NCBI GenBank assembly: GCA_964539395.1 | Contig: CAZIIU010000017.1 | Location: 2,378 to 66,377, forward strand | Reading direction: 5' to 3' | Source of the DNA: an uncultured Bacteroidaceae bacterium | Lineage (GTDB): Bacteria > Bacteroidota > Bacteroidia > Bacteroidales > GCA-2748055 | DNA: 64,000 bases | The notes under the pieces: generated by a model | What the model saw: the letters and a program-made list of their open reading frames with translations, nothing else | Told to the model about the DNA's origin: nothing | Databases searched by the model: none | Shown: one piece after another, positions 1 to 64,000 of the stretch | Numbering within the stretch: the stretch's first letter is position 1 | Layout: the number at the start of each line of letters is the position of its first letter | Made by a program: the position numbers and the translations under genes

Positions 1-224
1 TTTCGGAGGAGTACCTGGAGCGGACGGGGCTGTTTAACCCGAAGCTGGTGGGCGGACTGCTGAATAAGTTCAGGAACACACAGCAGGCGACGGAGACAGA
101 GAACATGGCGATTGCGACGGTGATGTCGGCACAGATCCTGTATAGTCAGTTTATAGAGGGTCGGCTGGAGGGGGTGGGCGAGAAGCGGCTGGTGAACCTG
201 AAAGTTATAGAAGAGATCAACTAA
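1..224 (+). CDS. 3' end of an asparagine synthase (glutamine-hydrolysing, AsnB-like) gene; the 5' part is outside the window
   Basis: The frame is open from nt 3 to TAA at 222-224. The translation SEEYLERTGLFNPKLVGGLLNKFRNTQQATETENMAIATVMSAQILYSQFIEGRLEG... resembles, from memory, the C-terminal tail of AsnB-type amidotransferases. Codons are GC-rich, like nadE downstream. Confidence 0.45.
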   Translation, partial: SEEYLERTGLFNPKLVGGLLNKFRNTQQATETENMAIATVMSAQILYSQFIEGRLEGVGEKRLVNLKVIEEIN

Positions 225-444
225 ATATTGAACTATGAGAACCCCTCATCATTGGTAATTGATTTTTCAGCACTATTTATACAGAAAGAAATGTATAAAT
301 ATATCGATAGCGAACAGTCCATTGATGAGGGCTCGCCGAACACCTTTAAATTTTTTATGATGATGTGAGGCAACAAGGCACCAGTAGTTGAAATAAAATT
401 TGTAGCTAATATGTTAATAGATTTTAAATTAAATATTTATATAG

Positions 445-1434
445 ATGGATAAGCCATTTTCAAAAGATATTATACTTCTAAAAGATGTTCCGGGGGTGGT
501 GGAGCAGATCGCAGAAAAGCTCCGGTCGGATGTGCACAATGTGATGCGCAGGTATGGCGGTGTGGTAGGCGTGAGCGGGGGGATCGACTCGTCGGTATGC
601 CTGGCGCTGGCGGCAAAGGCTTTTGGTTCTGACAAGGTGAGGGCGGTGATGATGCCCGAACAGGATTCGAGTCCGGACAGCGAGAAGCTGGCGCGGGAGC
701 TCTGTGCAAAGTTTGGTGTAGGGGACCTTTGCCTTGAGAATATGACCCCTGCGCTGGCCGGGTTTCGTTGTTATGAGCGGCGCGACGAAGCGGTGAAGCG
801 GGTTTTTCCGGAGTATGATCCGGCGACCTGGAAGATGAAGATCGTGGTAAAGCAGGGGAGCTTGTTTAATAACCTTCCGTCGCTGTTTAACCTGGTGGTT
901 GTGGATCCGGATGGCAACGAGCAGGAGAAGATGCTGCATGCGCGTAATTACCTGCAGATCGTGGCCTCGTCGAACTTCAAGCAGCGGTCGCGCATGTCGA
1001 TGCTTTACTACCACGCTGAGGCGCTGCACTTCGCGGTGATCGGCACGCCGAACAAACATGAGCAGGAGCAGGGGTTCTTTGTAAAGTACGGCGACGGAGG
1101 GGCGGATGTGATGCCGATCGGGAACCTGTACAAGACGCAGGTGTACCAGTTGGCGAAGTATCTGGGGGTTCCGGAAGGGATCATTGAGCGTATACCGACA
1201 ACGGATACCTATTCGGCTGAGCAGACCCAGGAGGAGTTTTTCTACCAGCTGCCGTTCGAGCTGATGGACCGATTCTGGTACGGGTTTGAGAACGGTTACG
1301 ATCCGGCTGAAGTGGCAGCGGTGATGGACGAAACCCCGGAGCGTGTGGTGGCTTTGTTCCTGAATTTTGAGCGACGGCGTAAGACGACGAATTACCTGCG
1401 AATGAGTCCGGTAAGGGATTATTATCAAAGCTAG
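445..1434 (+). CDS. nadE: NAD+ synthetase (PP-loop ATP pyrophosphatase family)
   Basis: 329-aa ORF with the PP-loop SGGxDS motif in VGVSGGIDSSVCLALA and the NadE-type block GTPNKHEQEQGFFVKYGDGGADVMPIGNLYKTQVYQLAKYLGVP. It is GC-rich and casts an equally long antisense shadow ORF. Confidence 0.85.
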   Translation: MDKPFSKDIILLKDVPGVVEQIAEKLRSDVHNVMRRYGGVVGVSGGIDSSVCLALAAKAFGSDKVRAVMMPEQDSSPDSEKLARELCAKFGVGDLCLENMTPALAGFRCYERRDEAVKRVFPEYDPATWKMKIVVKQGSLFNNLPSLFNLVVVDPDGNEQEKMLHARNYLQIVASSNFKQRSRMSMLYYHAEALHFAVIGTPNKHEQEQGFFVKYGDGGADVMPIGNLYKTQVYQLAKYLGVPEGIIERIPTTDTYSAEQTQEEFFYQLPFELMDRFWYGFENGYDPAEVAAVMDETPERVVALFLNFERRRKTTNYLRMSPVRDYYQS

Positions 1435-1560
1435 ACTACAGCCTAAGCACCAACAAAATGAATGCATTTGACTATTTTTTCGAGCATACAGCTGATTTAG
1501 AGAAGAAGTTTTATATCGATAAAGAAGCTTGAAAGTCCAACCGGATTTTTTTTCAATCTG

Positions 1561-1568
1561 TATTTTTG
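1561..1568 (+). promoter_or_regulatory. Candidate Bacteroidota-type -7 promoter box (TAnnTTTG)
   Basis: TATTTTTG lies about 105 nt upstream of the ATG at 1673. There is no clean -33 TTTG partner. Confidence 0.2.
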
Positions 1569-1672
1569 CTAAATTTCGAAAATAAATGTATACAATTGTA
1601 AATTGTAGGGACCTTATCCAATAGTCAAGGCTTTTAACGCTTAAAGAATTATTATTTTAATTAAATCAATCA

Positions 1673-2443
1673 ATGAAGTTCAATAATAATGTGAGGGTAA
1701 GTAATAGTGCCATAATTGGTAAAAATGTAAAAATTGGAGATAATACTGTTATTTATGATAATGTAGAAATTGGAGATAACTCCATTATTTGCAATGATTG
1801 TATAATTGGAGAACCTTTAAATGAATACTATCATAATGATAATTATATCAATCCAAAATTAATCATTGGCAGCGGGGCACTAATCAGAAGCCATGCCATT
1901 ATCTATGCCGGTAGCAATATCGGAGACAGTTTTTTAACAGGACACAGAGTGATGATCAGAGAAAGTACAAAGATTGGTAGAAATTGCAATGTTGGTAATT
2001 CTGCTGATATACAAGGATTTGTTTCGATTGGAGATTACTGTCGCTTATATAATAATGTAATTATCGCACAGAAGTCTGAACTAGGAGATTTTGTATTTAT
2101 GTATGCATACTCAGTTATCACGAATGATCCACATCCACCCTCAGACGAACTACAGGGCGCAAGTATTGGAGACTATAGTCAGATAGCTGTTAATAGTGTG
2201 ATTGTTTCTGGTGTAAAGATTGGACAAAACTGTCTGATTGGAGCTAACTCATTAGTTAATATGCCTGTGGCTGATTATTCTTTAGTTGTTAGTCAGCCAG
2301 CCAAAACACTCATGGATATTCGAAAATTTATAGTAATGGGTGGTAAAGGAAGATATTACCCCTGGATGTACAATTATAACAAAGGTATGCCATGGGAAAA
2401 TATAGGTTATGACAAATGGATTCAGAACAAGAATAATATTTAA
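1673..2443 (+). CDS. Hexapeptide-repeat (left-handed beta-helix) acyl/acetyltransferase
   Basis: 256 aa with repeated hexads, e.g. IGKNVKIGDNTVIYDNVEIGDNSII and IGDYSQIAVNSVIVSGVKIGQNCLIGANSLV. Confidence 0.75.
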   Translation: MKFNNNVRVSNSAIIGKNVKIGDNTVIYDNVEIGDNSIICNDCIIGEPLNEYYHNDNYINPKLIIGSGALIRSHAIIYAGSNIGDSFLTGHRVMIRESTKIGRNCNVGNSADIQGFVSIGDYCRLYNNVIIAQKSELGDFVFMYAYSVITNDPHPPSDELQGASIGDYSQIAVNSVIVSGVKIGQNCLIGANSLVNMPVADYSLVVSQPAKTLMDIRKFIVMGGKGRYYPWMYNYNKGMPWENIGYDKWIQNKNNI

Positions 2444-2554
2444 CATGTGTTTGTTGTATCCGTCCTACCAAGTAGGTCATAGGATTTCCAGGGGTTATTC
2501 AGATATTTGTGGTATGTTAGGATTACAGTTCAATACCGAGGAGAAGGCACTTTA

Positions 2555-3343
2555 CTAAATTGCAGTCCATCCGCCATCTACAATAAGATTTTGGCCTGTT
2601 ATATATTTTGCTTCACCTGATAACAAAAAGGATACTGCAGGGGCTATATCATCAGGGTTCCCCATCCGTTTCATGGGCACTTTTTTTTCATAAGCCTTTA
2701 CAAATGGTTCAGGTTGGTTATCAAAAATTCCACCAGGTGAAACACAATTGACTCTTACATTGTGCTTGCCATAATATGATGCTAGATATCGTGTAAGATT
2801 AATGATTCCTCCTTTTATGGCCGAATACGCTGCGGGCGATGTCATTTGAGTACCTTCGTAAACAGTAAAATCATTTCCAACAACACCATATGTAGAAGCT
2901 ATATTTACAACACTTCCGGATCCTTGTTTCTTCATTATCTCCAACACAACCTGACTTAATATAAAATGGCTGTTCAATTGCCAGTCCATATTATTTCTTA
3001 ATGATTCAGGTTTTATATCTTCAAAAGCGGAGCCCCAATCCTTTGTTCGTGGATAAGCATTATTAACCAGCCCATCAATTCTTCCAAGTTTTTCAGTAAC
3101 ATGATTAACTGATTCAGTTAATGAAATATCATTAGTAATATCACATTCAATCTCGGTAATGTTATCAACACCAGATGCGTGAATATCAAAATTAATTACT
3201 AATGCTTCTTTTCTTCTTAAATCTTTAAGAATTTCCTTACCAATTAGGCCGGAACCACCTGTAACAATAATTACATTGCCATTTAAAATACTCATATTTA
3301 ATAATTTAACGTTTATTTTATTTGAATAATCAAATATTACCAA
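2555..3343 (-). CDS. Short-chain dehydrogenase/reductase (PtmA-like SDR of nonulosonate loci)
   Basis: Contains the TGGSGLIGKE Rossmann motif, NNAYP, and YSAIK (YxxxK). The true start may be the internal Met of MSILNGNVIIVTGG (nt 3295). Confidence 0.8.
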   Translation of the reverse strand: MVIFDYSNKINVKLLNMSILNGNVIIVTGGSGLIGKEILKDLRRKEALVINFDIHASGVDNITEIECDITNDISLTESVNHVTEKLGRIDGLVNNAYPRTKDWGSAFEDIKPESLRNNMDWQLNSHFILSQVVLEIMKKQGSGSVVNIASTYGVVGNDFTVYEGTQMTSPAAYSAIKGGIINLTRYLASYYGKHNVRVNCVSPGGIFDNQPEPFVKAYEKKVPMKRMGNPDDIAPAVSFLLSGEAKYITGQNLIVDGGWTAI

Positions 3344-3350
3344 GCCATTT

Positions 3351-4055
3351 CTATTGATGTTGGAGATATTTAATCATCTGTTCTGCAATAATAAAATCAA
3401 CTTCCCTGTCAATATCCACTGCTATTTCAGGGGAAGTAATTAACGGATAAAATCTATCATCCATAGTTAAAATTTTATTTTCCTCCATTACCAATCTGGT
3501 TTTAAAACCATAGTATTGACCAGAAAGTCTGTATCCGACTAACTGTTTTTGTCGGGGTAAAAAGGGATTAACTTCTTCCAGTAATGGTTTTACTATGCTA
3601 TCGTTTATAACCCAAATTCTTGATGGTGGAGTAGCTGTCTCGCATAAAGAGGCTACAGAATCATAACCTTTATCGAGCGCATTAATTGCAGCTTTTAATT
3701 CAGTTTTATTTCTCAAAGGCGATGTAGGTTCAAGTAAAAAAATGTAATCTGGTTTAAAATTATCTTGCTCCAACACATTAACAGTGTATTTAATTGCGTC
3801 AACAACAAGAGAATTATCCTCAGCCAGATGAGATGGCCTTTTTATAGCATCAATATTATATTCCTTAGCCCGGGAGCAAATTTCATCAGCATCTGAAGAA
3901 ATAATAATTCTATCAAAAACTCCGGAATCAATAGCAAATAGTATGGTGTGGTCAATCAATGGTAAACCTGCCAGTTCTTTAAGATTTTTCCCGGGAACGC
4001 CTTTTGAGCCTCCTCTTGCAGGAATTATGGCAATTATACTTTTTTTATTAATCAT
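3351..4055 (-). CDS. neuA: Acylneuraminate/nonulosonate cytidylyltransferase (CMP-sugar synthetase, NeuA/LegF-like)
   Basis: 234 aa with the N-terminal signature IIPARGGSKGVPGKNLK. It has a 4-nt overlap with the upstream gene (4052..4055). Confidence 0.85.
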   Translation of the reverse strand: MINKKSIIAIIPARGGSKGVPGKNLKELAGLPLIDHTILFAIDSGVFDRIIISSDADEICSRAKEYNIDAIKRPSHLAEDNSLVVDAIKYTVNVLEQDNFKPDYIFLLEPTSPLRNKTELKAAINALDKGYDSVASLCETATPPSRIWVINDSIVKPLLEEVNPFLPRQKQLVGYRLSGQYYGFKTRLVMEENKILTMDDRFYPLITSPEIAVDIDREVDFIIAEQMIKYLQHQ

Positions 4056-5119
4056 ATTTTAAGTTTCTCTATGGCTTTTTTATACTCAATCCATTCACCG
4101 GTATCTGTCCATGAATTTTCACTGATGGGATAGATTCCTATTTTATGAGTTGATTTAATTTTTTTGATGAGATCTGTAATATGAAAAAACTCATTCTCAG
4201 GAATATATTGAAGAACTTTCGGATTTAATACATACATGCCTGTGTTCACAAGCAAATCGTATTCGGGCTTTTCTGTAAGATTGGATAGTGAGCCTCCATT
4301 GCTGATTTCACAAACTCCATATGGAATGCGGTAATTTTTCATAGATGCAACCAGGGTGATATCATTTCCCCTTTCCTGGTGATGTTTTAATAAATCGAAA
4401 TAATCTGCATCAATGATTATATCGCAATTTGTTAAAAAGATCTCTTTGTTAATCTTTCCATCCAGTTGCTTTAACGCTCCAACTGTACCAAGAGGTTTAT
4501 TTTCTATCAGATAATTTATTGTGTAATCAGGATTCAATTCTTCTAAATACGATCTGATGATTTTTGCTTTATGCCCCAGAGATATATAAAAATGATTCAG
4601 TTGATAGGGTAAAAATCTGTCAATAATAAATTCTAATATTGTCTTATTCCCGATTGGAATAAGCGGTTTTGGTAAAACTATAGTAAAAGGATCCAGGCGG
4701 GTGCCTTTGCCTCCGGCCATAATAACAACTACTGCATCAATTTTTTGTTGGATTTTTCGGACAATCTGACCATCAAATAATTTATCCCACACCAAAAACT
4801 CTATAATATTTCTTTTAGAATCTACTACCGGAACATGGGATATTAGTTTGTCTCGAATTTCTGTTTTGATTTTTTGACGGTCATAGCCGGCTTCAGCATA
4901 ATAGGTGTCTTTAAAACAGACATCTTCAACTCTTGCGGTTAATGGACCTTCATTTAGTATCCATCTGCGGATATCGCCATCCGTTAAGGAACCAAACAGG
5001 CGTGTTTGATCTTCTACAACGAAAAGAATTTTCTGCTCATTTTCGTCCAATTGCCTTAACGCTTCCTTTATAGTCGCGGATTTATGAATCAATAAACTTG
5101 GAAAAAGACTTTGCTGCAT
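4052..5119 (-). CDS. CBS-pair plus sugar-1-phosphate nucleotidyltransferase (PtmE-like)
   Basis: 355 aa. The N-terminal part is CBS-like (LFGSLTDGDIRRW ... VPVVDSKRNIIEFL), followed by MAGGKGTRL (the GxGTRL motif of NTP transferases). Confidence 0.8.
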   Translation of the reverse strand: MQQSLFPSLLIHKSATIKEALRQLDENEQKILFVVEDQTRLFGSLTDGDIRRWILNEGPLTARVEDVCFKDTYYAEAGYDRQKIKTEIRDKLISHVPVVDSKRNIIEFLVWDKLFDGQIVRKIQQKIDAVVVIMAGGKGTRLDPFTIVLPKPLIPIGNKTILEFIIDRFLPYQLNHFYISLGHKAKIIRSYLEELNPDYTINYLIENKPLGTVGALKQLDGKINKEIFLTNCDIIIDADYFDLLKHHQERGNDITLVASMKNYRIPYGVCEISNGGSLSNLTEKPEYDLLVNTGMYVLNPKVLQYIPENEFFHITDLIKKIKSTHKIGIYPISENSWTDTGEWIEYKKAIEKLKI

Positions 5120-5162
5120 TTTTGATATTTTTATTTCAAGTTGTAACTGTTTAGCTTTTACT

Positions 5163-5170
5163 CAAAAATA
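5163..5170 (-). promoter_or_regulatory. Candidate internal -7 promoter box (TATTTTTG on the minus strand)
   Basis: The plus strand reads CAAAAATA, the reverse complement of TAnnTTTG. It lies 44 nt upstream of the start at 5119, inside a 223-bp intra-operon gap. Confidence 0.25.
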
Positions 5171-5342
5171 AAGAAAATCCTGAGGTTTAAGAATCAATAC
5201 ACCAATATAACGCGGATATTTACACGATTCTGTAAAAAGTATAAATGACTGAAGTTTTCTGATTGATATATTGTCTATAATGAGGCAAATAAGTAAAAAA
5301 GTTATATATCATAGCCTAAGGGCGATTCGACCAGTCAAACTG

Positions 5343-6398
5343 TTATTTTGCGTCTTTTTGTCTAGTAATTGAAATTAATGGTGATGCCTGATTAGCAATT
5401 TCACTTTTGGGAATATCGTTTGTATCTAGACGCGGTAATACATACTTGTTATGTTTATTCAAATCTGCTATCTCTGAATTTATTGTTAATGCAAGTTTAC
5501 AGTTTAAATTATTTAAAAGCTCTATTGTTGTTTCATTATAGTTACCATGCGGGTAACACATGGTCCATTTATTCATATTACATCCTATTTGTTTAAGAAA
5601 ATCCAACGATTGTAAAATTTCATTTTTTTGTTTTTGTTTTGACAATGTACCCAAATGATAATGATCATAGCCGTGGCTACCAATATGCATTCCGTTTCTT
5701 TGCATACATTTTATCTGCTCAACATCCATGTATAATTCGCGACTAAAATACTTCTCTTCAAATCCGACAATTTTTTCAAATAAATTATGGCTAATAATTT
5801 TACGAAGTTTTTCTTCCAGTTCCGTCTGAAGCAAGCGTTTAACGAACATTACCTCACCGGTATCAAAGCGACTGGGTTTAGCAAGTTTTTCAAAATAATG
5901 AGAGTTGCTTTCCAGTTTATAATCACTTCTAAAGTTATCTAACTCCGTGAAAATAAGACCGATAAGATTTTGTGTATTTTTTTCTGCTGCAAGAATAAAA
6001 TGAATTTTATTTACATCCAGGACTTCATGCTCTGTTATTGCTTTTACCGGCGGATAGAAAGATCCTTGTATTTTATATTCATCAAGAAGCGGAAAAACAT
6101 ATTGAAAATGATCTTTATACCCATCATCAAAGGTAAGTAATGCAGAATGCGCTGGCAAAGACTTTTTGTTTTCAATGGCATCAATAAGCAATTCCATTGT
6201 AATAAAATGATAATGTTTTTTAAGGTATTTGATCTGACCCTTAAAATCCTTAATATCCAATCCTTTTATTTCAGGATATCTACTATGTTTAAGATCTCTC
6301 ACATAGTGGTAGGTTATGATGCTAACCTTATTCTTGCCGACCATTGATTTTTTCGATATTTTTTTCAGATAAGTTTTATCAATCCTTTTTTCTCCCAC
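5343..6398 (-). CDS. Polysaccharide deacetylase (NodB/CE4 homology domain)
   Basis: Contains LLTFDDGYKDHFQYVFPLL (TFDDG motif) and MHIGSHGYDHYHLG (His motif). The likely true start is the internal Met of MVGKNKV (nt 6344), which removes the 34-nt overlap. Confidence 0.75.
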   Translation of the reverse strand: MGEKRIDKTYLKKISKKSMVGKNKVSIITYHYVRDLKHSRYPEIKGLDIKDFKGQIKYLKKHYHFITMELLIDAIENKKSLPAHSALLTFDDGYKDHFQYVFPLLDEYKIQGSFYPPVKAITEHEVLDVNKIHFILAAEKNTQNLIGLIFTELDNFRSDYKLESNSHYFEKLAKPSRFDTGEVMFVKRLLQTELEEKLRKIISHNLFEKIVGFEEKYFSRELYMDVEQIKCMQRNGMHIGSHGYDHYHLGTLSKQKQKNEILQSLDFLKQIGCNMNKWTMCYPHGNYNETTIELLNNLNCKLALTINSEIADLNKHNKYVLPRLDTNDIPKSEIANQASPLISITRQKDAK

Positions 6399-7645
6399 TT
6401 CAACAGATAATCTTCACAAATAACAGGATCAAGAACAAACTGTTCAGCAAGCATTTGAAGGGATATCGGGAAGTTACAGGAAGAAAATAATTCCATCAAT
6501 GTTCTTAAATGCATAGCTTCTTCTTTAACACTGCCAAGTTCCTGCTGACCAATACCAATATCTATGTAAAGATCAAATTTCGGATTGGACACACAAATAT
6601 TGCCTTCAAACTTCTTAATAATGACCGGATCTTTCTCTAATCTTTCTATGGCTTCCATGATAACTGAAACCGATTGCTCAAGTGCATCTGCACTTATTAT
6701 TTCAGGATTATCGCGGTCTGTATGATACTCGGGATAAGGAAACCTTGAAAATGAGGAGACCGGAATGTTATAGCCTGCAAACATATATTCTCCGTTTACT
6801 ACTACACGTCCGTATAACTCATGTCGGTGATCAATCTTTCTTTCTTCCAGCACCTGCTTTATAAAGTATTCTATATTGGTCATCCCTTTTGGCGCTGATT
6901 GCAATCCCAATTGAGTTTCCGTTCCAAGCATCTCCAGAAAAATACCTTCAAAAATATTGCTGTTACAGTTTTTGGCAAGATAATATTCCGCACCGATAAT
7001 TTCATGGTGGAGCAGCAGGGAATAGGAGAACTTTGTTTGTTTATTTGCCAATCTCTTCATTACTTCAACACCCACTGCACATCCCACAAGGTCATCATTG
7101 GACATACCCGGATGGTCGAGATGAGCAGCAAATAATACGGTGTCATCAAGCTCTCCTTTGTGCGTATATTCAAGTACTTTCAGATTACCCTCCGACTCAT
7201 CTGTTTTTATTACTACATCATAATCTCCATCTTGCAATGAATCATAGAAATTCCTGGGTACACAAAATCCCCAGTCTCTATCCCAACTTCGGTAAAGTTG
7301 ACGAAAATGGTATGGCACAGCGTCTGGAAACCTGGCATCATAATGAAGGTGTTTTTTAAGTTCTTCCCGGCTTATTTTTCCTTCAAAGGGAAGAGAAAGA
7401 GCAATAACTCTGAGTGGATGTTCTTTACCATCATATATAATCTTACCATCTTTCATAATTTTTGCTTCAATCACATCCCATCTTGGAGGTATTACCCAGC
7501 CATTGATTTCCTGATCCGGTGTATAGGTGTGAACCTGGAAAGGGAGTATGTTTCCAAGATAATCAATGGAACGATCATAATCATCTGAACAAAAAACCCT
7601 GTTGAGGTAAGTTAAATCGTGTATAATATTCATCATAACTGACAT
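6365..7645 (-). CDS. Aminopeptidase-like (M28-fold, DUF4910/DUF2172-type) protein
   Basis: 426 aa. AAHLDHPGMSNDDLVGCAV looks like an M28-type metal-ligand region. I recall the family as recurrent in nonulosonic-acid loci. The assignment is from memory only. Confidence 0.45.
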   Translation of the reverse strand: MSVMMNIIHDLTYLNRVFCSDDYDRSIDYLGNILPFQVHTYTPDQEINGWVIPPRWDVIEAKIMKDGKIIYDGKEHPLRVIALSLPFEGKISREELKKHLHYDARFPDAVPYHFRQLYRSWDRDWGFCVPRNFYDSLQDGDYDVVIKTDESEGNLKVLEYTHKGELDDTVLFAAHLDHPGMSNDDLVGCAVGVEVMKRLANKQTKFSYSLLLHHEIIGAEYYLAKNCNSNIFEGIFLEMLGTETQLGLQSAPKGMTNIEYFIKQVLEERKIDHRHELYGRVVVNGEYMFAGYNIPVSSFSRFPYPEYHTDRDNPEIISADALEQSVSVIMEAIERLEKDPVIIKKFEGNICVSNPKFDLYIDIGIGQQELGSVKEEAMHLRTLMELFSSCNFPISLQMLAEQFVLDPVICEDYLLKWEKKGLIKLI

Positions 7646-7709
7646 AACAAATTCATTTGGTTTTAGTGTAATATGGAAAAAAAAACTCTTGTTCTGTGAC
7701 AGATTGTAA

Positions 7710-8639
7710 TTATATCTGGATGTCCGTAAGTTTGACTTCTTTGTTATTCCTGGCAGACAAATTCCCGGCTATTAAAACTTTCATTATATTTAAAGTCTTT
7801 TGAGGGGATATAACCGGTTTTTGCGTGTTGATCATTTCCGCAAAATGCCAAAGGGCTCGTCGAAACATGGAAAAGTTATCTACGACTTCATGAGTTGAGA
7901 TCAATTTTTCACCCATAACATCAACCCTGAAGATCTTCGGCACATTGCCCATAGTATTTATCTCAACCTTTAGCCCATCAGACATGGTAATGATAACAGA
8001 ACGAAATTCGGTGTCAAGTGCAAGGACTGTCTCAGGATCAGTATTCAATAAACCCATAACAGCTTCCACCATATGCACGCCATATTTTTCCCAAGAGAAC
8101 AATACAGTACCCCGAATGAGTTTCAACTCTCCATAAGAATTTAGATTTCCCCGAACTTCATCCAGTTCTTTTGCAAACCTTAATCCCGAGCAAGACATAA
8201 GCTTCCCTTCTTCAAGAAAAGGTTTGAAGTAACTTAATTCTTCAGGATCCATAGCCAACGGCTTATCTAAAAATACCGATAGGCCTGCATCGAGAAAAGG
8301 TTGAGCCATTTTTTTGTGGTTTTCAAAGTCATCTCTTGCAATGATTACTGCATCAACTTCTCCGATCATTTCTTCGTAGTTATCCGGAGTTTTTTCAATG
8401 AATGCTGAATCGCATAATTTTTTTGTTTGTTCTTTATCCTGTGTCCAGGCATGCGTTATCTTCAGATTTTGAATCCCAAACTCCGACCGATCCCTTATCC
8501 TGACATAATTATATATTCCATCCCAGCCAGATTTTGCCAGGCCTTCATCAGAATAGCCATTTATTATTGATGAGAAAGAATACGGGTGTCCGTTTCCTTC
8601 ACTCATACCTATTATGCCTACTTTAACAACACTGCTCAT
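7710..8639 (-). CDS. Gfo/Idh/MocA-family oxidoreductase
   Basis: 309 aa with an N-terminal Rossmann segment VKVGIIGMSEGNGHPYSF and DAVIIARDDFENH. It has a 4-nt overlap with the upstream SDR gene. Confidence 0.7.
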   Translation of the reverse strand: MSSVVKVGIIGMSEGNGHPYSFSSIINGYSDEGLAKSGWDGIYNYVRIRDRSEFGIQNLKITHAWTQDKEQTKKLCDSAFIEKTPDNYEEMIGEVDAVIIARDDFENHKKMAQPFLDAGLSVFLDKPLAMDPEELSYFKPFLEEGKLMSCSGLRFAKELDEVRGNLNSYGELKLIRGTVLFSWEKYGVHMVEAVMGLLNTDPETVLALDTEFRSVIITMSDGLKVEINTMGNVPKIFRVDVMGEKLISTHEVVDNFSMFRRALWHFAEMINTQKPVISPQKTLNIMKVLIAGNLSARNNKEVKLTDIQI

Positions 8640-9385
8640 GATATAACTTTTTTATAACGTTTATCGGCTTTTCCTTCAAGCCATTGTATTCCTTCAAGAT
8701 TTGGAAACAATGGAATTTCATACCCAAGCCAAAAGAATTTTCCAGTCGGACCATCTTTTTCTGATTTCAAAAGATAATCCACAGTAGGATGACAAACAGA
8801 AGGATCCATAGGTGCGTCAGGCGCCATATTTGATCTTACCGGTCCCGGGCTCATGAGGTTTATTTTAATGTTATGGTCTGCATATTCTCTTGCAGCCGTT
8901 ACTGTAATTGCGTTTAAAGCCCCTTTTGATGAACTGTACATGGCAAATCCCGGGAAACAATTCAACGGAGCTCCTGATGTGATATTGATGATCCGTCCAA
9001 AGTTATTCTCCTTCATAGCCGGTAAAAACTGTTGCATGGCAATCATCGGAGCAATGGCATTTACATGCATGAATTCTATCAACTGATCGTATGTGATATC
9101 TGGCAACTCCACTCTTTTGTTAACACCGGCATTATTTATCACATAAGGAATATAACTATATTTTTCAGATAATTCCCTGAAAAGCTTGCTACATTCTTTC
9201 TGATTTGATAAATCAATTGCAAAACAACTGATATTTTGATTGTTCCCAAATAGTTCTTCGAGTTTGTTTTTATTTCTGCCGAGAGCCAATATGTGGTAGC
9301 GGTCAGCATATTGATTTACCAATGAGAGTCCCACACCGCTGGTAACGCCGGTGATCAAAAGATAGGGTTTGTTGTCTTTTGTCAT
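8636..9385 (-). CDS. Short-chain dehydrogenase/reductase
   Basis: Contains LITGVTSGVGLSL (TGxxxGxG), INNAGVN and YSSSKGAL (YxxxK). Confidence 0.85.
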   Translation of the reverse strand: MTKDNKPYLLITGVTSGVGLSLVNQYADRYHILALGRNKNKLEELFGNNQNISCFAIDLSNQKECSKLFRELSEKYSYIPYVINNAGVNKRVELPDITYDQLIEFMHVNAIAPMIAMQQFLPAMKENNFGRIINITSGAPLNCFPGFAMYSSSKGALNAITVTAAREYADHNIKINLMSPGPVRSNMAPDAPMDPSVCHPTVDYLLKSEKDGPTGKFFWLGYEIPLFPNLEGIQWLEGKADKRYKKVIS

Positions 9386-9444
9386 AGATTTTTTTAAGAT
9401 TTAATTTTAAGATTAAAAAAACAAGCAACTATTTTGCTGTTTTC

Positions 9445-9452
9445 CAAAAATA
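9445..9452 (-). promoter_or_regulatory. Candidate internal -7 promoter box (TATTTTTG on the minus strand)
   Basis: The plus strand reads CAAAAATA, 60 nt upstream of the start at 9385, inside a 290-bp gap in the minus-strand operon. Confidence 0.25.
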
Positions 9453-9676
9453 GAGAATATATTGGGATTATCTAAAATTTTACTCCAATTCAGTGCGGTT
9501 GGTTAAAATTAATGATTAAAATTCAACTTAACCAGTGGTCCTAAATTTGGGTAGTATTATCGTAGGCTGTAGTTACTGATATGACTTGTAAAGTTACGAA
9601 AAAATGACGGGTCATAGGAAGCTGGACAGCAAGCGTATTGGTTCGAAAGAGACTGGTTTCAAAATCGGATTTTTTC

Positions 9677-10903
9677 TCAGGAATAGATAAAGCTTGCATG
9701 TGGAATAAAAGCAATACTGTTCGTACTGTTATCAATGATTAATTGAACATCATTTATATTGATTTTTTTCATATTAAGTTGTTGACAGGTATTGTCTGGC
9801 AGCGATGTAACCACAAAAACTTTAATTCTATTTGTTTTCTGCATTAAAGCAAGGGCTGTCCCGGCATTGTTCTCATAGCGTATTGCCATTTTTGAAAACA
9901 GATCATTCCATCCATTGCCAGCAATCAGCTCCAAGAATGAATTGTTACCAATTCCATCTTTACATTTTGCCAGAAGAATCAACGTACCACCATCCTTTAC
10001 AATTGATGCTGCATTATGCAGTGATTTATGTGATTGAATGAAATTAATGTCTTTAGGATAACCGCCGGCACTTGCTATAACCAGGTCATACTTTTGAGTT
10101 GTATTAATCTTATAATGGGATTCATAAAAACTACACGCACGTTCGAAAATTTTATAGTTCTTACCTACATATAGTTTGACAACTTCCCCCCTGCTATTCA
10201 ATATAGAATGTATGCCAATTGTCACGGGCAATTTGTTATAAATTTCTTTCAGGTCCTCAGCAACCGGATTTCCAGTTAATATTCCTGAATTACATTTTGA
10301 TCGCAGTTTGTTTTCTTTAAAATTCAGAAAAAGAGAGTGGTTGTGAAGAATTGATTTTTTTGCTCCAAGTCCGGGAAACATCAGTTTTCGACCTCCGCCG
10401 AACCCTGCAAAATAATGGTGCGAGATTGCACCAAAAGTTATAATTATATCGCATTTAAGTGTGTCCTTATTGATTAAAGCTTCTGTTCCAAAAGTGGTTT
10501 TTCCAAGATTGTCAAATTCAGATGTTTCCGAATTATGATGAATAAAATCGTAGTTTAGGTAGCTTTCCCCGTAAGCGTCCAGACTTTCTTTATCCGATTG
10601 CCTGGGATGGGTGCCATATGCTACGTAGAATCGAATCTTAACAGGTTGGTCTAAACTCGCAGTAATCGAATCAATGACCCAGGGAAGATACTTCTGATAT
10701 TCCGATAACCTGGTCTTATCTGCCACGACAATCCCAATAGTTATCCCGGTTTTTATTGATGGAAGGATTGAAAGTATACAATTCTCCATCTCCTGAAAAA
10801 AGCTATCTCTATTTACACCTGGTGACGGTTCCTTGTATTTAATCAACACAGGCTCACCATGAATACTTAATTCCAGGTTGCTGCGTCCATATTTTAAACG
10901 CAT
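9677..10903 (-). CDS. LarA-like (DUF2088, nickel-pincer-dependent 2-hydroxyacid racemase/epimerase family) protein
   Basis: 408 aa. GAISHHYFAGFGGGRKLMFPGLG followed by ILHNHSL matches the His/Gly-Gly-x-Lys/His block that I recall for the LarA N-terminal domain, where the Lys tethers the cofactor. Confidence 0.65.
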   Translation of the reverse strand: MRLKYGRSNLELSIHGEPVLIKYKEPSPGVNRDSFFQEMENCILSILPSIKTGITIGIVVADKTRLSEYQKYLPWVIDSITASLDQPVKIRFYVAYGTHPRQSDKESLDAYGESYLNYDFIHHNSETSEFDNLGKTTFGTEALINKDTLKCDIIITFGAISHHYFAGFGGGRKLMFPGLGAKKSILHNHSLFLNFKENKLRSKCNSGILTGNPVAEDLKEIYNKLPVTIGIHSILNSRGEVVKLYVGKNYKIFERACSFYESHYKINTTQKYDLVIASAGGYPKDINFIQSHKSLHNAASIVKDGGTLILLAKCKDGIGNNSFLELIAGNGWNDLFSKMAIRYENNAGTALALMQKTNRIKVFVVTSLPDNTCQQLNMKKININDVQLIIDNSTNSIAFIPHASFIYS

Positions 10904-10935
10904 ATTATTATATTTAATTCGTTAAAGGTTCATTA

Positions 10936-11838
10936 TCAGGAAGTAGCATTAAGTTTTTTCATTGCCATAACTACCCTGATATTGCCCTGGTCATCTGCAA
11001 CAGAATCTACTTTGCTGTAAAACCCGCTCTTTAATAATAAGTTCAGTACCATCGGACCCTGGCCAACACCCACCTCAAATACCAGCCATCCCCCTGGGGA
11101 TAGCAATTGCGGGGTTTCGCGAATAAGTCGTTGAATTATCTTAAATCCCAACATACCGCCATCAAAAGCCATATCTGGTTCATTGTCTGCTATTTCAGCA
11201 TTCATTTTTGATACCTTGAAACTGGAGATATAGGGTGGATTACAGGCAACTAAATCCACTTTCCGGGAAAATTTATCATTCATGAATTCTTCAAAAAGAT
11301 CACTTTGCATGACTTTAACCCGCTCATTGATGCCAAGCAAATCAATATTCTCCTTTGCCAGTTCAATGGCCTCCGCAGATAAATCTGCAACATAAACATT
11401 TGCATCAGGGTTGTAATATGCAATAGAGAGTCCGACATTGCCGGCCCCACAGCAGACATCGACTATGTTGACATTATTAAAGGTATAAGAGATATTCAGA
11501 GCAGTTCTTGAAAGTATTTCAGTCTCCTTCCTGGGAATTAAGGCTCTTCTATCAGCTTTCATTTCAATACCCATGAAATTTGTCCTGTTGGTTAAATGAG
11601 CCAGTGGAATATTATTAATTCTTTTTTGTATAAGCTCATCCAGCATGGTAACGAGCTCTTCATCAAGTTCTGGCAGAGGCAACTTCATTGCTAATTCGGC
11701 TGATTTTGGTTCTCCGTGTGCCATAAACCAGAGCGCCCTGAGGGTTGAATGGCAGGTTTCCTCCGGCTTATCTTCAAGCAGTTTAAGCTTATTCTCCAGC
11801 AGCAGTATTCTTTCACTGTAAATTGTATCTGTTTTCAT
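10936..11838 (-). CDS. HemK/PrmC-family SAM-dependent methyltransferase (NPPY class)
   Basis: Contains VDVCCGAGNVGLSIA (SAM motif I), VACNPPYISS (NPPY motif IV), and the HemK-like segment IPLAHLTNRTNFMGIEMKADRRALIPRKETEIL. Confidence 0.8.
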   Translation of the reverse strand: MKTDTIYSERILLLENKLKLLEDKPEETCHSTLRALWFMAHGEPKSAELAMKLPLPELDEELVTMLDELIQKRINNIPLAHLTNRTNFMGIEMKADRRALIPRKETEILSRTALNISYTFNNVNIVDVCCGAGNVGLSIAYYNPDANVYVADLSAEAIELAKENIDLLGINERVKVMQSDLFEEFMNDKFSRKVDLVACNPPYISSFKVSKMNAEIADNEPDMAFDGGMLGFKIIQRLIRETPQLLSPGGWLVFEVGVGQGPMVLNLLLKSGFYSKVDSVADDQGNIRVVMAMKKLNATS

Positions 11839-11886
11839 ATTGATTATTATGAGCTTAACTGCTTATAACTCTGTTTTTGTAACTAT

Positions 11887-13485
11887 TTACCTATCATTAC
11901 CAGGCTTGGTTGACAGATACCTTTGCTTTAATTCCTTTTTGTCAATTTTACCATTGGAGCTTTTTGGCATCTCATCAATAAATATTACTTGCTGGGGAAT
12001 CATGAAAACCTCGAGCTTCTTTGAACACTCATATTGTATGGTCTGTATATCCAGTTTTGTGTTATTATAGGAGGTCACATATGCCACGATTCCCTCTCCC
12101 ATAATATCATGTGGAAAACCGATTATGGCGACTTCCTTCACACCCTCTATTTTGTAGATCACATTTTCAATTTCAATCGGACTAACTTTTTCACCCCGTG
12201 TTTTTATGATATCATCGGTTCGACCAAGGAAATATAAGAATCCGTCTTCATCCATTCTGAAAAGGTCATGAGTGCATAATATCTTCTCTCCCGGAATTCT
12301 GCCGGGTCTGAGCATCTCTTCGGTTAGTTTCTCATTGTTCCAATAGCCTGCCATAACGTGCGGTCCCCTGACATGCAAAATCCCTGTGCCATCTTCTTTG
12401 ATTTCGTTTCCATTTTCATCGCGTAAAAAAACCTCCGTGCCCGGGATTGCCTTGCCTACGGAAGCAGTTTTTTCATCAATCAGTTCAGGTTCCAAATAGC
12501 AAACCCTTTTACATTCAGTCAGACCATACATTTTAAAAATCAACGCATTGGGAAATACCCTTTTAAGACCAGGAATGATTTCCGGCGTCAGAGCTGCAGC
12601 CGTATTGGTAATCTTCATAATACTATCAAAAGCTATTCCTGTTTTTTTATTTGACTCTATCATCATTGTAAAAATAGTTGGCACGCCAGGAAAAACCGTA
12701 GGTTGCCATCTATCTATCTGTTTATATACAGTAGAAGGAAAAACAAAGGAGTGTTCAATAATAAGTGTACCACCTGTTGTAACAGCCATAAATAATTGGT
12801 AGAGCCCATAATCAAATGCAAGTGGCAAAACGAGCATAATACGTTCGTCCCTGGTTAACCTCAGGTATTGAATAAGGCTCCATGAAGTAAACACCATTGA
12901 TTGGTGGGTCATCATAACTCCTTTGGGAAATCCGGTACTACCAGATGTGTAAATCAATGCTGCCAAATCATTAGGAATAATGATCGGATAGGGGATTGAA
13001 GTTAGATTGGAAGAGCGTATCTGGTCGTAATTATTTATCTTAAACCTTATCTCATCTGATTTAATTTCCTCATTTAAAGTAAAAATGACCTCTTGAATTG
13101 TTTCCACTTCATTCACAGTATTGTAAAGATTCCTGGTTGTAGAATCTGTAAATAGAATTTTTGCCCCACTGTCTTTCAGAATATATTGAAGCTTGTCTGC
13201 TTTAGTTTGAGGATTAATAACCAGAAAGACTGCACCTGCAATAGTAGCACCATAGATTGCAACGATTGATTGCCAGGAGTTGTTCATGTAAATAGCCACC
13301 CTGTCACCTTTTTCTATCCCTTTATTAAGTAAGTATTGAGCCATTTTTTCAGACCAATCCTTCAGATATTTGTAAGAGTATTCAGAATCCTCGCAAATCG
13401 CCAGGGTTTTATCAGGATTCAATGCTGATGAAATAAGCAGGGCTTCACCCATTAGGCGCTGAGGGATCAAAGATTGGTTTTTCAT
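11887..13485 (-). CDS. AMP-forming acyl-CoA/acyl-carrier ligase (ANL superfamily)
   Basis: 532 aa with YTSGSTGFPKGV (the AMP-binding signature), GRTDDIIKTRGEKV and the C-terminal PKSSNGKIDKKEL lysine motif. Confidence 0.9.
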   Translation of the reverse strand: MKNQSLIPQRLMGEALLISSALNPDKTLAICEDSEYSYKYLKDWSEKMAQYLLNKGIEKGDRVAIYMNNSWQSIVAIYGATIAGAVFLVINPQTKADKLQYILKDSGAKILFTDSTTRNLYNTVNEVETIQEVIFTLNEEIKSDEIRFKINNYDQIRSSNLTSIPYPIIIPNDLAALIYTSGSTGFPKGVMMTHQSMVFTSWSLIQYLRLTRDERIMLVLPLAFDYGLYQLFMAVTTGGTLIIEHSFVFPSTVYKQIDRWQPTVFPGVPTIFTMMIESNKKTGIAFDSIMKITNTAAALTPEIIPGLKRVFPNALIFKMYGLTECKRVCYLEPELIDEKTASVGKAIPGTEVFLRDENGNEIKEDGTGILHVRGPHVMAGYWNNEKLTEEMLRPGRIPGEKILCTHDLFRMDEDGFLYFLGRTDDIIKTRGEKVSPIEIENVIYKIEGVKEVAIIGFPHDIMGEGIVAYVTSYNNTKLDIQTIQYECSKKLEVFMIPQQVIFIDEMPKSSNGKIDKKELKQRYLSTKPGNDR

Positions 13486-14101
13486 AGGTTTAGGGTAATA
13501 GACTGGGCTTCTGTGCGTTTTGTTTCAGGATGAAAATACAAAAAGAATATTATACGGACAAATAAAACTCGTAAATGCTTTATTTCAGCAAGTTGATGTT
13601 GCATCTTCGCTCTTCATCAATGATGGCTGCTTTTATTGTTGATGGCCTTGTGAGATCATTGTTGAAATTGAGAAAAGGCATAACTGAAGTAATGCAACTT
13701 TTTAAATCCATTAGTTTATCGGGCTTAACCGATTAGAATTGTATTTAGTTTGACACCCTCAGTTTTGACGAAACAGTGTTCATATATGATAAATAGCGTT
13801 ATGATTTGTATGAATATTACGTCTATTATTCTGTCATTTGAGGTGTTGATTTATGAAGTCCTGTAATTCAATGTATTATGAGATAAGTTTGATTTTGCAA
13901 AGAAATAATACCAGAAATCTTATTTATACGCATTAAAATTTAGGATTGATCAAAATGCGTCTTCTGCATGGTTTGGTTATTTATTACTTATACCTAAATT
14001 CGGCCTTTGTAATGCTGGGTTTAATGGGACCGAGGAGGCGAAGCTGTGAATGAAGCCGAACAAATGCTACCATGATTTTTATTATAACTAACTTGTTTTA
14101 C

Positions 14102-14109
14102 TAAATTTG
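14102..14109 (+). promoter_or_regulatory. Candidate Bacteroidota-type -7 promoter box (TAnnTTTG)
   Basis: TAAATTTG lies 25 nt upstream of the ATG at 14134, at the end of a 648-bp divergent intergenic region. Confidence 0.3.
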
Positions 14110-14133
14110 AGTTAATTGTAGGTAAGAATAAAA

Positions 14134-14802
14134 ATGATAAAGGAAAAATTATTGGTTTTTGGAGCTTCAGATTACTCCGGTTATACAATAGATGTATTGG
14201 AGAAGCAAAACGAGTATGAAATATTTGGCATCCTTGATTATAATACCAGGAAAGATAACATCTTTTGTGGTTATAGTATTTTAGGCAATGATGATGACCT
14301 GCCTGAAATATATAAGAATACCGGGATAAAAAAGGGAATTGTTACAATTGGAGACAACTACAGGAGAAAAGTAGTTGTCGAAAGAATCCGGGGATATATT
14401 CCTGATTTTGAATTTGTGTCTGCTCTCCACCCCTCGCTGATATTGGGAAAGAACGCCAGGATTGGTAAAGGTTGCGCAATAATGGCCGGTGTTATCTTGA
14501 ATAACAATACTGTTGTTGGTGACCATTGTTACATTGGAACAAATTCTTCCCTTGACCATGATGGAATTGTTGGAGATTATTCAAATGTTATGCCAGGTGT
14601 GACTACAGGAGGCAATGTGAGGATTGGATTCTGTTCAACCCTTGGACTTGGCACAAAAGTAATTCATGGCAGGACCATAGGAGATCATACCGTTATCGGA
14701 GCAGGAGCATTGGTAGTGAAGGATTTTGGAGACAATCTTCTTGCTTTTGGGGTCCCGGCAAAAAAAACAAGAGACAGGGATATTGGTGAAAAATACCTTT
14801 AA
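14134..14802 (+). CDS. neuD: NeuD/PglD-family sugar N-acetyltransferase (LegH-like)
   Basis: 222 aa. An N-terminal Rossmann-like LLVFGASDYSG is followed by C-terminal hexapeptide repeats (IGKGCAIMAGVILNNNTVVGDHCYIGTNSSL, IGDHTVIGAGALV). Confidence 0.8.
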   Translation: MIKEKLLVFGASDYSGYTIDVLEKQNEYEIFGILDYNTRKDNIFCGYSILGNDDDLPEIYKNTGIKKGIVTIGDNYRRKVVVERIRGYIPDFEFVSALHPSLILGKNARIGKGCAIMAGVILNNNTVVGDHCYIGTNSSLDHDGIVGDYSNVMPGVTTGGNVRIGFCSTLGLGTKVIHGRTIGDHTVIGAGALVVKDFGDNLLAFGVPAKKTRDRDIGEKYL

Positions 14803-14832
14803 AGGACAATTTGAGATATTAATACTTATAAA

Positions 14833-15831
14833 ATGAAGAATATACTATTAATTGGAGGAGCTGGTTACATCGGGACCGTTCTGACCTCGCATTTTTTGAC
14901 CCGTGGCTATAAAGTGACGGTATTAGATAATTTTACCTATAAAAACCAGTTTGCTGTTATTCCGTTCATCGGAGAGAAAGGTTACAGGCTTATAGCAGGC
15001 GATATGAATGATCCGGTTATACTGGACGAAGCATCGAAGGATATTGATGATGTGATTCTGCTTGCCGGTCTTGTTGGGGATCCGATTACTAAAAAGTACC
15101 CGGTTGAATCTGGTTTAATAAATGAAAAAGGCATAAAGCACTGCATGGATTTTTTTAGTGATAAAGCGATCAATAAAATGATATTCATTTCTACCTGTTC
15201 AAATTATGGATTAATTAAGGAAGATGAACTGGCAGATGAGAATTTTGACTTAAATCCCTTGTCACTTTATGCGAAGGCCAAGGTGAGCAATGAACAATAT
15301 TTGATGGATAAAAAAGGGAATGCAAATTATGCAGGTGTAGTTTTGCGATTTGCAACAGCTTTTGGTCCCTCACCCAGAATGAGGTTTGATCTGACTGTAA
15401 GTGAGTTTGTCAGAGACCTCTATTTTGGCAAAGAACTCATTGTTTTTGATGAAGATACCTGGAGACCTTACTGCCATGTAAGGGACTTTGCCAGGTTAAT
15501 TGAATTGGTATTGAATGCAGAGAATGCTATTGTTAATTACGAAGTATTTAATGCGGGGGGAGAAGTAAACAATTTTACCAAGAAAATGATGGTTGAGACC
15601 ATTTTGGAATATATTCCGGATGGGATTGTTAAATATTCAGATAACGGAAGTGATCCAAGAAACTACAGGGTTTCATTTGAAAAGGTTAAAAAGACTTTAG
15701 GATTTATGCCTGAGTATACAGTGAGGGATGGTATTTTAGAATTGATCTCTGGACTAAGGAATGGAATTTATGCTGACTCCCTGGACGATAAGAACAGGTA
15801 TGGAAATTATGAAATCACTTACAAAAGCTAA
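14833..15831 (+). CDS. NAD-dependent sugar epimerase/dehydratase (candidate LegB-type 4,6-dehydratase)
   Basis: 332 aa with LLIGGAGYIGTVL (GxxGxxG) and YAKAK (YxxxK). Confidence 0.75.
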   Translation: MKNILLIGGAGYIGTVLTSHFLTRGYKVTVLDNFTYKNQFAVIPFIGEKGYRLIAGDMNDPVILDEASKDIDDVILLAGLVGDPITKKYPVESGLINEKGIKHCMDFFSDKAINKMIFISTCSNYGLIKEDELADENFDLNPLSLYAKAKVSNEQYLMDKKGNANYAGVVLRFATAFGPSPRMRFDLTVSEFVRDLYFGKELIVFDEDTWRPYCHVRDFARLIELVLNAENAIVNYEVFNAGGEVNNFTKKMMVETILEYIPDGIVKYSDNGSDPRNYRVSFEKVKKTLGFMPEYTVRDGILELISGLRNGIYADSLDDKNRYGNYEITYKS

Positions 15832-15850
15832 GAATTATATAAGTTGTTAA

Positions 15851-17017
15851 ATGGATCAATTTGCAGAAATAGCCGGATTCATACGTAGTATCTTTCGAAA
15901 AGAAAAGGAGTTTATCCCTCTACATGCACCCGTATTCCTGGGAAATGAAAAGAAATATCTTGAGGAGTGTATTGATTCTACGTTTGTTTCGAGTGTTGGA
16001 AAGTTTGTCGATCAATTTGAGGAAGAGATAGCCAATTATACGGGAGTTAATAAAGCCGTTGCATGTGTTAACGGAACTAACGCCCTACACATGGCTCTCA
16101 TACTTTCAGGGGTTGAAAGTGATGATGAAGTCATTACACAACCCCTCACTTTTATAGCTACGGTGAATGCGATCAGGTACTGCGGCGCAAAACCGGTTTT
16201 TGTAGATATTGAAAAGGAAACACTGGGTTTGAGTCCGACTTCTCTGAGTCGCTTCCTGCGAGAGACTGCAGTGGTGAAAAAAGAGGGTTGTTTCAACAGA
16301 GTTACTGGCAAAAGAATAAAAGCCTGTGTCCCGGTACATATTTTTGGTCATCCCTGCAGGATCGATGAGATTGTGAAGATATGTTCAGAATTTAAGATCA
16401 AGGTTGTAGAGGATGCGGCTGAAAGCCTTGGTAGCAGATATAAAGGGAAACACACCGGCACTTTTGCTCCAATGGGAATCTTAAGTTTTAACGGGAATAA
16501 GATTCTTACATCAGGGGGAGGAGGAATGTTGCTTTGCAATGATGAAGAACTGGCAAGAAATGCAAAACACCTGACGACGCAGGCAAAAGTCCCGCATCCC
16601 TGGGATTTCAATCATGATGAAATAGGATATAATTACAGGATGCCGAATTTAAATGCCGCACTTGGGTTGGCACAACTGGAAAAACTGGATTATTATATCG
16701 AATTAAAAAGAACACTTGCTGAAAAGTATGATAGTTTCTTTACCCCACTGGATATAGAATTTATTGCTGAACCTGACGATTCATATTCCAATTACTGGCT
16801 ATGTTGTATTTTATTAAATAATGCGGAGGAGCGCAATAGTTTCCTAAATTATACCAACGAAAGAGGGATTATGACCCGGCCTGCATGGAAACTGATGAAC
16901 GAATTGCCAATGTTCCGCGACTGCCAGGTATTTGAAAACCATCAGGCAAAGAAAATTGCAGATACACTTGTCAATATTCCCAGTTCGGTAATTCCGGAAT
17001 TATCAAAAGATAATTGA
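15851..17017 (+). CDS. DegT/DnrJ/EryC1/StrS PLP-dependent sugar aminotransferase (LegC/PglE-like)
   Basis: 388 aa. GILSFNGNKILTSGGGG contains the SF-x-x-x-K PLP lysine block. The DegT-type N-terminus includes IPLHAPVFLGNEKKYLEECIDS. Confidence 0.9.
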   Translation: MDQFAEIAGFIRSIFRKEKEFIPLHAPVFLGNEKKYLEECIDSTFVSSVGKFVDQFEEEIANYTGVNKAVACVNGTNALHMALILSGVESDDEVITQPLTFIATVNAIRYCGAKPVFVDIEKETLGLSPTSLSRFLRETAVVKKEGCFNRVTGKRIKACVPVHIFGHPCRIDEIVKICSEFKIKVVEDAAESLGSRYKGKHTGTFAPMGILSFNGNKILTSGGGGMLLCNDEELARNAKHLTTQAKVPHPWDFNHDEIGYNYRMPNLNAALGLAQLEKLDYYIELKRTLAEKYDSFFTPLDIEFIAEPDDSYSNYWLCCILLNNAEERNSFLNYTNERGIMTRPAWKLMNELPMFRDCQVFENHQAKKIADTLVNIPSSVIPELSKDN

Positions 17018-18078
17018 TCAAAAAATTCACTATGAAAAACAGAGGTTCGGGTGCGAATAAAGTAATAATTATCGCAGAAGCAGGTGTAAATCATAATGGA
17101 GACATGAACCTCGCTGAGAAGCTGATTGATGCAGCCGCAGATGCAGGTGCAGATTATATTAAATTCCAGACCTTTAAAGCAGAATTGATTATATCTAGAA
17201 AAGCACAGAAAGCCAGGTATCAGATGGAAAATACAGGCAATAGTGCTGAGACTCAATTTGAGATGGTAAAAAAGCTTGAATTAAGTTATGATTCTTTTAG
17301 AAGACTAAAAATATACTGTCAGTCAAAAAATATAGAATTTCTTTCTACAGGTTTTGACCTTCCCAGCATTGATTTCCTTGATGAACTTGGTCAGCCTTTC
17401 TTTAAGATTCCATCAGGAGAGGTTACCAATAAGCCTTACCTCGAACATATTGCCAGAAAAGGAAAACCTGTTGTTATGAGTACCGGGATGGCTGACATGC
17501 AGGAGATTAACTTAGCTTTTAAGGTGTTGTTGGACAATGGATTGTCACGAAAGGATATTACTATTCTACATTGTAATACCGAGTATCCCACACCTATGCA
17601 GGATGTGAATCTCAAAGCAATGTTATCAATGCGTGATGAACTTGGTGTAAGGATAGGGTATTCTGATCATACATTGGGGATAGAAATTCCTATTGCAGCC
17701 GTTGCCATGGGAGCGGCGCTTATTGAAAAGCACTTTACACTGGACAGGAATTTACCAGGACCTGATCATAAAGCATCGCTTGAACCGGATGAACTTAAAC
17801 AAATGGTTAGTTCTATACGTAACGTTGAACTGGCGTTGTCCGGTAACGGGATAAAAGAACCCAGCAGGTCAGAAAAACCCAATATACCAATAGCAAGAAA
17901 AAGCATTCATCTTAATGTAAAACTTAATGCAGGTACGGTACTTTGCAGGAAACACCTTGTAATGAAACGTCCGGGGACCGGGATTTCTCCAATGGATATA
18001 GATGAAGTACTGGAAAAAAAATTGGCAGTCACACTCGATGCTGATACTATGTTATTATGGGAAAATCTAAAAGACTAA
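17014..18078 (+). CDS. neuB: N-acylneuraminate/legionaminate synthase (NeuB/LegI family)
   Basis: Contains IIAEAGVNHNGD, GYSDHT, and a C-terminal SAF-like domain (IARKSIHLNVKLNAGTVLCRKHLVMKRPGTGISP). It has an ATGA overlap with the upstream gene. Confidence 0.9.
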   Translation: MIKKFTMKNRGSGANKVIIIAEAGVNHNGDMNLAEKLIDAAADAGADYIKFQTFKAELIISRKAQKARYQMENTGNSAETQFEMVKKLELSYDSFRRLKIYCQSKNIEFLSTGFDLPSIDFLDELGQPFFKIPSGEVTNKPYLEHIARKGKPVVMSTGMADMQEINLAFKVLLDNGLSRKDITILHCNTEYPTPMQDVNLKAMLSMRDELGVRIGYSDHTLGIEIPIAAVAMGAALIEKHFTLDRNLPGPDHKASLEPDELKQMVSSIRNVELALSGNGIKEPSRSEKPNIPIARKSIHLNVKLNAGTVLCRKHLVMKRPGTGISPMDIDEVLEKKLAVTLDADTMLLWENLKD

Positions 18079-19187
18079 AAGTTGGAGTTTTAACAAGTTC
18101 CAGGGCGGATTATAGCATATATTCCCCTCTTCTTTTAAAGATTGAAGAAGATTCATTTTTTGAAATGGAGGTCCTGGCATTTGGCACGCATTTGATGAAA
18201 AAATTTGGTCATACGGTTGATTGTATCTATAAGGATGGATTTAATATAGTTGAAATAGGAGAGACCATGAGTGAGAGAGATTCCCCGTCTGATATCTCAA
18301 ATGCGATGGCGAGGACTATAATAGCATTTTCCTCTTTTTTTGAGAAAAATGAATATGATCTGATTATTGCTTTAGGTGATCGTTATGAAATGTTTGCTTC
18401 CGTCGTTGCTTCAGTTCCCTTCATTATTCCTGTCGCACATATTGCAGGCGGGGAAACAACCCTGGGTGCCATTGATAATGCATTCAGGCACTCGATAACA
18501 ACTTTTTCCAGTATTCATTTCGCTACGACTGATATCTATCGGGACCGGATCAGGGAGATCACCGGGATGGACAGACATATATATAATGTGGGCTCCCTGA
18601 GTATTGATAATCTAAAAAAACTAAAACTACTGGATGTATATGAATTTAATGATCGGTTTGGTATAGATATGTCCACCCCGACCATTCTGTTTACCTTCCA
18701 TCCCGAAACAGTAAATTATCAAAAGAGTAAAGTTTACATAAAAGAAATAATAGATGCCATTGAAAAATTATCCGGTTACCAATTGCTGATAACCATGCCA
18801 AATGCTGATACCATGGGCTTAATGATAAGGGAAGAACTTGAAAGATATGCAGAAAGTCAGCCGAATGTTTATACGGTAGAAACCCTTGGAACATTAGGTT
18901 ACCTTTCTGCAATGAAACACTGTTCTTTCATTTTAGGAAATACATCGAGTGGTTTTACGGAAGCAGCATTTTTCCCTAAATGGGTCATTAATCTTGGAGA
19001 TCGTCAGAAAGGAAGGATTATAACCCCAAATATAGTACAGACCCCAATAAAAAGTGAAGCGATACTGAATTCGATCCAACAGATCGAAAATACCAGTCTC
19101 ACTGATAATTGTAATATCTATGGTGACGGGAATGCTGCTGACCGGATCGTTTCAATCATAAAAAATATTTTTGAATCCAATGATTAG
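18057..19187 (+). CDS. neuC: UDP/GDP-N-acetylglucosamine 2-epimerase, hydrolysing (NeuC/LegG family)
   Basis: 376 aa with the LGDRYEMFA and HIAGGETT motifs. Confidence 0.9.
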
Positions 19188-19311
19188 AAAAAATATTCTT
19201 GCTGTAATATTAGCCAGAGGCGGATCAAAGAGGGTTCCGGGAAAAAACATTAAACCATATAATGAAAAGCCACTGATTTATTATACCATCGAAGCTGCCT
19301 TGGTTCAGTGA
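19180..19311 (+). pseudogene. Truncated cytidylyltransferase (neuA/legF-like) remnant; only the first 43 codons remain
   Basis: [43 protein letters not shown] aligns with the N-terminus of the intact 3351..4055 product (IIPARGGSKGVPGKN). Its ATG overlaps the neuC stop (ATGATTAG). It stops at TGA 19309-19311. Confidence 0.75.
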
Positions 19312-19577
19312 GAGGCGGACATGCTCATAAGGAATTAAACCAGCTTATTGTTGCTGCCAGCGGTTCATTCAATGTTTTACTTGATGACGGAAATTATAAA
19401 AAAGTTGTTGAATTGAATCGACCCTATTATGGATTACTGGTTAAACCTGGTATCTGGAGAGAACTGGTAAATTTTTCTTCTGGAGCAATTTGCCTTGTCC
19501 TCGCGTCGGAAAAGTTCATCGAAGAAGATTATATACGCAATTATTTAGATTTTTTAAGGTGGAAATCCAGGAAGTAA
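19308..19577 (+). pseudogene. 5'-truncated FdtA/WxcM-type sugar 3,4-ketoisomerase (cupin) remnant
   Basis: RGGHAHKELNQLIVAASGSFNVLLDDGNYKKVVELNRPYYGLLVKPGIWRELVNFSSGAICLVLASEKFIEEDYIRNY aligns residue-for-residue with residues about 52-139 of the intact copy at 31334..31753. The first roughly 51 codons are missing. Confidence 0.8.
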
Positions 19578-20500
19578 CTAAAGAGTATTACTCTAACATA
19601 ATAAATAATCCAAATCATATCTTTGGACTGCCTGCTTTTAATGATCTGAACAGAAAAAAGTGTAAAAAAGTATATTATTTATTATTCAGGGATAGCAGAT
19701 ACAGACTTGGACTTATCGGAGGCATAAAAGATGATTTTTTTTTATCGCCTTTTTCTGCACCTTTTAATGGCTTTTCTTATCTGAGTTCTGATATTAAGTT
19801 AAGACATATCGAAGATGCTATTATTGCATTGGAAGATTGGGCTTTTAAAAATAAATTGAAAAAAATTAGACTAATACTACCTCCCGCGATCTATAGTCCG
19901 GATTTCCTGACCAAGCAAATTAATTGTTTCTGGCGTCACGATTATCTCATAAAGAATATCGATTTGAACTATTCTTTTAACCTATCATTTCTTGATAGTA
20001 ACTATCCTGATAATATATGGCGAAATGCGAGAAAAAATTTAAATACATCCTTTAAATCCGGATTCATATTTGAAAAATGTGAAACCCGTGAAGAGCAGAA
20101 AAAAGTCTACGATATAATATATGAGAACAGGAAATTGCGCGGATTTCCACTTCGAATGTGTTGGGAACAGGTTCAATCAACTATCGAAATCATACACGCT
20201 GACTTTTTCATTTTGAAATCTATTAAAAATGAATTAATCGCATCGGCAATAGTTTTTTATGTTGTTGATAATATCGTCCAGGTAATATACTGGGGAGATC
20301 TTCCAGAATTTTCTTCCATGAGGCCAATGAATTTTCTTTCATATAAATTATTTGAATATTATAAAAATATGGGAATAAGCATTGTTGATCTGGGGCCATC
20401 AACTGAAAATTCAGTCCCCAATTATGGCCTTGCAGAATTCAAAGAAAGTATTGGATGCTCAGTAGAGCCTAAATATACAATTGAGAAGATTTTTTCATGA
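19559..20500 (+). CDS. FemAB-like / GNAT-fold (Acetyltransf_6-type) acyl- or aminoacyl-transferase
   Basis: The likely start is GTG 19559 (MEIQEVTKEYYS...); the track ORF from 19490 overlaps the fdtA remnant. The block ASAIVFYVVDNIVQVIYWGDLPEFSSMRPMNFLSYKLFEYYKNMGISIVDLGPS resembles the C-terminal FemAB-family block. The assignment is from memory. Confidence 0.45.
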   Translation: MEIQEVTKEYYSNIINNPNHIFGLPAFNDLNRKKCKKVYYLLFRDSRYRLGLIGGIKDDFFLSPFSAPFNGFSYLSSDIKLRHIEDAIIALEDWAFKNKLKKIRLILPPAIYSPDFLTKQINCFWRHDYLIKNIDLNYSFNLSFLDSNYPDNIWRNARKNLNTSFKSGFIFEKCETREEQKKVYDIIYENRKLRGFPLRMCWEQVQSTIEIIHADFFILKSIKNELIASAIVFYVVDNIVQVIYWGDLPEFSSMRPMNFLSYKLFEYYKNMGISIVDLGPSTENSVPNYGLAEFKESIGCSVEPKYTIEKIFS

Positions 20501-21420
20501 TGTTTGTTATTCCACCGGATCCATATTTGACGCCATCATTTCGGATAAGTCCATTCAGAACCTCAGATATTGCATTTAATAATAATCTGGATGAGAGTAC
20601 ATTAATAACAGATTATTTAGATGAAAGATTCGGAAAGAGAAAATATGCATTAACTAAAAATGGAAGACAGTCAATCCACATCGCGCTATCAAATTATAAC
20701 CTTCAAAGAGACGATGTGGTCACAATACTTACGACTACCGGGAATCAGTATATTAGTAGTTGTGTTACAAATGAAATAGAAGAATTTTGTAAATGGTCAA
20801 GGAAAATTGAAACATCCACAAAAGTCCTGTTTGTTAATCATGAGTTCGGTTTTCCTTATCCAGGATTAAATACCTTGAAGGAGCATGGGTTACCTGTTAT
20901 TGAAGATTGCGCGCATTCATTCTTTTCAAAAGATAATGACAATTCTGTTGGTAAAACCGGAGACTACGTTATTTTCAGTTTTCCTAAAATGTTCCCGATC
21001 CAGATAGGTGGTTTAATAGTAGCAAACAGGGATAATCCATTACGAAGCCCCTCTTTACCTGTTGTGGAAGATCAATATATTAGAAAAGTAGTTTCGCATC
21101 ACCTTCAACGTAAAGAGGATATTATACATTCCCGATTGAGGAATTATAGGATGTTGACCAATCTTTTTGAATCACTTGATGTATATCCAAGATTCAAATT
21201 AAAACCAGGATTAGTTCCCGGGGTGTTCATGTTTACAACTTCCAGTCATCAAATTGATCTGCAGGAATTAAAGAAATATTGCTATTCAAATGGCATACAA
21301 AGCAGTGTTTTTTATGGAGAAGAGGCATTTTATATTCCTGTTCATCAAGTGCTTAAAGCTGATGAACTTATGTACTTTTTTGAAGTTATAAAAGATTTCT
21401 TAACACACTACTCAAAATGA
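20497..21420 (+). CDS. Short DegT-like / fold-type I PLP-dependent enzyme homologue
   Basis: 307 aa. LPVIEDCAHSF and VIFSFPKMFPIQIGG resemble the DegT ED-x-AH and SF-x-x-K (PLP Lys) blocks. It has an ATGA overlap with the upstream gene. Confidence 0.4.
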   Translation: MMFVIPPDPYLTPSFRISPFRTSDIAFNNNLDESTLITDYLDERFGKRKYALTKNGRQSIHIALSNYNLQRDDVVTILTTTGNQYISSCVTNEIEEFCKWSRKIETSTKVLFVNHEFGFPYPGLNTLKEHGLPVIEDCAHSFFSKDNDNSVGKTGDYVIFSFPKMFPIQIGGLIVANRDNPLRSPSLPVVEDQYIRKVVSHHLQRKEDIIHSRLRNYRMLTNLFESLDVYPRFKLKPGLVPGVFMFTTSSHQIDLQELKKYCYSNGIQSSVFYGEEAFYIPVHQVLKADELMYFFEVIKDFLTHYSK

Positions 21421-21478
21421 AATACAGGAAAATAATGTGGACATTCACTAAAGAGGGATGATTTAAATTATCTGGTCA

Positions 21479-21769
21479 ATGATAGAATTTCTGGATTTAC
21501 AAAAAATTACACAGGCGTTTCAGCCTGAATTAAATATGGCTATAGCTCGTGTAGTAAATCGCGGCTGGTATCTTTTAGGAGAAGAACTGAATGAGTTTGA
21601 ACGTGCTTTTGCCTCCTATATCGGTGTAAAATATTGTATAGGAGTTGGAAATGGACTTGAATTACCAATAACTGAAAAGATTCATAATGAAATCTTAAGC
21701 TTTCCTATTAGCCCGTTTCTTACATTAGACCAAGCTCAAAAGATTACTGATCTGGTAAATGAATTTTAA
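21479..21769 (+). pseudogene. FdtB-type aminotransferase remnant with an in-frame internal deletion of about 290 codons
   Basis: Residues 1-61 ([36 protein letters not shown]...IGVGNGLE) align with the N-terminus of the 32309..33481 product. Residues 62-96 (LPITEKIHNEILSFPISPFLT...) align with its last 38 aa. The PLP-lysine region is absent. The junction is near nt 21662. Confidence 0.8.
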
Positions 21770-21808
21770 AAATATTAGGTTATCAATGCGTATTGAAATC
21801 TTCTTAAA

Positions 21809-22669
21809 ATGAAAGATAAAAAATCAAACTATACCATAAATATTCAACCGAGAGGTAAATTCCTAAATCTTAATTTTGATGAATTATGGAAATATAGAGA
21901 TTTATTATATATGTATGTTAAAAGAGATATTATAACCTTTTACAAACAAACAGTTCTGGGTCCGATCTGGTTCTTTATCCAACCTATATTTATGACGGTA
22001 ATTTACATGTTTGTGTTTGGTGGATTAGCAGGAATATCAACAGACGGAATACCACAGCCTCTTTTTTACTTGTCCGGTATTACTTTGTGGCAATATTTCT
22101 CTGAATCACTTACCAAAACTTCTGATACTTTTTTTACGAATCAAGCCATCTTTGGAAAGGTGTATTTTCCAAGACTAATTGCTCCGTTAGCAATTACTAT
22201 CAGTGGATTGCTTAAAATGTTTATTCAATTTGGATTATTTGCCATTGTGTATATATATTTCCTTACCAAAGGAACTAATGTTTCGCCTAATCTCCATGCT
22301 CTGCTTTTTCCATTATTAGTATTAATGCTGGCTGGTCTTGCCCTTGGATTTGGTACAATTATCACTTCATTGACAACTAAATATCGTGATTTGAAATTCC
22401 TGATAACATTTGGTGTTCAACTTTGGATGTACGCCACACCTGTCATTTATCCATTATCGGTGATGAAAGGGAGCTATGAAAAATATATGTGGATAATTCA
22501 GGCCAATCCTTTAACAGCCATTATGGAAACATTCAAATATGGATTTTTAGGTGAAGGGACATTTTCATGGTGGGCACTTGCATACAGTTTTCTGTTTACG
22601 GTGATAGTATTGGTAGGGGGAATGATTATTTTTAATCGTGTAGAAAGAACTTTTATGGATATCATCTAA
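21809..22669 (+). CDS. wzm: ABC-2 type polysaccharide exporter permease (Wzm/TagG-like)
   Basis: 286 aa with about 6 TM segments and the typical N-terminal LWKYRDLLYMYVKRDIITFYKQTVLGPIWFFIQP. Confidence 0.85.
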   Translation: MKDKKSNYTINIQPRGKFLNLNFDELWKYRDLLYMYVKRDIITFYKQTVLGPIWFFIQPIFMTVIYMFVFGGLAGISTDGIPQPLFYLSGITLWQYFSESLTKTSDTFFTNQAIFGKVYFPRLIAPLAITISGLLKMFIQFGLFAIVYIYFLTKGTNVSPNLHALLFPLLVLMLAGLALGFGTIITSLTTKYRDLKFLITFGVQLWMYATPVIYPLSVMKGSYEKYMWIIQANPLTAIMETFKYGFLGEGTFSWWALAYSFLFTVIVLVGGMIIFNRVERTFMDII

Positions 22670-22682
22670 ATCTACTAACTCA

Positions 22683-24029
22683 ATGAAAGAGAAGTCAATT
22701 ATTTTTGAAAACATATCAAAACAGTATCAACTCGGTAGAATTGGCACCGGCACACTGAGTCATGATCTGAAAAGATGGTGGATCCTAAATGTGCAGCGGA
22801 AGGAAGATCCATACTTGAAAATTGGAGAAAAAAACGATCGATCGGAAAATGCTAAAGGAAGCAGGGTTTGGGCACTTAAAAATGTAAACCTCGAAATTGA
22901 GACAGGAGAGGTACTGGGTATTATCGGTAAAAATGGTGCAGGAAAGTCAACCTTGCTCAAGATTCTGTCCAGGGTCACTGCTCCTACTACTGGCAGTATC
23001 ACAGCCTTCGGAAGAATAGCCTCATTGTTGGAAGTTGGTACAGGTTTTCATCCTGAAATGACAGGCAGGGAGAATATCTATATGAATGGCACAATAATGG
23101 GTATGACCAAATCTGAGATCAATAAAAAATTTGATGAAATAGTTGATTTTGCCGGGGTGGCAAAATACATAGATACTCCTGTGAAAAGGTACAGTAGCGG
23201 TATGACAGTTCGGCTTGGATTTGCAATTGCGGCTCATTTGGAGCCGGAAATCCTGGTCGTGGATGAGGTCCTGGCCGTTGGGGATGCAGAATTTCAGAAG
23301 AAGGCAATCGGTAAAATGAAGGATGTCTCAAAGGGAGAAGGAAGGACTGTTTTGTTTGTAAGTCATAACATGGGTTCAATAAATGCGTTGTGTACAAAAG
23401 CTATGCTGCTTGACAATGGAGAAGTTACAGCAATTGGTGAAACTCCCAAAATAACGTCTCTTTATTTCAATAGTACTGGTGGTGCTTCCGGAGAATTCAA
23501 AATTGGAAGGGCAGCTCCTGATGAGGAAGTTGTGATTGATAAGGCTCGACTGCTGAATGATAATAATGAAACGACAAATACTTTCGGTTTTGGAGAGACT
23601 ATGACGGTTGAGTTGTTGTTAAATACACACGAAGAGATTATTAGCCCGTATATCTGGATATTGATACAGAATTCCAAGGGGCCGGTATCAGCAGCAACCG
23701 GGATGCTGGATGGATACAGAACTGAGAAGCTTACTAAGGGTCAAAATATAGTAAGATGTACATTTTTTAGTTTACCGCTCTTACATGATATATATACACT
23801 TCGTGTAGGAATTAGATCAAATGACGGAACCAGGTTGATTACTAAGTCAAAAGATGTAGGAGAATTCAACATTGTCGGAGAATTAGGTAATTTAGGATTG
23901 AATGGGGATTTGGCAGATATTCTTGCACACGATTTGTATCCTCCCTTAATACCATATCAGTGGGAATTTAACGATGGTAAAACATATACATTTGATATAA
24001 ATAATTATGTCAAACGAAAAAGAATTTGA
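22683..24029 (+). CDS. wzt: ABC polysaccharide exporter ATPase with a C-terminal glycan-binding extension (Wzt-like)
   Basis: Contains Walker A GKNGAGKST, the signature YSSGM, and Walker B ILVVDE. A roughly 190-aa C-terminal extension lies beyond the NBD, as in CBM-bearing Wzt proteins. Confidence 0.88.
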   Translation: MKEKSIIFENISKQYQLGRIGTGTLSHDLKRWWILNVQRKEDPYLKIGEKNDRSENAKGSRVWALKNVNLEIETGEVLGIIGKNGAGKSTLLKILSRVTAPTTGSITAFGRIASLLEVGTGFHPEMTGRENIYMNGTIMGMTKSEINKKFDEIVDFAGVAKYIDTPVKRYSSGMTVRLGFAIAAHLEPEILVVDEVLAVGDAEFQKKAIGKMKDVSKGEGRTVLFVSHNMGSINALCTKAMLLDNGEVTAIGETPKITSLYFNSTGGASGEFKIGRAAPDEEVVIDKARLLNDNNETTNTFGFGETMTVELLLNTHEEIISPYIWILIQNSKGPVSAATGMLDGYRTEKLTKGQNIVRCTFFSLPLLHDIYTLRVGIRSNDGTRLITKSKDVGEFNIVGELGNLGLNGDLADILAHDLYPPLIPYQWEFNDGKTYTFDINNYVKRKRI

Positions 24030-24071
24030 AGTATTATAAACTAAGTTTAAATAGAAAACAAAATTATTATT

Positions 24072-25532
24072 ATGAAGACTCTTTTCTTTAACAGTGAGAT
24101 GATTTGGACAACACATCTCGGGACCACCCTTGAATTAATGGAGAAGCATCTTGAGAAGAATGATGAAGTAGTAACTTTTGTATGTAATAGCTTTCTTCAC
24201 CATTGTGATCAAAATCTATCCGGAGATTCAAATGTGTGTAGAAAATGCATTTATAAAAGGAAACGCGGCTTTTCTTTACTCTCCGGTAGAATAAGAACCG
24301 TCAATATTGAATTTGAAAAAAGGGATTATGAATATATCAACAATGAAACAACCCTTGACCAGTTGAAGCAAGTATATCATAAAGGCTTTGATGTAGGGAT
24401 GGCGGTTGTTTCGTCTTTGGTATCAAGAAAGCGAGATGCAAATATATCTGTGAAAGAATATTATACTTTGTTCAATTATATGATTAATACAGCATCAGGT
24501 TTATATGATTTTTTTAAACAAAAATTATTCGAAGAAGAACCTGATATTGTGTATATTTTCAATGGAAGGTTTGACTATGACAGGGCATTGCTAAGAGCAT
24601 GTGAAGATTTAGGAATACATTATTTCATTTATGATGGCGCCGGTTCGATTTATAAATATGTTTTAGTTGAAAACACAACGCTTCACAGCATAAGCGGATT
24701 GCAAAATAGAATAAATAAGAGCTGGGATGAAAGCAATTTGCCACATGAACAAAAAATAAAAATAGGAGAGAAATTTTATCATCAACAAAGATTTGGAGCA
24801 AAGGAAGCTGAATTCTATTTTGTTAAGGATCAGGAGCAAAATCTCCTTCCTTCAAATTGGAATACGGAAAAAACCAATTTAACATTTTTTTTGTCATCTG
24901 AAGATGAATTTGTTGCAATTGGAGATGAATGGAATATGAAAGTCTATAATAATCAACTTGATGGATTGAGCAAAATATTAAATCATTTTGAGAATATTAA
25001 TCATGATTTTGAATTTTATATAAGAATACATCCCAATACTTTGGGAACCAGTCCAATTTTTGTTGATTCAGTTACTAAATTGCAACGTAAATGGGTTCAT
25101 GTAATTCAACCCGAGTCAAAAATTAGTTCTTACGCCTTATTATTAAATAGTGATAAAGCAATTGTCTTTGGATCAACTATGGGAATTGAGGCGAGTTTTT
25201 GGAAGGTCCCATCAATAACCTTAGGAATAGCAATATACAAGGGTTTAGGGGTAGCTCATGAGCCACAGTCGCATCAGGAAGCAATTGAAATGATATTAAA
25301 TAAAAGCCTGGAATATATTTCAAGTATAAATATATCAAAATACGGTTTTCATTTTATTGAAGAAGGAATACCTTACAAATATTATCAGCCTGTTAGTAAC
25401 GGTGTAGGATCCTTTAAAGGGCTTGATTTACATCAATATAACTTAACAAGATTTCAAAGGTTTCGCAAAATTATAAGACCATATACTCCAACTCCATTAA
25501 TCAAAGCTTATAGAAAAATTGCTTCAACGTAG
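24072..25532 (+). CDS. Capsule_synth-like (KpsC/KpsS/WbbB-type, CMP-sugar dependent) transferase candidate
   Basis: 486 aa. The C-terminal block FYIRIHPN ... NSDKAIVFGSTMGIEASFWKVPSITLGIAIYKG resembles the end of Capsule_synth-family proteins. There is an N-terminal Cys cluster CNSFLHHC...CRKC. This is a low-certainty recall. Confidence 0.35.
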   Translation: MKTLFFNSEMIWTTHLGTTLELMEKHLEKNDEVVTFVCNSFLHHCDQNLSGDSNVCRKCIYKRKRGFSLLSGRIRTVNIEFEKRDYEYINNETTLDQLKQVYHKGFDVGMAVVSSLVSRKRDANISVKEYYTLFNYMINTASGLYDFFKQKLFEEEPDIVYIFNGRFDYDRALLRACEDLGIHYFIYDGAGSIYKYVLVENTTLHSISGLQNRINKSWDESNLPHEQKIKIGEKFYHQQRFGAKEAEFYFVKDQEQNLLPSNWNTEKTNLTFFLSSEDEFVAIGDEWNMKVYNNQLDGLSKILNHFENINHDFEFYIRIHPNTLGTSPIFVDSVTKLQRKWVHVIQPESKISSYALLLNSDKAIVFGSTMGIEASFWKVPSITLGIAIYKGLGVAHEPQSHQEAIEMILNKSLEYISSINISKYGFHFIEEGIPYKYYQPVSNGVGSFKGLDLHQYNLTRFQRFRKIIRPYTPTPLIKAYRKIAST

Positions 25533-25671
25533 ATTGAGATATTTTTGTAAAAGGAAATAAATGATCTCTATTTAATACATTGATAATGTGTGATTAAAAG
25601 ATGTTGATGCAAAAAAATTAATTTATCTTAATGAATTTTAACTAATGAATATCTTGTTTCTATCGATATTA

Positions 25672-26841
25672 TTAATATGAATCTTCTAAGATATTTAACA
25701 CATCAATTTCATTCAGGCTTTTTAATTTTCCAATTTTACCATTAACACTAGCATATTTTGCAATTGCAGGCAGATCATTTTGATTTATAGCAAGATCTCT
25801 TAGCCTTGTAGGAGCACCTATTTCTTTAAAAAATATTTTTAATTCATTAATGCCTTTAATGGCTATTTCTTTTTTGTTACTGCAATTTAAGTTAAAAATA
25901 TTTTTTGAGAATTTGAAGAATTTCTCTACATCATATTTATAAACATATCTCATCCAGTTTGGAAATATTGCAGATAAACCTTCGGCATGATAAATAGCCG
26001 GATACAATCCACTTATAGCATGTTCTATAGTGTGTGAAGCAAAATCTCCTCCATATCTTCCTGTCGCATTTAATCCATTTAATGCAAGTGTTGAGCACCA
26101 AGCTATTTGCGCCCTGGACTCATAATGATCAGGGTATTTCAGTATATTTTTTCCATGATCCAATAAGGTTAAAATCAATCCTTCTGAAATCCTGTCCTGA
26201 ATATCCACATTCTTCACTCCATTAAAGTAGTATTCCAACACGTGGGTTATTGAATCAACAATTCCATTAACAATCATTCTTCTTGGTAGGGAGTATTGAA
26301 AAGAAGGATCTATAATACTAACTTTTGGATAGGTCAGATTACCAGCTGAAAAAGCTAGTTTTCTCGATTCTTGATTATTTGAAATGATTGCAATTGAGTT
26401 CATTTCCGATCCTGAAGCAGAAAGTGTCAAAACAACGAATATTGGCAATGCATCTGAAACGAGAGATGAGTTTAGAACTAGATCCCAGGGATCGCCACTA
26501 TAAAAATAACCAGCTGCAATTAATTTTACAGAATCAATGACACTGCCTCCACCGATGGCCAGAATAGCATCCACCCTGTTTTCTTTTGCTAAATGAATTG
26601 CTTTTCTAATGATCCCAACATCGGGATTTGTTCTAATTCCAGTGAAAAGAACATACTCTATAGATTTTTTTATTAAACTCCTTAATGCAATATCCGTGTA
26701 ACCATAGTTTGATGATGAGCTTCGACCAGTTACAATTAATACTTTTTTTCTTTTATATACCTCAATTTCATCACCTAAGTTTTCTGTCATGTCCTTACCA
26801 AACAGAATTTTGGTTGGATTTTGGAAATAAAAATTATTCAT
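25672..26841 (-). CDS. Iron-containing (group III) alcohol dehydrogenase
   Basis: 389 aa with the GGGSVIDSVK (GGGSxxDxxK) motif and His-rich metal regions (ITHVLEYY, SHTIEHAISG). Confidence 0.85.
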   Translation of the reverse strand: MNNFYFQNPTKILFGKDMTENLGDEIEVYKRKKVLIVTGRSSSSNYGYTDIALRSLIKKSIEYVLFTGIRTNPDVGIIRKAIHLAKENRVDAILAIGGGSVIDSVKLIAAGYFYSGDPWDLVLNSSLVSDALPIFVVLTLSASGSEMNSIAIISNNQESRKLAFSAGNLTYPKVSIIDPSFQYSLPRRMIVNGIVDSITHVLEYYFNGVKNVDIQDRISEGLILTLLDHGKNILKYPDHYESRAQIAWCSTLALNGLNATGRYGGDFASHTIEHAISGLYPAIYHAEGLSAIFPNWMRYVYKYDVEKFFKFSKNIFNLNCSNKKEIAIKGINELKIFFKEIGAPTRLRDLAINQNDLPAIAKYASVNGKIGKLKSLNEIDVLNILEDSY

Positions 26842-26927
26842 TTTTAAATAATTAATAATGAATGAGGGCGCGGCCTTAACTTAAGCCGAAAAATTGTGTA
26901 AAATTTTGTAACACTTTTTATGTAAAT

Positions 26928-27809
26928 CTATATAGAAATCCATGAATTTGGAATTCTTGAGTCAATTATTTTTTCGTTATTATCCTTGACATACCATTTT
27001 TTTGGCGATATCACAATCTTTTCAGTGTTATTATTTAACCAGGCAGCCCACCAACTGTAACTACTGTTGGCAATTATATTATGTTTGCATAAACTCATTA
27101 ACTTCATGTCAACGTAATTAGCAACAATATCTTTGTGGTCTACGATGACAAGATTTTTGATATTTGAAAAGTTAGCCTGTACGTATTGTGGATCATCGGA
27201 AAAAATAAAAAATCTGGCCTCTTTTACTTTTTTATTACAATAATTTATCGCCTTTTGGTAATAATCATTCGAGAGTGTCGTATATATTGACTTTGCAAAT
27301 TGATTCTTTACATAATCACCACGTCTAATATGAATACTTATTGAATTAGATTCGGCTATAGATTTTGAAATTGTATTAATATATTCATTTTCATCTATAG
27401 AGGGAAACTCGAAATCCTTTTTAAGCACATCTTTTATATCAAGGAAGTATTTTTCACTTTGCCAATAACCAATTAAATATAACGAAGACCCTGCAGACAA
27501 AACTCTAGCGTTGAATTCACGTCCTTGCTCTGATAATATCTTAGGATAAAGCATCTTTTTTAAAATTCTACTATATAAATCAGTCTTATAATATCTTTCA
27601 AGCATTTTTAAATCAGATATTTGGACTGATATATTGTTGAAAATTTTAAGCTCATAATCTCTAAATGTAAAATTATCTCTTTGAGTACGGTCCTCTATAA
27701 ATTTTGTATCAATTATTAATTTTGTATTATGCAACAAAGAGAGCCTTCTGCCACATGCATATTGAAACATTTGATTTCCCAACCCCCCCATAAGACGAAT
27801 TATAATCAT
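26928..27809 (-). CDS. Alpha-1,2-fucosyltransferase (GT11)
   Basis: Contains the N-terminal GGLGNQMFQYACG and SIHIRRGDYV (HxRRGDY motif). Confidence 0.85.
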   Translation of the reverse strand: MIIIRLMGGLGNQMFQYACGRRLSLLHNTKLIIDTKFIEDRTQRDNFTFRDYELKIFNNISVQISDLKMLERYYKTDLYSRILKKMLYPKILSEQGREFNARVLSAGSSLYLIGYWQSEKYFLDIKDVLKKDFEFPSIDENEYINTISKSIAESNSISIHIRRGDYVKNQFAKSIYTTLSNDYYQKAINYCNKKVKEARFFIFSDDPQYVQANFSNIKNLVIVDHKDIVANYVDMKLMSLCKHNIIANSSYSWWAAWLNNNTEKIVISPKKWYVKDNNEKIIDSRIPNSWISI

Positions 27810-27867
27810 ATTTTAATCTGTATTAAATATTGGTTCAAAAGTTCTCGACTTTATGGAAAATTTATAT

Positions 27868-28872
27868 TTAGACTGGTTTTTCAACAATAACGTTATTTAG
27901 AGCCTTTTGCAATGCCCGATCAAGAATATATCTTGAAGGATTAAAGCGCGATGTAAATTTAAATAACCATATACAAAATCTAGTATTCCTGTTTAAACCA
28001 AGCAAATCGAATAATCTTTTTCGAAAATGCTCAAGATTATTAGATGCCCGTTCAAGAATCGGGATTTCGGGATATAAATAATCTTTATAAAATGGTCTGG
28101 CCTTGATATAAAAATCCGTATAAATTTTGTTTATAGGATCATGTAAAACAGAGGTGTTATGGCGGCGGTAATATACAGCTAATTTATTACTTCCATATAT
28201 TTTGAATCCTGCTTTTGATAATTTCAGTAGTATAGGCCAATCTTCTATCCATCTGTACTTCTCATCAAATCCACCGACCTGTATAATTGCTGATCTTCTG
28301 AGCGCCATACCTGAGCTCCAAACATAATCTCTTCTTAATAAAATATTATATTGTTGCTCACTGGTAATTCTTGAGTAAAAAAATACATAATTTTCGGGTA
28401 GTATACGAATGCCAAATTTGTCTTCTTTAAGTTCTTGCTCAAAAAATTGTATTGAGAAAGATAGAATGGAACAGTCTGGATTAAATGTTACATAATCAAC
28501 TATATTTTTTACACAATCTTTATGTAAAACATCATCACCAGCAACAAACTTTAGCCATCTTCCATGTGCATTATTAAGACCGCGATTGCAGTTTGCTGGA
28601 ATGCCTGTATTTACTGAGCTGCGAATAATCTTACACCTTACAAATATTGATTGGTTTGCATTAATCCATTTTGTACAAATCTCTAAAGTCTTATCCTGAG
28701 AATTATCATCAGTTATTATTAATTCTATTTTTTCGTATGTTTGATTCTTTATGCTTTCTAATGTTTCCAATATATATTTAGCCGAATTATATGTAACAAC
28801 AACAACTGAAACGAGAAAGTTATCATTATATTCTGTTATTTGTTCATCTGATTTGATAATTGGCTTTACCAT
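27868..28872 (-). CDS. Family 2 glycosyltransferase
   Basis: Contains VSVVVVTYNSAKYILETLESIKNQTY, ITDDNSQDKT and FVAGDDVL (DxD). Confidence 0.85.
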   Translation of the reverse strand: MVKPIIKSDEQITEYNDNFLVSVVVVTYNSAKYILETLESIKNQTYEKIELIITDDNSQDKTLEICTKWINANQSIFVRCKIIRSSVNTGIPANCNRGLNNAHGRWLKFVAGDDVLHKDCVKNIVDYVTFNPDCSILSFSIQFFEQELKEDKFGIRILPENYVFFYSRITSEQQYNILLRRDYVWSSGMALRRSAIIQVGGFDEKYRWIEDWPILLKLSKAGFKIYGSNKLAVYYRRHNTSVLHDPINKIYTDFYIKARPFYKDYLYPEIPILERASNNLEHFRKRLFDLLGLNRNTRFCIWLFKFTSRFNPSRYILDRALQKALNNVIVEKPV

Positions 28873-28880
28873 GTCAATTT

Positions 28881-30404
28881 TTATTTTTTTCTATTTATTA
28901 TTTTTTGCAAGATAAATGTCTTTACACCGATCCTTTTATCTAGTTCTCGAATGGAAATAAAACTGGATATAATAATTATTATTGAACCCAAAATGTAAGA
29001 CCAAGATGAATTTAAAAGATGAATTACTGCAAAACATAAAATTACAAGAATAAGCTGTTGCATAGCAACCTGATAAAAAGCTCTAATAAATGAGAACTGA
29101 TACTTCCAATGAATAATAATATATACCTGAAATAAATATAGCACAAAGCAAACCGAAAAAGAGATTCCTAATCCTTCAAGACCTCCTAGTTTGTACCCTA
29201 TAATATTGAATAAAAGAGTGTAAGTATTGGCAATTAATTCTGACCAGAAAAATAGCTTAGCAGCTCCTTTTGCTATGAAAATAAACGCCATAGACCAGCT
29301 TGCCGCTTTAAATAACATACCTGGAATTGCCCAGTACATCATTTCGGTAATATCTACAAATTTTTCCGAGTATAAGAGGATAACAATCCAGTTTATAAAT
29401 ACGAGAAACCCTATTAATATCGGGGCTAAAATAAGAATTGATATCTCTGCTTGTTGATTTATTAAGTCTCGACTTTTTTGATTATCATTTGATACGGCAG
29501 ACAACCTTGGATAATAATCAGTTCCCATTGCTGTAAAAACCATGCCAACATAGATGTTTAGTATAGCGAATCCGGCATTATATAATCCAACCTGTTCAAC
29601 ACCACCAGTATTGCTAATAAATACTTTAACAATGTATGAAACTAGAGTTACAATCATTCCGTTCAAACTAAGCAAAAATCCCATTTTAAACATATCTTTA
29701 CCAATTGAAAAAGTCTCCCGATATGTAATATTTGAAGGTTTTATCTTGACCTTTTTTGAAAAGTACCAAGATAAAAGCATTGAAATTAAAGATGAGAGTA
29801 TAATTACCGGTACTATTCCATCGATACCCATGACATAATAAATTGGTACTGCTATAAGCAAGCCAATCCCCAATCCATATACACTTGCCCTGGCAAGATA
29901 TTTAATCTTCCGGAGACCCTGTAACACTACCATCTGACCAGCACTTAATTGGTCAAACAATAATATTACAGAGATTAGAATAAAAGCCAGTGTATAATTT
30001 CTATTGCCAAAGGTAAGTTCGCTAAGAACTGGAGCAAGACCTGCAACAATCAGTAATCCAAGTATACCCGTAAACCAAACTAATCTACGAAGAGTTGTTG
30101 CAACCTTTGAAATTTGACTTTCATCGCCTGAATCATTAGCAGCAGAAATATCCTTTACTGCACTAATTCTTAAACCAAAATTGGTAATTGCAGCAATAAA
30201 TCCGGTAGTTGATGTCAGGAGTCCTGCTATACCCATACCTGAAGGTCCCAAAAGTAAAGCAACAAACTTTGATCGAATAATAGCAATAATAATTCCTATT
30301 ACCTGAACTCCGCCAAATATAGATGTTGCTTTAATAATTTGACGATATGAAGATTGTTCTTTAGGAATATCTTTTTCTATCCTTTGGGGATAACGGTTAG
30401 CCAT
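28881..30404 (-). CDS. wzx: Oligosaccharide-unit flippase (Wzx, MOP superfamily)
   Basis: 507 aa polytopic membrane protein (about 12-14 TM) with the typical N-terminal KATSIFGGVQVIGIIIAIIRSKFVALLLGPSGMG. Confidence 0.8.
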   Translation of the reverse strand: MANRYPQRIEKDIPKEQSSYRQIIKATSIFGGVQVIGIIIAIIRSKFVALLLGPSGMGIAGLLTSTTGFIAAITNFGLRISAVKDISAANDSGDESQISKVATTLRRLVWFTGILGLLIVAGLAPVLSELTFGNRNYTLAFILISVILLFDQLSAGQMVVLQGLRKIKYLARASVYGLGIGLLIAVPIYYVMGIDGIVPVIILSSLISMLLSWYFSKKVKIKPSNITYRETFSIGKDMFKMGFLLSLNGMIVTLVSYIVKVFISNTGGVEQVGLYNAGFAILNIYVGMVFTAMGTDYYPRLSAVSNDNQKSRDLINQQAEISILILAPILIGFLVFINWIVILLYSEKFVDITEMMYWAIPGMLFKAASWSMAFIFIAKGAAKLFFWSELIANTYTLLFNIIGYKLGGLEGLGISFSVCFVLYLFQVYIIIHWKYQFSFIRAFYQVAMQQLILVILCFAVIHLLNSSWSYILGSIIIIISSFISIRELDKRIGVKTFILQKIINRKK

Positions 30405-30448
30405 TACTATTATAATTATATTTCACATTATTCTGATTCATACTCTAG

Positions 30449-30500
30449 TGTGCCGCCCCTAAAAAACAAGACCTTGGTTTAGTTTTTTAGGGGCGGCACA
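30449..30500. repeat. Perfect 19-bp inverted repeat (hairpin) with a 14-nt loop
   Basis: TGTGCCGCCCCTAAAAAAC (30449-30467) pairs with GTTTTTTAGGGGCGGCACA (30482-30500). It has a GC-rich core in an AT-rich divergent intergenic region, 45 nt beyond the wzx start. Confidence 0.7.
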
Positions 30501-30750
30501 ATTTAAGAATTATAATAGTACAACACCTTTTCAAATTAAGTTATAATATGAAGATACTACAAACTTTGCGAGATATTTTACGCCACTCTATTTATTGGGC
30601 TAATACAGATTTGACCAACAGACATAATAGTTGTATTAAGGTTATTATTCCTTATATTAAAATATTCCCAACTAGATAAATAAATACATAAAGGATTATA
30701 AAAGATCAGAATGCAATAATATACTATAATCATATTAAATTATCTTTTAC

Positions 30751-30786
30751 TTGACCAAGAGTCTTTGGAACTGCCACTTTGGTCAA
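30751..30786. promoter_or_regulatory. Candidate operator: TTGACCAA-N20-TTGGTCAA inverted repeat (third copy at 30611-30618)
   Basis: Exact 8-mers occur at 30751-30758 and, inverted, at 30779-30786, plus a direct copy at 30611-30618. All lie inside the wzx/fdtA divergent region. Confidence 0.3.
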
Positions 30787-30942
30787 CCATGGATATGGTT
30801 TAATAAAATGTGTATAATTGTAAAGTTTGATTCTAATTATTAATGGCTATTTTCGTATCTGTTTTTTTACTCAAATTGTAACTGAGGAAGCGGAGCTGTA
30901 CTCAGTTGTTATCAATAAAGTTTATGATTAGAGTTTATCGCA

Positions 30943-31341
30943 ATGAATGTAGATTATATTGATATTCCGAAAATTCTTGACGAGAGGGGGAATTTATCTT
31001 TTATCGAGGAGCTCTCCCAAGTACCTTTCGAAATTAAAAGGGTATATTGGGTATATGATGTACCCGGGGGCGAGATACGTGGAAGTCATGCCTTGAAAAC
31101 GACTAAAGAGTTTATTGTAGCACTTTCAGGTAGTTTTGACATAGTGCTAAACGACAGGGATGAAGAAAGAAAAGTCTCATTAAACCGTTCCTACATAGGA
31201 GTATATGTGCCAAATATGATATGGCGCAGAATTGAGAATTTCTCAACAAACTCGCTGGCTCTTGTTCTTGCATCAACTTCTTACAATGAGAAGGATTATA
31301 TCAGAGACTTTAAGATATTCAAACGATTTCAACATGGTTGA
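30943..31341 (+). CDS. fdtA: FdtA/WxcM-type cupin (dTDP-4-keto-6-deoxyhexose 3,4-ketoisomerase-like), copy 1
   Basis: 132 aa with DERGNLSFIE ... KRVYWVYDVPGGEIRGSHALK ... SLALVLASTSYNEKDYIRD, the pattern of the WxcM-like C-terminal cupin domain. Confidence 0.8.
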   Translation: MNVDYIDIPKILDERGNLSFIEELSQVPFEIKRVYWVYDVPGGEIRGSHALKTTKEFIVALSGSFDIVLNDRDEERKVSLNRSYIGVYVPNMIWRRIENFSTNSLALVLASTSYNEKDYIRDFKIFKRFQHG

Positions 31342-31753
31342 ATCCACAATTTATAATTGTAACGTTATTAGTTTATATACAATTCACAATTCTGCAGGAA
31401 ATTTGACTGTTTATGAGAGCGATAAAACAGCTCCATTTACAGTAAAAAGAGTTTATTATCTTTATGATGTGCCTTCTGGATCAGAAAGAGGTGGACATGC
31501 CCATAAAAAATTGTACCAGTTGATTGTAGCTGCAAGTGGTTCTTTTAATGTATTACTCGACGATGGAAGGAATAAAAAGAATGTTGAACTGAACAGACCT
31601 CATCTTGGATTATTAGTTAAGCCAGGTATATGGCGGGAAATAGTAAATTTTTCTTCCGGTGCTATTTGTCTAGTTTTGGCTTCCGAAATATTTATAGAAG
31701 ACGATTATATTAGGGACTACAAAAACTACCTAAAATTGAAAAAAATATCTTGA
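31334..31753 (+). CDS. fdtA: FdtA/WxcM-type cupin, copy 2
   Basis: I placed the start at ATG 31334 (MVESTIYN...), overlapping the upstream stop as ATGGTTGA. KRVYYLYDVPSGSERGGHAHKK ... ICLVLASEIFIEDDYIRDY. The track ORF from 31232 is an out-of-frame overlap extension. Confidence 0.8.
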   Translation: MVESTIYNCNVISLYTIHNSAGNLTVYESDKTAPFTVKRVYYLYDVPSGSERGGHAHKKLYQLIVAASGSFNVLLDDGRNKKNVELNRPHLGLLVKPGIWREIVNFSSGAICLVLASEIFIEDDYIRDYKNYLKLKKIS

Positions 31754-31824
31754 TTACTCAGCTGGTTTTCAGGATTAGGTTTTTACCTTCTTATGCTTAA
31801 TTTAGTAAATAGACTTTTAATCTT

Positions 31825-32283
31825 ATGATATATATCCATCCAAGTGCTGATGTTCAAACAAAGGACATTGGTGAAAACACACAAATCTGGCAACATGTCA
31901 TAATACTCGCTGGTGCAAAAATTGGAACTGATTGTAATATCAATGCTAAATGCTTTATTGAAAGTAACGTAGTTATTGGTAATTCGACAACAATTAAGTG
32001 CGGCGTTTATATTTGGGATGGTGTGATCCTGGGCGATTATGTTTTTGTAGGTCCAAATGTAACTTTTACGAATGACAGATTTCCCAGATCTAAACAATAT
32101 CCAGTTAAATTTGAACAGACTTTAGTAAAAAACAGAGCTTCTATTGGTGCAGGAAGTGTTCTATTAAGTGGAGTTTCGATTGGGGAAAATTCAATGATCG
32201 GTGCAGGAAGTGTTGTTACAAAAGATATTCCTGACAATGAACTCTGGTTAGGAAATCCGGCGAGATTCATAAGAAATATTTAA
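31825..32283 (+). CDS. fdtC: Hexapeptide-repeat N-acetyltransferase (FdtC/WxcM N-terminal-domain-like)
   Basis: 152 aa with [36 protein letters not shown] ... [25 protein letters not shown]. It sits between the isomerase and aminotransferase genes. Confidence 0.75.
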
Positions 32284-32308
32284 CATTTCTATATTCCTGA
32301 GGCAAACA

Positions 32309-33481
32309 ATGATTAAGATTCTCGATCTTAAAAAAGTAACAAGTATTTACCAACCCGAATTATCAATTGCTATAGATCGAGTCATTAATACAGGTTGGTA
32401 TCTGCTAGGAGAGGAAGTAAGAAATTTTGAATTAGAATATTCGAAATATCTTGGAGCAGGATTTTGTATTGGTGTCGCTAGTGGATTGGATGCGTTAAGC
32501 TTGATCTTCAGAGCTTGGCTTACAATGGGGATACTTAAGACCGGTGATGAAGTGATAGTACCAGCTAATACCTACATCGCCTCAGTTTTAGCTATCACAG
32601 AAAACAATCTGAAGCCTGTATTAGTTGAGCCTGATATAAATACTTATAATATAGCTATCAATCAAATAGAAGCAGCAATTACTCCCCGTACAAAAGCTAT
32701 TATGGTAGTTCATTTGTATGGTCGGGCTTGTTGGTCCGAAGAATTAACTGCAATTGCTAAACGACACAATTTAAAAATTGTGGAAGATAATGCCCAGGCC
32801 TCAGGAGCTGAATGTATAATTAAAGAAGCAATAAATGTCAGGGAACATGAGATTAAAAAAACAGGAAATTTGGGTCATGCTGCCGGGCACAGTTTTTATC
32901 CAGGAAAAAACCTCGGAGCACTTGGAGATGCAGGTGCAGTAACGACCAATGATGAAGAATTAGCCTTAGTTGTGAGGACTATAGCTAACTATGGATCTCA
33001 AGAAAAGTATGTGAACTTATATAAAGGATTAAATTCTCGGATGGATGAGATTCAAGCTGCAGTTCTGCGGATTAAATTGAAAAATCTTGATATTGATAAT
33101 AGACGAAGACAAGAAATTGCTTTACATTATATAAGTAAAATTGTTAATCAGGATATTATCTTACCTTTTGATTCTGATGCAAAAGACCTAATAAGAGAAA
33201 CTAGTTCTCTGGGTAACTCAAATGTTTGGCATCTTTTTGTTATCAGGCACCCAAAAAGAAACGAGTTAAAAGAATATTTATATAACAATGGTATTGAAAC
33301 GCTCATTCATTATCCAATTCCACCACACAAGCAAAAGGCATATAAAGAATTAAACTCAATTTCATTGCCTGTAACTGAAAGAATTCACGAAGAGGTTTTA
33401 AGTCTGCCAATAAGTCCGGTATTAACAGATGTGGAAATATCTCAGGTTATTGACAGAATTAATTTATTTGTAAAAAAATAA
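32309..33481 (+). CDS. fdtB: DegT-family PLP aminotransferase (FdtB/QdtB-like, 3-aminotransferase)
   Basis: 390 aa with [23 protein letters not shown] and [18 protein letters not shown] (PLP Lys block). Confidence 0.88.
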
Positions 33482-33502
33482 TCGACGAAAATAATTGAGA
33501 CT

Positions 33503-34777
33503 GTGAAGAAAAGTTCTTTATTTAAAGATAACATTTCGAAGTTTTATCTTCTCGGATTTCTTGTTCTGTTAATTCTGATAAATGTTTACTGGTATACCTC
33601 TGCACCATCAGATTTATCAGGTAAGTTAGACCTTAAATTATTATTATTTATCCCTGAACTCTTAGTTAATATCTTATTTAAATTAATCTCAGCTGATGTC
33701 AGAATCGAAAACCATGAATTTATATTTGCAAATAATGAAATGTATGTGTATAATGTAAGTTATCTTATTTTTGGCTGGAAGTCATTTTTAATGTATAAAA
33801 ATCTCAGTATCATAACCTTATTTACAATTTGGTATACAAAAGTTCATATTACCAAAAAAATTACTTTCACCTTGCTTTTTTATTTCGTTCATTCCCTATT
33901 AATAGTAATAGGATTATTTATTATTGGATTTCTTGGGCCAATAGTTTTTTCTAATTTCCCTGATGTTGTAATTTCTCCAACCCTTCCTGGAAATATTATC
34001 ATTCTTTTATTTTTGTTCTTTTGGATCATAAGTCAAAAGGATGGGCTTCTTGCTAGATTTAATTCGGCAAGGATTAATATATCAAAAAAGCAAATTAGCA
34101 ACTTATTAGTACTCATTTTAGCTTTGCTTTTTCTAAGATATTTTTGGCAATCGTCCATTTACATGGGGGTTTTATTGGTTTATGTATTGCTCTCTTTGTG
34201 GTTTTTACGAAACTATAGCGGATTACAGACAATTTTTTCAAAAATTGGTTTTGGCGTAGAGATAGAAAAAAGAAATGCAATCGAATTCATAATAGTAGGA
34301 TTCTTAATAATTAGTACAAAAATGTTAATTCTTCCAGTAATGGAGTTTAAAAACTACACTCATGTCTTATTATTAATTTCTCAGGGAATCCTTTCAGCAT
34401 TTCATTACAATTCAACAATCGACGGAGATTTATTAATAGGGGAAAGTGGATCTATCTGGATTGGGACTCAATGCCTGGGATTAGTTTCTATGCTGCTTTT
34501 TGCATCTTTTATTTTTCTTTTCAGGAATGGTAATAATCGAGCAGCTATTTATTTCATTATGATTGGTTTGGTTATATTACATATATTCAATATCGTTAGA
34601 TTCATGCTTGTTTTTATAGTTGCTCAGCGAACAAATGGCTATGAAATTGCTGGCAATCATCATCAAATCTACAATATTGTTATTTATATAATTATTCTTC
34701 TCATGTGGGTAATATGGTATGAATTTTACGTTCTGAATAAAAGTGAGCATGGAAAAAAGCAATCTTTTCATCACTAA
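33503..34777 (+). CDS. Polytopic membrane protein with an exosortase/archaeosortase-like C-terminal core
   Basis: 424 aa with a GTG start. The C-terminal region reads IGTQC(324)LGLVSMLLFASFIF ... HIFNIVR(366)FMLVFIVAQ ... GNHH(386/387)QIYNIV. This is the C-x-G ... N-x-x-R ... H arrangement, with about 42 residues between Cys and Arg, that I recall for the EpsH/exosortase family. Confidence 0.5.
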   Translation: MKKSSLFKDNISKFYLLGFLVLLILINVYWYTSAPSDLSGKLDLKLLLFIPELLVNILFKLISADVRIENHEFIFANNEMYVYNVSYLIFGWKSFLMYKNLSIITLFTIWYTKVHITKKITFTLLFYFVHSLLIVIGLFIIGFLGPIVFSNFPDVVISPTLPGNIIILLFLFFWIISQKDGLLARFNSARINISKKQISNLLVLILALLFLRYFWQSSIYMGVLLVYVLLSLWFLRNYSGLQTIFSKIGFGVEIEKRNAIEFIIVGFLIISTKMLILPVMEFKNYTHVLLLISQGILSAFHYNSTIDGDLLIGESGSIWIGTQCLGLVSMLLFASFIFLFRNGNNRAAIYFIMIGLVILHIFNIVRFMLVFIVAQRTNGYEIAGNHHQIYNIVIYIIILLMWVIWYEFYVLNKSEHGKKQSFHH

Positions 34778-34852
34778 TGAATATCTATTAGAATTAATGC
34801 TTTTAAAGTTTTTTCTTTTTAAATACAATCATTTGCTGTAGTCTAAGCAACT

Positions 34853-35836
34853 ATGAGTGAATTTCCCTTAATAAGTATTATAGTTCCTGTATTTAATGCT
34901 GCAGATCACTTGAATAAATGTGTGGACAGTATATTAAATCAAAGTTTGCAAAATATTGAATTGATCTTGGTTAATGATGGTTCAACCGATAAATCCGGAG
35001 AAATATGCGACTATTATTTAAATTTAGATAGTAGAGTTAGGGTATTACATACAGAGAATCATGGGCATGGGGGCGCAAGAAAATTTGGATTAGAAATAGC
35101 AAAGGGAAAATATATTGGTTGGGTAGATGCTGACGATTGGGTTGATGAAGATATGTTCGAAACGCTTTATAAAAATGCTGAATTATATCAAAGTGATATT
35201 TTAGAGTGTTCTTATATCCAACATGATGGGGAATTGGAAATAATAAAGAGTCCAAAATCACATATATTTATTGGCGAAAATGATCAAATATTTTATGAAT
35301 TCTTATCTTCAAGAATGAGTCCGGGCTTTTGGAATAAATTGTATAAGAGGGAATTATTTGAAAATATTAATTTTCCAGTTGGCAGAATTCATGTGGATTT
35401 TTACGTGAATGTTTTGATGGCTCTTAAACCACTGAAGTATGTAAGGATACCTGTGGCTAAGTACCATTATATAAATAGAAGTGACAATATTACCAACTCA
35501 TTTACTGAGCAAAAAATACGTGAAGCGATTTATTTGTACGATTATACATTAAAATTAGCTAATGTTGAAACTGAAGGGACTAGGAGGAAAAAATTACTAT
35601 TATATGATGCTGTAAATAGGTTATTGGGTAGATATTTTACAATTAGTTCTAATCGGTCGATTAAAAACCAGCGAATATACTCAAGGATTATCAGAAATAA
35701 ACTAAAAGGAAAATTTCTTAAATATCTGATCATTTCCAAATTACCATTAAAGACGAAAGTAAACTATATTTTACTCATTTTTTCTCTGATGAGAGTGCAA
35801 AAGTATATCCACAACCTATTGTTCAAACAGAGATAA
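34853..35836 (+). CDS. Family 2 glycosyltransferase
   Basis: Contains ISIIVPVFNAADHLNKCVDSILNQS, LVNDGSTDKSGEI and WVDADDW. Confidence 0.85.
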   Translation: MSEFPLISIIVPVFNAADHLNKCVDSILNQSLQNIELILVNDGSTDKSGEICDYYLNLDSRVRVLHTENHGHGGARKFGLEIAKGKYIGWVDADDWVDEDMFETLYKNAELYQSDILECSYIQHDGELEIIKSPKSHIFIGENDQIFYEFLSSRMSPGFWNKLYKRELFENINFPVGRIHVDFYVNVLMALKPLKYVRIPVAKYHYINRSDNITNSFTEQKIREAIYLYDYTLKLANVETEGTRRKKLLLYDAVNRLLGRYFTISSNRSIKNQRIYSRIIRNKLKGKFLKYLIISKLPLKTKVNYILLIFSLMRVQKYIHNLLFKQR

Positions 35837-35845
35837 ACTGCAGAA

Positions 35846-36862
35846 ATGGGTACATTGCCAACAGTAGATATTTTAATACCAACATATAATCATGAAAACT
35901 ATATTGCACAAGCTATAGATAGTGCTCTATCCCAAATCACAGAATTTGAGTTTAAGCTGATAATTGGTGTTGACAAATCTAAGGACAACACACTAAGTAT
36001 ATGTGATAACTATAAAAAATCGTATCAGGATAGGATCACTCTTTTAAGGCATGATTCAAATATTGGAATGGCTGCTAATTATGAATCAATTTTTAATGCT
36101 TCAGATGCAAAATATATCTCAATACTTGAGGGTGACGATTACTGGATAGATACAAGAAAACTACAGAAACAGGTTGACATACTTGAAAAAGATGGTAAAA
36201 TTGGACTGGTCCACAGTAATTTCTATTCACTTTATGATAATGGCATAAAGAAAACGGGACATACATGGCAGAATAATAATCAGCTTTCTGGCAAATTGAT
36301 TGGACCGACTCAAACAGTTGAGGTGAATATTAATCCGTTAACGACTTGTTTCAGGTCAGAATTAGCAATATCACACGTTGACTTCAGATTTCTTGTTGTG
36401 AATAGTCTGTTAACTATTGATATTATGCTTTGGAGTGAGATTTGCAGGCGATCGGAAGTTTATTATATTCCTGATATTACCGGAGTATACAGGGTGCACA
36501 AAGCTTCTCTAACAGGCAATAAGGAAATAGAAGCTATAGAACGTTTTAATAAGACCCGTGTTGCCATTGTCTCTTATCTTATGGACAAGTATGATACCCC
36601 TTTAGAATTAAAAGAGGCATTTAGCTCAAAAAATAGCATAGAGTTAATTTACCAGTATTTATTAGCCAATGAAAAAAGCAAATTAAATATTGAATTGGCT
36701 AAAGTTAATCATGTAACCTCAATTCGTGACAGAGTTGTATGTTTTGTAGCAAAATATCCTAAGTTAAGATTCGTGATTGCATCCATGCACTGGTTTAGAC
36801 TATTGGGATCCTCTGTTAAACAATTTATTGTTAGTTTGATTAATCTAAGAAAAACACCTTAG
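35846..36862 (+). CDS. Family 2 glycosyltransferase
   Basis: Contains VDILIPTYNHENYIAQAIDSALSQ, GVDKSKDNT and LEGDDYW. Confidence 0.85.
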   Translation: MGTLPTVDILIPTYNHENYIAQAIDSALSQITEFEFKLIIGVDKSKDNTLSICDNYKKSYQDRITLLRHDSNIGMAANYESIFNASDAKYISILEGDDYWIDTRKLQKQVDILEKDGKIGLVHSNFYSLYDNGIKKTGHTWQNNNQLSGKLIGPTQTVEVNINPLTTCFRSELAISHVDFRFLVVNSLLTIDIMLWSEICRRSEVYYIPDITGVYRVHKASLTGNKEIEAIERFNKTRVAIVSYLMDKYDTPLELKEAFSSKNSIELIYQYLLANEKSKLNIELAKVNHVTSIRDRVVCFVAKYPKLRFVIASMHWFRLLGSSVKQFIVSLINLRKTP

Positions 36863-36868
36863 ACAATA

Positions 36869-37918
36869 ATGTCAAATAATCCAGGTAAACAGAGAAATGA
36901 GTTTATTGATATTTTAAAGGGTTTTACAATTTACCTTGTTGTGCTGGGACATGCTTTGCAACATGGCAATGGATCCGAATTTCTTGAAAAACGAGATTTC
37001 TTTGATGATTCCTTGTATCAGTTTATCTATAGTTTTCACATGCCACTCTTTATGCTTATAAGTGGATACTTTTTCAACTACTCATTGGGCAAAAGATCAT
37101 ATAAGACTATAATATTGAGTAGGTTAAGGGTATTAATTCTACCCATAATATCATGGAATGCAATTTACTACTTCGCACATTATATCTATAATTTTCAAAA
37201 TATTAGTTTTCTATATGAACTGAAACATTATATATCAAGCGTTTTCATGTCATTTTGGTTCTTATGGGCTGTATTCTGGAATTCCCTGGTCCTGATAATT
37301 GTAAGGAAATATTTAAAAGACAATCCAATTGTTTATATATTAATTTTTATAGTACTACTATTTATTCCTGATAGTTATAATTTATCGCTATATAAATTTA
37401 TGTATCCCTATTATGTAATTGGTTACTACTTTAATAAGATAAATGGGTTAGATTTACTTAAGAAATTAAAGGTAAACCAAATTTCTCAAACTTTTCTGGT
37501 TGGAGTAGTGTTCGTGGCTTTATTTCTGTTTTATAAAAGAGAAACATTCATTTATGTTAGTGGCCATACCTTGATTGGATCTGGTTCAATGGACAAACTT
37601 ATAATAATAGCATACAGGTTTATAATAGGAATAATAGGAAGTACATTCATTATACTTATACTGAATACGATTTATAAACACTTTGCTGTTGCCAGGAAAA
37701 TCCTCAAATTATTTGTAGTATTTGGAATTGAATCTTTGGGGATATATATAGTTTCAAACTATTTAAATATTATTCTGACAAGAATTACTCCTGATCTCAC
37801 ACTAAATTATTGGATTACTATCGGTGAATCTTTAGCCATAATAATAGTCTCTCTGGGTATAATAAAAATTATAAAATTGAATAGATTCTCAAACTTATTG
37901 CTTCTGGGAGGCAGATAG
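36869..37918 (+). CDS. Membrane O-acyltransferase (acyltransferase family 3)
   Basis: 349 aa with about 10 TM segments and the N-terminal IDILKGFTIYLVVLGHAL typical of Acyl_transf_3. Confidence 0.8.
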   Translation: MSNNPGKQRNEFIDILKGFTIYLVVLGHALQHGNGSEFLEKRDFFDDSLYQFIYSFHMPLFMLISGYFFNYSLGKRSYKTIILSRLRVLILPIISWNAIYYFAHYIYNFQNISFLYELKHYISSVFMSFWFLWAVFWNSLVLIIVRKYLKDNPIVYILIFIVLLFIPDSYNLSLYKFMYPYYVIGYYFNKINGLDLLKKLKVNQISQTFLVGVVFVALFLFYKRETFIYVSGHTLIGSGSMDKLIIIAYRFIIGIIGSTFIILILNTIYKHFAVARKILKLFVVFGIESLGIYIVSNYLNIILTRITPDLTLNYWITIGESLAIIIVSLGIIKIIKLNRFSNLLLLGGR

Positions 37919-37964
37919 TGATCTTAGTAAATAGGTATGCGGATTAATAATAATCGAGAAGCGA

Positions 37965-38957
37965 ATGTCTGAACTTGTAAGTGTAATTATACCTGTATAT
38001 AATACAGCTGAAACTTTGGATCAGTGTATTTTGAGTATAATTGATCAAACCTATCATAACTTAGAAATAATACTTGTAAATGATGGATCAAGTGATAAAT
38101 CCGGAATAATCTGTGATAATTATATCGAAGTAGATAGTAGAATTAATGTATTGCATAAAGATAATGGGGGATTAAGTTCAGCAAGAAATGCTGGAATTGA
38201 TATATCTACAGGAGAATATCTATGTTTTGTTGACTCTGATGATTACATATCAGAGAATATGATTGAGTCTTTATTAAACTTGGTAAAGAGATATGAATGT
38301 AAGATTGCAGATTGTGGGTATATAGATATTACATTAGACAAAAGAAGAATAAAAAGCGAAATTGGAAATGGTATTGAGTATGGCAATGGATATTTTATGC
38401 TTGAGAGGTTTTTAAATGAGAATATTTTTAATGGTGTGGTGACAAAGATGTTTCATCACAGTCTTTTTGAATCTACCAGGTTTCCTGTAGGGAGAATATA
38501 TGAGGAAATTTATTTAACACTATATTTCGCTTTAGAGAAGCCATCATATGTTCATACAGATGAAGCTTTTTATATCTATAAACATCGAGAAAATAGCATA
38601 TTGAGATCTAAGTTCACACATCTCAAGGCGCGAGAATATATTTATATTCTTGAAAATATGATTGCACTGATCAGACACAAAATCTTAGAGGAAGAGCATA
38701 GGAATCATGCCTGTAAAATCCTCTATGAAAGAAATGCCTCTGCCTTTTTAGCTTTGGCATTAAATAATGATAGAATTATTCGCCGAATATATTCAAAATT
38801 GTATCTTAAAAGGTTAAAATTAAGTGTTAAAGATTGTTTTATGTCTCAGAGAATAAGCTTCAAGAACAAAGTCACATTCATATTATGCAAGCTTGGTTTT
38901 TCTGAAGTAGTCTACATTTTAAAGAAAATTTCACTAAAAGTAAGTTCTATCTTGTGA
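37965..38957 (+). CDS. Family 2 glycosyltransferase
   Basis: Contains VSVIIPVYNTAETLDQCILSIIDQTY, LVNDGSSDKSG and FVDSDDY. It is a paralogue of the 34853..35836 product. Confidence 0.85.
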   Translation: MSELVSVIIPVYNTAETLDQCILSIIDQTYHNLEIILVNDGSSDKSGIICDNYIEVDSRINVLHKDNGGLSSARNAGIDISTGEYLCFVDSDDYISENMIESLLNLVKRYECKIADCGYIDITLDKRRIKSEIGNGIEYGNGYFMLERFLNENIFNGVVTKMFHHSLFESTRFPVGRIYEEIYLTLYFALEKPSYVHTDEAFYIYKHRENSILRSKFTHLKAREYIYILENMIALIRHKILEEEHRNHACKILYERNASAFLALALNNDRIIRRIYSKLYLKRLKLSVKDCFMSQRISFKNKVTFILCKLGFSEVVYILKKISLKVSSIL

Positions 38958-38978
38958 TAATAAAGGTAAAAAAGTAAG

Positions 38979-40229
38979 ATGATCCATGCTAAAGAATTAG
39001 GTTTTTCCAATAATAGCAAGTATTATTTGGTGATGTTTTTGATTTGGCCTTTTCTTACTTTTTTTGCAGCAATAATTAATTATAGAGACAGACAAGCTAG
39101 AGGATTCGTATTTTTGTTCCTATTGTATTATGGGTTTTCTTTTATTGTGGTTCATGGGCAAGATTCATCTAGATATGTTGAAACCTTTCTTTTTTATTCC
39201 CAACTACCTTTCTCAGAATTGTTAAATGTATTAAACGGATATTATACATATTCAGGTGAAAGGGCGTTTGATATACTTGAACCATTAATTACTTTTATTG
39301 TATCACGTTTTACTACTGTATCAAATTTTCTATTTGGAGTTTATGCAGCCCTATTTAGTTTTTTTTATCTTAAATCTATTAATCTACTATATGACCATTA
39401 TAAACAGAATCCAAATTTTAATGCATTAGTCTTTCTTATCTTTTTCACTCTCATTATCCCTGTTACTTCAATATATAATCCAAGAATGTGGACTGCGGCC
39501 TGGATTTTTTTTTATGGTTCATATCATATCCTCCGATTTGGTAAGCTTTCTTATTTTCTTATTACACTCTCAGCCTGTCTGATGCATTGGAGTTTATTCA
39601 GTTTGAATATATTATTGTTCCTGTATTATCTTTTTGGTAATAGAAACAAAATTTATGTCCCTGTTGTACTGGTATCATTTATCATCCCGGAAATATTGAA
39701 TTCGTTTATTAATCAATTTGCATCTTTTTTTGGGGGGTCTATCGAATCTAGATTCTCAAGCTACACAGGAGAGGCATATACAGAGGTCTTTCAACAACAG
39801 GCTCAGCAAGCTTCCTGGTTTATGGCCTTGAATTATGATTTTGTATACTATTTTTTAATTATAACTATAATTGTAATTCAGGTATTATCCAGAGATATTC
39901 AGAAAACAAAATTGGAGCGGAATTCATTTAGTTTCATTTTATTGTTTATTGCACTTGTGAATTTTGGCAGGCCATTACCAGCTTTTGGATGGAGGATGCA
40001 GATAATTTTTATGCTCTTTGCTTCAATGTATATTATTCTTTTGGCACTGAAACTTAAAGAAAATAATTTAAAGGTTATTACTTTAGTGGGAATGTTTCCG
40101 ATGCTATTATATTCAGTTATAAATTTAAGGATTGGTCTTGAAACTGTTAATGCGTGGATTTTTGCTCCTGGGATCGGACTTTCATTCCTGGGCACACCAA
40201 CTTCTCTTGCTGAAATCCTTTTTAACTAG
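38979..40229 (+). CDS. wzy: EpsG/Wzy-type repeat-unit polymerase candidate
   Basis: 416-aa aromatic-rich polytopic membrane protein embedded among GT genes, with no soluble domain. Confidence 0.5.
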   Translation: MIHAKELGFSNNSKYYLVMFLIWPFLTFFAAIINYRDRQARGFVFLFLLYYGFSFIVVHGQDSSRYVETFLFYSQLPFSELLNVLNGYYTYSGERAFDILEPLITFIVSRFTTVSNFLFGVYAALFSFFYLKSINLLYDHYKQNPNFNALVFLIFFTLIIPVTSIYNPRMWTAAWIFFYGSYHILRFGKLSYFLITLSACLMHWSLFSLNILLFLYYLFGNRNKIYVPVVLVSFIIPEILNSFINQFASFFGGSIESRFSSYTGEAYTEVFQQQAQQASWFMALNYDFVYYFLIITIIVIQVLSRDIQKTKLERNSFSFILLFIALVNFGRPLPAFGWRMQIIFMLFASMYIILLALKLKENNLKVITLVGMFPMLLYSVINLRIGLETVNAWIFAPGIGLSFLGTPTSLAEILFN

Positions 40230-40240
40230 GTATCGATATT

Positions 40241-41365
40241 ATGAGTATGGAATTTTTTAAAAATAGGCTAACCAGGGCGATATCTGATATCCCAGGATGG
40301 AAATCTAATAAAAAAATAATTGCTTTTGAGTCAGATGATTGGGGTAGTGTTAGGATGCCCTCTTTGGAAACCTTTAGGCGACTAGAAGCTTATGGGTTAG
40401 ATTTGAGGTCAGCAGATGCTGAAAGATATAATTTAAATGATACGCTTGCTACGTCAAATGATCTTGAAGGTCTTTTCGAAGTGCTTGCAAGTGTAAAAGA
40501 TTCCAAAGAAGCAAGCGCCGTTTTTACACCAGTTTCAATTGTTGCAAACCCTGATTTTCAGAAAATCAAAGAATCTGATTTTCAAACATACTATTACGAG
40601 CCTTTTTCGGAGACTTTAAAAAGTTATAAAGGATGTGATCAATCTTTCAATTTATGGAAACAGGGTATTGAAGAAAAGATTTTTGTACCGCAAATGCACG
40701 GGCGAGAACATTTAAATGTTACAGAATGGCTAAAAGCATTGAGATCAGGGGAGAAGCACACAAGGGCTGCCTTTGATGAGGGGATGTGGGGATTTGTACC
40801 TAAAAACTTTCCTGTTATAGATTATCAGGCAGCCTTTTTGTTTACAGATCCGAAGGATATGGATTATCAAAAAACCGTAATTAATGAGGGATTGGAATTA
40901 TTTGAGGATATATTTGGTTATAAAGCATCTTTTTTTGTTCCTCCGAATGGGGTGTTTAATAATTCCTTGAACCGGATTCTTGTAAAAAATGATATAGAGT
41001 TCCGTTACGCTTCAAAAATACAGAATGAACCAATAGGATTTGGTAGAAGAAGAAAGAGATTTCATTATTTAGGGCAGAAAGGGACGGCCGGCATACGCTA
41101 TATCATCCGGAACTGCTTTTTTGAACCAAGCTTGGAAGGTAAAGATTGGGTTGATAGTTGTCTTAGTGAGATAAATTCAGCTTTTGAATTAAAGAAACCA
41201 GCAATAATTGGTTCGCATAGGGTAAACTATATTGGGGCTTTAAACCCATTTAACCGGGATAAAGGATTGCATCTACTTTCGAATCTATTAAATAAAATAG
41301 TTAGAAAATGGCCTGAAGCTGAATTCATGACTACTGCAGAATTAGGGGGTCAAATGAATCTATAA
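40241..41365 (+). CDS. Hypothetical protein with a possible CE4/NodB-like metal site
   Basis: 374 aa and soluble. FESDDWGS (DD) and MHGREHLN (H-x3-H) resemble deacetylase metal-ligand motifs. This is a weak call. Confidence 0.3.
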   Translation: MSMEFFKNRLTRAISDIPGWKSNKKIIAFESDDWGSVRMPSLETFRRLEAYGLDLRSADAERYNLNDTLATSNDLEGLFEVLASVKDSKEASAVFTPVSIVANPDFQKIKESDFQTYYYEPFSETLKSYKGCDQSFNLWKQGIEEKIFVPQMHGREHLNVTEWLKALRSGEKHTRAAFDEGMWGFVPKNFPVIDYQAAFLFTDPKDMDYQKTVINEGLELFEDIFGYKASFFVPPNGVFNNSLNRILVKNDIEFRYASKIQNEPIGFGRRRKRFHYLGQKGTAGIRYIIRNCFFEPSLEGKDWVDSCLSEINSAFELKKPAIIGSHRVNYIGALNPFNRDKGLHLLSNLLNKIVRKWPEAEFMTTAELGGQMNL

Positions 41366-41372
41366 ATAGCTA

Positions 41373-42701
41373 ATGAATTGCTTTCTACATATAGAACCTG
41401 TTTTTAATGAATCCCTGGATCGATCAATTTCATCACTTAAAACTATATATGATGATAATGAAAAACTGGAAAGCATTATAAAAAATCTATTTCAAAGAGA
41501 GATTAGAGCTTCTCAAATAAAGAATAAACGAGTATTACTGAAGCCAAATTGGGTCATGCATTCGAAATCGGAACTGGACGATATATGTCTCAGAACGAAT
41601 GATAACTTTGTTTTGGCCACTTTAAAAGTAGTGCTCGAAATGAAGCCTTTATCTGTTATTATTGGAGATGCACCAATCCAGGGATGCAATTGGGAGAAGA
41701 TGCTATCTGAAGATTTCAGTGAGAAAATAAAGTCACTGGCAAATGAATATGAAGTAGCAGTATCAGTTGTTGATTTCAGAAGAAGAATTTATAGTTTTTC
41801 AAATAATAAAAAAGACGCTGATATCCGTCCCTTAAAGGAATATGTTATTTTCGATGTTGGTAAAACAAGTTGGCTTGAACCTATTACAATCAATGGTAAA
41901 TCAAATTTCCGTGTTACAAATTATGATCCGGAACGTATGGTGTTGTCACATTCTCCCGGAGTACATAAATACTGCCTTACAAGAGAATTATTTGAATCAG
42001 ATTTAATAATTTCGCTTCCCAAAATTAAAACACACCAGAAAACCGGTATTACGGCTGCATTAAAGAACCTTGTTGGATTTAATGGGGATAAAGATTTTCT
42101 GCCCCATCATCGAATTGGAGGCACACAAAGAGGTGGAGATTGTTATCCGGGTGGATCACTCCTCAGATCCTGGTCAGAGAAAGCTCTTGACAATGCCAAT
42201 AGACGACAGGGAAGAAAATCATTCTGGATTTGGCAAAAATTATCTTCTGCTTTATGGAAATTATCCATTCCCGGAGCCGAGCACCAGATAGCTGCTGGAT
42301 GGTATGGAAACGATACTACTTGGCGAATGGTTAAGGATTTAAATAGAATTGTTGAATTTGGAAACCAAGAAGGAGAAATAAAAGAGCATGCACAAAGAAT
42401 GATATTTAGTCTTTGTGATGGTATAATTGGAGGTGAGGGTAATGGGCCACTGGACCCCGAACCATTGCCTCTTGGCTTGATTACATTAACTAACCATTCT
42501 TTATTTCATGACCGGGTAATGGCTGATATTATGAGTTTGCCCGTTGATAAACTTCCTCTCTTAAATCAGAATGACAATAGGAGTAATAATTTTACCATGA
42601 CAATCAGAGGTAAAAATGCAATGCTGCAGGATCTGGACGAATTTAAAGTTATAGCAAAACTTCCTAAGGGTTGGTCAGCTATCATTAAAATGAGCGTATG
42701 A
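41373..42701 (+). CDS. DUF362-domain protein
   Basis: 442 aa with LLKPNWV, LPKIKTHQKTGITAALKNLVGFNG and DGIIGGEGNGPLDPEP, which match the conserved DUF362 blocks as I recall them. Confidence 0.6.
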   Translation: MNCFLHIEPVFNESLDRSISSLKTIYDDNEKLESIIKNLFQREIRASQIKNKRVLLKPNWVMHSKSELDDICLRTNDNFVLATLKVVLEMKPLSVIIGDAPIQGCNWEKMLSEDFSEKIKSLANEYEVAVSVVDFRRRIYSFSNNKKDADIRPLKEYVIFDVGKTSWLEPITINGKSNFRVTNYDPERMVLSHSPGVHKYCLTRELFESDLIISLPKIKTHQKTGITAALKNLVGFNGDKDFLPHHRIGGTQRGGDCYPGGSLLRSWSEKALDNANRRQGRKSFWIWQKLSSALWKLSIPGAEHQIAAGWYGNDTTWRMVKDLNRIVEFGNQEGEIKEHAQRMIFSLCDGIIGGEGNGPLDPEPLPLGLITLTNHSLFHDRVMADIMSLPVDKLPLLNQNDNRSNNFTMTIRGKNAMLQDLDEFKVIAKLPKGWSAIIKMSV

Positions 42702-43699
42702 AAATAGGCATACACCATACAGAAGGGACATTCAGTGAACGCTGGATTTCATATTGTGATGAAAACAATATAGAATACAAATTAGTTGATTGCTATAAAA
42801 ATGATATTATCAATCAGTTATCTGATTGTGTTGCGCTTATGTGGCACTTCAATCATAAGGGAGCCAAAGAAAGTAAATTTGCGAAGCAATTAGTTTTCTC
42901 TCTTGAAGCAGCTGGTAAACGGGTTTTTCCAAATTATAATACAGTATGGCATTTTGATGATAAACTGGGACAAAAATATCTACTTGAATCGATTAATGCT
43001 CCTTTGGTTCCAGCCTATGTATTTTATTCAAAAGGAGAAGCTAAGAAGTGGCTATATAATGCAGCATTACCAGTTGTTTTTAAGCTCAGGAATGGTTCCG
43101 GGTCTGAGAATGTGAAATTGGTAAAAAAGAAACGCTATGGTTACAAATTGATACGTATATCTTTTAGCCGCGGATTCAAACATTACGAGGGATGGTCAAA
43201 CCTGAAAGAGAGAATAAGGTTGTTGCGGATAGGAAAGACTAGTCTCTGGAATGTAGTTAAGGGTATTATTCGTCTAATTTATACTACCGAATATGCCAGG
43301 ATGACTGGCAGGGAAAAGGGCTATGTATATTTCCAGGAGTTCATTCCAGGTAATGATTTTGATATTCGTGTTGTTGTTATTGGTAATAAAGCTTTTGCAC
43401 TCAAGAGGATGATAAGGAAAAATGATTTTAGAGCATCAGGAAGTGGCTTTATATTATATGAAAAAAAACATTTTGATGAAGCTACTGTACGTACAGCATT
43501 CGAAGTGGCAGATAAACTGAAAGCTCAATGTATTGCATATGATTTTATTTTTTCAGAAGGTAGGCCTATGATTGTTGAAATTAGTTATGGTTTTTCTCCG
43601 GGTGCATACGACTACTGTACAGGATATTGGGAAAGAAACCTTACATGGCACGAGGGGAAATTTAATCCATATGGTTGGATGGTTGAAAAGATAATGTAA
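42698..43699 (+). CDS. ATP-grasp (RimK-like) ligase
   Basis: 333 aa with DDKLGQKYLLESINAPLVPAYVF, LPVVFKLRNGSGSENVKLV and YFQEFIPGNDFDIRVVVIGNKAF. It has an ATGA overlap with the upstream gene. Confidence 0.7.
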   Translation: MKIGIHHTEGTFSERWISYCDENNIEYKLVDCYKNDIINQLSDCVALMWHFNHKGAKESKFAKQLVFSLEAAGKRVFPNYNTVWHFDDKLGQKYLLESINAPLVPAYVFYSKGEAKKWLYNAALPVVFKLRNGSGSENVKLVKKKRYGYKLIRISFSRGFKHYEGWSNLKERIRLLRIGKTSLWNVVKGIIRLIYTTEYARMTGREKGYVYFQEFIPGNDFDIRVVVIGNKAFALKRMIRKNDFRASGSGFILYEKKHFDEATVRTAFEVADKLKAQCIAYDFIFSEGRPMIVEISYGFSPGAYDYCTGYWERNLTWHEGKFNPYGWMVEKIM

Positions 43700-43718
43700 G
43701 ACATAGTGCATTCTCTTT

Positions 43719-44870
43719 ATGAATAATATATCATCTTTGAAAAATTGTTATGGTTGTGGAGTTTGTTCCATAACATGTCCGGAACAAATTATTAGCTTAG
43801 AACTTAATGAGGAAGGTTTTTATGATCCGATAATTACTGATTTATTAAGATGTACTGAGTGTGGATTGTGTTTATCAGTATGTGCTTTCAATGATAATCA
43901 AATAGCTTCCCAACCAAAAGATATTATGTGCTTTTCAGGATGGAGTAATGATAAAGTCGTAAGAAATGATTGTTCATCAGGGGGCATCGGTTTTGAAATA
44001 GGTTCCTTTTGCATTAATAATGGCTTTAAAACTTGTGCTGTTTATTATGATACAGAACATCAAAAAGCTAAGCATTTTTGTGCTTCAACAAGAAGGGAAT
44101 TTCAGAAATCAATGGGATCTAAGTATATTCAAAGCTATACTCATGACGGATTTAAAGAATTGAATACAAAAGATAAATTTGTCATTTTTGGAACTCCCTG
44201 CCAAATTGACTCATTGAGAAAGTTCATCCAATTGAAAAAGTTAGAAAATAATTATATACTAGTTGATTTCTTCTGTCATGGAGTACCATCTTACAATCTA
44301 TGGAACACTTACTTACATCTCAAAACAACTAAAAATGAGCTTGGTCCATTAAAAGAAGTGAAATTCAGAGATAAGAAATATGGATGGCATTCTTATACGA
44401 TAATGATTCAAGGGGAATTGAAGAGGCTTTATAGTTCAATTAGAAATAATGATATGTTTTTTCGTTTATTTCTTGGTGATTTATGTTTAAACGAATGTTG
44501 CTATTTGAGTTGCAAATATAAACAGCTTCATTCATCTGCTGATATACGAATTGGAGATCTCTGGGGCAAAAAGTTTCAAGATGACACATTAGGAGTTTCT
44601 GGGATTATATGCTTAACGGATAAAGGGAAAAGCATAATTGAAAAACTACACAGAAGCTGCTGCATTGAAGAGGAAGACACTGAAATAATTACTTATGGGC
44701 AGATGGAAAAATCTCCAAACCTTCCCCATTTAAGGAAATGGGTATTAAAGAAGTTAACTAATAAAAATATTTTATCATCTTACTCTTTCTTATCTGTTTT
44801 GCAATTCTACAAATACTGGAGAACAGCTAATTTTCGTTATAAACGTTTTATAAAACTTATGTCAAAATAA
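43719..44870 (+). CDS. FrhB-like (coenzyme F420 hydrogenase/dehydrogenase beta-subunit family) protein with an N-terminal 2x[4Fe-4S] ferredoxin motif
   Basis: Contains CYGCGVCSITCP and CTECGLCLSVC, plus FGTPCQIDSLRKF typical of the FrhB C-terminal domain. Confidence 0.75.
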   Translation: MNNISSLKNCYGCGVCSITCPEQIISLELNEEGFYDPIITDLLRCTECGLCLSVCAFNDNQIASQPKDIMCFSGWSNDKVVRNDCSSGGIGFEIGSFCINNGFKTCAVYYDTEHQKAKHFCASTRREFQKSMGSKYIQSYTHDGFKELNTKDKFVIFGTPCQIDSLRKFIQLKKLENNYILVDFFCHGVPSYNLWNTYLHLKTTKNELGPLKEVKFRDKKYGWHSYTIMIQGELKRLYSSIRNNDMFFRLFLGDLCLNECCYLSCKYKQLHSSADIRIGDLWGKKFQDDTLGVSGIICLTDKGKSIIEKLHRSCCIEEEDTEIITYGQMEKSPNLPHLRKWVLKKLTNKNILSSYSFLSVLQFYKYWRTANFRYKRFIKLMSK

Positions 44871-44871
44871 G

Positions 44872-46002
44872 ATGAAGATCAAAACCATTACCTGTCATGA
44901 CGTATATAACTTTGGCGCTTCATTGCAAGCATTTGCATTAATGAAATTTTTGCAATATTTAAATCATGAAGTGGAAATTATTGACTACATGCCTGATTAT
45001 ATGAAATATAATATTTGGGCAATAGGTGATAAATGGAAAAAGAATATCATTTTGCGTCTCATTTTTTATATGTATATAATACCGGTCAGGTTGCTGTTGG
45101 CCTCCCGCAGAAGAAAATTTGATATATTTTCAGCTGAGATGCTCTCAATAACATCCAGAAGATACCATTCTTTTAATGAATTGAAGAACAATCCACCAAT
45201 AGCCGATATTTATTTTGCCGGAAGTGACCAGATATGGAATACTTCTCACATGCATGGCAAAGATCCTGCATTTTTTTTAGATTTTGTCCCTAACGAATTA
45301 GGAGCTGTTAGGACCTCCTATGCAGCTAGCTTTTCAATTTCCAAATTACCTGATGAATATAAAGATTTTGTGAGGGTAAATCTTGAAAAATTTAATGCTA
45401 TTTCTGTAAGAGAAAATTCCGGTATCAAAATTCTAGAATCAATAGGTATCAACGATGGTATAGTTGTATTGGATCCTGTTTTTTTATTAGAAAAGAAATA
45501 TTGGGATCGATTAGCTATGATGAGAAATAATGAGAAATATATACTAATATATGACCAGGAAAATAATTCCATTATCAAGGAAACTGCAAAAAAAATTGCT
45601 AAGAGCACAAAAATGAAAATATATGCTATTCAGAGTCTATATCCAATGTATTATGCAAATAAGAAATTAACAAATATTGGACCGCTGGATTTTTTGAATC
45701 TCATTAAAAACAGCGAGGTTTGTCTCACCAATTCATTTCATTGTACTGCTTTTAGCCTGATTTTTCAGAAAGAGTTTTTCACATTTAAACGAACTCATGA
45801 AAAAGTAAATTCTCGGATGGTTGATTTACTTGAAACAGTGAAATTGAATGATCGAATTATTGAATCTCCAGATGAAATTAAATACATAGAAAAAATTGAT
45901 TACCAAAAAGTCAATAAATTCTTGGCTAAAGAAATTCAGTTGTCAAAAGAATTTATTGATCGAATATTAGAATTCGCCAGAAATAATGACAAAGAGAAAT
46001 AG
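44872..46002 (+). CDS. Polysaccharide pyruvyl transferase (WcaK/CsaB-like)
   Basis: 376 aa with ITCHDVYNFGASLQAFAL and YFAGSDQIWN. It shows the usual adjacency to an FrhB-like gene. Confidence 0.7.
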   Translation: MKIKTITCHDVYNFGASLQAFALMKFLQYLNHEVEIIDYMPDYMKYNIWAIGDKWKKNIILRLIFYMYIIPVRLLLASRRRKFDIFSAEMLSITSRRYHSFNELKNNPPIADIYFAGSDQIWNTSHMHGKDPAFFLDFVPNELGAVRTSYAASFSISKLPDEYKDFVRVNLEKFNAISVRENSGIKILESIGINDGIVVLDPVFLLEKKYWDRLAMMRNNEKYILIYDQENNSIIKETAKKIAKSTKMKIYAIQSLYPMYYANKKLTNIGPLDFLNLIKNSEVCLTNSFHCTAFSLIFQKEFFTFKRTHEKVNSRMVDLLETVKLNDRIIESPDEIKYIEKIDYQKVNKFLAKEIQLSKEFIDRILEFARNNDKEK

Positions 46003-47077
46003 AAAGATTGCTTTACTAATTCATTCTTTATCACCAGGTGGGATGGAGCGGGTAATGACAGAATTAGCCAATTATTTTTCTAAAATTGATAATACAGAGG
46101 TACATTTAGTATTATTTGGTAGATTACCAATTGTTTTCTACAATTTAGATAAGAATGTAAACCTACATAAACCATTATCAAGATTTAATGATAGATATCG
46201 AAATATAGAATCAGTAAAACGTAGTTTGTTTATTCGAAGAAAAGTTAGGCAAATTAATCCAGATACTGTCCTGAGTTTTGGGATACACTGGAATAATTTT
46301 GTACTTCTTTCTCTACTATTTACTCGCTATCCTGTTTTCGTATCAGATAGAGGAAGCCCTGTTCGTAAATATTCAAAGTTTCACCGGCTATCACGGAACA
46401 TACTATATAGAACCAGTGCTGGCATTATCGCGCAGACAGAAGTGGCAAAAGAAATTACAAAGGAAATATTGCCAAAAGCCAATATTGTGGTCATTGGCAA
46501 TCCAATAAGAGCGATAAATGATCATTCTAAACTATTAAAAAAAGAAAATATTATTTTAACGGTTGGGCGTTTAATTACTTCTAAGCATCACGATAGAATG
46601 ATTAGAATTTTTTCTAAGCTTAACGCACCAGATTGGAAATTGATAATTGTTGGCGGAAATGCATTAAAACAGAACAATTTTAAGCACCTTAAGAGTCTTA
46701 TTGAAAAATTAAATATGCAAGACAGAATAATTCTTGCAGGGGAACAAAAGAATGTTGAAGATTATTATTTAAAGAGTAAGGTATTTGTATTTACATCAAC
46801 AATTGAAGGTTTTCCAAATGTAATTGGTGAAGCTTTATCTGCCGGGCTACCTGTGATCTCTTATGATTGCATTTCAGGACCTTCGGAAATGATAACTGAT
46901 GAAATTAATGGTTATTTGGTACCTAATTTTGAAGATGATTTATTTAGAAATAAATTGCAATACCTAATCGATCACGAAAAAATATTGAAACAAATGGCGA
47001 TTGAAGCAAAAAATAGTGTAAAAAGATTTGAAATTGAATCTATAGGCCAGCAATTCTATTCCTTTATTACTTCTTAA
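45986..47077 (+). CDS. Family 4 (GT-B) glycosyltransferase
   Basis: Contains TSTIEGFPNVIGEALSAGLPVISYDCISGPSEMI (E-x7-E region). Confidence 0.85.
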   Translation: MTKRNRKIALLIHSLSPGGMERVMTELANYFSKIDNTEVHLVLFGRLPIVFYNLDKNVNLHKPLSRFNDRYRNIESVKRSLFIRRKVRQINPDTVLSFGIHWNNFVLLSLLFTRYPVFVSDRGSPVRKYSKFHRLSRNILYRTSAGIIAQTEVAKEITKEILPKANIVVIGNPIRAINDHSKLLKKENIILTVGRLITSKHHDRMIRIFSKLNAPDWKLIIVGGNALKQNNFKHLKSLIEKLNMQDRIILAGEQKNVEDYYLKSKVFVFTSTIEGFPNVIGEALSAGLPVISYDCISGPSEMITDEINGYLVPNFEDDLFRNKLQYLIDHEKILKQMAIEAKNSVKRFEIESIGQQFYSFITS

Positions 47078-47208
47078 ATAAAAAAAAAATTAGGAAAAAA
47101 TAAATTTTCTATTTCTGTCAGTTTTATGAAGCACAATAAATTAGACTGATATAAATATTTACAAATTCAATTAAATAAATTGGTTTAGTTAAATATAATT
47201 CAAATACT

Positions 47209-48126
47209 ATGAAAGTAATAATTACCGGGGGTGCCGGCTTTATTGGATCTGCTATTGTTCCAATCCTTCAAGATGAGGGTTATGAAATTTTCGTCCTAGA
47301 CAACCTTTCATTTGGCAGCAGAGATTTTATTGACGTTCAGGATGACCATTTTTATCATGGAGATATCCGGGATATGAAAGAGGTAGAAAATGTGTTTACG
47401 GACGTAAATCCGGATATTATAATACACCTTGCCGCTATACATTTCATACCCTACTGCAATCAGCATCCATTTGAAGCGGCTGATACTAACATCAGAGGTA
47501 CGATGAATGTTTTAAATGCCAGTAAGAAATCAAAAGATTTAAAAAAACTGTTTTTTGCCTCAACTGCGGCAGTATATCCCATTAATGATGAGGCTGTGAA
47601 TGAGGAGCATCGACTGTTTCCAATGGATATCTACGGATTAAGTAAACTTACGGGAGAGGAACTATGTAGAAAATTCTGGCTTGAATCTGAGGTTGATACC
47701 ATCGTATGTCGTTTTTTTAATGCTTTTGGCCCAAATGAGACAAATCCTCACCTTATTCCGGAAATTGAGAAACAATTGAAGGAGGGAACTCGCACTATTA
47801 AACTGGGAAATCTTACACCAAAACGTGATTTTATTCATACATATGATATGGCTTCAGCAGTTGGCAAACTACTTAAAAAAGAGAATCCAGGTTTAAACAT
47901 TTTTAATCTTGGAAGAGGTATAGAGTATTCAGTTGTGGAAATTGTTGAAGCATTTGAAAGGCAACTTGGAGAAAAAATTAACATTGAGGTTGATCCAGCG
48001 CGTGTGCGGAAAGTTGAGCGTCAACATTTACTGGCAGATGTTTCAAAATTGAAACGGTCTACTGGCTGGGAACCAAAATGGAGTATTGATGATGGTATCA
48101 AAAACCTTATAGAGAACTGGAGATAA
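47209..48126 (+). CDS. NAD-dependent nucleotide-sugar epimerase/dehydratase
   Basis: Contains VIITGGAGFIGSAI and YGLSK (YxxxK); 305 aa. Confidence 0.85.
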   Translation: MKVIITGGAGFIGSAIVPILQDEGYEIFVLDNLSFGSRDFIDVQDDHFYHGDIRDMKEVENVFTDVNPDIIIHLAAIHFIPYCNQHPFEAADTNIRGTMNVLNASKKSKDLKKLFFASTAAVYPINDEAVNEEHRLFPMDIYGLSKLTGEELCRKFWLESEVDTIVCRFFNAFGPNETNPHLIPEIEKQLKEGTRTIKLGNLTPKRDFIHTYDMASAVGKLLKKENPGLNIFNLGRGIEYSVVEIVEAFERQLGEKINIEVDPARVRKVERQHLLADVSKLKRSTGWEPKWSIDDGIKNLIENWR

Positions 48127-48140
48127 ATAAAACAATTATT

Positions 48141-57127: not shown

Positions 57128-59188
57128 TTATAATTTTACAAACTTAGAAACCATAAAATCTTGCTCGCTACTCACTGTAATTAAATACATACCAGTATCT
57201 AAGTGCGTAAGGTTTAATTGAAAAATTATATCGGTTTTATGAATTTCCCCCAGATACACTATCTTCCCCTCAAGACTGACTACGATAATATTACTGTCCA
57301 AATTAAGAGGTTCAGTTAAATAATAAGTAAAACTTCCATTATTCGGATTGGGAAACAATTGAACAGGATACACTGATTCAGGTGGTATCTCAATATCTCC
57401 TGGAATTGCATAAATTTTTAATAGTTTAGTTGTTGACTTTGCATTTTCGTTATCGGACGCTTCAGCTCTAATGTAATGAATACCTGGCGGAGGTGATTGC
57501 CAAACAACCTCAAATGGATGAGAATAAGCCGTACCTATTATCGTGTCTAAGGAATAGAAAGTAACAGAGGTTACTGAAACATCATCTTGAGCATCCGCAA
57601 TAAAAGTAATATCACCTTTATTTAGACTTTTCTCAGCAGGTGATGTGATCTCTATCGTAGGATATTCATTGCTTTCTCCGGGTACTTTTTTACTTTCAAA
57701 TGCACCTAGATCGGGCTTGTCACCATTATATTCTAATCCCACATCAGTACCGCCATCAATCAGATCACTACCCTCTACTAATTTCAAAACTGTTATATCG
57801 GGAAGAGAACCGTCTGCTTTTCGTGGTGCAGAAAGCTGGCTATAAATAGTCGATGAATCAAGATTTGTAAAATCATCGTCTGTTATCGTAAACGCAGGAT
57901 TATACCTGTTAAACCACGAATCAACAGGGTCTTTCCAATCCCATGATTCAGTTGTAAAATGAACATAATCTTGTCCATATTCATTTTCTGCTATAAATTT
58001 TGTCAGATATGTACTGTAATACACCGATGGTTCAGACCAATCATAAATAAGGTTATTTTCCATTACAACAGAACCACCATCCCTCGGATAATCCCATCCA
58101 GATGCACCTCCAGCTGAAGCTAACACACCCGCATAATTATAATAGATAGTATTATTGTAAAATGTGTTATAAAGGGCACTTCCATTATTTCCGGTTAAAT
58201 TATTCATATCTATACCCCCGCCCATATAATAACCTCCATTACCCGAATAACCTCGATTATAGGTTATAACAGAATTTTTTATCGTTCTTGCGGAAATTGG
58301 ATCACTATTATTAATTAAAGTATCAGTTGTTCCAATCTTTATACCAACTCCATCACCCGCATAAACTAAACCGTATAAAGTTTCACCGTTAAAAAAAGAC
58401 CAACAACTATCCAATATTAATTCTCCCTTATAAGATATGTCAAATCCATCATCTGAACAATTCCATGCCCTACATCCTTGAAAATGATAGTATTGGTGTA
58501 ACTTAGTGCCATACGAAACACCACTGGATATATTAAATCCATCGCTATCCCCTCCGGGATCACTCCCATCAAGGCTATCGCATAGTGTGTGAACATCGCA
58601 ATTAGTAACATATAATGTGTCCATATTAGTGAACCACCATCCTTTTCCACTTATATTATGAAGAGTATTGTTTTCAAACCACATCGTACCATTACCACCA
58701 GCATATACACCATAAACATCAACTTCAGCTGTACTATAATATGTATAATTGTTTCTTATTGTCAGACCTTTAATTTTAATATAATCAGCATTAGTAATAT
58801 TAAGCCCAACTTTCACACCTCCATTTGTTTTAAGACAATTTCTAAGGTCTGCTATTGGGATTTCTCCGGGATAATTAGTATATACAATAGGATTATTGTA
58901 AGTTCCATTATTTCCATATCCACCTTTAGGATTAATTTGCATGATATATGCAGCTTGATCTACATCAGGATACCACACTCCACCACGAAAATATACTGTA
59001 TCTCCAGCCTCTGCAGTATTAAATGCTTTTTGCCAGGTAGCCATTGGAAATTTTATATCAGTTCCTACCCATTTATCACTGGCGATTGAACCATATAGTT
59101 CATTGTATGCCGGATCCTGCACATATAAAATTCTGGAGAAACAGGCAATACTAACTGCCGATAATATGAGAAATGCTAAAGTCTTCAT
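57128..59188 (-). CDS. Secreted right-handed beta-helix protein (pectate-lyase-fold) with an Ig-like domain and a T9SS C-terminal sorting domain
   Basis: A signal peptide (MKTLAFLILSAVSIACFS) is followed by repetitive N/G/Y-rich beta-helix turns and an Ig-like segment (ITFIADAQDDVSVTSVTFYS). The C-terminal LFPNPNNGSFTYYL ... LDTGMYLITVSS ... FVKL is typical of a type-A T9SS CTD. Confidence 0.75.
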   Translation of the reverse strand: MKTLAFLILSAVSIACFSRILYVQDPAYNELYGSIASDKWVGTDIKFPMATWQKAFNTAEAGDTVYFRGGVWYPDVDQAAYIMQINPKGGYGNNGTYNNPIVYTNYPGEIPIADLRNCLKTNGGVKVGLNITNADYIKIKGLTIRNNYTYYSTAEVDVYGVYAGGNGTMWFENNTLHNISGKGWWFTNMDTLYVTNCDVHTLCDSLDGSDPGGDSDGFNISSGVSYGTKLHQYYHFQGCRAWNCSDDGFDISYKGELILDSCWSFFNGETLYGLVYAGDGVGIKIGTTDTLINNSDPISARTIKNSVITYNRGYSGNGGYYMGGGIDMNNLTGNNGSALYNTFYNNTIYYNYAGVLASAGGASGWDYPRDGGSVVMENNLIYDWSEPSVYYSTYLTKFIAENEYGQDYVHFTTESWDWKDPVDSWFNRYNPAFTITDDDFTNLDSSTIYSQLSAPRKADGSLPDITVLKLVEGSDLIDGGTDVGLEYNGDKPDLGAFESKKVPGESNEYPTIEITSPAEKSLNKGDITFIADAQDDVSVTSVTFYSLDTIIGTAYSHPFEVVWQSPPPGIHYIRAEASDNENAKSTTKLLKIYAIPGDIEIPPESVYPVQLFPNPNNGSFTYYLTEPLNLDSNIIVVSLEGKIVYLGEIHKTDIIFQLNLTHLDTGMYLITVSSEQDFMVSKFVKL

Positions 59189-59384
59189 CTTTTACTTTAT
59201 AAATTTTTGCAAAGTAGTAATATTTGAAATATAAAATTGGTTTTTAACAATATCCTTAATTGGAATAATTTTCGATTAAGTCATTATTTTTATGCTATAT
59301 AATAATTTACATTCCTTAATAATTACGATATACTAGTAATAAAGTTTCATCATTACATAATATTTTTAGCATAACAATTAAAAT

Positions 59385-59466
59385 AGCCCGTTAGCACTTC
59401 GGACATAATTATAACGATTTTATTACAGATATTGAACTATAACTATGTCCGAAATACTAAGGGGCT
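59385..59466 (-). repeat. Imperfect 29-nt inverted repeat with a 24-nt loop; candidate minus-strand RNA hairpin
   Basis: The arms are at 59385-59413 and 59438-59466. Of the 4 mismatches on the plus strand, 3 become G-U pairs on the minus-strand RNA, giving 28/29 paired. On the minus strand it is followed by AUUUUAAUUGUU. Confidence 0.5.
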
Positions 59467-59846
59467 GAAACAAAAAAAGCGTTTGAAAATGAAAATATTG
59501 CGTTTATGCTATCTCGCTTTGGTATAAATATTGAATTAATCGATACAGATAAAAAGGCAAAGCGGATCAGCCGTTAAAATTTCCTTTCAACCAATGTGCC
59601 TGCTTAAAATTAACATTTCTTTAACAAGGTTTTGATTAATAGAAATCTTATGGTGGCGAATGAATAATTATTATCGACAAAATACAACAGGTAAAAATTT
59701 CATAAGAACTATCTAAAGCAAGCTAATTTACACCTCCAGCAGACGTTAATCACACCTTTATTTCTACTTGTCAAAATGGATAAACATTGCTAGATCTTAT
59801 GCGTTAAAAGGGGTAAATTAGCGTAATAAACATTTAGACAAGTTAT

Positions 59847-61796
59847 ATGAAGATAGTTTATTCTCAATGGTTATTATTTATTCGTTCTGAAGGTAGAAGA
59901 ATATTCCATCAATATTCAATGCCCCGTTGGATGGTTTTTATCCTTGACAGTGGTGCGATTTTACTTACCTTTTTATTCGCTTATCTGCTACGGTTTAATT
60001 TTGAAATATCTGCTGTTGATTTCGTTTTGGCATTTCATCAGTCTTTGGTGGTGTTGGGAGTTTATTGTCTGTTTGAGATTTTATTCAAATCCTTTTCAGG
60101 TCTGATCAGACACACAACTATTCGCGATGTATTTAATGTACTCTTAGCCACATTTTCATCTGTTGTTGTGTTGACTTCCATTTCAATAATAAGTGTTTTT
60201 TTCGAACAGACAGATCTTCTGAGTATTCCGGTTTCAATCATCATGATACATTTTGTTACGATAAGTGTATTTCTGTTTCTCATAAGGATATCAATCAAAA
60301 TTGTATATGAATTTATATCAGTGACCCCGGAGGAAAAAAAGAATGTATTTATCTTTGGGGCTGGTGTGTTGGGCGTTACTACCAAGGGTGTAATCGAGAG
60401 TGATGCCCATAACGAGTTTAATATTGTTGGATTTCTTGATAGTGACAAGAAGCTTCAGGGCAAAAAGATTAGTGGTATTCCAGTCATGGATCCGATGAAG
60501 CTATCCAAAGATTTTCTGCAGAAGACAGATGTAAATACCATGATTTTTGCGATCAAAAATATAATAGTGTCGGAAAAGACTGAAATCTATAAATTTGCAG
60601 TCGACTTGGGGCTCGAGGTGTTGGAAATTCCCGGAGCACATTCCTGGTTTAACGGAAGGTTTCAATTGGATCAACTAAAGAAGATTGACTTAAATGATCT
60701 ACTTGGACGAGAGCCTATTAAACTGGACCTTGAACTGATTGATGAGGGGCTTAGGGAAAAAACCATTCTTGTTACCGGAGCAGCAGGTTCTATTGGTTCT
60801 GAGATGGTTAGACAATTGGCGCGTTTTGATGTAAAAAAATTAATCTTAGTGGACCAGGCAGAGACGCCGATGTTCAATATGGGAAGGGAGTTAAATAATA
60901 TTTTAAGTCATGTTGAGGTAGTGCTGGTGATTGGTGATGTGACGAATCCTGAAAAGATGGAGTCTATCTTTTATGAGCACCGGCCCGACCTGGTCTTTCA
61001 TGCGGCTGCTTACAAACATGTCCCTCTAATGGAGGAGAATCCACATGAAGCGGTGCGGGTGAATGTGGGGGGTACCATGGTGGTTTCCGCTATGGCCATT
61101 AAGTACAGAGTAAAGAAATTTGTAATGATATCTACCGATAAGGCAGTTAACCCGGCCAATGTGATGGGTGCCAGCAAGCGGTTATGTGAAATGGTGATTG
61201 AATCCAGGTCACGCAATCCAGAAAACCACCTCACACAATTTGTGATCACCCGGTTTGGAAACGTACTTGGTTCCAATGGATCTGTGATCCCAATATTCAA
61301 GAAGCAGATTGAAGAGGGAGGGCCCGTAACAGTTACCCATCCTGATATTACACGATATTTCATGACCATTCCAGAGGCTTGTCAGTTGGTTCTTGAAGCC
61401 GGATTTATGGGTAAAGGCGGAGAGATTTATGTCTTCGATATGGGAAAATCGGTTAAGATCCTTGATCTGGCAAAACAGATGATTCGGCTTTCAGGATTTG
61501 AGCCCGATATTGATATTAATATTGAATTCTCAGGACTACGCCCCGGCGAAAAACTATACGAAGAGTTGTTGGCCGATAAGGAAAATACCCTACCAACCTA
61601 TAATCCAAAAATATATATTGCCCAAGTTGAGACAACCGACTTCATGGTGGCATTGGAGGCTAAGAATCTGCTTGGATTTTTGTATACCTATTCAAAATCC
61701 GAGCTTACAGAAAAGTTAAAAGATCTGGTTCCGGAATACAGGGCATATACCGAAGGGTTTAGTAGTAAACGAAAATTAATCAGGTCAGATATTTAA
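59847..61796 (+). CDS. capD: Membrane-anchored UDP-GlcNAc 4,6-dehydratase (CapD/WbpM/PglF family)
   Basis: 649 aa with 4-5 N-terminal TM segments, LVTGAAGSIGSE, HAAAYKHVP and ISTDKAVNP. Confidence 0.9.
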   Translation: MKIVYSQWLLFIRSEGRRIFHQYSMPRWMVFILDSGAILLTFLFAYLLRFNFEISAVDFVLAFHQSLVVLGVYCLFEILFKSFSGLIRHTTIRDVFNVLLATFSSVVVLTSISIISVFFEQTDLLSIPVSIIMIHFVTISVFLFLIRISIKIVYEFISVTPEEKKNVFIFGAGVLGVTTKGVIESDAHNEFNIVGFLDSDKKLQGKKISGIPVMDPMKLSKDFLQKTDVNTMIFAIKNIIVSEKTEIYKFAVDLGLEVLEIPGAHSWFNGRFQLDQLKKIDLNDLLGREPIKLDLELIDEGLREKTILVTGAAGSIGSEMVRQLARFDVKKLILVDQAETPMFNMGRELNNILSHVEVVLVIGDVTNPEKMESIFYEHRPDLVFHAAAYKHVPLMEENPHEAVRVNVGGTMVVSAMAIKYRVKKFVMISTDKAVNPANVMGASKRLCEMVIESRSRNPENHLTQFVITRFGNVLGSNGSVIPIFKKQIEEGGPVTVTHPDITRYFMTIPEACQLVLEAGFMGKGGEIYVFDMGKSVKILDLAKQMIRLSGFEPDIDINIEFSGLRPGEKLYEELLADKENTLPTYNPKIYIAQVETTDFMVALEAKNLLGFLYTYSKSELTEKLKDLVPEYRAYTEGFSSKRKLIRSDI

Positions 61797-62219
61797 AAGA
61801 GGTTTGCATGTTGGATTTACGAACTCATTTAACCAATATGTTTGTCGGGTTTGTCGTTGATGTAAAAGAAACAGAGGGGTTTGTTTATTCCATTATTAGG
61901 CTTGTAATATTTGATACTGGATAACTAGTTTACTTGCCCTATCAAAAGAAAAAATCCTACATTAATTAGTTGTATTTGTTATGCTGTTTGATTTTGATGT
62001 TTATTTACAATCTCATACGCTTGGTTCTGTTTTTTTTGTGAAGGGAGAGAATAACTTTATTAAGGCTTTGATGTATTATGAGATTAACAGCAATGGGGTT
62101 TGTGTGGTTTTTTTTCGAAATGTGATTTATCTGTGCTAAATCTTTAAGGCATCAGACTAAAACTTAAGATAGATTTTAATTAAAATTCTGTACTTTTATG
62201 GTTACTATAAAAAAAGCTA

Positions 62220-63026
62220 ATGATATTGAGAAATATTGAGAAATTCATAGTACGCAGTGTAATTATTGTCCTAACAGGATTAATCATCGGCACTTCTTGT
62301 GCTCCAACAAAAAGATCGGCCTATTTTCGGATTAATAAAGAGGTGAAAGAATATGACCAGCCTGATCAAACGTATATAAGTATGAAAGACAGTTTGTATG
62401 TAATCAAACCGGGCGATGAGTTATATATTACCATTACAACTGCTGATAATGAACCTAATAGCTTTTCAACTGGCACTCAAGGTATGGGAATTATGACATT
62501 AAGTAGTGAATTTATTAGTTATCTTGTGGACAGAGATGGTTTTGTCAGGCTTCCTTACACCGGAAAAATAAAGCTGTCCGAGCTCACAATTGATGAGGCC
62601 ACTATTATTATTGAAACTGAATTGTCACAATATCTTTACCAACCGGTTGCTTCTATAAGACTTGTAAATACACGTATCACTATTCTTGGAGAGGTGTTGG
62701 CACCTGGTGTATATATTGTCAACAATAAACCAATCAATATCTACCAGGCAATAGGGTATGCCGGAGATATTACCACTTTTGGAAACCGTAAAAGTGTTTT
62801 GATCGTAAGGGAGGAGAACAATATTGTAACAAAAAAGTATGTGGACCTTACCAATGATGCTATTTTAGGGTCGCAATGGTATACGCTCCGGCCCAATGAT
62901 ATTGTTTATGTGGAGCCGTTGACACGCAGAATATTTGGTGTTGAGACAGTACCCTGGGGATTGATTACCTCTGCTATATCTACTACACTTGTAATAATGA
63001 CATTTATGATAAACCTTTTAAATTAG
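62220..63026 (+). CDS. wza: Polysaccharide export outer-membrane protein (Wza-like, Poly_export + SLBB)
   Basis: 268 aa with a lipoprotein-like N-terminus (LIIGTSC), IKPGDELYITI, GFVRLPYTGKIKLSELTIDEA and ITILGEVLAPGVY. Confidence 0.85.
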   Translation: MILRNIEKFIVRSVIIVLTGLIIGTSCAPTKRSAYFRINKEVKEYDQPDQTYISMKDSLYVIKPGDELYITITTADNEPNSFSTGTQGMGIMTLSSEFISYLVDRDGFVRLPYTGKIKLSELTIDEATIIIETELSQYLYQPVASIRLVNTRITILGEVLAPGVYIVNNKPINIYQAIGYAGDITTFGNRKSVLIVREENNIVTKKYVDLTNDAILGSQWYTLRPNDIVYVEPLTRRIFGVETVPWGLITSAISTTLVIMTFMINLLN

Positions 63027-63039
63027 ATTTTACTGTTCT

Positions 63040-64000
63040 ATGGAAAACAGGAAAAGCAGTCAGATTATCGATGTAAAGTACCTGGTTCAGGTGATTCTTA
63101 AGCATTGGTTACTTATCCTATTTTCAATTATCGTCTGCTTGGTTGTTTCACTAGCCTATCTGAAAGTTTCATCGAAAACATTTTTGGCAGGTGTTACGAT
63201 TCTCCTGGATGTTGAGGAACGAAGGTCTACCAGTGGCAGGTCTGGTGAATATTTTGATGTTAATGAGATGATGTTTCAGAATAAATCTTTGCGTAATGAA
63301 TTAGCATATCTGCAATCCACCCCTTTGGTCAGGGAGGTGGTGGAGGATATGAACCTGACTGTTTCCTATTATATGCAGGAGGGTAGGGTGCCAATTCCTA
63401 AGGAACTGGTATTTACCCTGACTGATATTTATAAGCAATCTCCATTTATTGTCATCATTGACGAATCCCATCCCCAACCAATTAATGCTCTGATTGGATT
63501 TAGTATCATTGATGATGAAACATTTGGTATTGGTGCCAGCGAAGAGCCTGCTACTTTATATGACTTCAGTAGCAAAAAAGCAATAGGTACCGGCGTTCTT
63601 CTGAATTTTAATAGTATTCACAGGTTTGGAGAACCAATAATAGGAGAACATTACTCTTTTACTCTTTTACTTAACTCTAATTACAATCCGGAAGCATACC
63701 AGGGCATGCAGCTGTTTTTTTCACTGACTAGTCCTGAACAGTTGGTAGAAAGGTTTCGAAATGCATTATCCATCCAGGTAAATGAACGAGAGTCCAATAT
63801 TGTTGATCTTTCACTTCAATGGGGGAATTCAACTGTAGCAATGGATTTTCTCAATAACCTAGTTGAAAAATATATTGAAAACGATATTGAATCGAAGAAT
63901 AGGCTGGCAAACAACACCATAGAGTTCATTGATCAGCAACTCTCTAGTATGTCAAGCTCTTTAGGAAGATCAGAACAGCAGCTTCAGAATTTCAGAAGCA
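63040..64000 (+). CDS. wzc: Chain-length determinant / tyrosine autokinase (Wzc/GumC-like), 5' part; continues beyond the window
   Basis: The frame is open from ATG 63040 to the window end (it is not in the ORF track because it has no stop). It has an N-terminal TM (HWLLILFSIIVCLVVSLAYL) and Wzz-domain features (LRNELAYLQSTPLVREVVEDMNL; LANNTIEFIDQQLSSMSSSLGRSEQQLQNFRS). Confidence 0.8.
   Translation, partial: MENRKSSQIIDVKYLVQVILKHWLLILFSIIVCLVVSLAYLKVSSKTFLAGVTILLDVEERRSTSGRSGEYFDVNEMMFQNKSLRNELAYLQSTPLVREVVEDMNLTVSYYMQEGRVPIPKELVFTLTDIYKQSPFIVIIDESHPQPINALIGFSIIDDETFGIGASEEPATLYDFSSKKAIGTGVLLNFNSIHRFGEPIIGEHYSFTLLLNSNYNPEAYQGMQLFFSLTSPEQLVERFRNALSIQVNERESNIVDLSLQWGNSTVAMDFLNNLVEKYIENDIESKNRLANNTIEFIDQQLSSMSSSLGRSEQQLQNFRS

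Follow-up and report, generated by a model that had tools for sequence, protein, structure and literature searches.

Every LarA-family reaction known up to 2026 racemises or epimerises a free 2-hydroxyacid as part of central or catabolic metabolism, with no tie to glycan biosynthesis, and the premise of an earlier sequence-only reading of this DNA, that characterised LarA enzymes are limited to such acids, agrees with the 2020–2026 literature. The established LarA mechanism is proton-coupled hydride transfer via two histidines. The nearest characterised relatives of the protein described here are the 2-hydroxyglutarate racemases (HGRs), represented by LarAH7 of Deferribacter desulfuricans (group 7a) and LarAH32 of Geobacter metallireducens (group 11), and it can also be compared with the malate racemase Mar2 (LarAH6, PDB 6D6Z/7S91) and with LarA of L. 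plantarum (PDB 5HUQ). Its own clade has a single representative in the literature, Despr_1964 of Desulfobulbus propionicus, which was labelled "group 7b, unknown function" and put together with three unrelated group-7b sequences (Desguin et al. 2020). On the glycan side, the described systems for the N-acyl tailoring of nonulosonic acids include the Cj1295-dependent di-O-methylglyceroyl Pse of C. jejuni and the Pse5Am7Gra of Tannerella forsythia, which carries a 2-hydroxyacyl (glyceroyl) substituent and for which the Tannerella literature calls the responsible genes a major open challenge. In T. maritimum, 2-hydroxyglutarate is amide-linked and bridges to a nonulosonic acid, and F. psychrophilum has amide-linked malate. 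No LarA-family enzyme has been reported in connection with these tailoring systems or in the T. maritimum O-antigen clusters, and our search found no literature linking LarA or the nickel-pincer cofactor with polysaccharides or Bacteroidetes.

The window, meaning the whole 64-kb stretch of DNA that was analysed, comes from an uncultured Bacteroidales bacterium and, judged by its gene content, contains a legionaminic-type nonulosonate/EPS gene cluster. Within this cluster, an ATG-initiated gene on the minus strand (9677..10903) encodes a 408-aa LarA-superfamily protein of the Despr_1964-like clade. Both Pfam domains were found above their gathering scores, Lar_N with 124.7 bits (gathering 23.3; E-value 3.7e-36) and LarA_C with 52.4 bits (gathering 25; E-value 7.5e-14), and the motifs named in the sequence-only reading were located in the translation, HHYFAGFGGGRK at residues 162–173 and HNH at 187–189. 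The top PDB sequence matches were Mar2 (2e-44) and lactate racemases (1.6e-35 and 2.1e-30). The AF2 model, which has the two-domain alpha/beta fold of LarA, had a pLDDT of 88 and a pTM of 0.86, and the top 19 Foldseek matches to it were all LarA-type structures, with TM values of 0.81–0.83 to LarA (0.81–0.82 for the L. plantarum enzyme). The gene is under purifying selection, with a dN/dS of 0.21 against its 89%-identical relative L004. The protein scored under every NCBIfam equivalog cut-off: the lactate racemase model Ni_dep_LarA (NF033504) gave 208 bits against 460, and the malate racemase models LarAH5/LarAH6 gave 261 against 500 and 240 against 462. Mar2 gave the best PDB match and the best NCBIfam score, and its NPN-binding and catalytic residues are all shared, but the window protein falls far under the equivalog cut-off. 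The window gene is predicted to be a functional LarA superfamily member encoding an intact nickel-pincer family enzyme. Elsewhere in the window, a DUF362 ORF (41373-42701) showed marginal BLASTP similarity to LarA and nothing beyond that.

The residues were mapped by a HMMER alignment to L. plantarum LarA in 5HUQ numbering, which was self-consistent at H108, H174, K184 and H200. Despite an identity of 23%, all of the catalytic, cofactor and substrate-binding residues compared were conserved: D62, R65, H99, H163, K173, H189, Q290 and K293 of the window protein correspond to D72, R75, H108, H174, K184, H200, Q295 and K298, respectively. The two catalytic His (H99, H163), the cofactor-tethering Lys (K173) and the Ni-binding His (H189) were invariant in 172 clade sequences, and so, apart from one sequence with a gap at D62 and R65, were the residues binding the substrate carboxylate or the NPN phosphate (D62, R65, Q290, K293). 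The expectation that these residues would be kept in a proper alignment was therefore borne out. The pocket, in contrast, differs from that of the lactate racemase, with F175, W358 and Y294 replaced by Tyr, Gly and Ile (I289), and the surroundings of the window gene contain no larBCE or lactate permease genes.

The clade signature is Y-F-G-T at the specificity positions of PMC11770544, where HGRs have Y-F-(H/Q)-T, and the remaining positions (I-Q-H-K) are identical to the group 11 HGR-type logo. The window residues Y, F, G and T do not match the lactate racemase signature F, F, W, (E/Q/T). The His/Gln and Lys that malate racemases have at the W358/T359 positions are G348 and T349 here, and the malate racemase G-H-K motif reads A-G-T, so that the Lys pairing with the second carboxylate of malate is absent. 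HGRs are closest in this respect, since they have the same fold and length and share the D-R-H-H-Y-F-K-H core, the N-x-x-T-A motif in helix alpha14 and, in group 11, the I-Q-H-K carboxylate-side motif; of the HGR signature Y, F, (H/Q), T, with its N-x-Q-T motif, the Tyr, Phe and Thr are kept. The pocket Gln/His of HGRs (equivalent to LarA W358), however, is Gly (G348) in 170 of the 172 clade members, giving N-G/A-G-T in place of the HGR N-R-Q-T. This exchange suggests that the substrate is probably 2-hydroxyglutarate-like or bulkier, and not lactate. Four conserved Cys, considered as a possible metal or Fe-S site, were also observed, C314 and C373 being common to HGRs and C204 and C257 specific to the clade.

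By sequence, the window protein falls in a large, as yet uncharacterised clade, the sister group of the HGRs; this clade has at least 564 genome hits in hundreds of Bacteroidales and Desulfobulbales genomes. Its identity to HGRs, the highest for any characterised group, is about 30% (30–32%), and that to MARs about 26%, compared with an internal identity of about 50%. Despr_1964, which is 45% identical to the window protein (49% median to the clade), shares the motifs HHYFAGFGGGRK, PKDIN(M/F)IQ(T/S)HK and GNGGTALAMM; it differs in its Desulfobacterota host and in having no reported glycan context. Because the clade is large, its catalytic residues are invariant and its pocket carries one change (Gln/His to Gly) relative to HGRs, it represents a well-defined target for NPN expression and assay systems.

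The absence of cofactor-synthesis genes from the 64 kb, which had been remarked on in the sequence-only reading, was verified: neither LarB (AIRC), LarC (DUF111) nor LarE was found among the ORFs of at least 100 aa in the window, a six-frame motif scan for larBCE of the same 64 kb found nothing, and no larBCE genes adjoined the clade members in 163 loci. A PP-loop protein (445-1434) was rejected as LarE, as it scored 413 bits with a NAD synthase model and 30 bits with LarE (cut-off 150). These absences, together with the rarity of LarAH genes among cultured Bacteroidota (present in 9 of 192 organisms), could be taken to mean that the organism makes no NPN and that the protein is inactive or uses another cofactor or chemistry. 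We consider this improbable: purifying selection acts on the gene, neither the tether Lys, the Ni-binding His nor either catalytic His varies in 172 sequences, and Table S1 of PMC7583248 shows group 7 without a LarBCE association. More generally, the lar biosynthesis genes frequently lie apart from larA homologues.

The nonulosonate setting claimed for the gene was also upheld, as biosynthesis genes flank larA on both sides. Divergent legionaminic-type core genes (14134..19187, plus strand) were identified by Pfam and by two models scoring above cut-off, TIGR03570 (182 bits) and TIGR03569 (478 bits), and encode a NeuD/PglD-like N-acetyltransferase, a 4,6-dehydratase, a DegT aminotransferase, a NeuB synthase and a hydrolysing UDP-GlcNAc 2-epimerase (NeuC). 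On the other side, a nonulosonate activation and tailoring block of seven genes on the minus strand (2555..9385; Pfam and NCBIfam) comprises an SDR (8636-9385), a GFO_IDH_MocA protein (7710-8639), a DUF4910/DUF2172/M28 aminopeptidase-like protein (6365-7645), a polysaccharide deacetylase (5343-6398), a CBS+NTP-transferase protein (4052-5119), a CMP-nonulosonate synthetase-like protein (3351-4055) and a PtmA-like SDR (2555-3343). The locus thus encodes both a de-N-acetylase and an aminopeptidase-like protein, resembling those implicated in the exchange of N-acetyl for glyceroyl in C. jejuni; the aminopeptidase-like protein fits the Cj1295 family by its published description. With the methyltransferase and acid-activating enzyme next to larA, it resembles the nonulosonic acid N-acyl tailoring systems of C. 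jejuni and T. forsythia in its set of functions. The order of the immediate neighbours was as previously described, with a HemK-type methyltransferase gene 32 bp upstream of larA and an ANL ligase gene a further 48 bp upstream, both co-directional with larA, and with the SDR, the nearest of the tailoring genes, lying beyond a 291-bp gap on the downstream side.

The best explanation for these findings, to which we assign a probability of roughly 45%, is that the window LarA supplies a 2-hydroxy acid enantiomer for the decoration of the locus's legionaminic-type or EPS glycan. The protein would carry the nickel-pincer nucleotide on Lys173 and His189 and would invert a free 2-hydroxy acid at its C2 stereocentre, with His99 and His163 mediating the proton-coupled hydride transfer. 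The substrate would probably be a 2-hydroxyglutarate-like or bulkier 2-hydroxy acid, with 2-hydroxyglutarate, malate, glycerate or a relative as candidates. As the triad that binds a free carboxylate is invariant, the enzyme should work ahead of amide formation, and would do so on the free acid before its activation; the required enantiomer would then be attached, through an amide or ester link, to the glycan that the surrounding locus produces. That the protein racemises a small free 2-hydroxy acid is probable; its participation in surface-sugar decoration is plausible, mainly from its position in this one locus. The idea that it provides a specific hydroxyacyl unit, already put forward in the sequence-only reading, therefore stands as the most coherent functional proposal, being consistent with the invariant triad and with the existence of N-glyceroyl, 2-hydroxyglutaryl and malyl Bacteroidota glycans, but its other half, the pairing with the adjacent ligase, has been weakened, as described below.

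The same earlier reading had offered a second option, the direct epimerisation of a C-OH centre on a sugar acid; here this could be the nonulosonate, a precursor, or some other sugar acid that is glycan-bound or nucleotide-linked. Gly348 in place of Trp or Gln enlarges the predicted pocket, the superfamily includes hexonate 2-epimerases, and sugar-acid LarAH groups typically have an SDR neighbour. In nonulosonic acids, however, C2 is the keto/hemiketal carbon and C3 is deoxy, so that there is no CH-OH beside the carboxylate on which such an enzyme could act, which makes direct epimerisation of the nonulosonate itself unlikely. Furthermore, the gluconate/hexonate 2-epimerase signature (E, V/S loop, A,H; E,V,A,H in GntE) differs from that of the window protein, the NPN_18_hexonate model (groups 18–20) gave 27.8 bits against a cut-off of 500, and sugar-acid genes show no association with the clade. 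Of the readings considered, this direct epimerisation is the least probable and is very hard to sustain.

A further possibility is that the enantiomer delivered by LarA is adenylated by the adjacent ANL ligase and joined to an amino group that de-N-acetylation has freed on the nonulosonate. The ANL, methyltransferase and LarA genes are adjacent on one strand, the deacetylase and aminopeptidase-like protein lie within the same block, N-glyceroyl precedents exist, and in the clade-mate locus L001 a CapK-type adenylating enzyme is encoded four genes upstream of LarA. Nevertheless, we judge this coupling unlikely from the distribution of the ligase. The AMP-forming ANL ligase (11887-13485, minus strand; AMP-binding 5e-86) belongs to a large conserved Bacteroidota family, its closest NCBIfam model being 'exosortase A system-associated acyl-CoA ligase' (438 bits, under the cut-off of 592), and its homologues, 64–83% identical, are adjoined across Bacteroidota by a fixed set of partners (a methyltransferase, NadE-like and AsnB-like proteins and a small carrier protein) without LarA. 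It was absent from all 163 LarA-clade loci, and no carrier-protein ORF adjoins it in the window. The neighbouring HemK/PrmC-like SAM methyltransferase (10936-11838, minus strand), which has an NPPY motif (TIGR03534 203 bits, hemK_fam 194 bits), is 55–81% identical to the methyltransferases that come after this ANL family in L164, L167 and L168, and in P0180 the two were called as an ANL+MT fusion. By sequence, the ligase and methyltransferase thus form a separate conserved Bacteroidota module that includes carrier, AsnB-like and NadE-like proteins and occurs without LarA, and the ligase is not established as the partner of LarA. A housekeeping role for the methyltransferase as PrmC, whose model it passed narrowly (203 against 199 bits), is unlikely because the same ANL family precedes it in three independent contexts and in the one fusion call. 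The ANLs found beside LarA in L003, L005 and L030 do not reveal a conserved LarA–ligase pairing, because they are 85% identical to one another and 23% identical to that of the window, representing one syntenic lineage distinct from it.

The reading that competes most seriously with glycan decoration, and which is a real possibility, is that LarA is a general-metabolism 2-hydroxyacid racemase that landed in a recombination-prone polysaccharide locus and has no glycan role. The survey of the clade favours it. Among the 163 loci, no conserved functional partner of LarA was found, nonulosonate or acyl-activation genes did not recur near it, and none contained the nonulosonate gene set, a NeuB-like protein being seen once, at 35% identity. 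The usual neighbourhoods are non-glycan and variable, including histidine kinases, PorP/SprF, Mla-like ABC, FolP/Tmk/TpiA and CdaA genes. The density of glycan-panel genes was 0.19 per 10 kb within 2 kb of LarA and 0.40 at 8–10 kb, values of which the relative trend alone is usable because the tblastn panel has low sensitivity and under-counted L001, and this absence of proximity enrichment gives no support to a clade-wide glycan-gene association. The homology with the closest relative, L004, stops exactly at both ends of the larA gene, indicating that the position in the window results from recent shuffling, and the window protein is no outlier in its clade (46% median identity compared with 51% typical). 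Downstream of LarA, the 291-bp intergenic gap (9386..9676, minus strand) contains a TATTTTTG element some 50 nt ahead of the SDR start, which we take to be a Bacteroidetes TAnnTTTG-type -7 box, and may mark a transcription-unit boundary with its own promoter for the following genes; no terminator-like hairpin was found in it, and Rfam gave no match in the whole window. Against a bystander role, larA is co-directional and tightly spaced with the ANL–methyltransferase pair, nonulosonate genes flank it on both sides, and its nearest clade-mates are likewise in glycan or sulfation loci. In the neighbour-joining clade formed with L004, L001, L006 and P0038, a tree without support values and with n=5 for this closest subclade, three of the five members (the window protein, L001 and L006) are in polysaccharide loci and L004 is beside PAPS-synthesis genes, L170 being uninformative.

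A broader form of the decoration reading would make a subclade of the Despr_1964-like homologues dedicated NPN glycan-tailoring racemases of Bacteroidales surface polysaccharides, supplying the non-metabolic enantiomer of a 2-hydroxyglutarate-, malate- or glycerate-like hydroxy acid, which would be amide-linked, as a substituent or a bridge, to a legionaminic-type nonulosonic acid or to a neighbouring amino sugar; we regard it as doubtful. If true, it would provide the first link of nickel-pincer enzymology to cell-surface glycan biosynthesis and a genetic handle on the stereochemistry of N-glyceroyl or 2-hydroxyglutaryl decorations. Should the link to the glycan hold, it would explain where Bacteroidota nonulosonate glycans obtain their stereodefined hydroxy-acid substituents; should it not, position in hyper-recombinogenic polysaccharide loci would have to be viewed as weak functional evidence.

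Finally, the start of the window (3..1434) appears by sequence to be the other half of the ANL–methyltransferase module. An inversion of about 2.5–13.5 kb splitting the module is a speculation, and no inverted repeats were found at its putative breakpoints. On the plus strand, this part contains the tail of an AsnB-like gene (3-200), detected by tblastn with the L167 AsnB, followed by the NadE-like PP-loop gene at 445-1434 (NF002048, 413 bits), which is 58–67% identical to the module genes of L167 and L168.

The 408-aa LarA homologue (ORF 9677..10903, minus strand, ATG start) genuinely belongs to the LarA superfamily and is selectively maintained. It matched Pfam Lar_N (3.7e-36) and LarA_C (7.5e-14), each well over the gathering threshold, and its best PDB sequence match was the malate racemase (MAR) Mar2 (2e-44), followed by the lactate racemase apoprotein of T. 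thermosaccharolyticum (1.6e-35) and LarA of L. plantarum (2.1e-30), in agreement with the family assignment made in the sequence-only reading. The motif block reported there was also located, with HHYFAGFGGGRK at residues 162-173 and HNH at 187-189. Residue equivalences counted through a HMMER alignment with 5HUQ were D62=D72, R65=R75, H99=H108, H163=H174, K173=K184, H189=H200, I289=Y294, Q290=Q295 and K293=K298 (homologue=LarA), and the count is self-consistent because the known LarA numbering was recovered at H108, H174, K184 and H200. By this mapping, the carboxylate/phosphate-binding residues are all there, together with the cofactor-tethering Lys, the Ni-binding His and both catalytic His. 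An AlphaFold2 model based on an alignment of 30 sequences (pLDDT 88, pTM 0.86) was of low confidence at residues 169-175 alone, where the GGGRK cofactor loop lies, and its top 19 Foldseek PDB matches were all LarA-type, with TM of at most 0.83. No NCBIfam equivalog cut-off was reached by the protein (score/cut-off: MAR LarAH6, 261/500; LarAH10, 248/540; LarAH5, 240/462; LarA, 208/460; hexonate epimerase, 28/500). Comparison with the 89%-identical copy at L004, a MAG contig, indicated purifying selection (dN/dS 0.21, dS 0.27). As to reaction class, the protein is probably a nickel-pincer nucleotide-dependent racemase/epimerase of a free 2-hydroxy acid.

A database search retrieved 2,611 homologues, the lead block of which is a dense family of roughly 408 aa at 45-57% identity, and scanning yielded at least 564 relatives from species-representative genomes as well as 293 from JGI metagenome contigs. 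The clade is hosted mostly by Bacteroidales MAGs, and also by Desulfobulbales/Desulfobacterales, Atribacteria and one Leptospira MAG, and the loci closest to that of the window belong to MAGs labelled uncultured Bacteroidaceae. Its only literature representative found, Despr_1964 of Desulfobulbus propionicus, was put in "group 7b, unknown function", a heterogeneous set (Desguin et al, 2020). The window protein has a median identity of 46% to the clade (typically 51% within it), 30-32% to the 2-hydroxyglutarate racemases (HGRs) of groups 7a and 11, and 26% to a malate racemase. The specificity positions, equivalent to LarA F175, F176, W358 and T359, carry F,F,W,E/Q in lactate racemases, Y,F,H/Q,T in HGRs, x,x,H/Q,K in MARs and E,V,A,H in gluconate epimerases (Urdiain-Arraiza et al, 2024), and are Y164, F165, G348 and T349 in the clade. 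Among 172 clade sequences, D62, R65, H99, H163, F165, K173, H189, I289, Q290, H292 and K293 were invariant, except for one gapped sequence at D62/R65, and Y164 and G348 were each conserved in 170 and N346 and T349 in 171. The HGR motif N-R-Q-T-A is replaced by N-G/A-G-T-A in the clade, whereas its I-Q-H-K is the same as in the group 11 HGR-type logo. Therefore, this large, uncharacterised and HGR-related clade is best described as one of HGR-like LarA homologues (LarAHs), in which the pocket Gln/His is changed to Gly, and from these residues we infer a free 2-hydroxy acid, 2-hydroxyglutarate-like or bulkier, as the substrate. The delineation of an orphan LarAH clade with clear limits, marked by a diagnostic change in the pocket, is one of the most valuable outputs of this analysis. 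In the same alignment, C204 and C257 were essentially invariant and clade-specific, and C314 and C373 were conserved in the clade and common also to HGRs.

The earlier statement that larB, larC and larE are missing from the 64 kb held, as no window ORF matched LarB, LarC or LarE and a six-frame motif scan of the window gave no further candidate. The sole PP-loop protein, at 445-1434, was rejected as LarE, with 413 bits for the NAD synthase model and 30 bits for LarE (cut-off 150). A LarC/LarE motif was found in none of the clade loci surveyed, which matches the absence of LarBCE association in group 7 (Desguin et al, 2020; Table S1, PMC7583248). The cofactor biosynthesis genes are locally absent both in the window and across the clade loci.

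The gene is third in a minus-strand array running from 13485 to 2555, preceded by an ANL (AMP-forming) ligase and a HemK/PrmC-like methyltransferase (MT) with NPPY. It is co-directional with this ANL-MT pair (gaps of 32 and 48 bp) and followed, after a 291-bp gap, by an SDR, a GFO_IDH_MocA oxidoreductase, a DUF4910/DUF2172/M28 aminopeptidase-like protein (6365-7645, minus strand), a polysaccharide deacetylase, a CBS+NTP-transferase, a CMP-nonulosonate synthetase-like protein and, ending at 2555, a PtmA-like SDR, an order that agrees with its earlier placing between an SDR and a methyltransferase/ligase pair in a nonulosonate operon. The divergent block at 14134-19187 encodes a NeuD/PglD-like acetyltransferase, a 4,6-dehydratase, a DegT aminotransferase, NeuB (TIGR03569, 478 bits) and a hydrolysing 2-epimerase, and is a legionaminic-type gene set. 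Elsewhere, the window is taken up by a single large polysaccharide locus that encodes Wzm/Wzt, Wzx, numerous glycosyltransferases, a pyruvyl transferase, Bac_transf, a WbpM-like protein and Wza/Wzc; a T9SS-tailed protein assigns the organism to Bacteroidota. No Rfam family reached its gathering score in the window (1-64000).

In LarA, the triad equivalent to R65/Q290/K293 binds the free alpha-carboxylate. Because this triad is invariant in the clade, an amide-linked 2-hydroxyacyl group would not be a substrate, and any role must precede activation. Nonulosonic acids are 2-keto-3-deoxy acids without a CH-OH adjoining the carboxylate, and so direct epimerisation on the sugar acid, the second proposal of the sequence-only reading, is chemically unlikely for the nonulosonate itself (C2 keto, C3 deoxy), and we consider such direct action very improbable. 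Stereodefined hydroxy-acids do occur in Bacteroidota glycans: Tannerella forsythia has the N-glyceroylated Pse5Am7Gra, the genetic basis of which was called "a major challenge" by its authors, Tenacibaculum maritimum has 2-hydroxyglutaric acid in amide linkage to an amino sugar and as a bridge to a nonulosonic acid, and Flavobacterium psychrophilum has amide-linked malic acid. The two characterised LarAH groups nearest to the window protein use 2-hydroxyglutarate and malate. Furthermore, the aminopeptidase-like Cj1295 of C. jejuni is required for di-O-methylglyceroyl pseudaminic acid, and the protein at 6365-7645 fits the published description of the Cj1295 family. The best single explanation, at a probability of roughly 0.45, is that the LarA homologue feeds a hydroxy-acid enantiomer into the decoration of this locus's glycan; the enantiomer would be made on the free acid, ahead of activation, and then used in decoration. 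The LarA family reactions known as of 2026 are hydroxyacid racemisation and epimerisation only, and our literature search found no paper tying LarA enzymes to polysaccharides. A testable hypothesis that links nickel-pincer chemistry to surface-glycan tailoring is the other of the most valuable outputs.

This supply of a hydroxy acid follows the first proposal of the sequence-only reading, whose pairing with the adjacent ligase was weakened by a separate ANL-MT module. The window ligase has thousands of relatives, the best among the matches listed being 64-83% identical, and one, P0180 (836 aa), was called as an ANL-methyltransferase fusion. The same HemK-like methyltransferase, 55-81% identical to that of the window, follows the ligase in three independent contexts, all of which are sugar-gene neighbourhoods with a NadE-like PP-loop protein, an AsnB-like amidotransferase and a small PP-binding protein, and LarA in none. 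The other half of this module is present in the window as the tail of an AsnB-like gene (3-200) and a NadE-like gene (445-1434; 58-67% identical to that of the module), on the strand opposite to ANL-MT (10936-13485, minus). An inversion of ~11 kb could restore a co-directional array, and no inverted repeats were found at the putative breakpoints. The ANLs adjoining LarA in three clade loci (L003, L005 and L030) are of a separate lineage, 23% identical to the window ANL; only in this window, therefore, does LarA adjoin this ligase. Since the window ligase has its own conserved partners and this adjacency is unique, the case for its attaching the LarA product, a subset of the best explanation, draws little support and is improbable. 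The five-gene module recurs in Bacteroidota sugar loci (window 1-1434 plus / 10936-13485 minus; L164-L169) as carrier, AsnB-like, NadE-like, ANL and NPPY MT genes, and our guess at its function is N-methylation of a sugar substituent together with amidation or the formation of an amidine. The closest NCBIfam model for the window ligase is "exosortase A system-associated". The NadE-like gene has 55% GC, against 31-41% in every other gene examined and an ordinary 37-41% in its orthologues at L167 and L168, and is overlain by an antisense ORF of equal length (478-1467); a recent foreign replacement of this gene alone is possible.

A serious rival, possible though short of probable, is that the LarA homologue is a bystander without a glycan role. 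When ORFs were called and clustered in 83 clade loci, no conserved partner of LarA was found; the most frequent neighbours were histidine kinase/response regulators (20 loci), PKD/CHU_C proteins (14), ECF sigma, PorP/SprF and Metallophos (11 each), APS kinase and NAD-epimerase (10 each), Bac_transf and CysQ (8 each), FolP, Tmk and TpiA (7 each) and YfhO (5), and an unannotated ~555-aa protein lay downstream in 15 loci, always on the same strand. A tblastn search with window genes against all 163 clade loci (2.1 Mb) found no HemK, DUF4910, GFO_IDH, CMP-synthetase, PglD, LegC or NeuC homologue adjoining LarA and a single NeuB-like match at 35% identity, so that the neuB/leg neighbourhood looked for after the sequence-only reading is not a recurrent one. 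As an internal control, a 31-protein glycan panel, insensitive and unbiased by distance, was binned by distance from LarA, and glycan genes were not enriched near it (0.19 per 10 kb at 0-2 kb versus 0.40 per 10 kb at 8-10 kb). A sugar-locus context is not typical of the clade. The ~555-aa protein (e.g., L065 11219-12886), without a Pfam match, is found downstream on the same strand more consistently than any other neighbour, lies 3-7 bp from LarA in four loci, and has a signal-peptide-like N-terminus; by eye, it looks like an outer-membrane beta-barrel.

A glycan role is still favoured by the close, co-directional spacing with ANL-MT, by the purifying selection and by the contexts of the closest relatives. 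An NJ tree placed the window protein with L004, next with L001/P0003, and next with L006/P0019 and P0038; because the tree is without support values and this clade is small, the grouping by glycan context is suggestive only. In L001, LarA is part of a polysaccharide cluster that also encodes glycosyltransferases, a TylF MTase, a CapK-type adenylating enzyme, a FemAB-like protein and Bac_transf, and L006 has the order WbpM (78% identical to that of the window)-EpsH-like-Wza-Wzc-GDP-mannose dehydratase-epimerase-LarA, with an 80-bp gap ahead of LarA. APS kinase and CysN/C adjoin LarA in L004, and the L170 locus is too short to help. Window 9654-10912 is 91% identical in nucleotides to 367-1625 of L004, an uncultured Bacteroidaceae MAG contig, with both flanks unrelated and homology breaking off no more than about 25 bp from either end of LarA. 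Therefore, the LarA gene behaves like a cassette passed from one tailoring context to another.

Other features of the window locus were also observed. At 19490-21420 (plus strand), between NeuC and the Wzm/Wzt transporter, a 336-aa ORF without a Pfam/NCBIfam match precedes a 307-aa ORF whose match to DegT/DnrJ aminotransferases (51 bits) covers just their central part; the two form an aminotransferase pair that is degenerate or unusual. The overlapping ORFs at 30943-31341 and 31232-31753 (plus strand), each matching the FdtA/WxcM-like profile over its full length (about 130 aa), are a tandem duplicate or frameshifted arrangement. Weakly Exosortase_EpsH-like membrane proteins are encoded at window 33503-34777 (plus strand) and L006 2405-3490, both in EPS loci beside WbpM/Wza/Wzc. 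A 442-aa DUF362 protein (41373-42701, plus strand), of the outgroup family for the LarA superfamily in Urdiain-Arraiza et al (2024; PMC11770544), had only marginal similarity to the LarA homologue by direct BLASTP, and its gene is followed at 42698-46002 by those for an ATP-grasp-like protein, an FrhB/FdhB-like Fe-S protein and a polysaccharide pyruvyl transferase.
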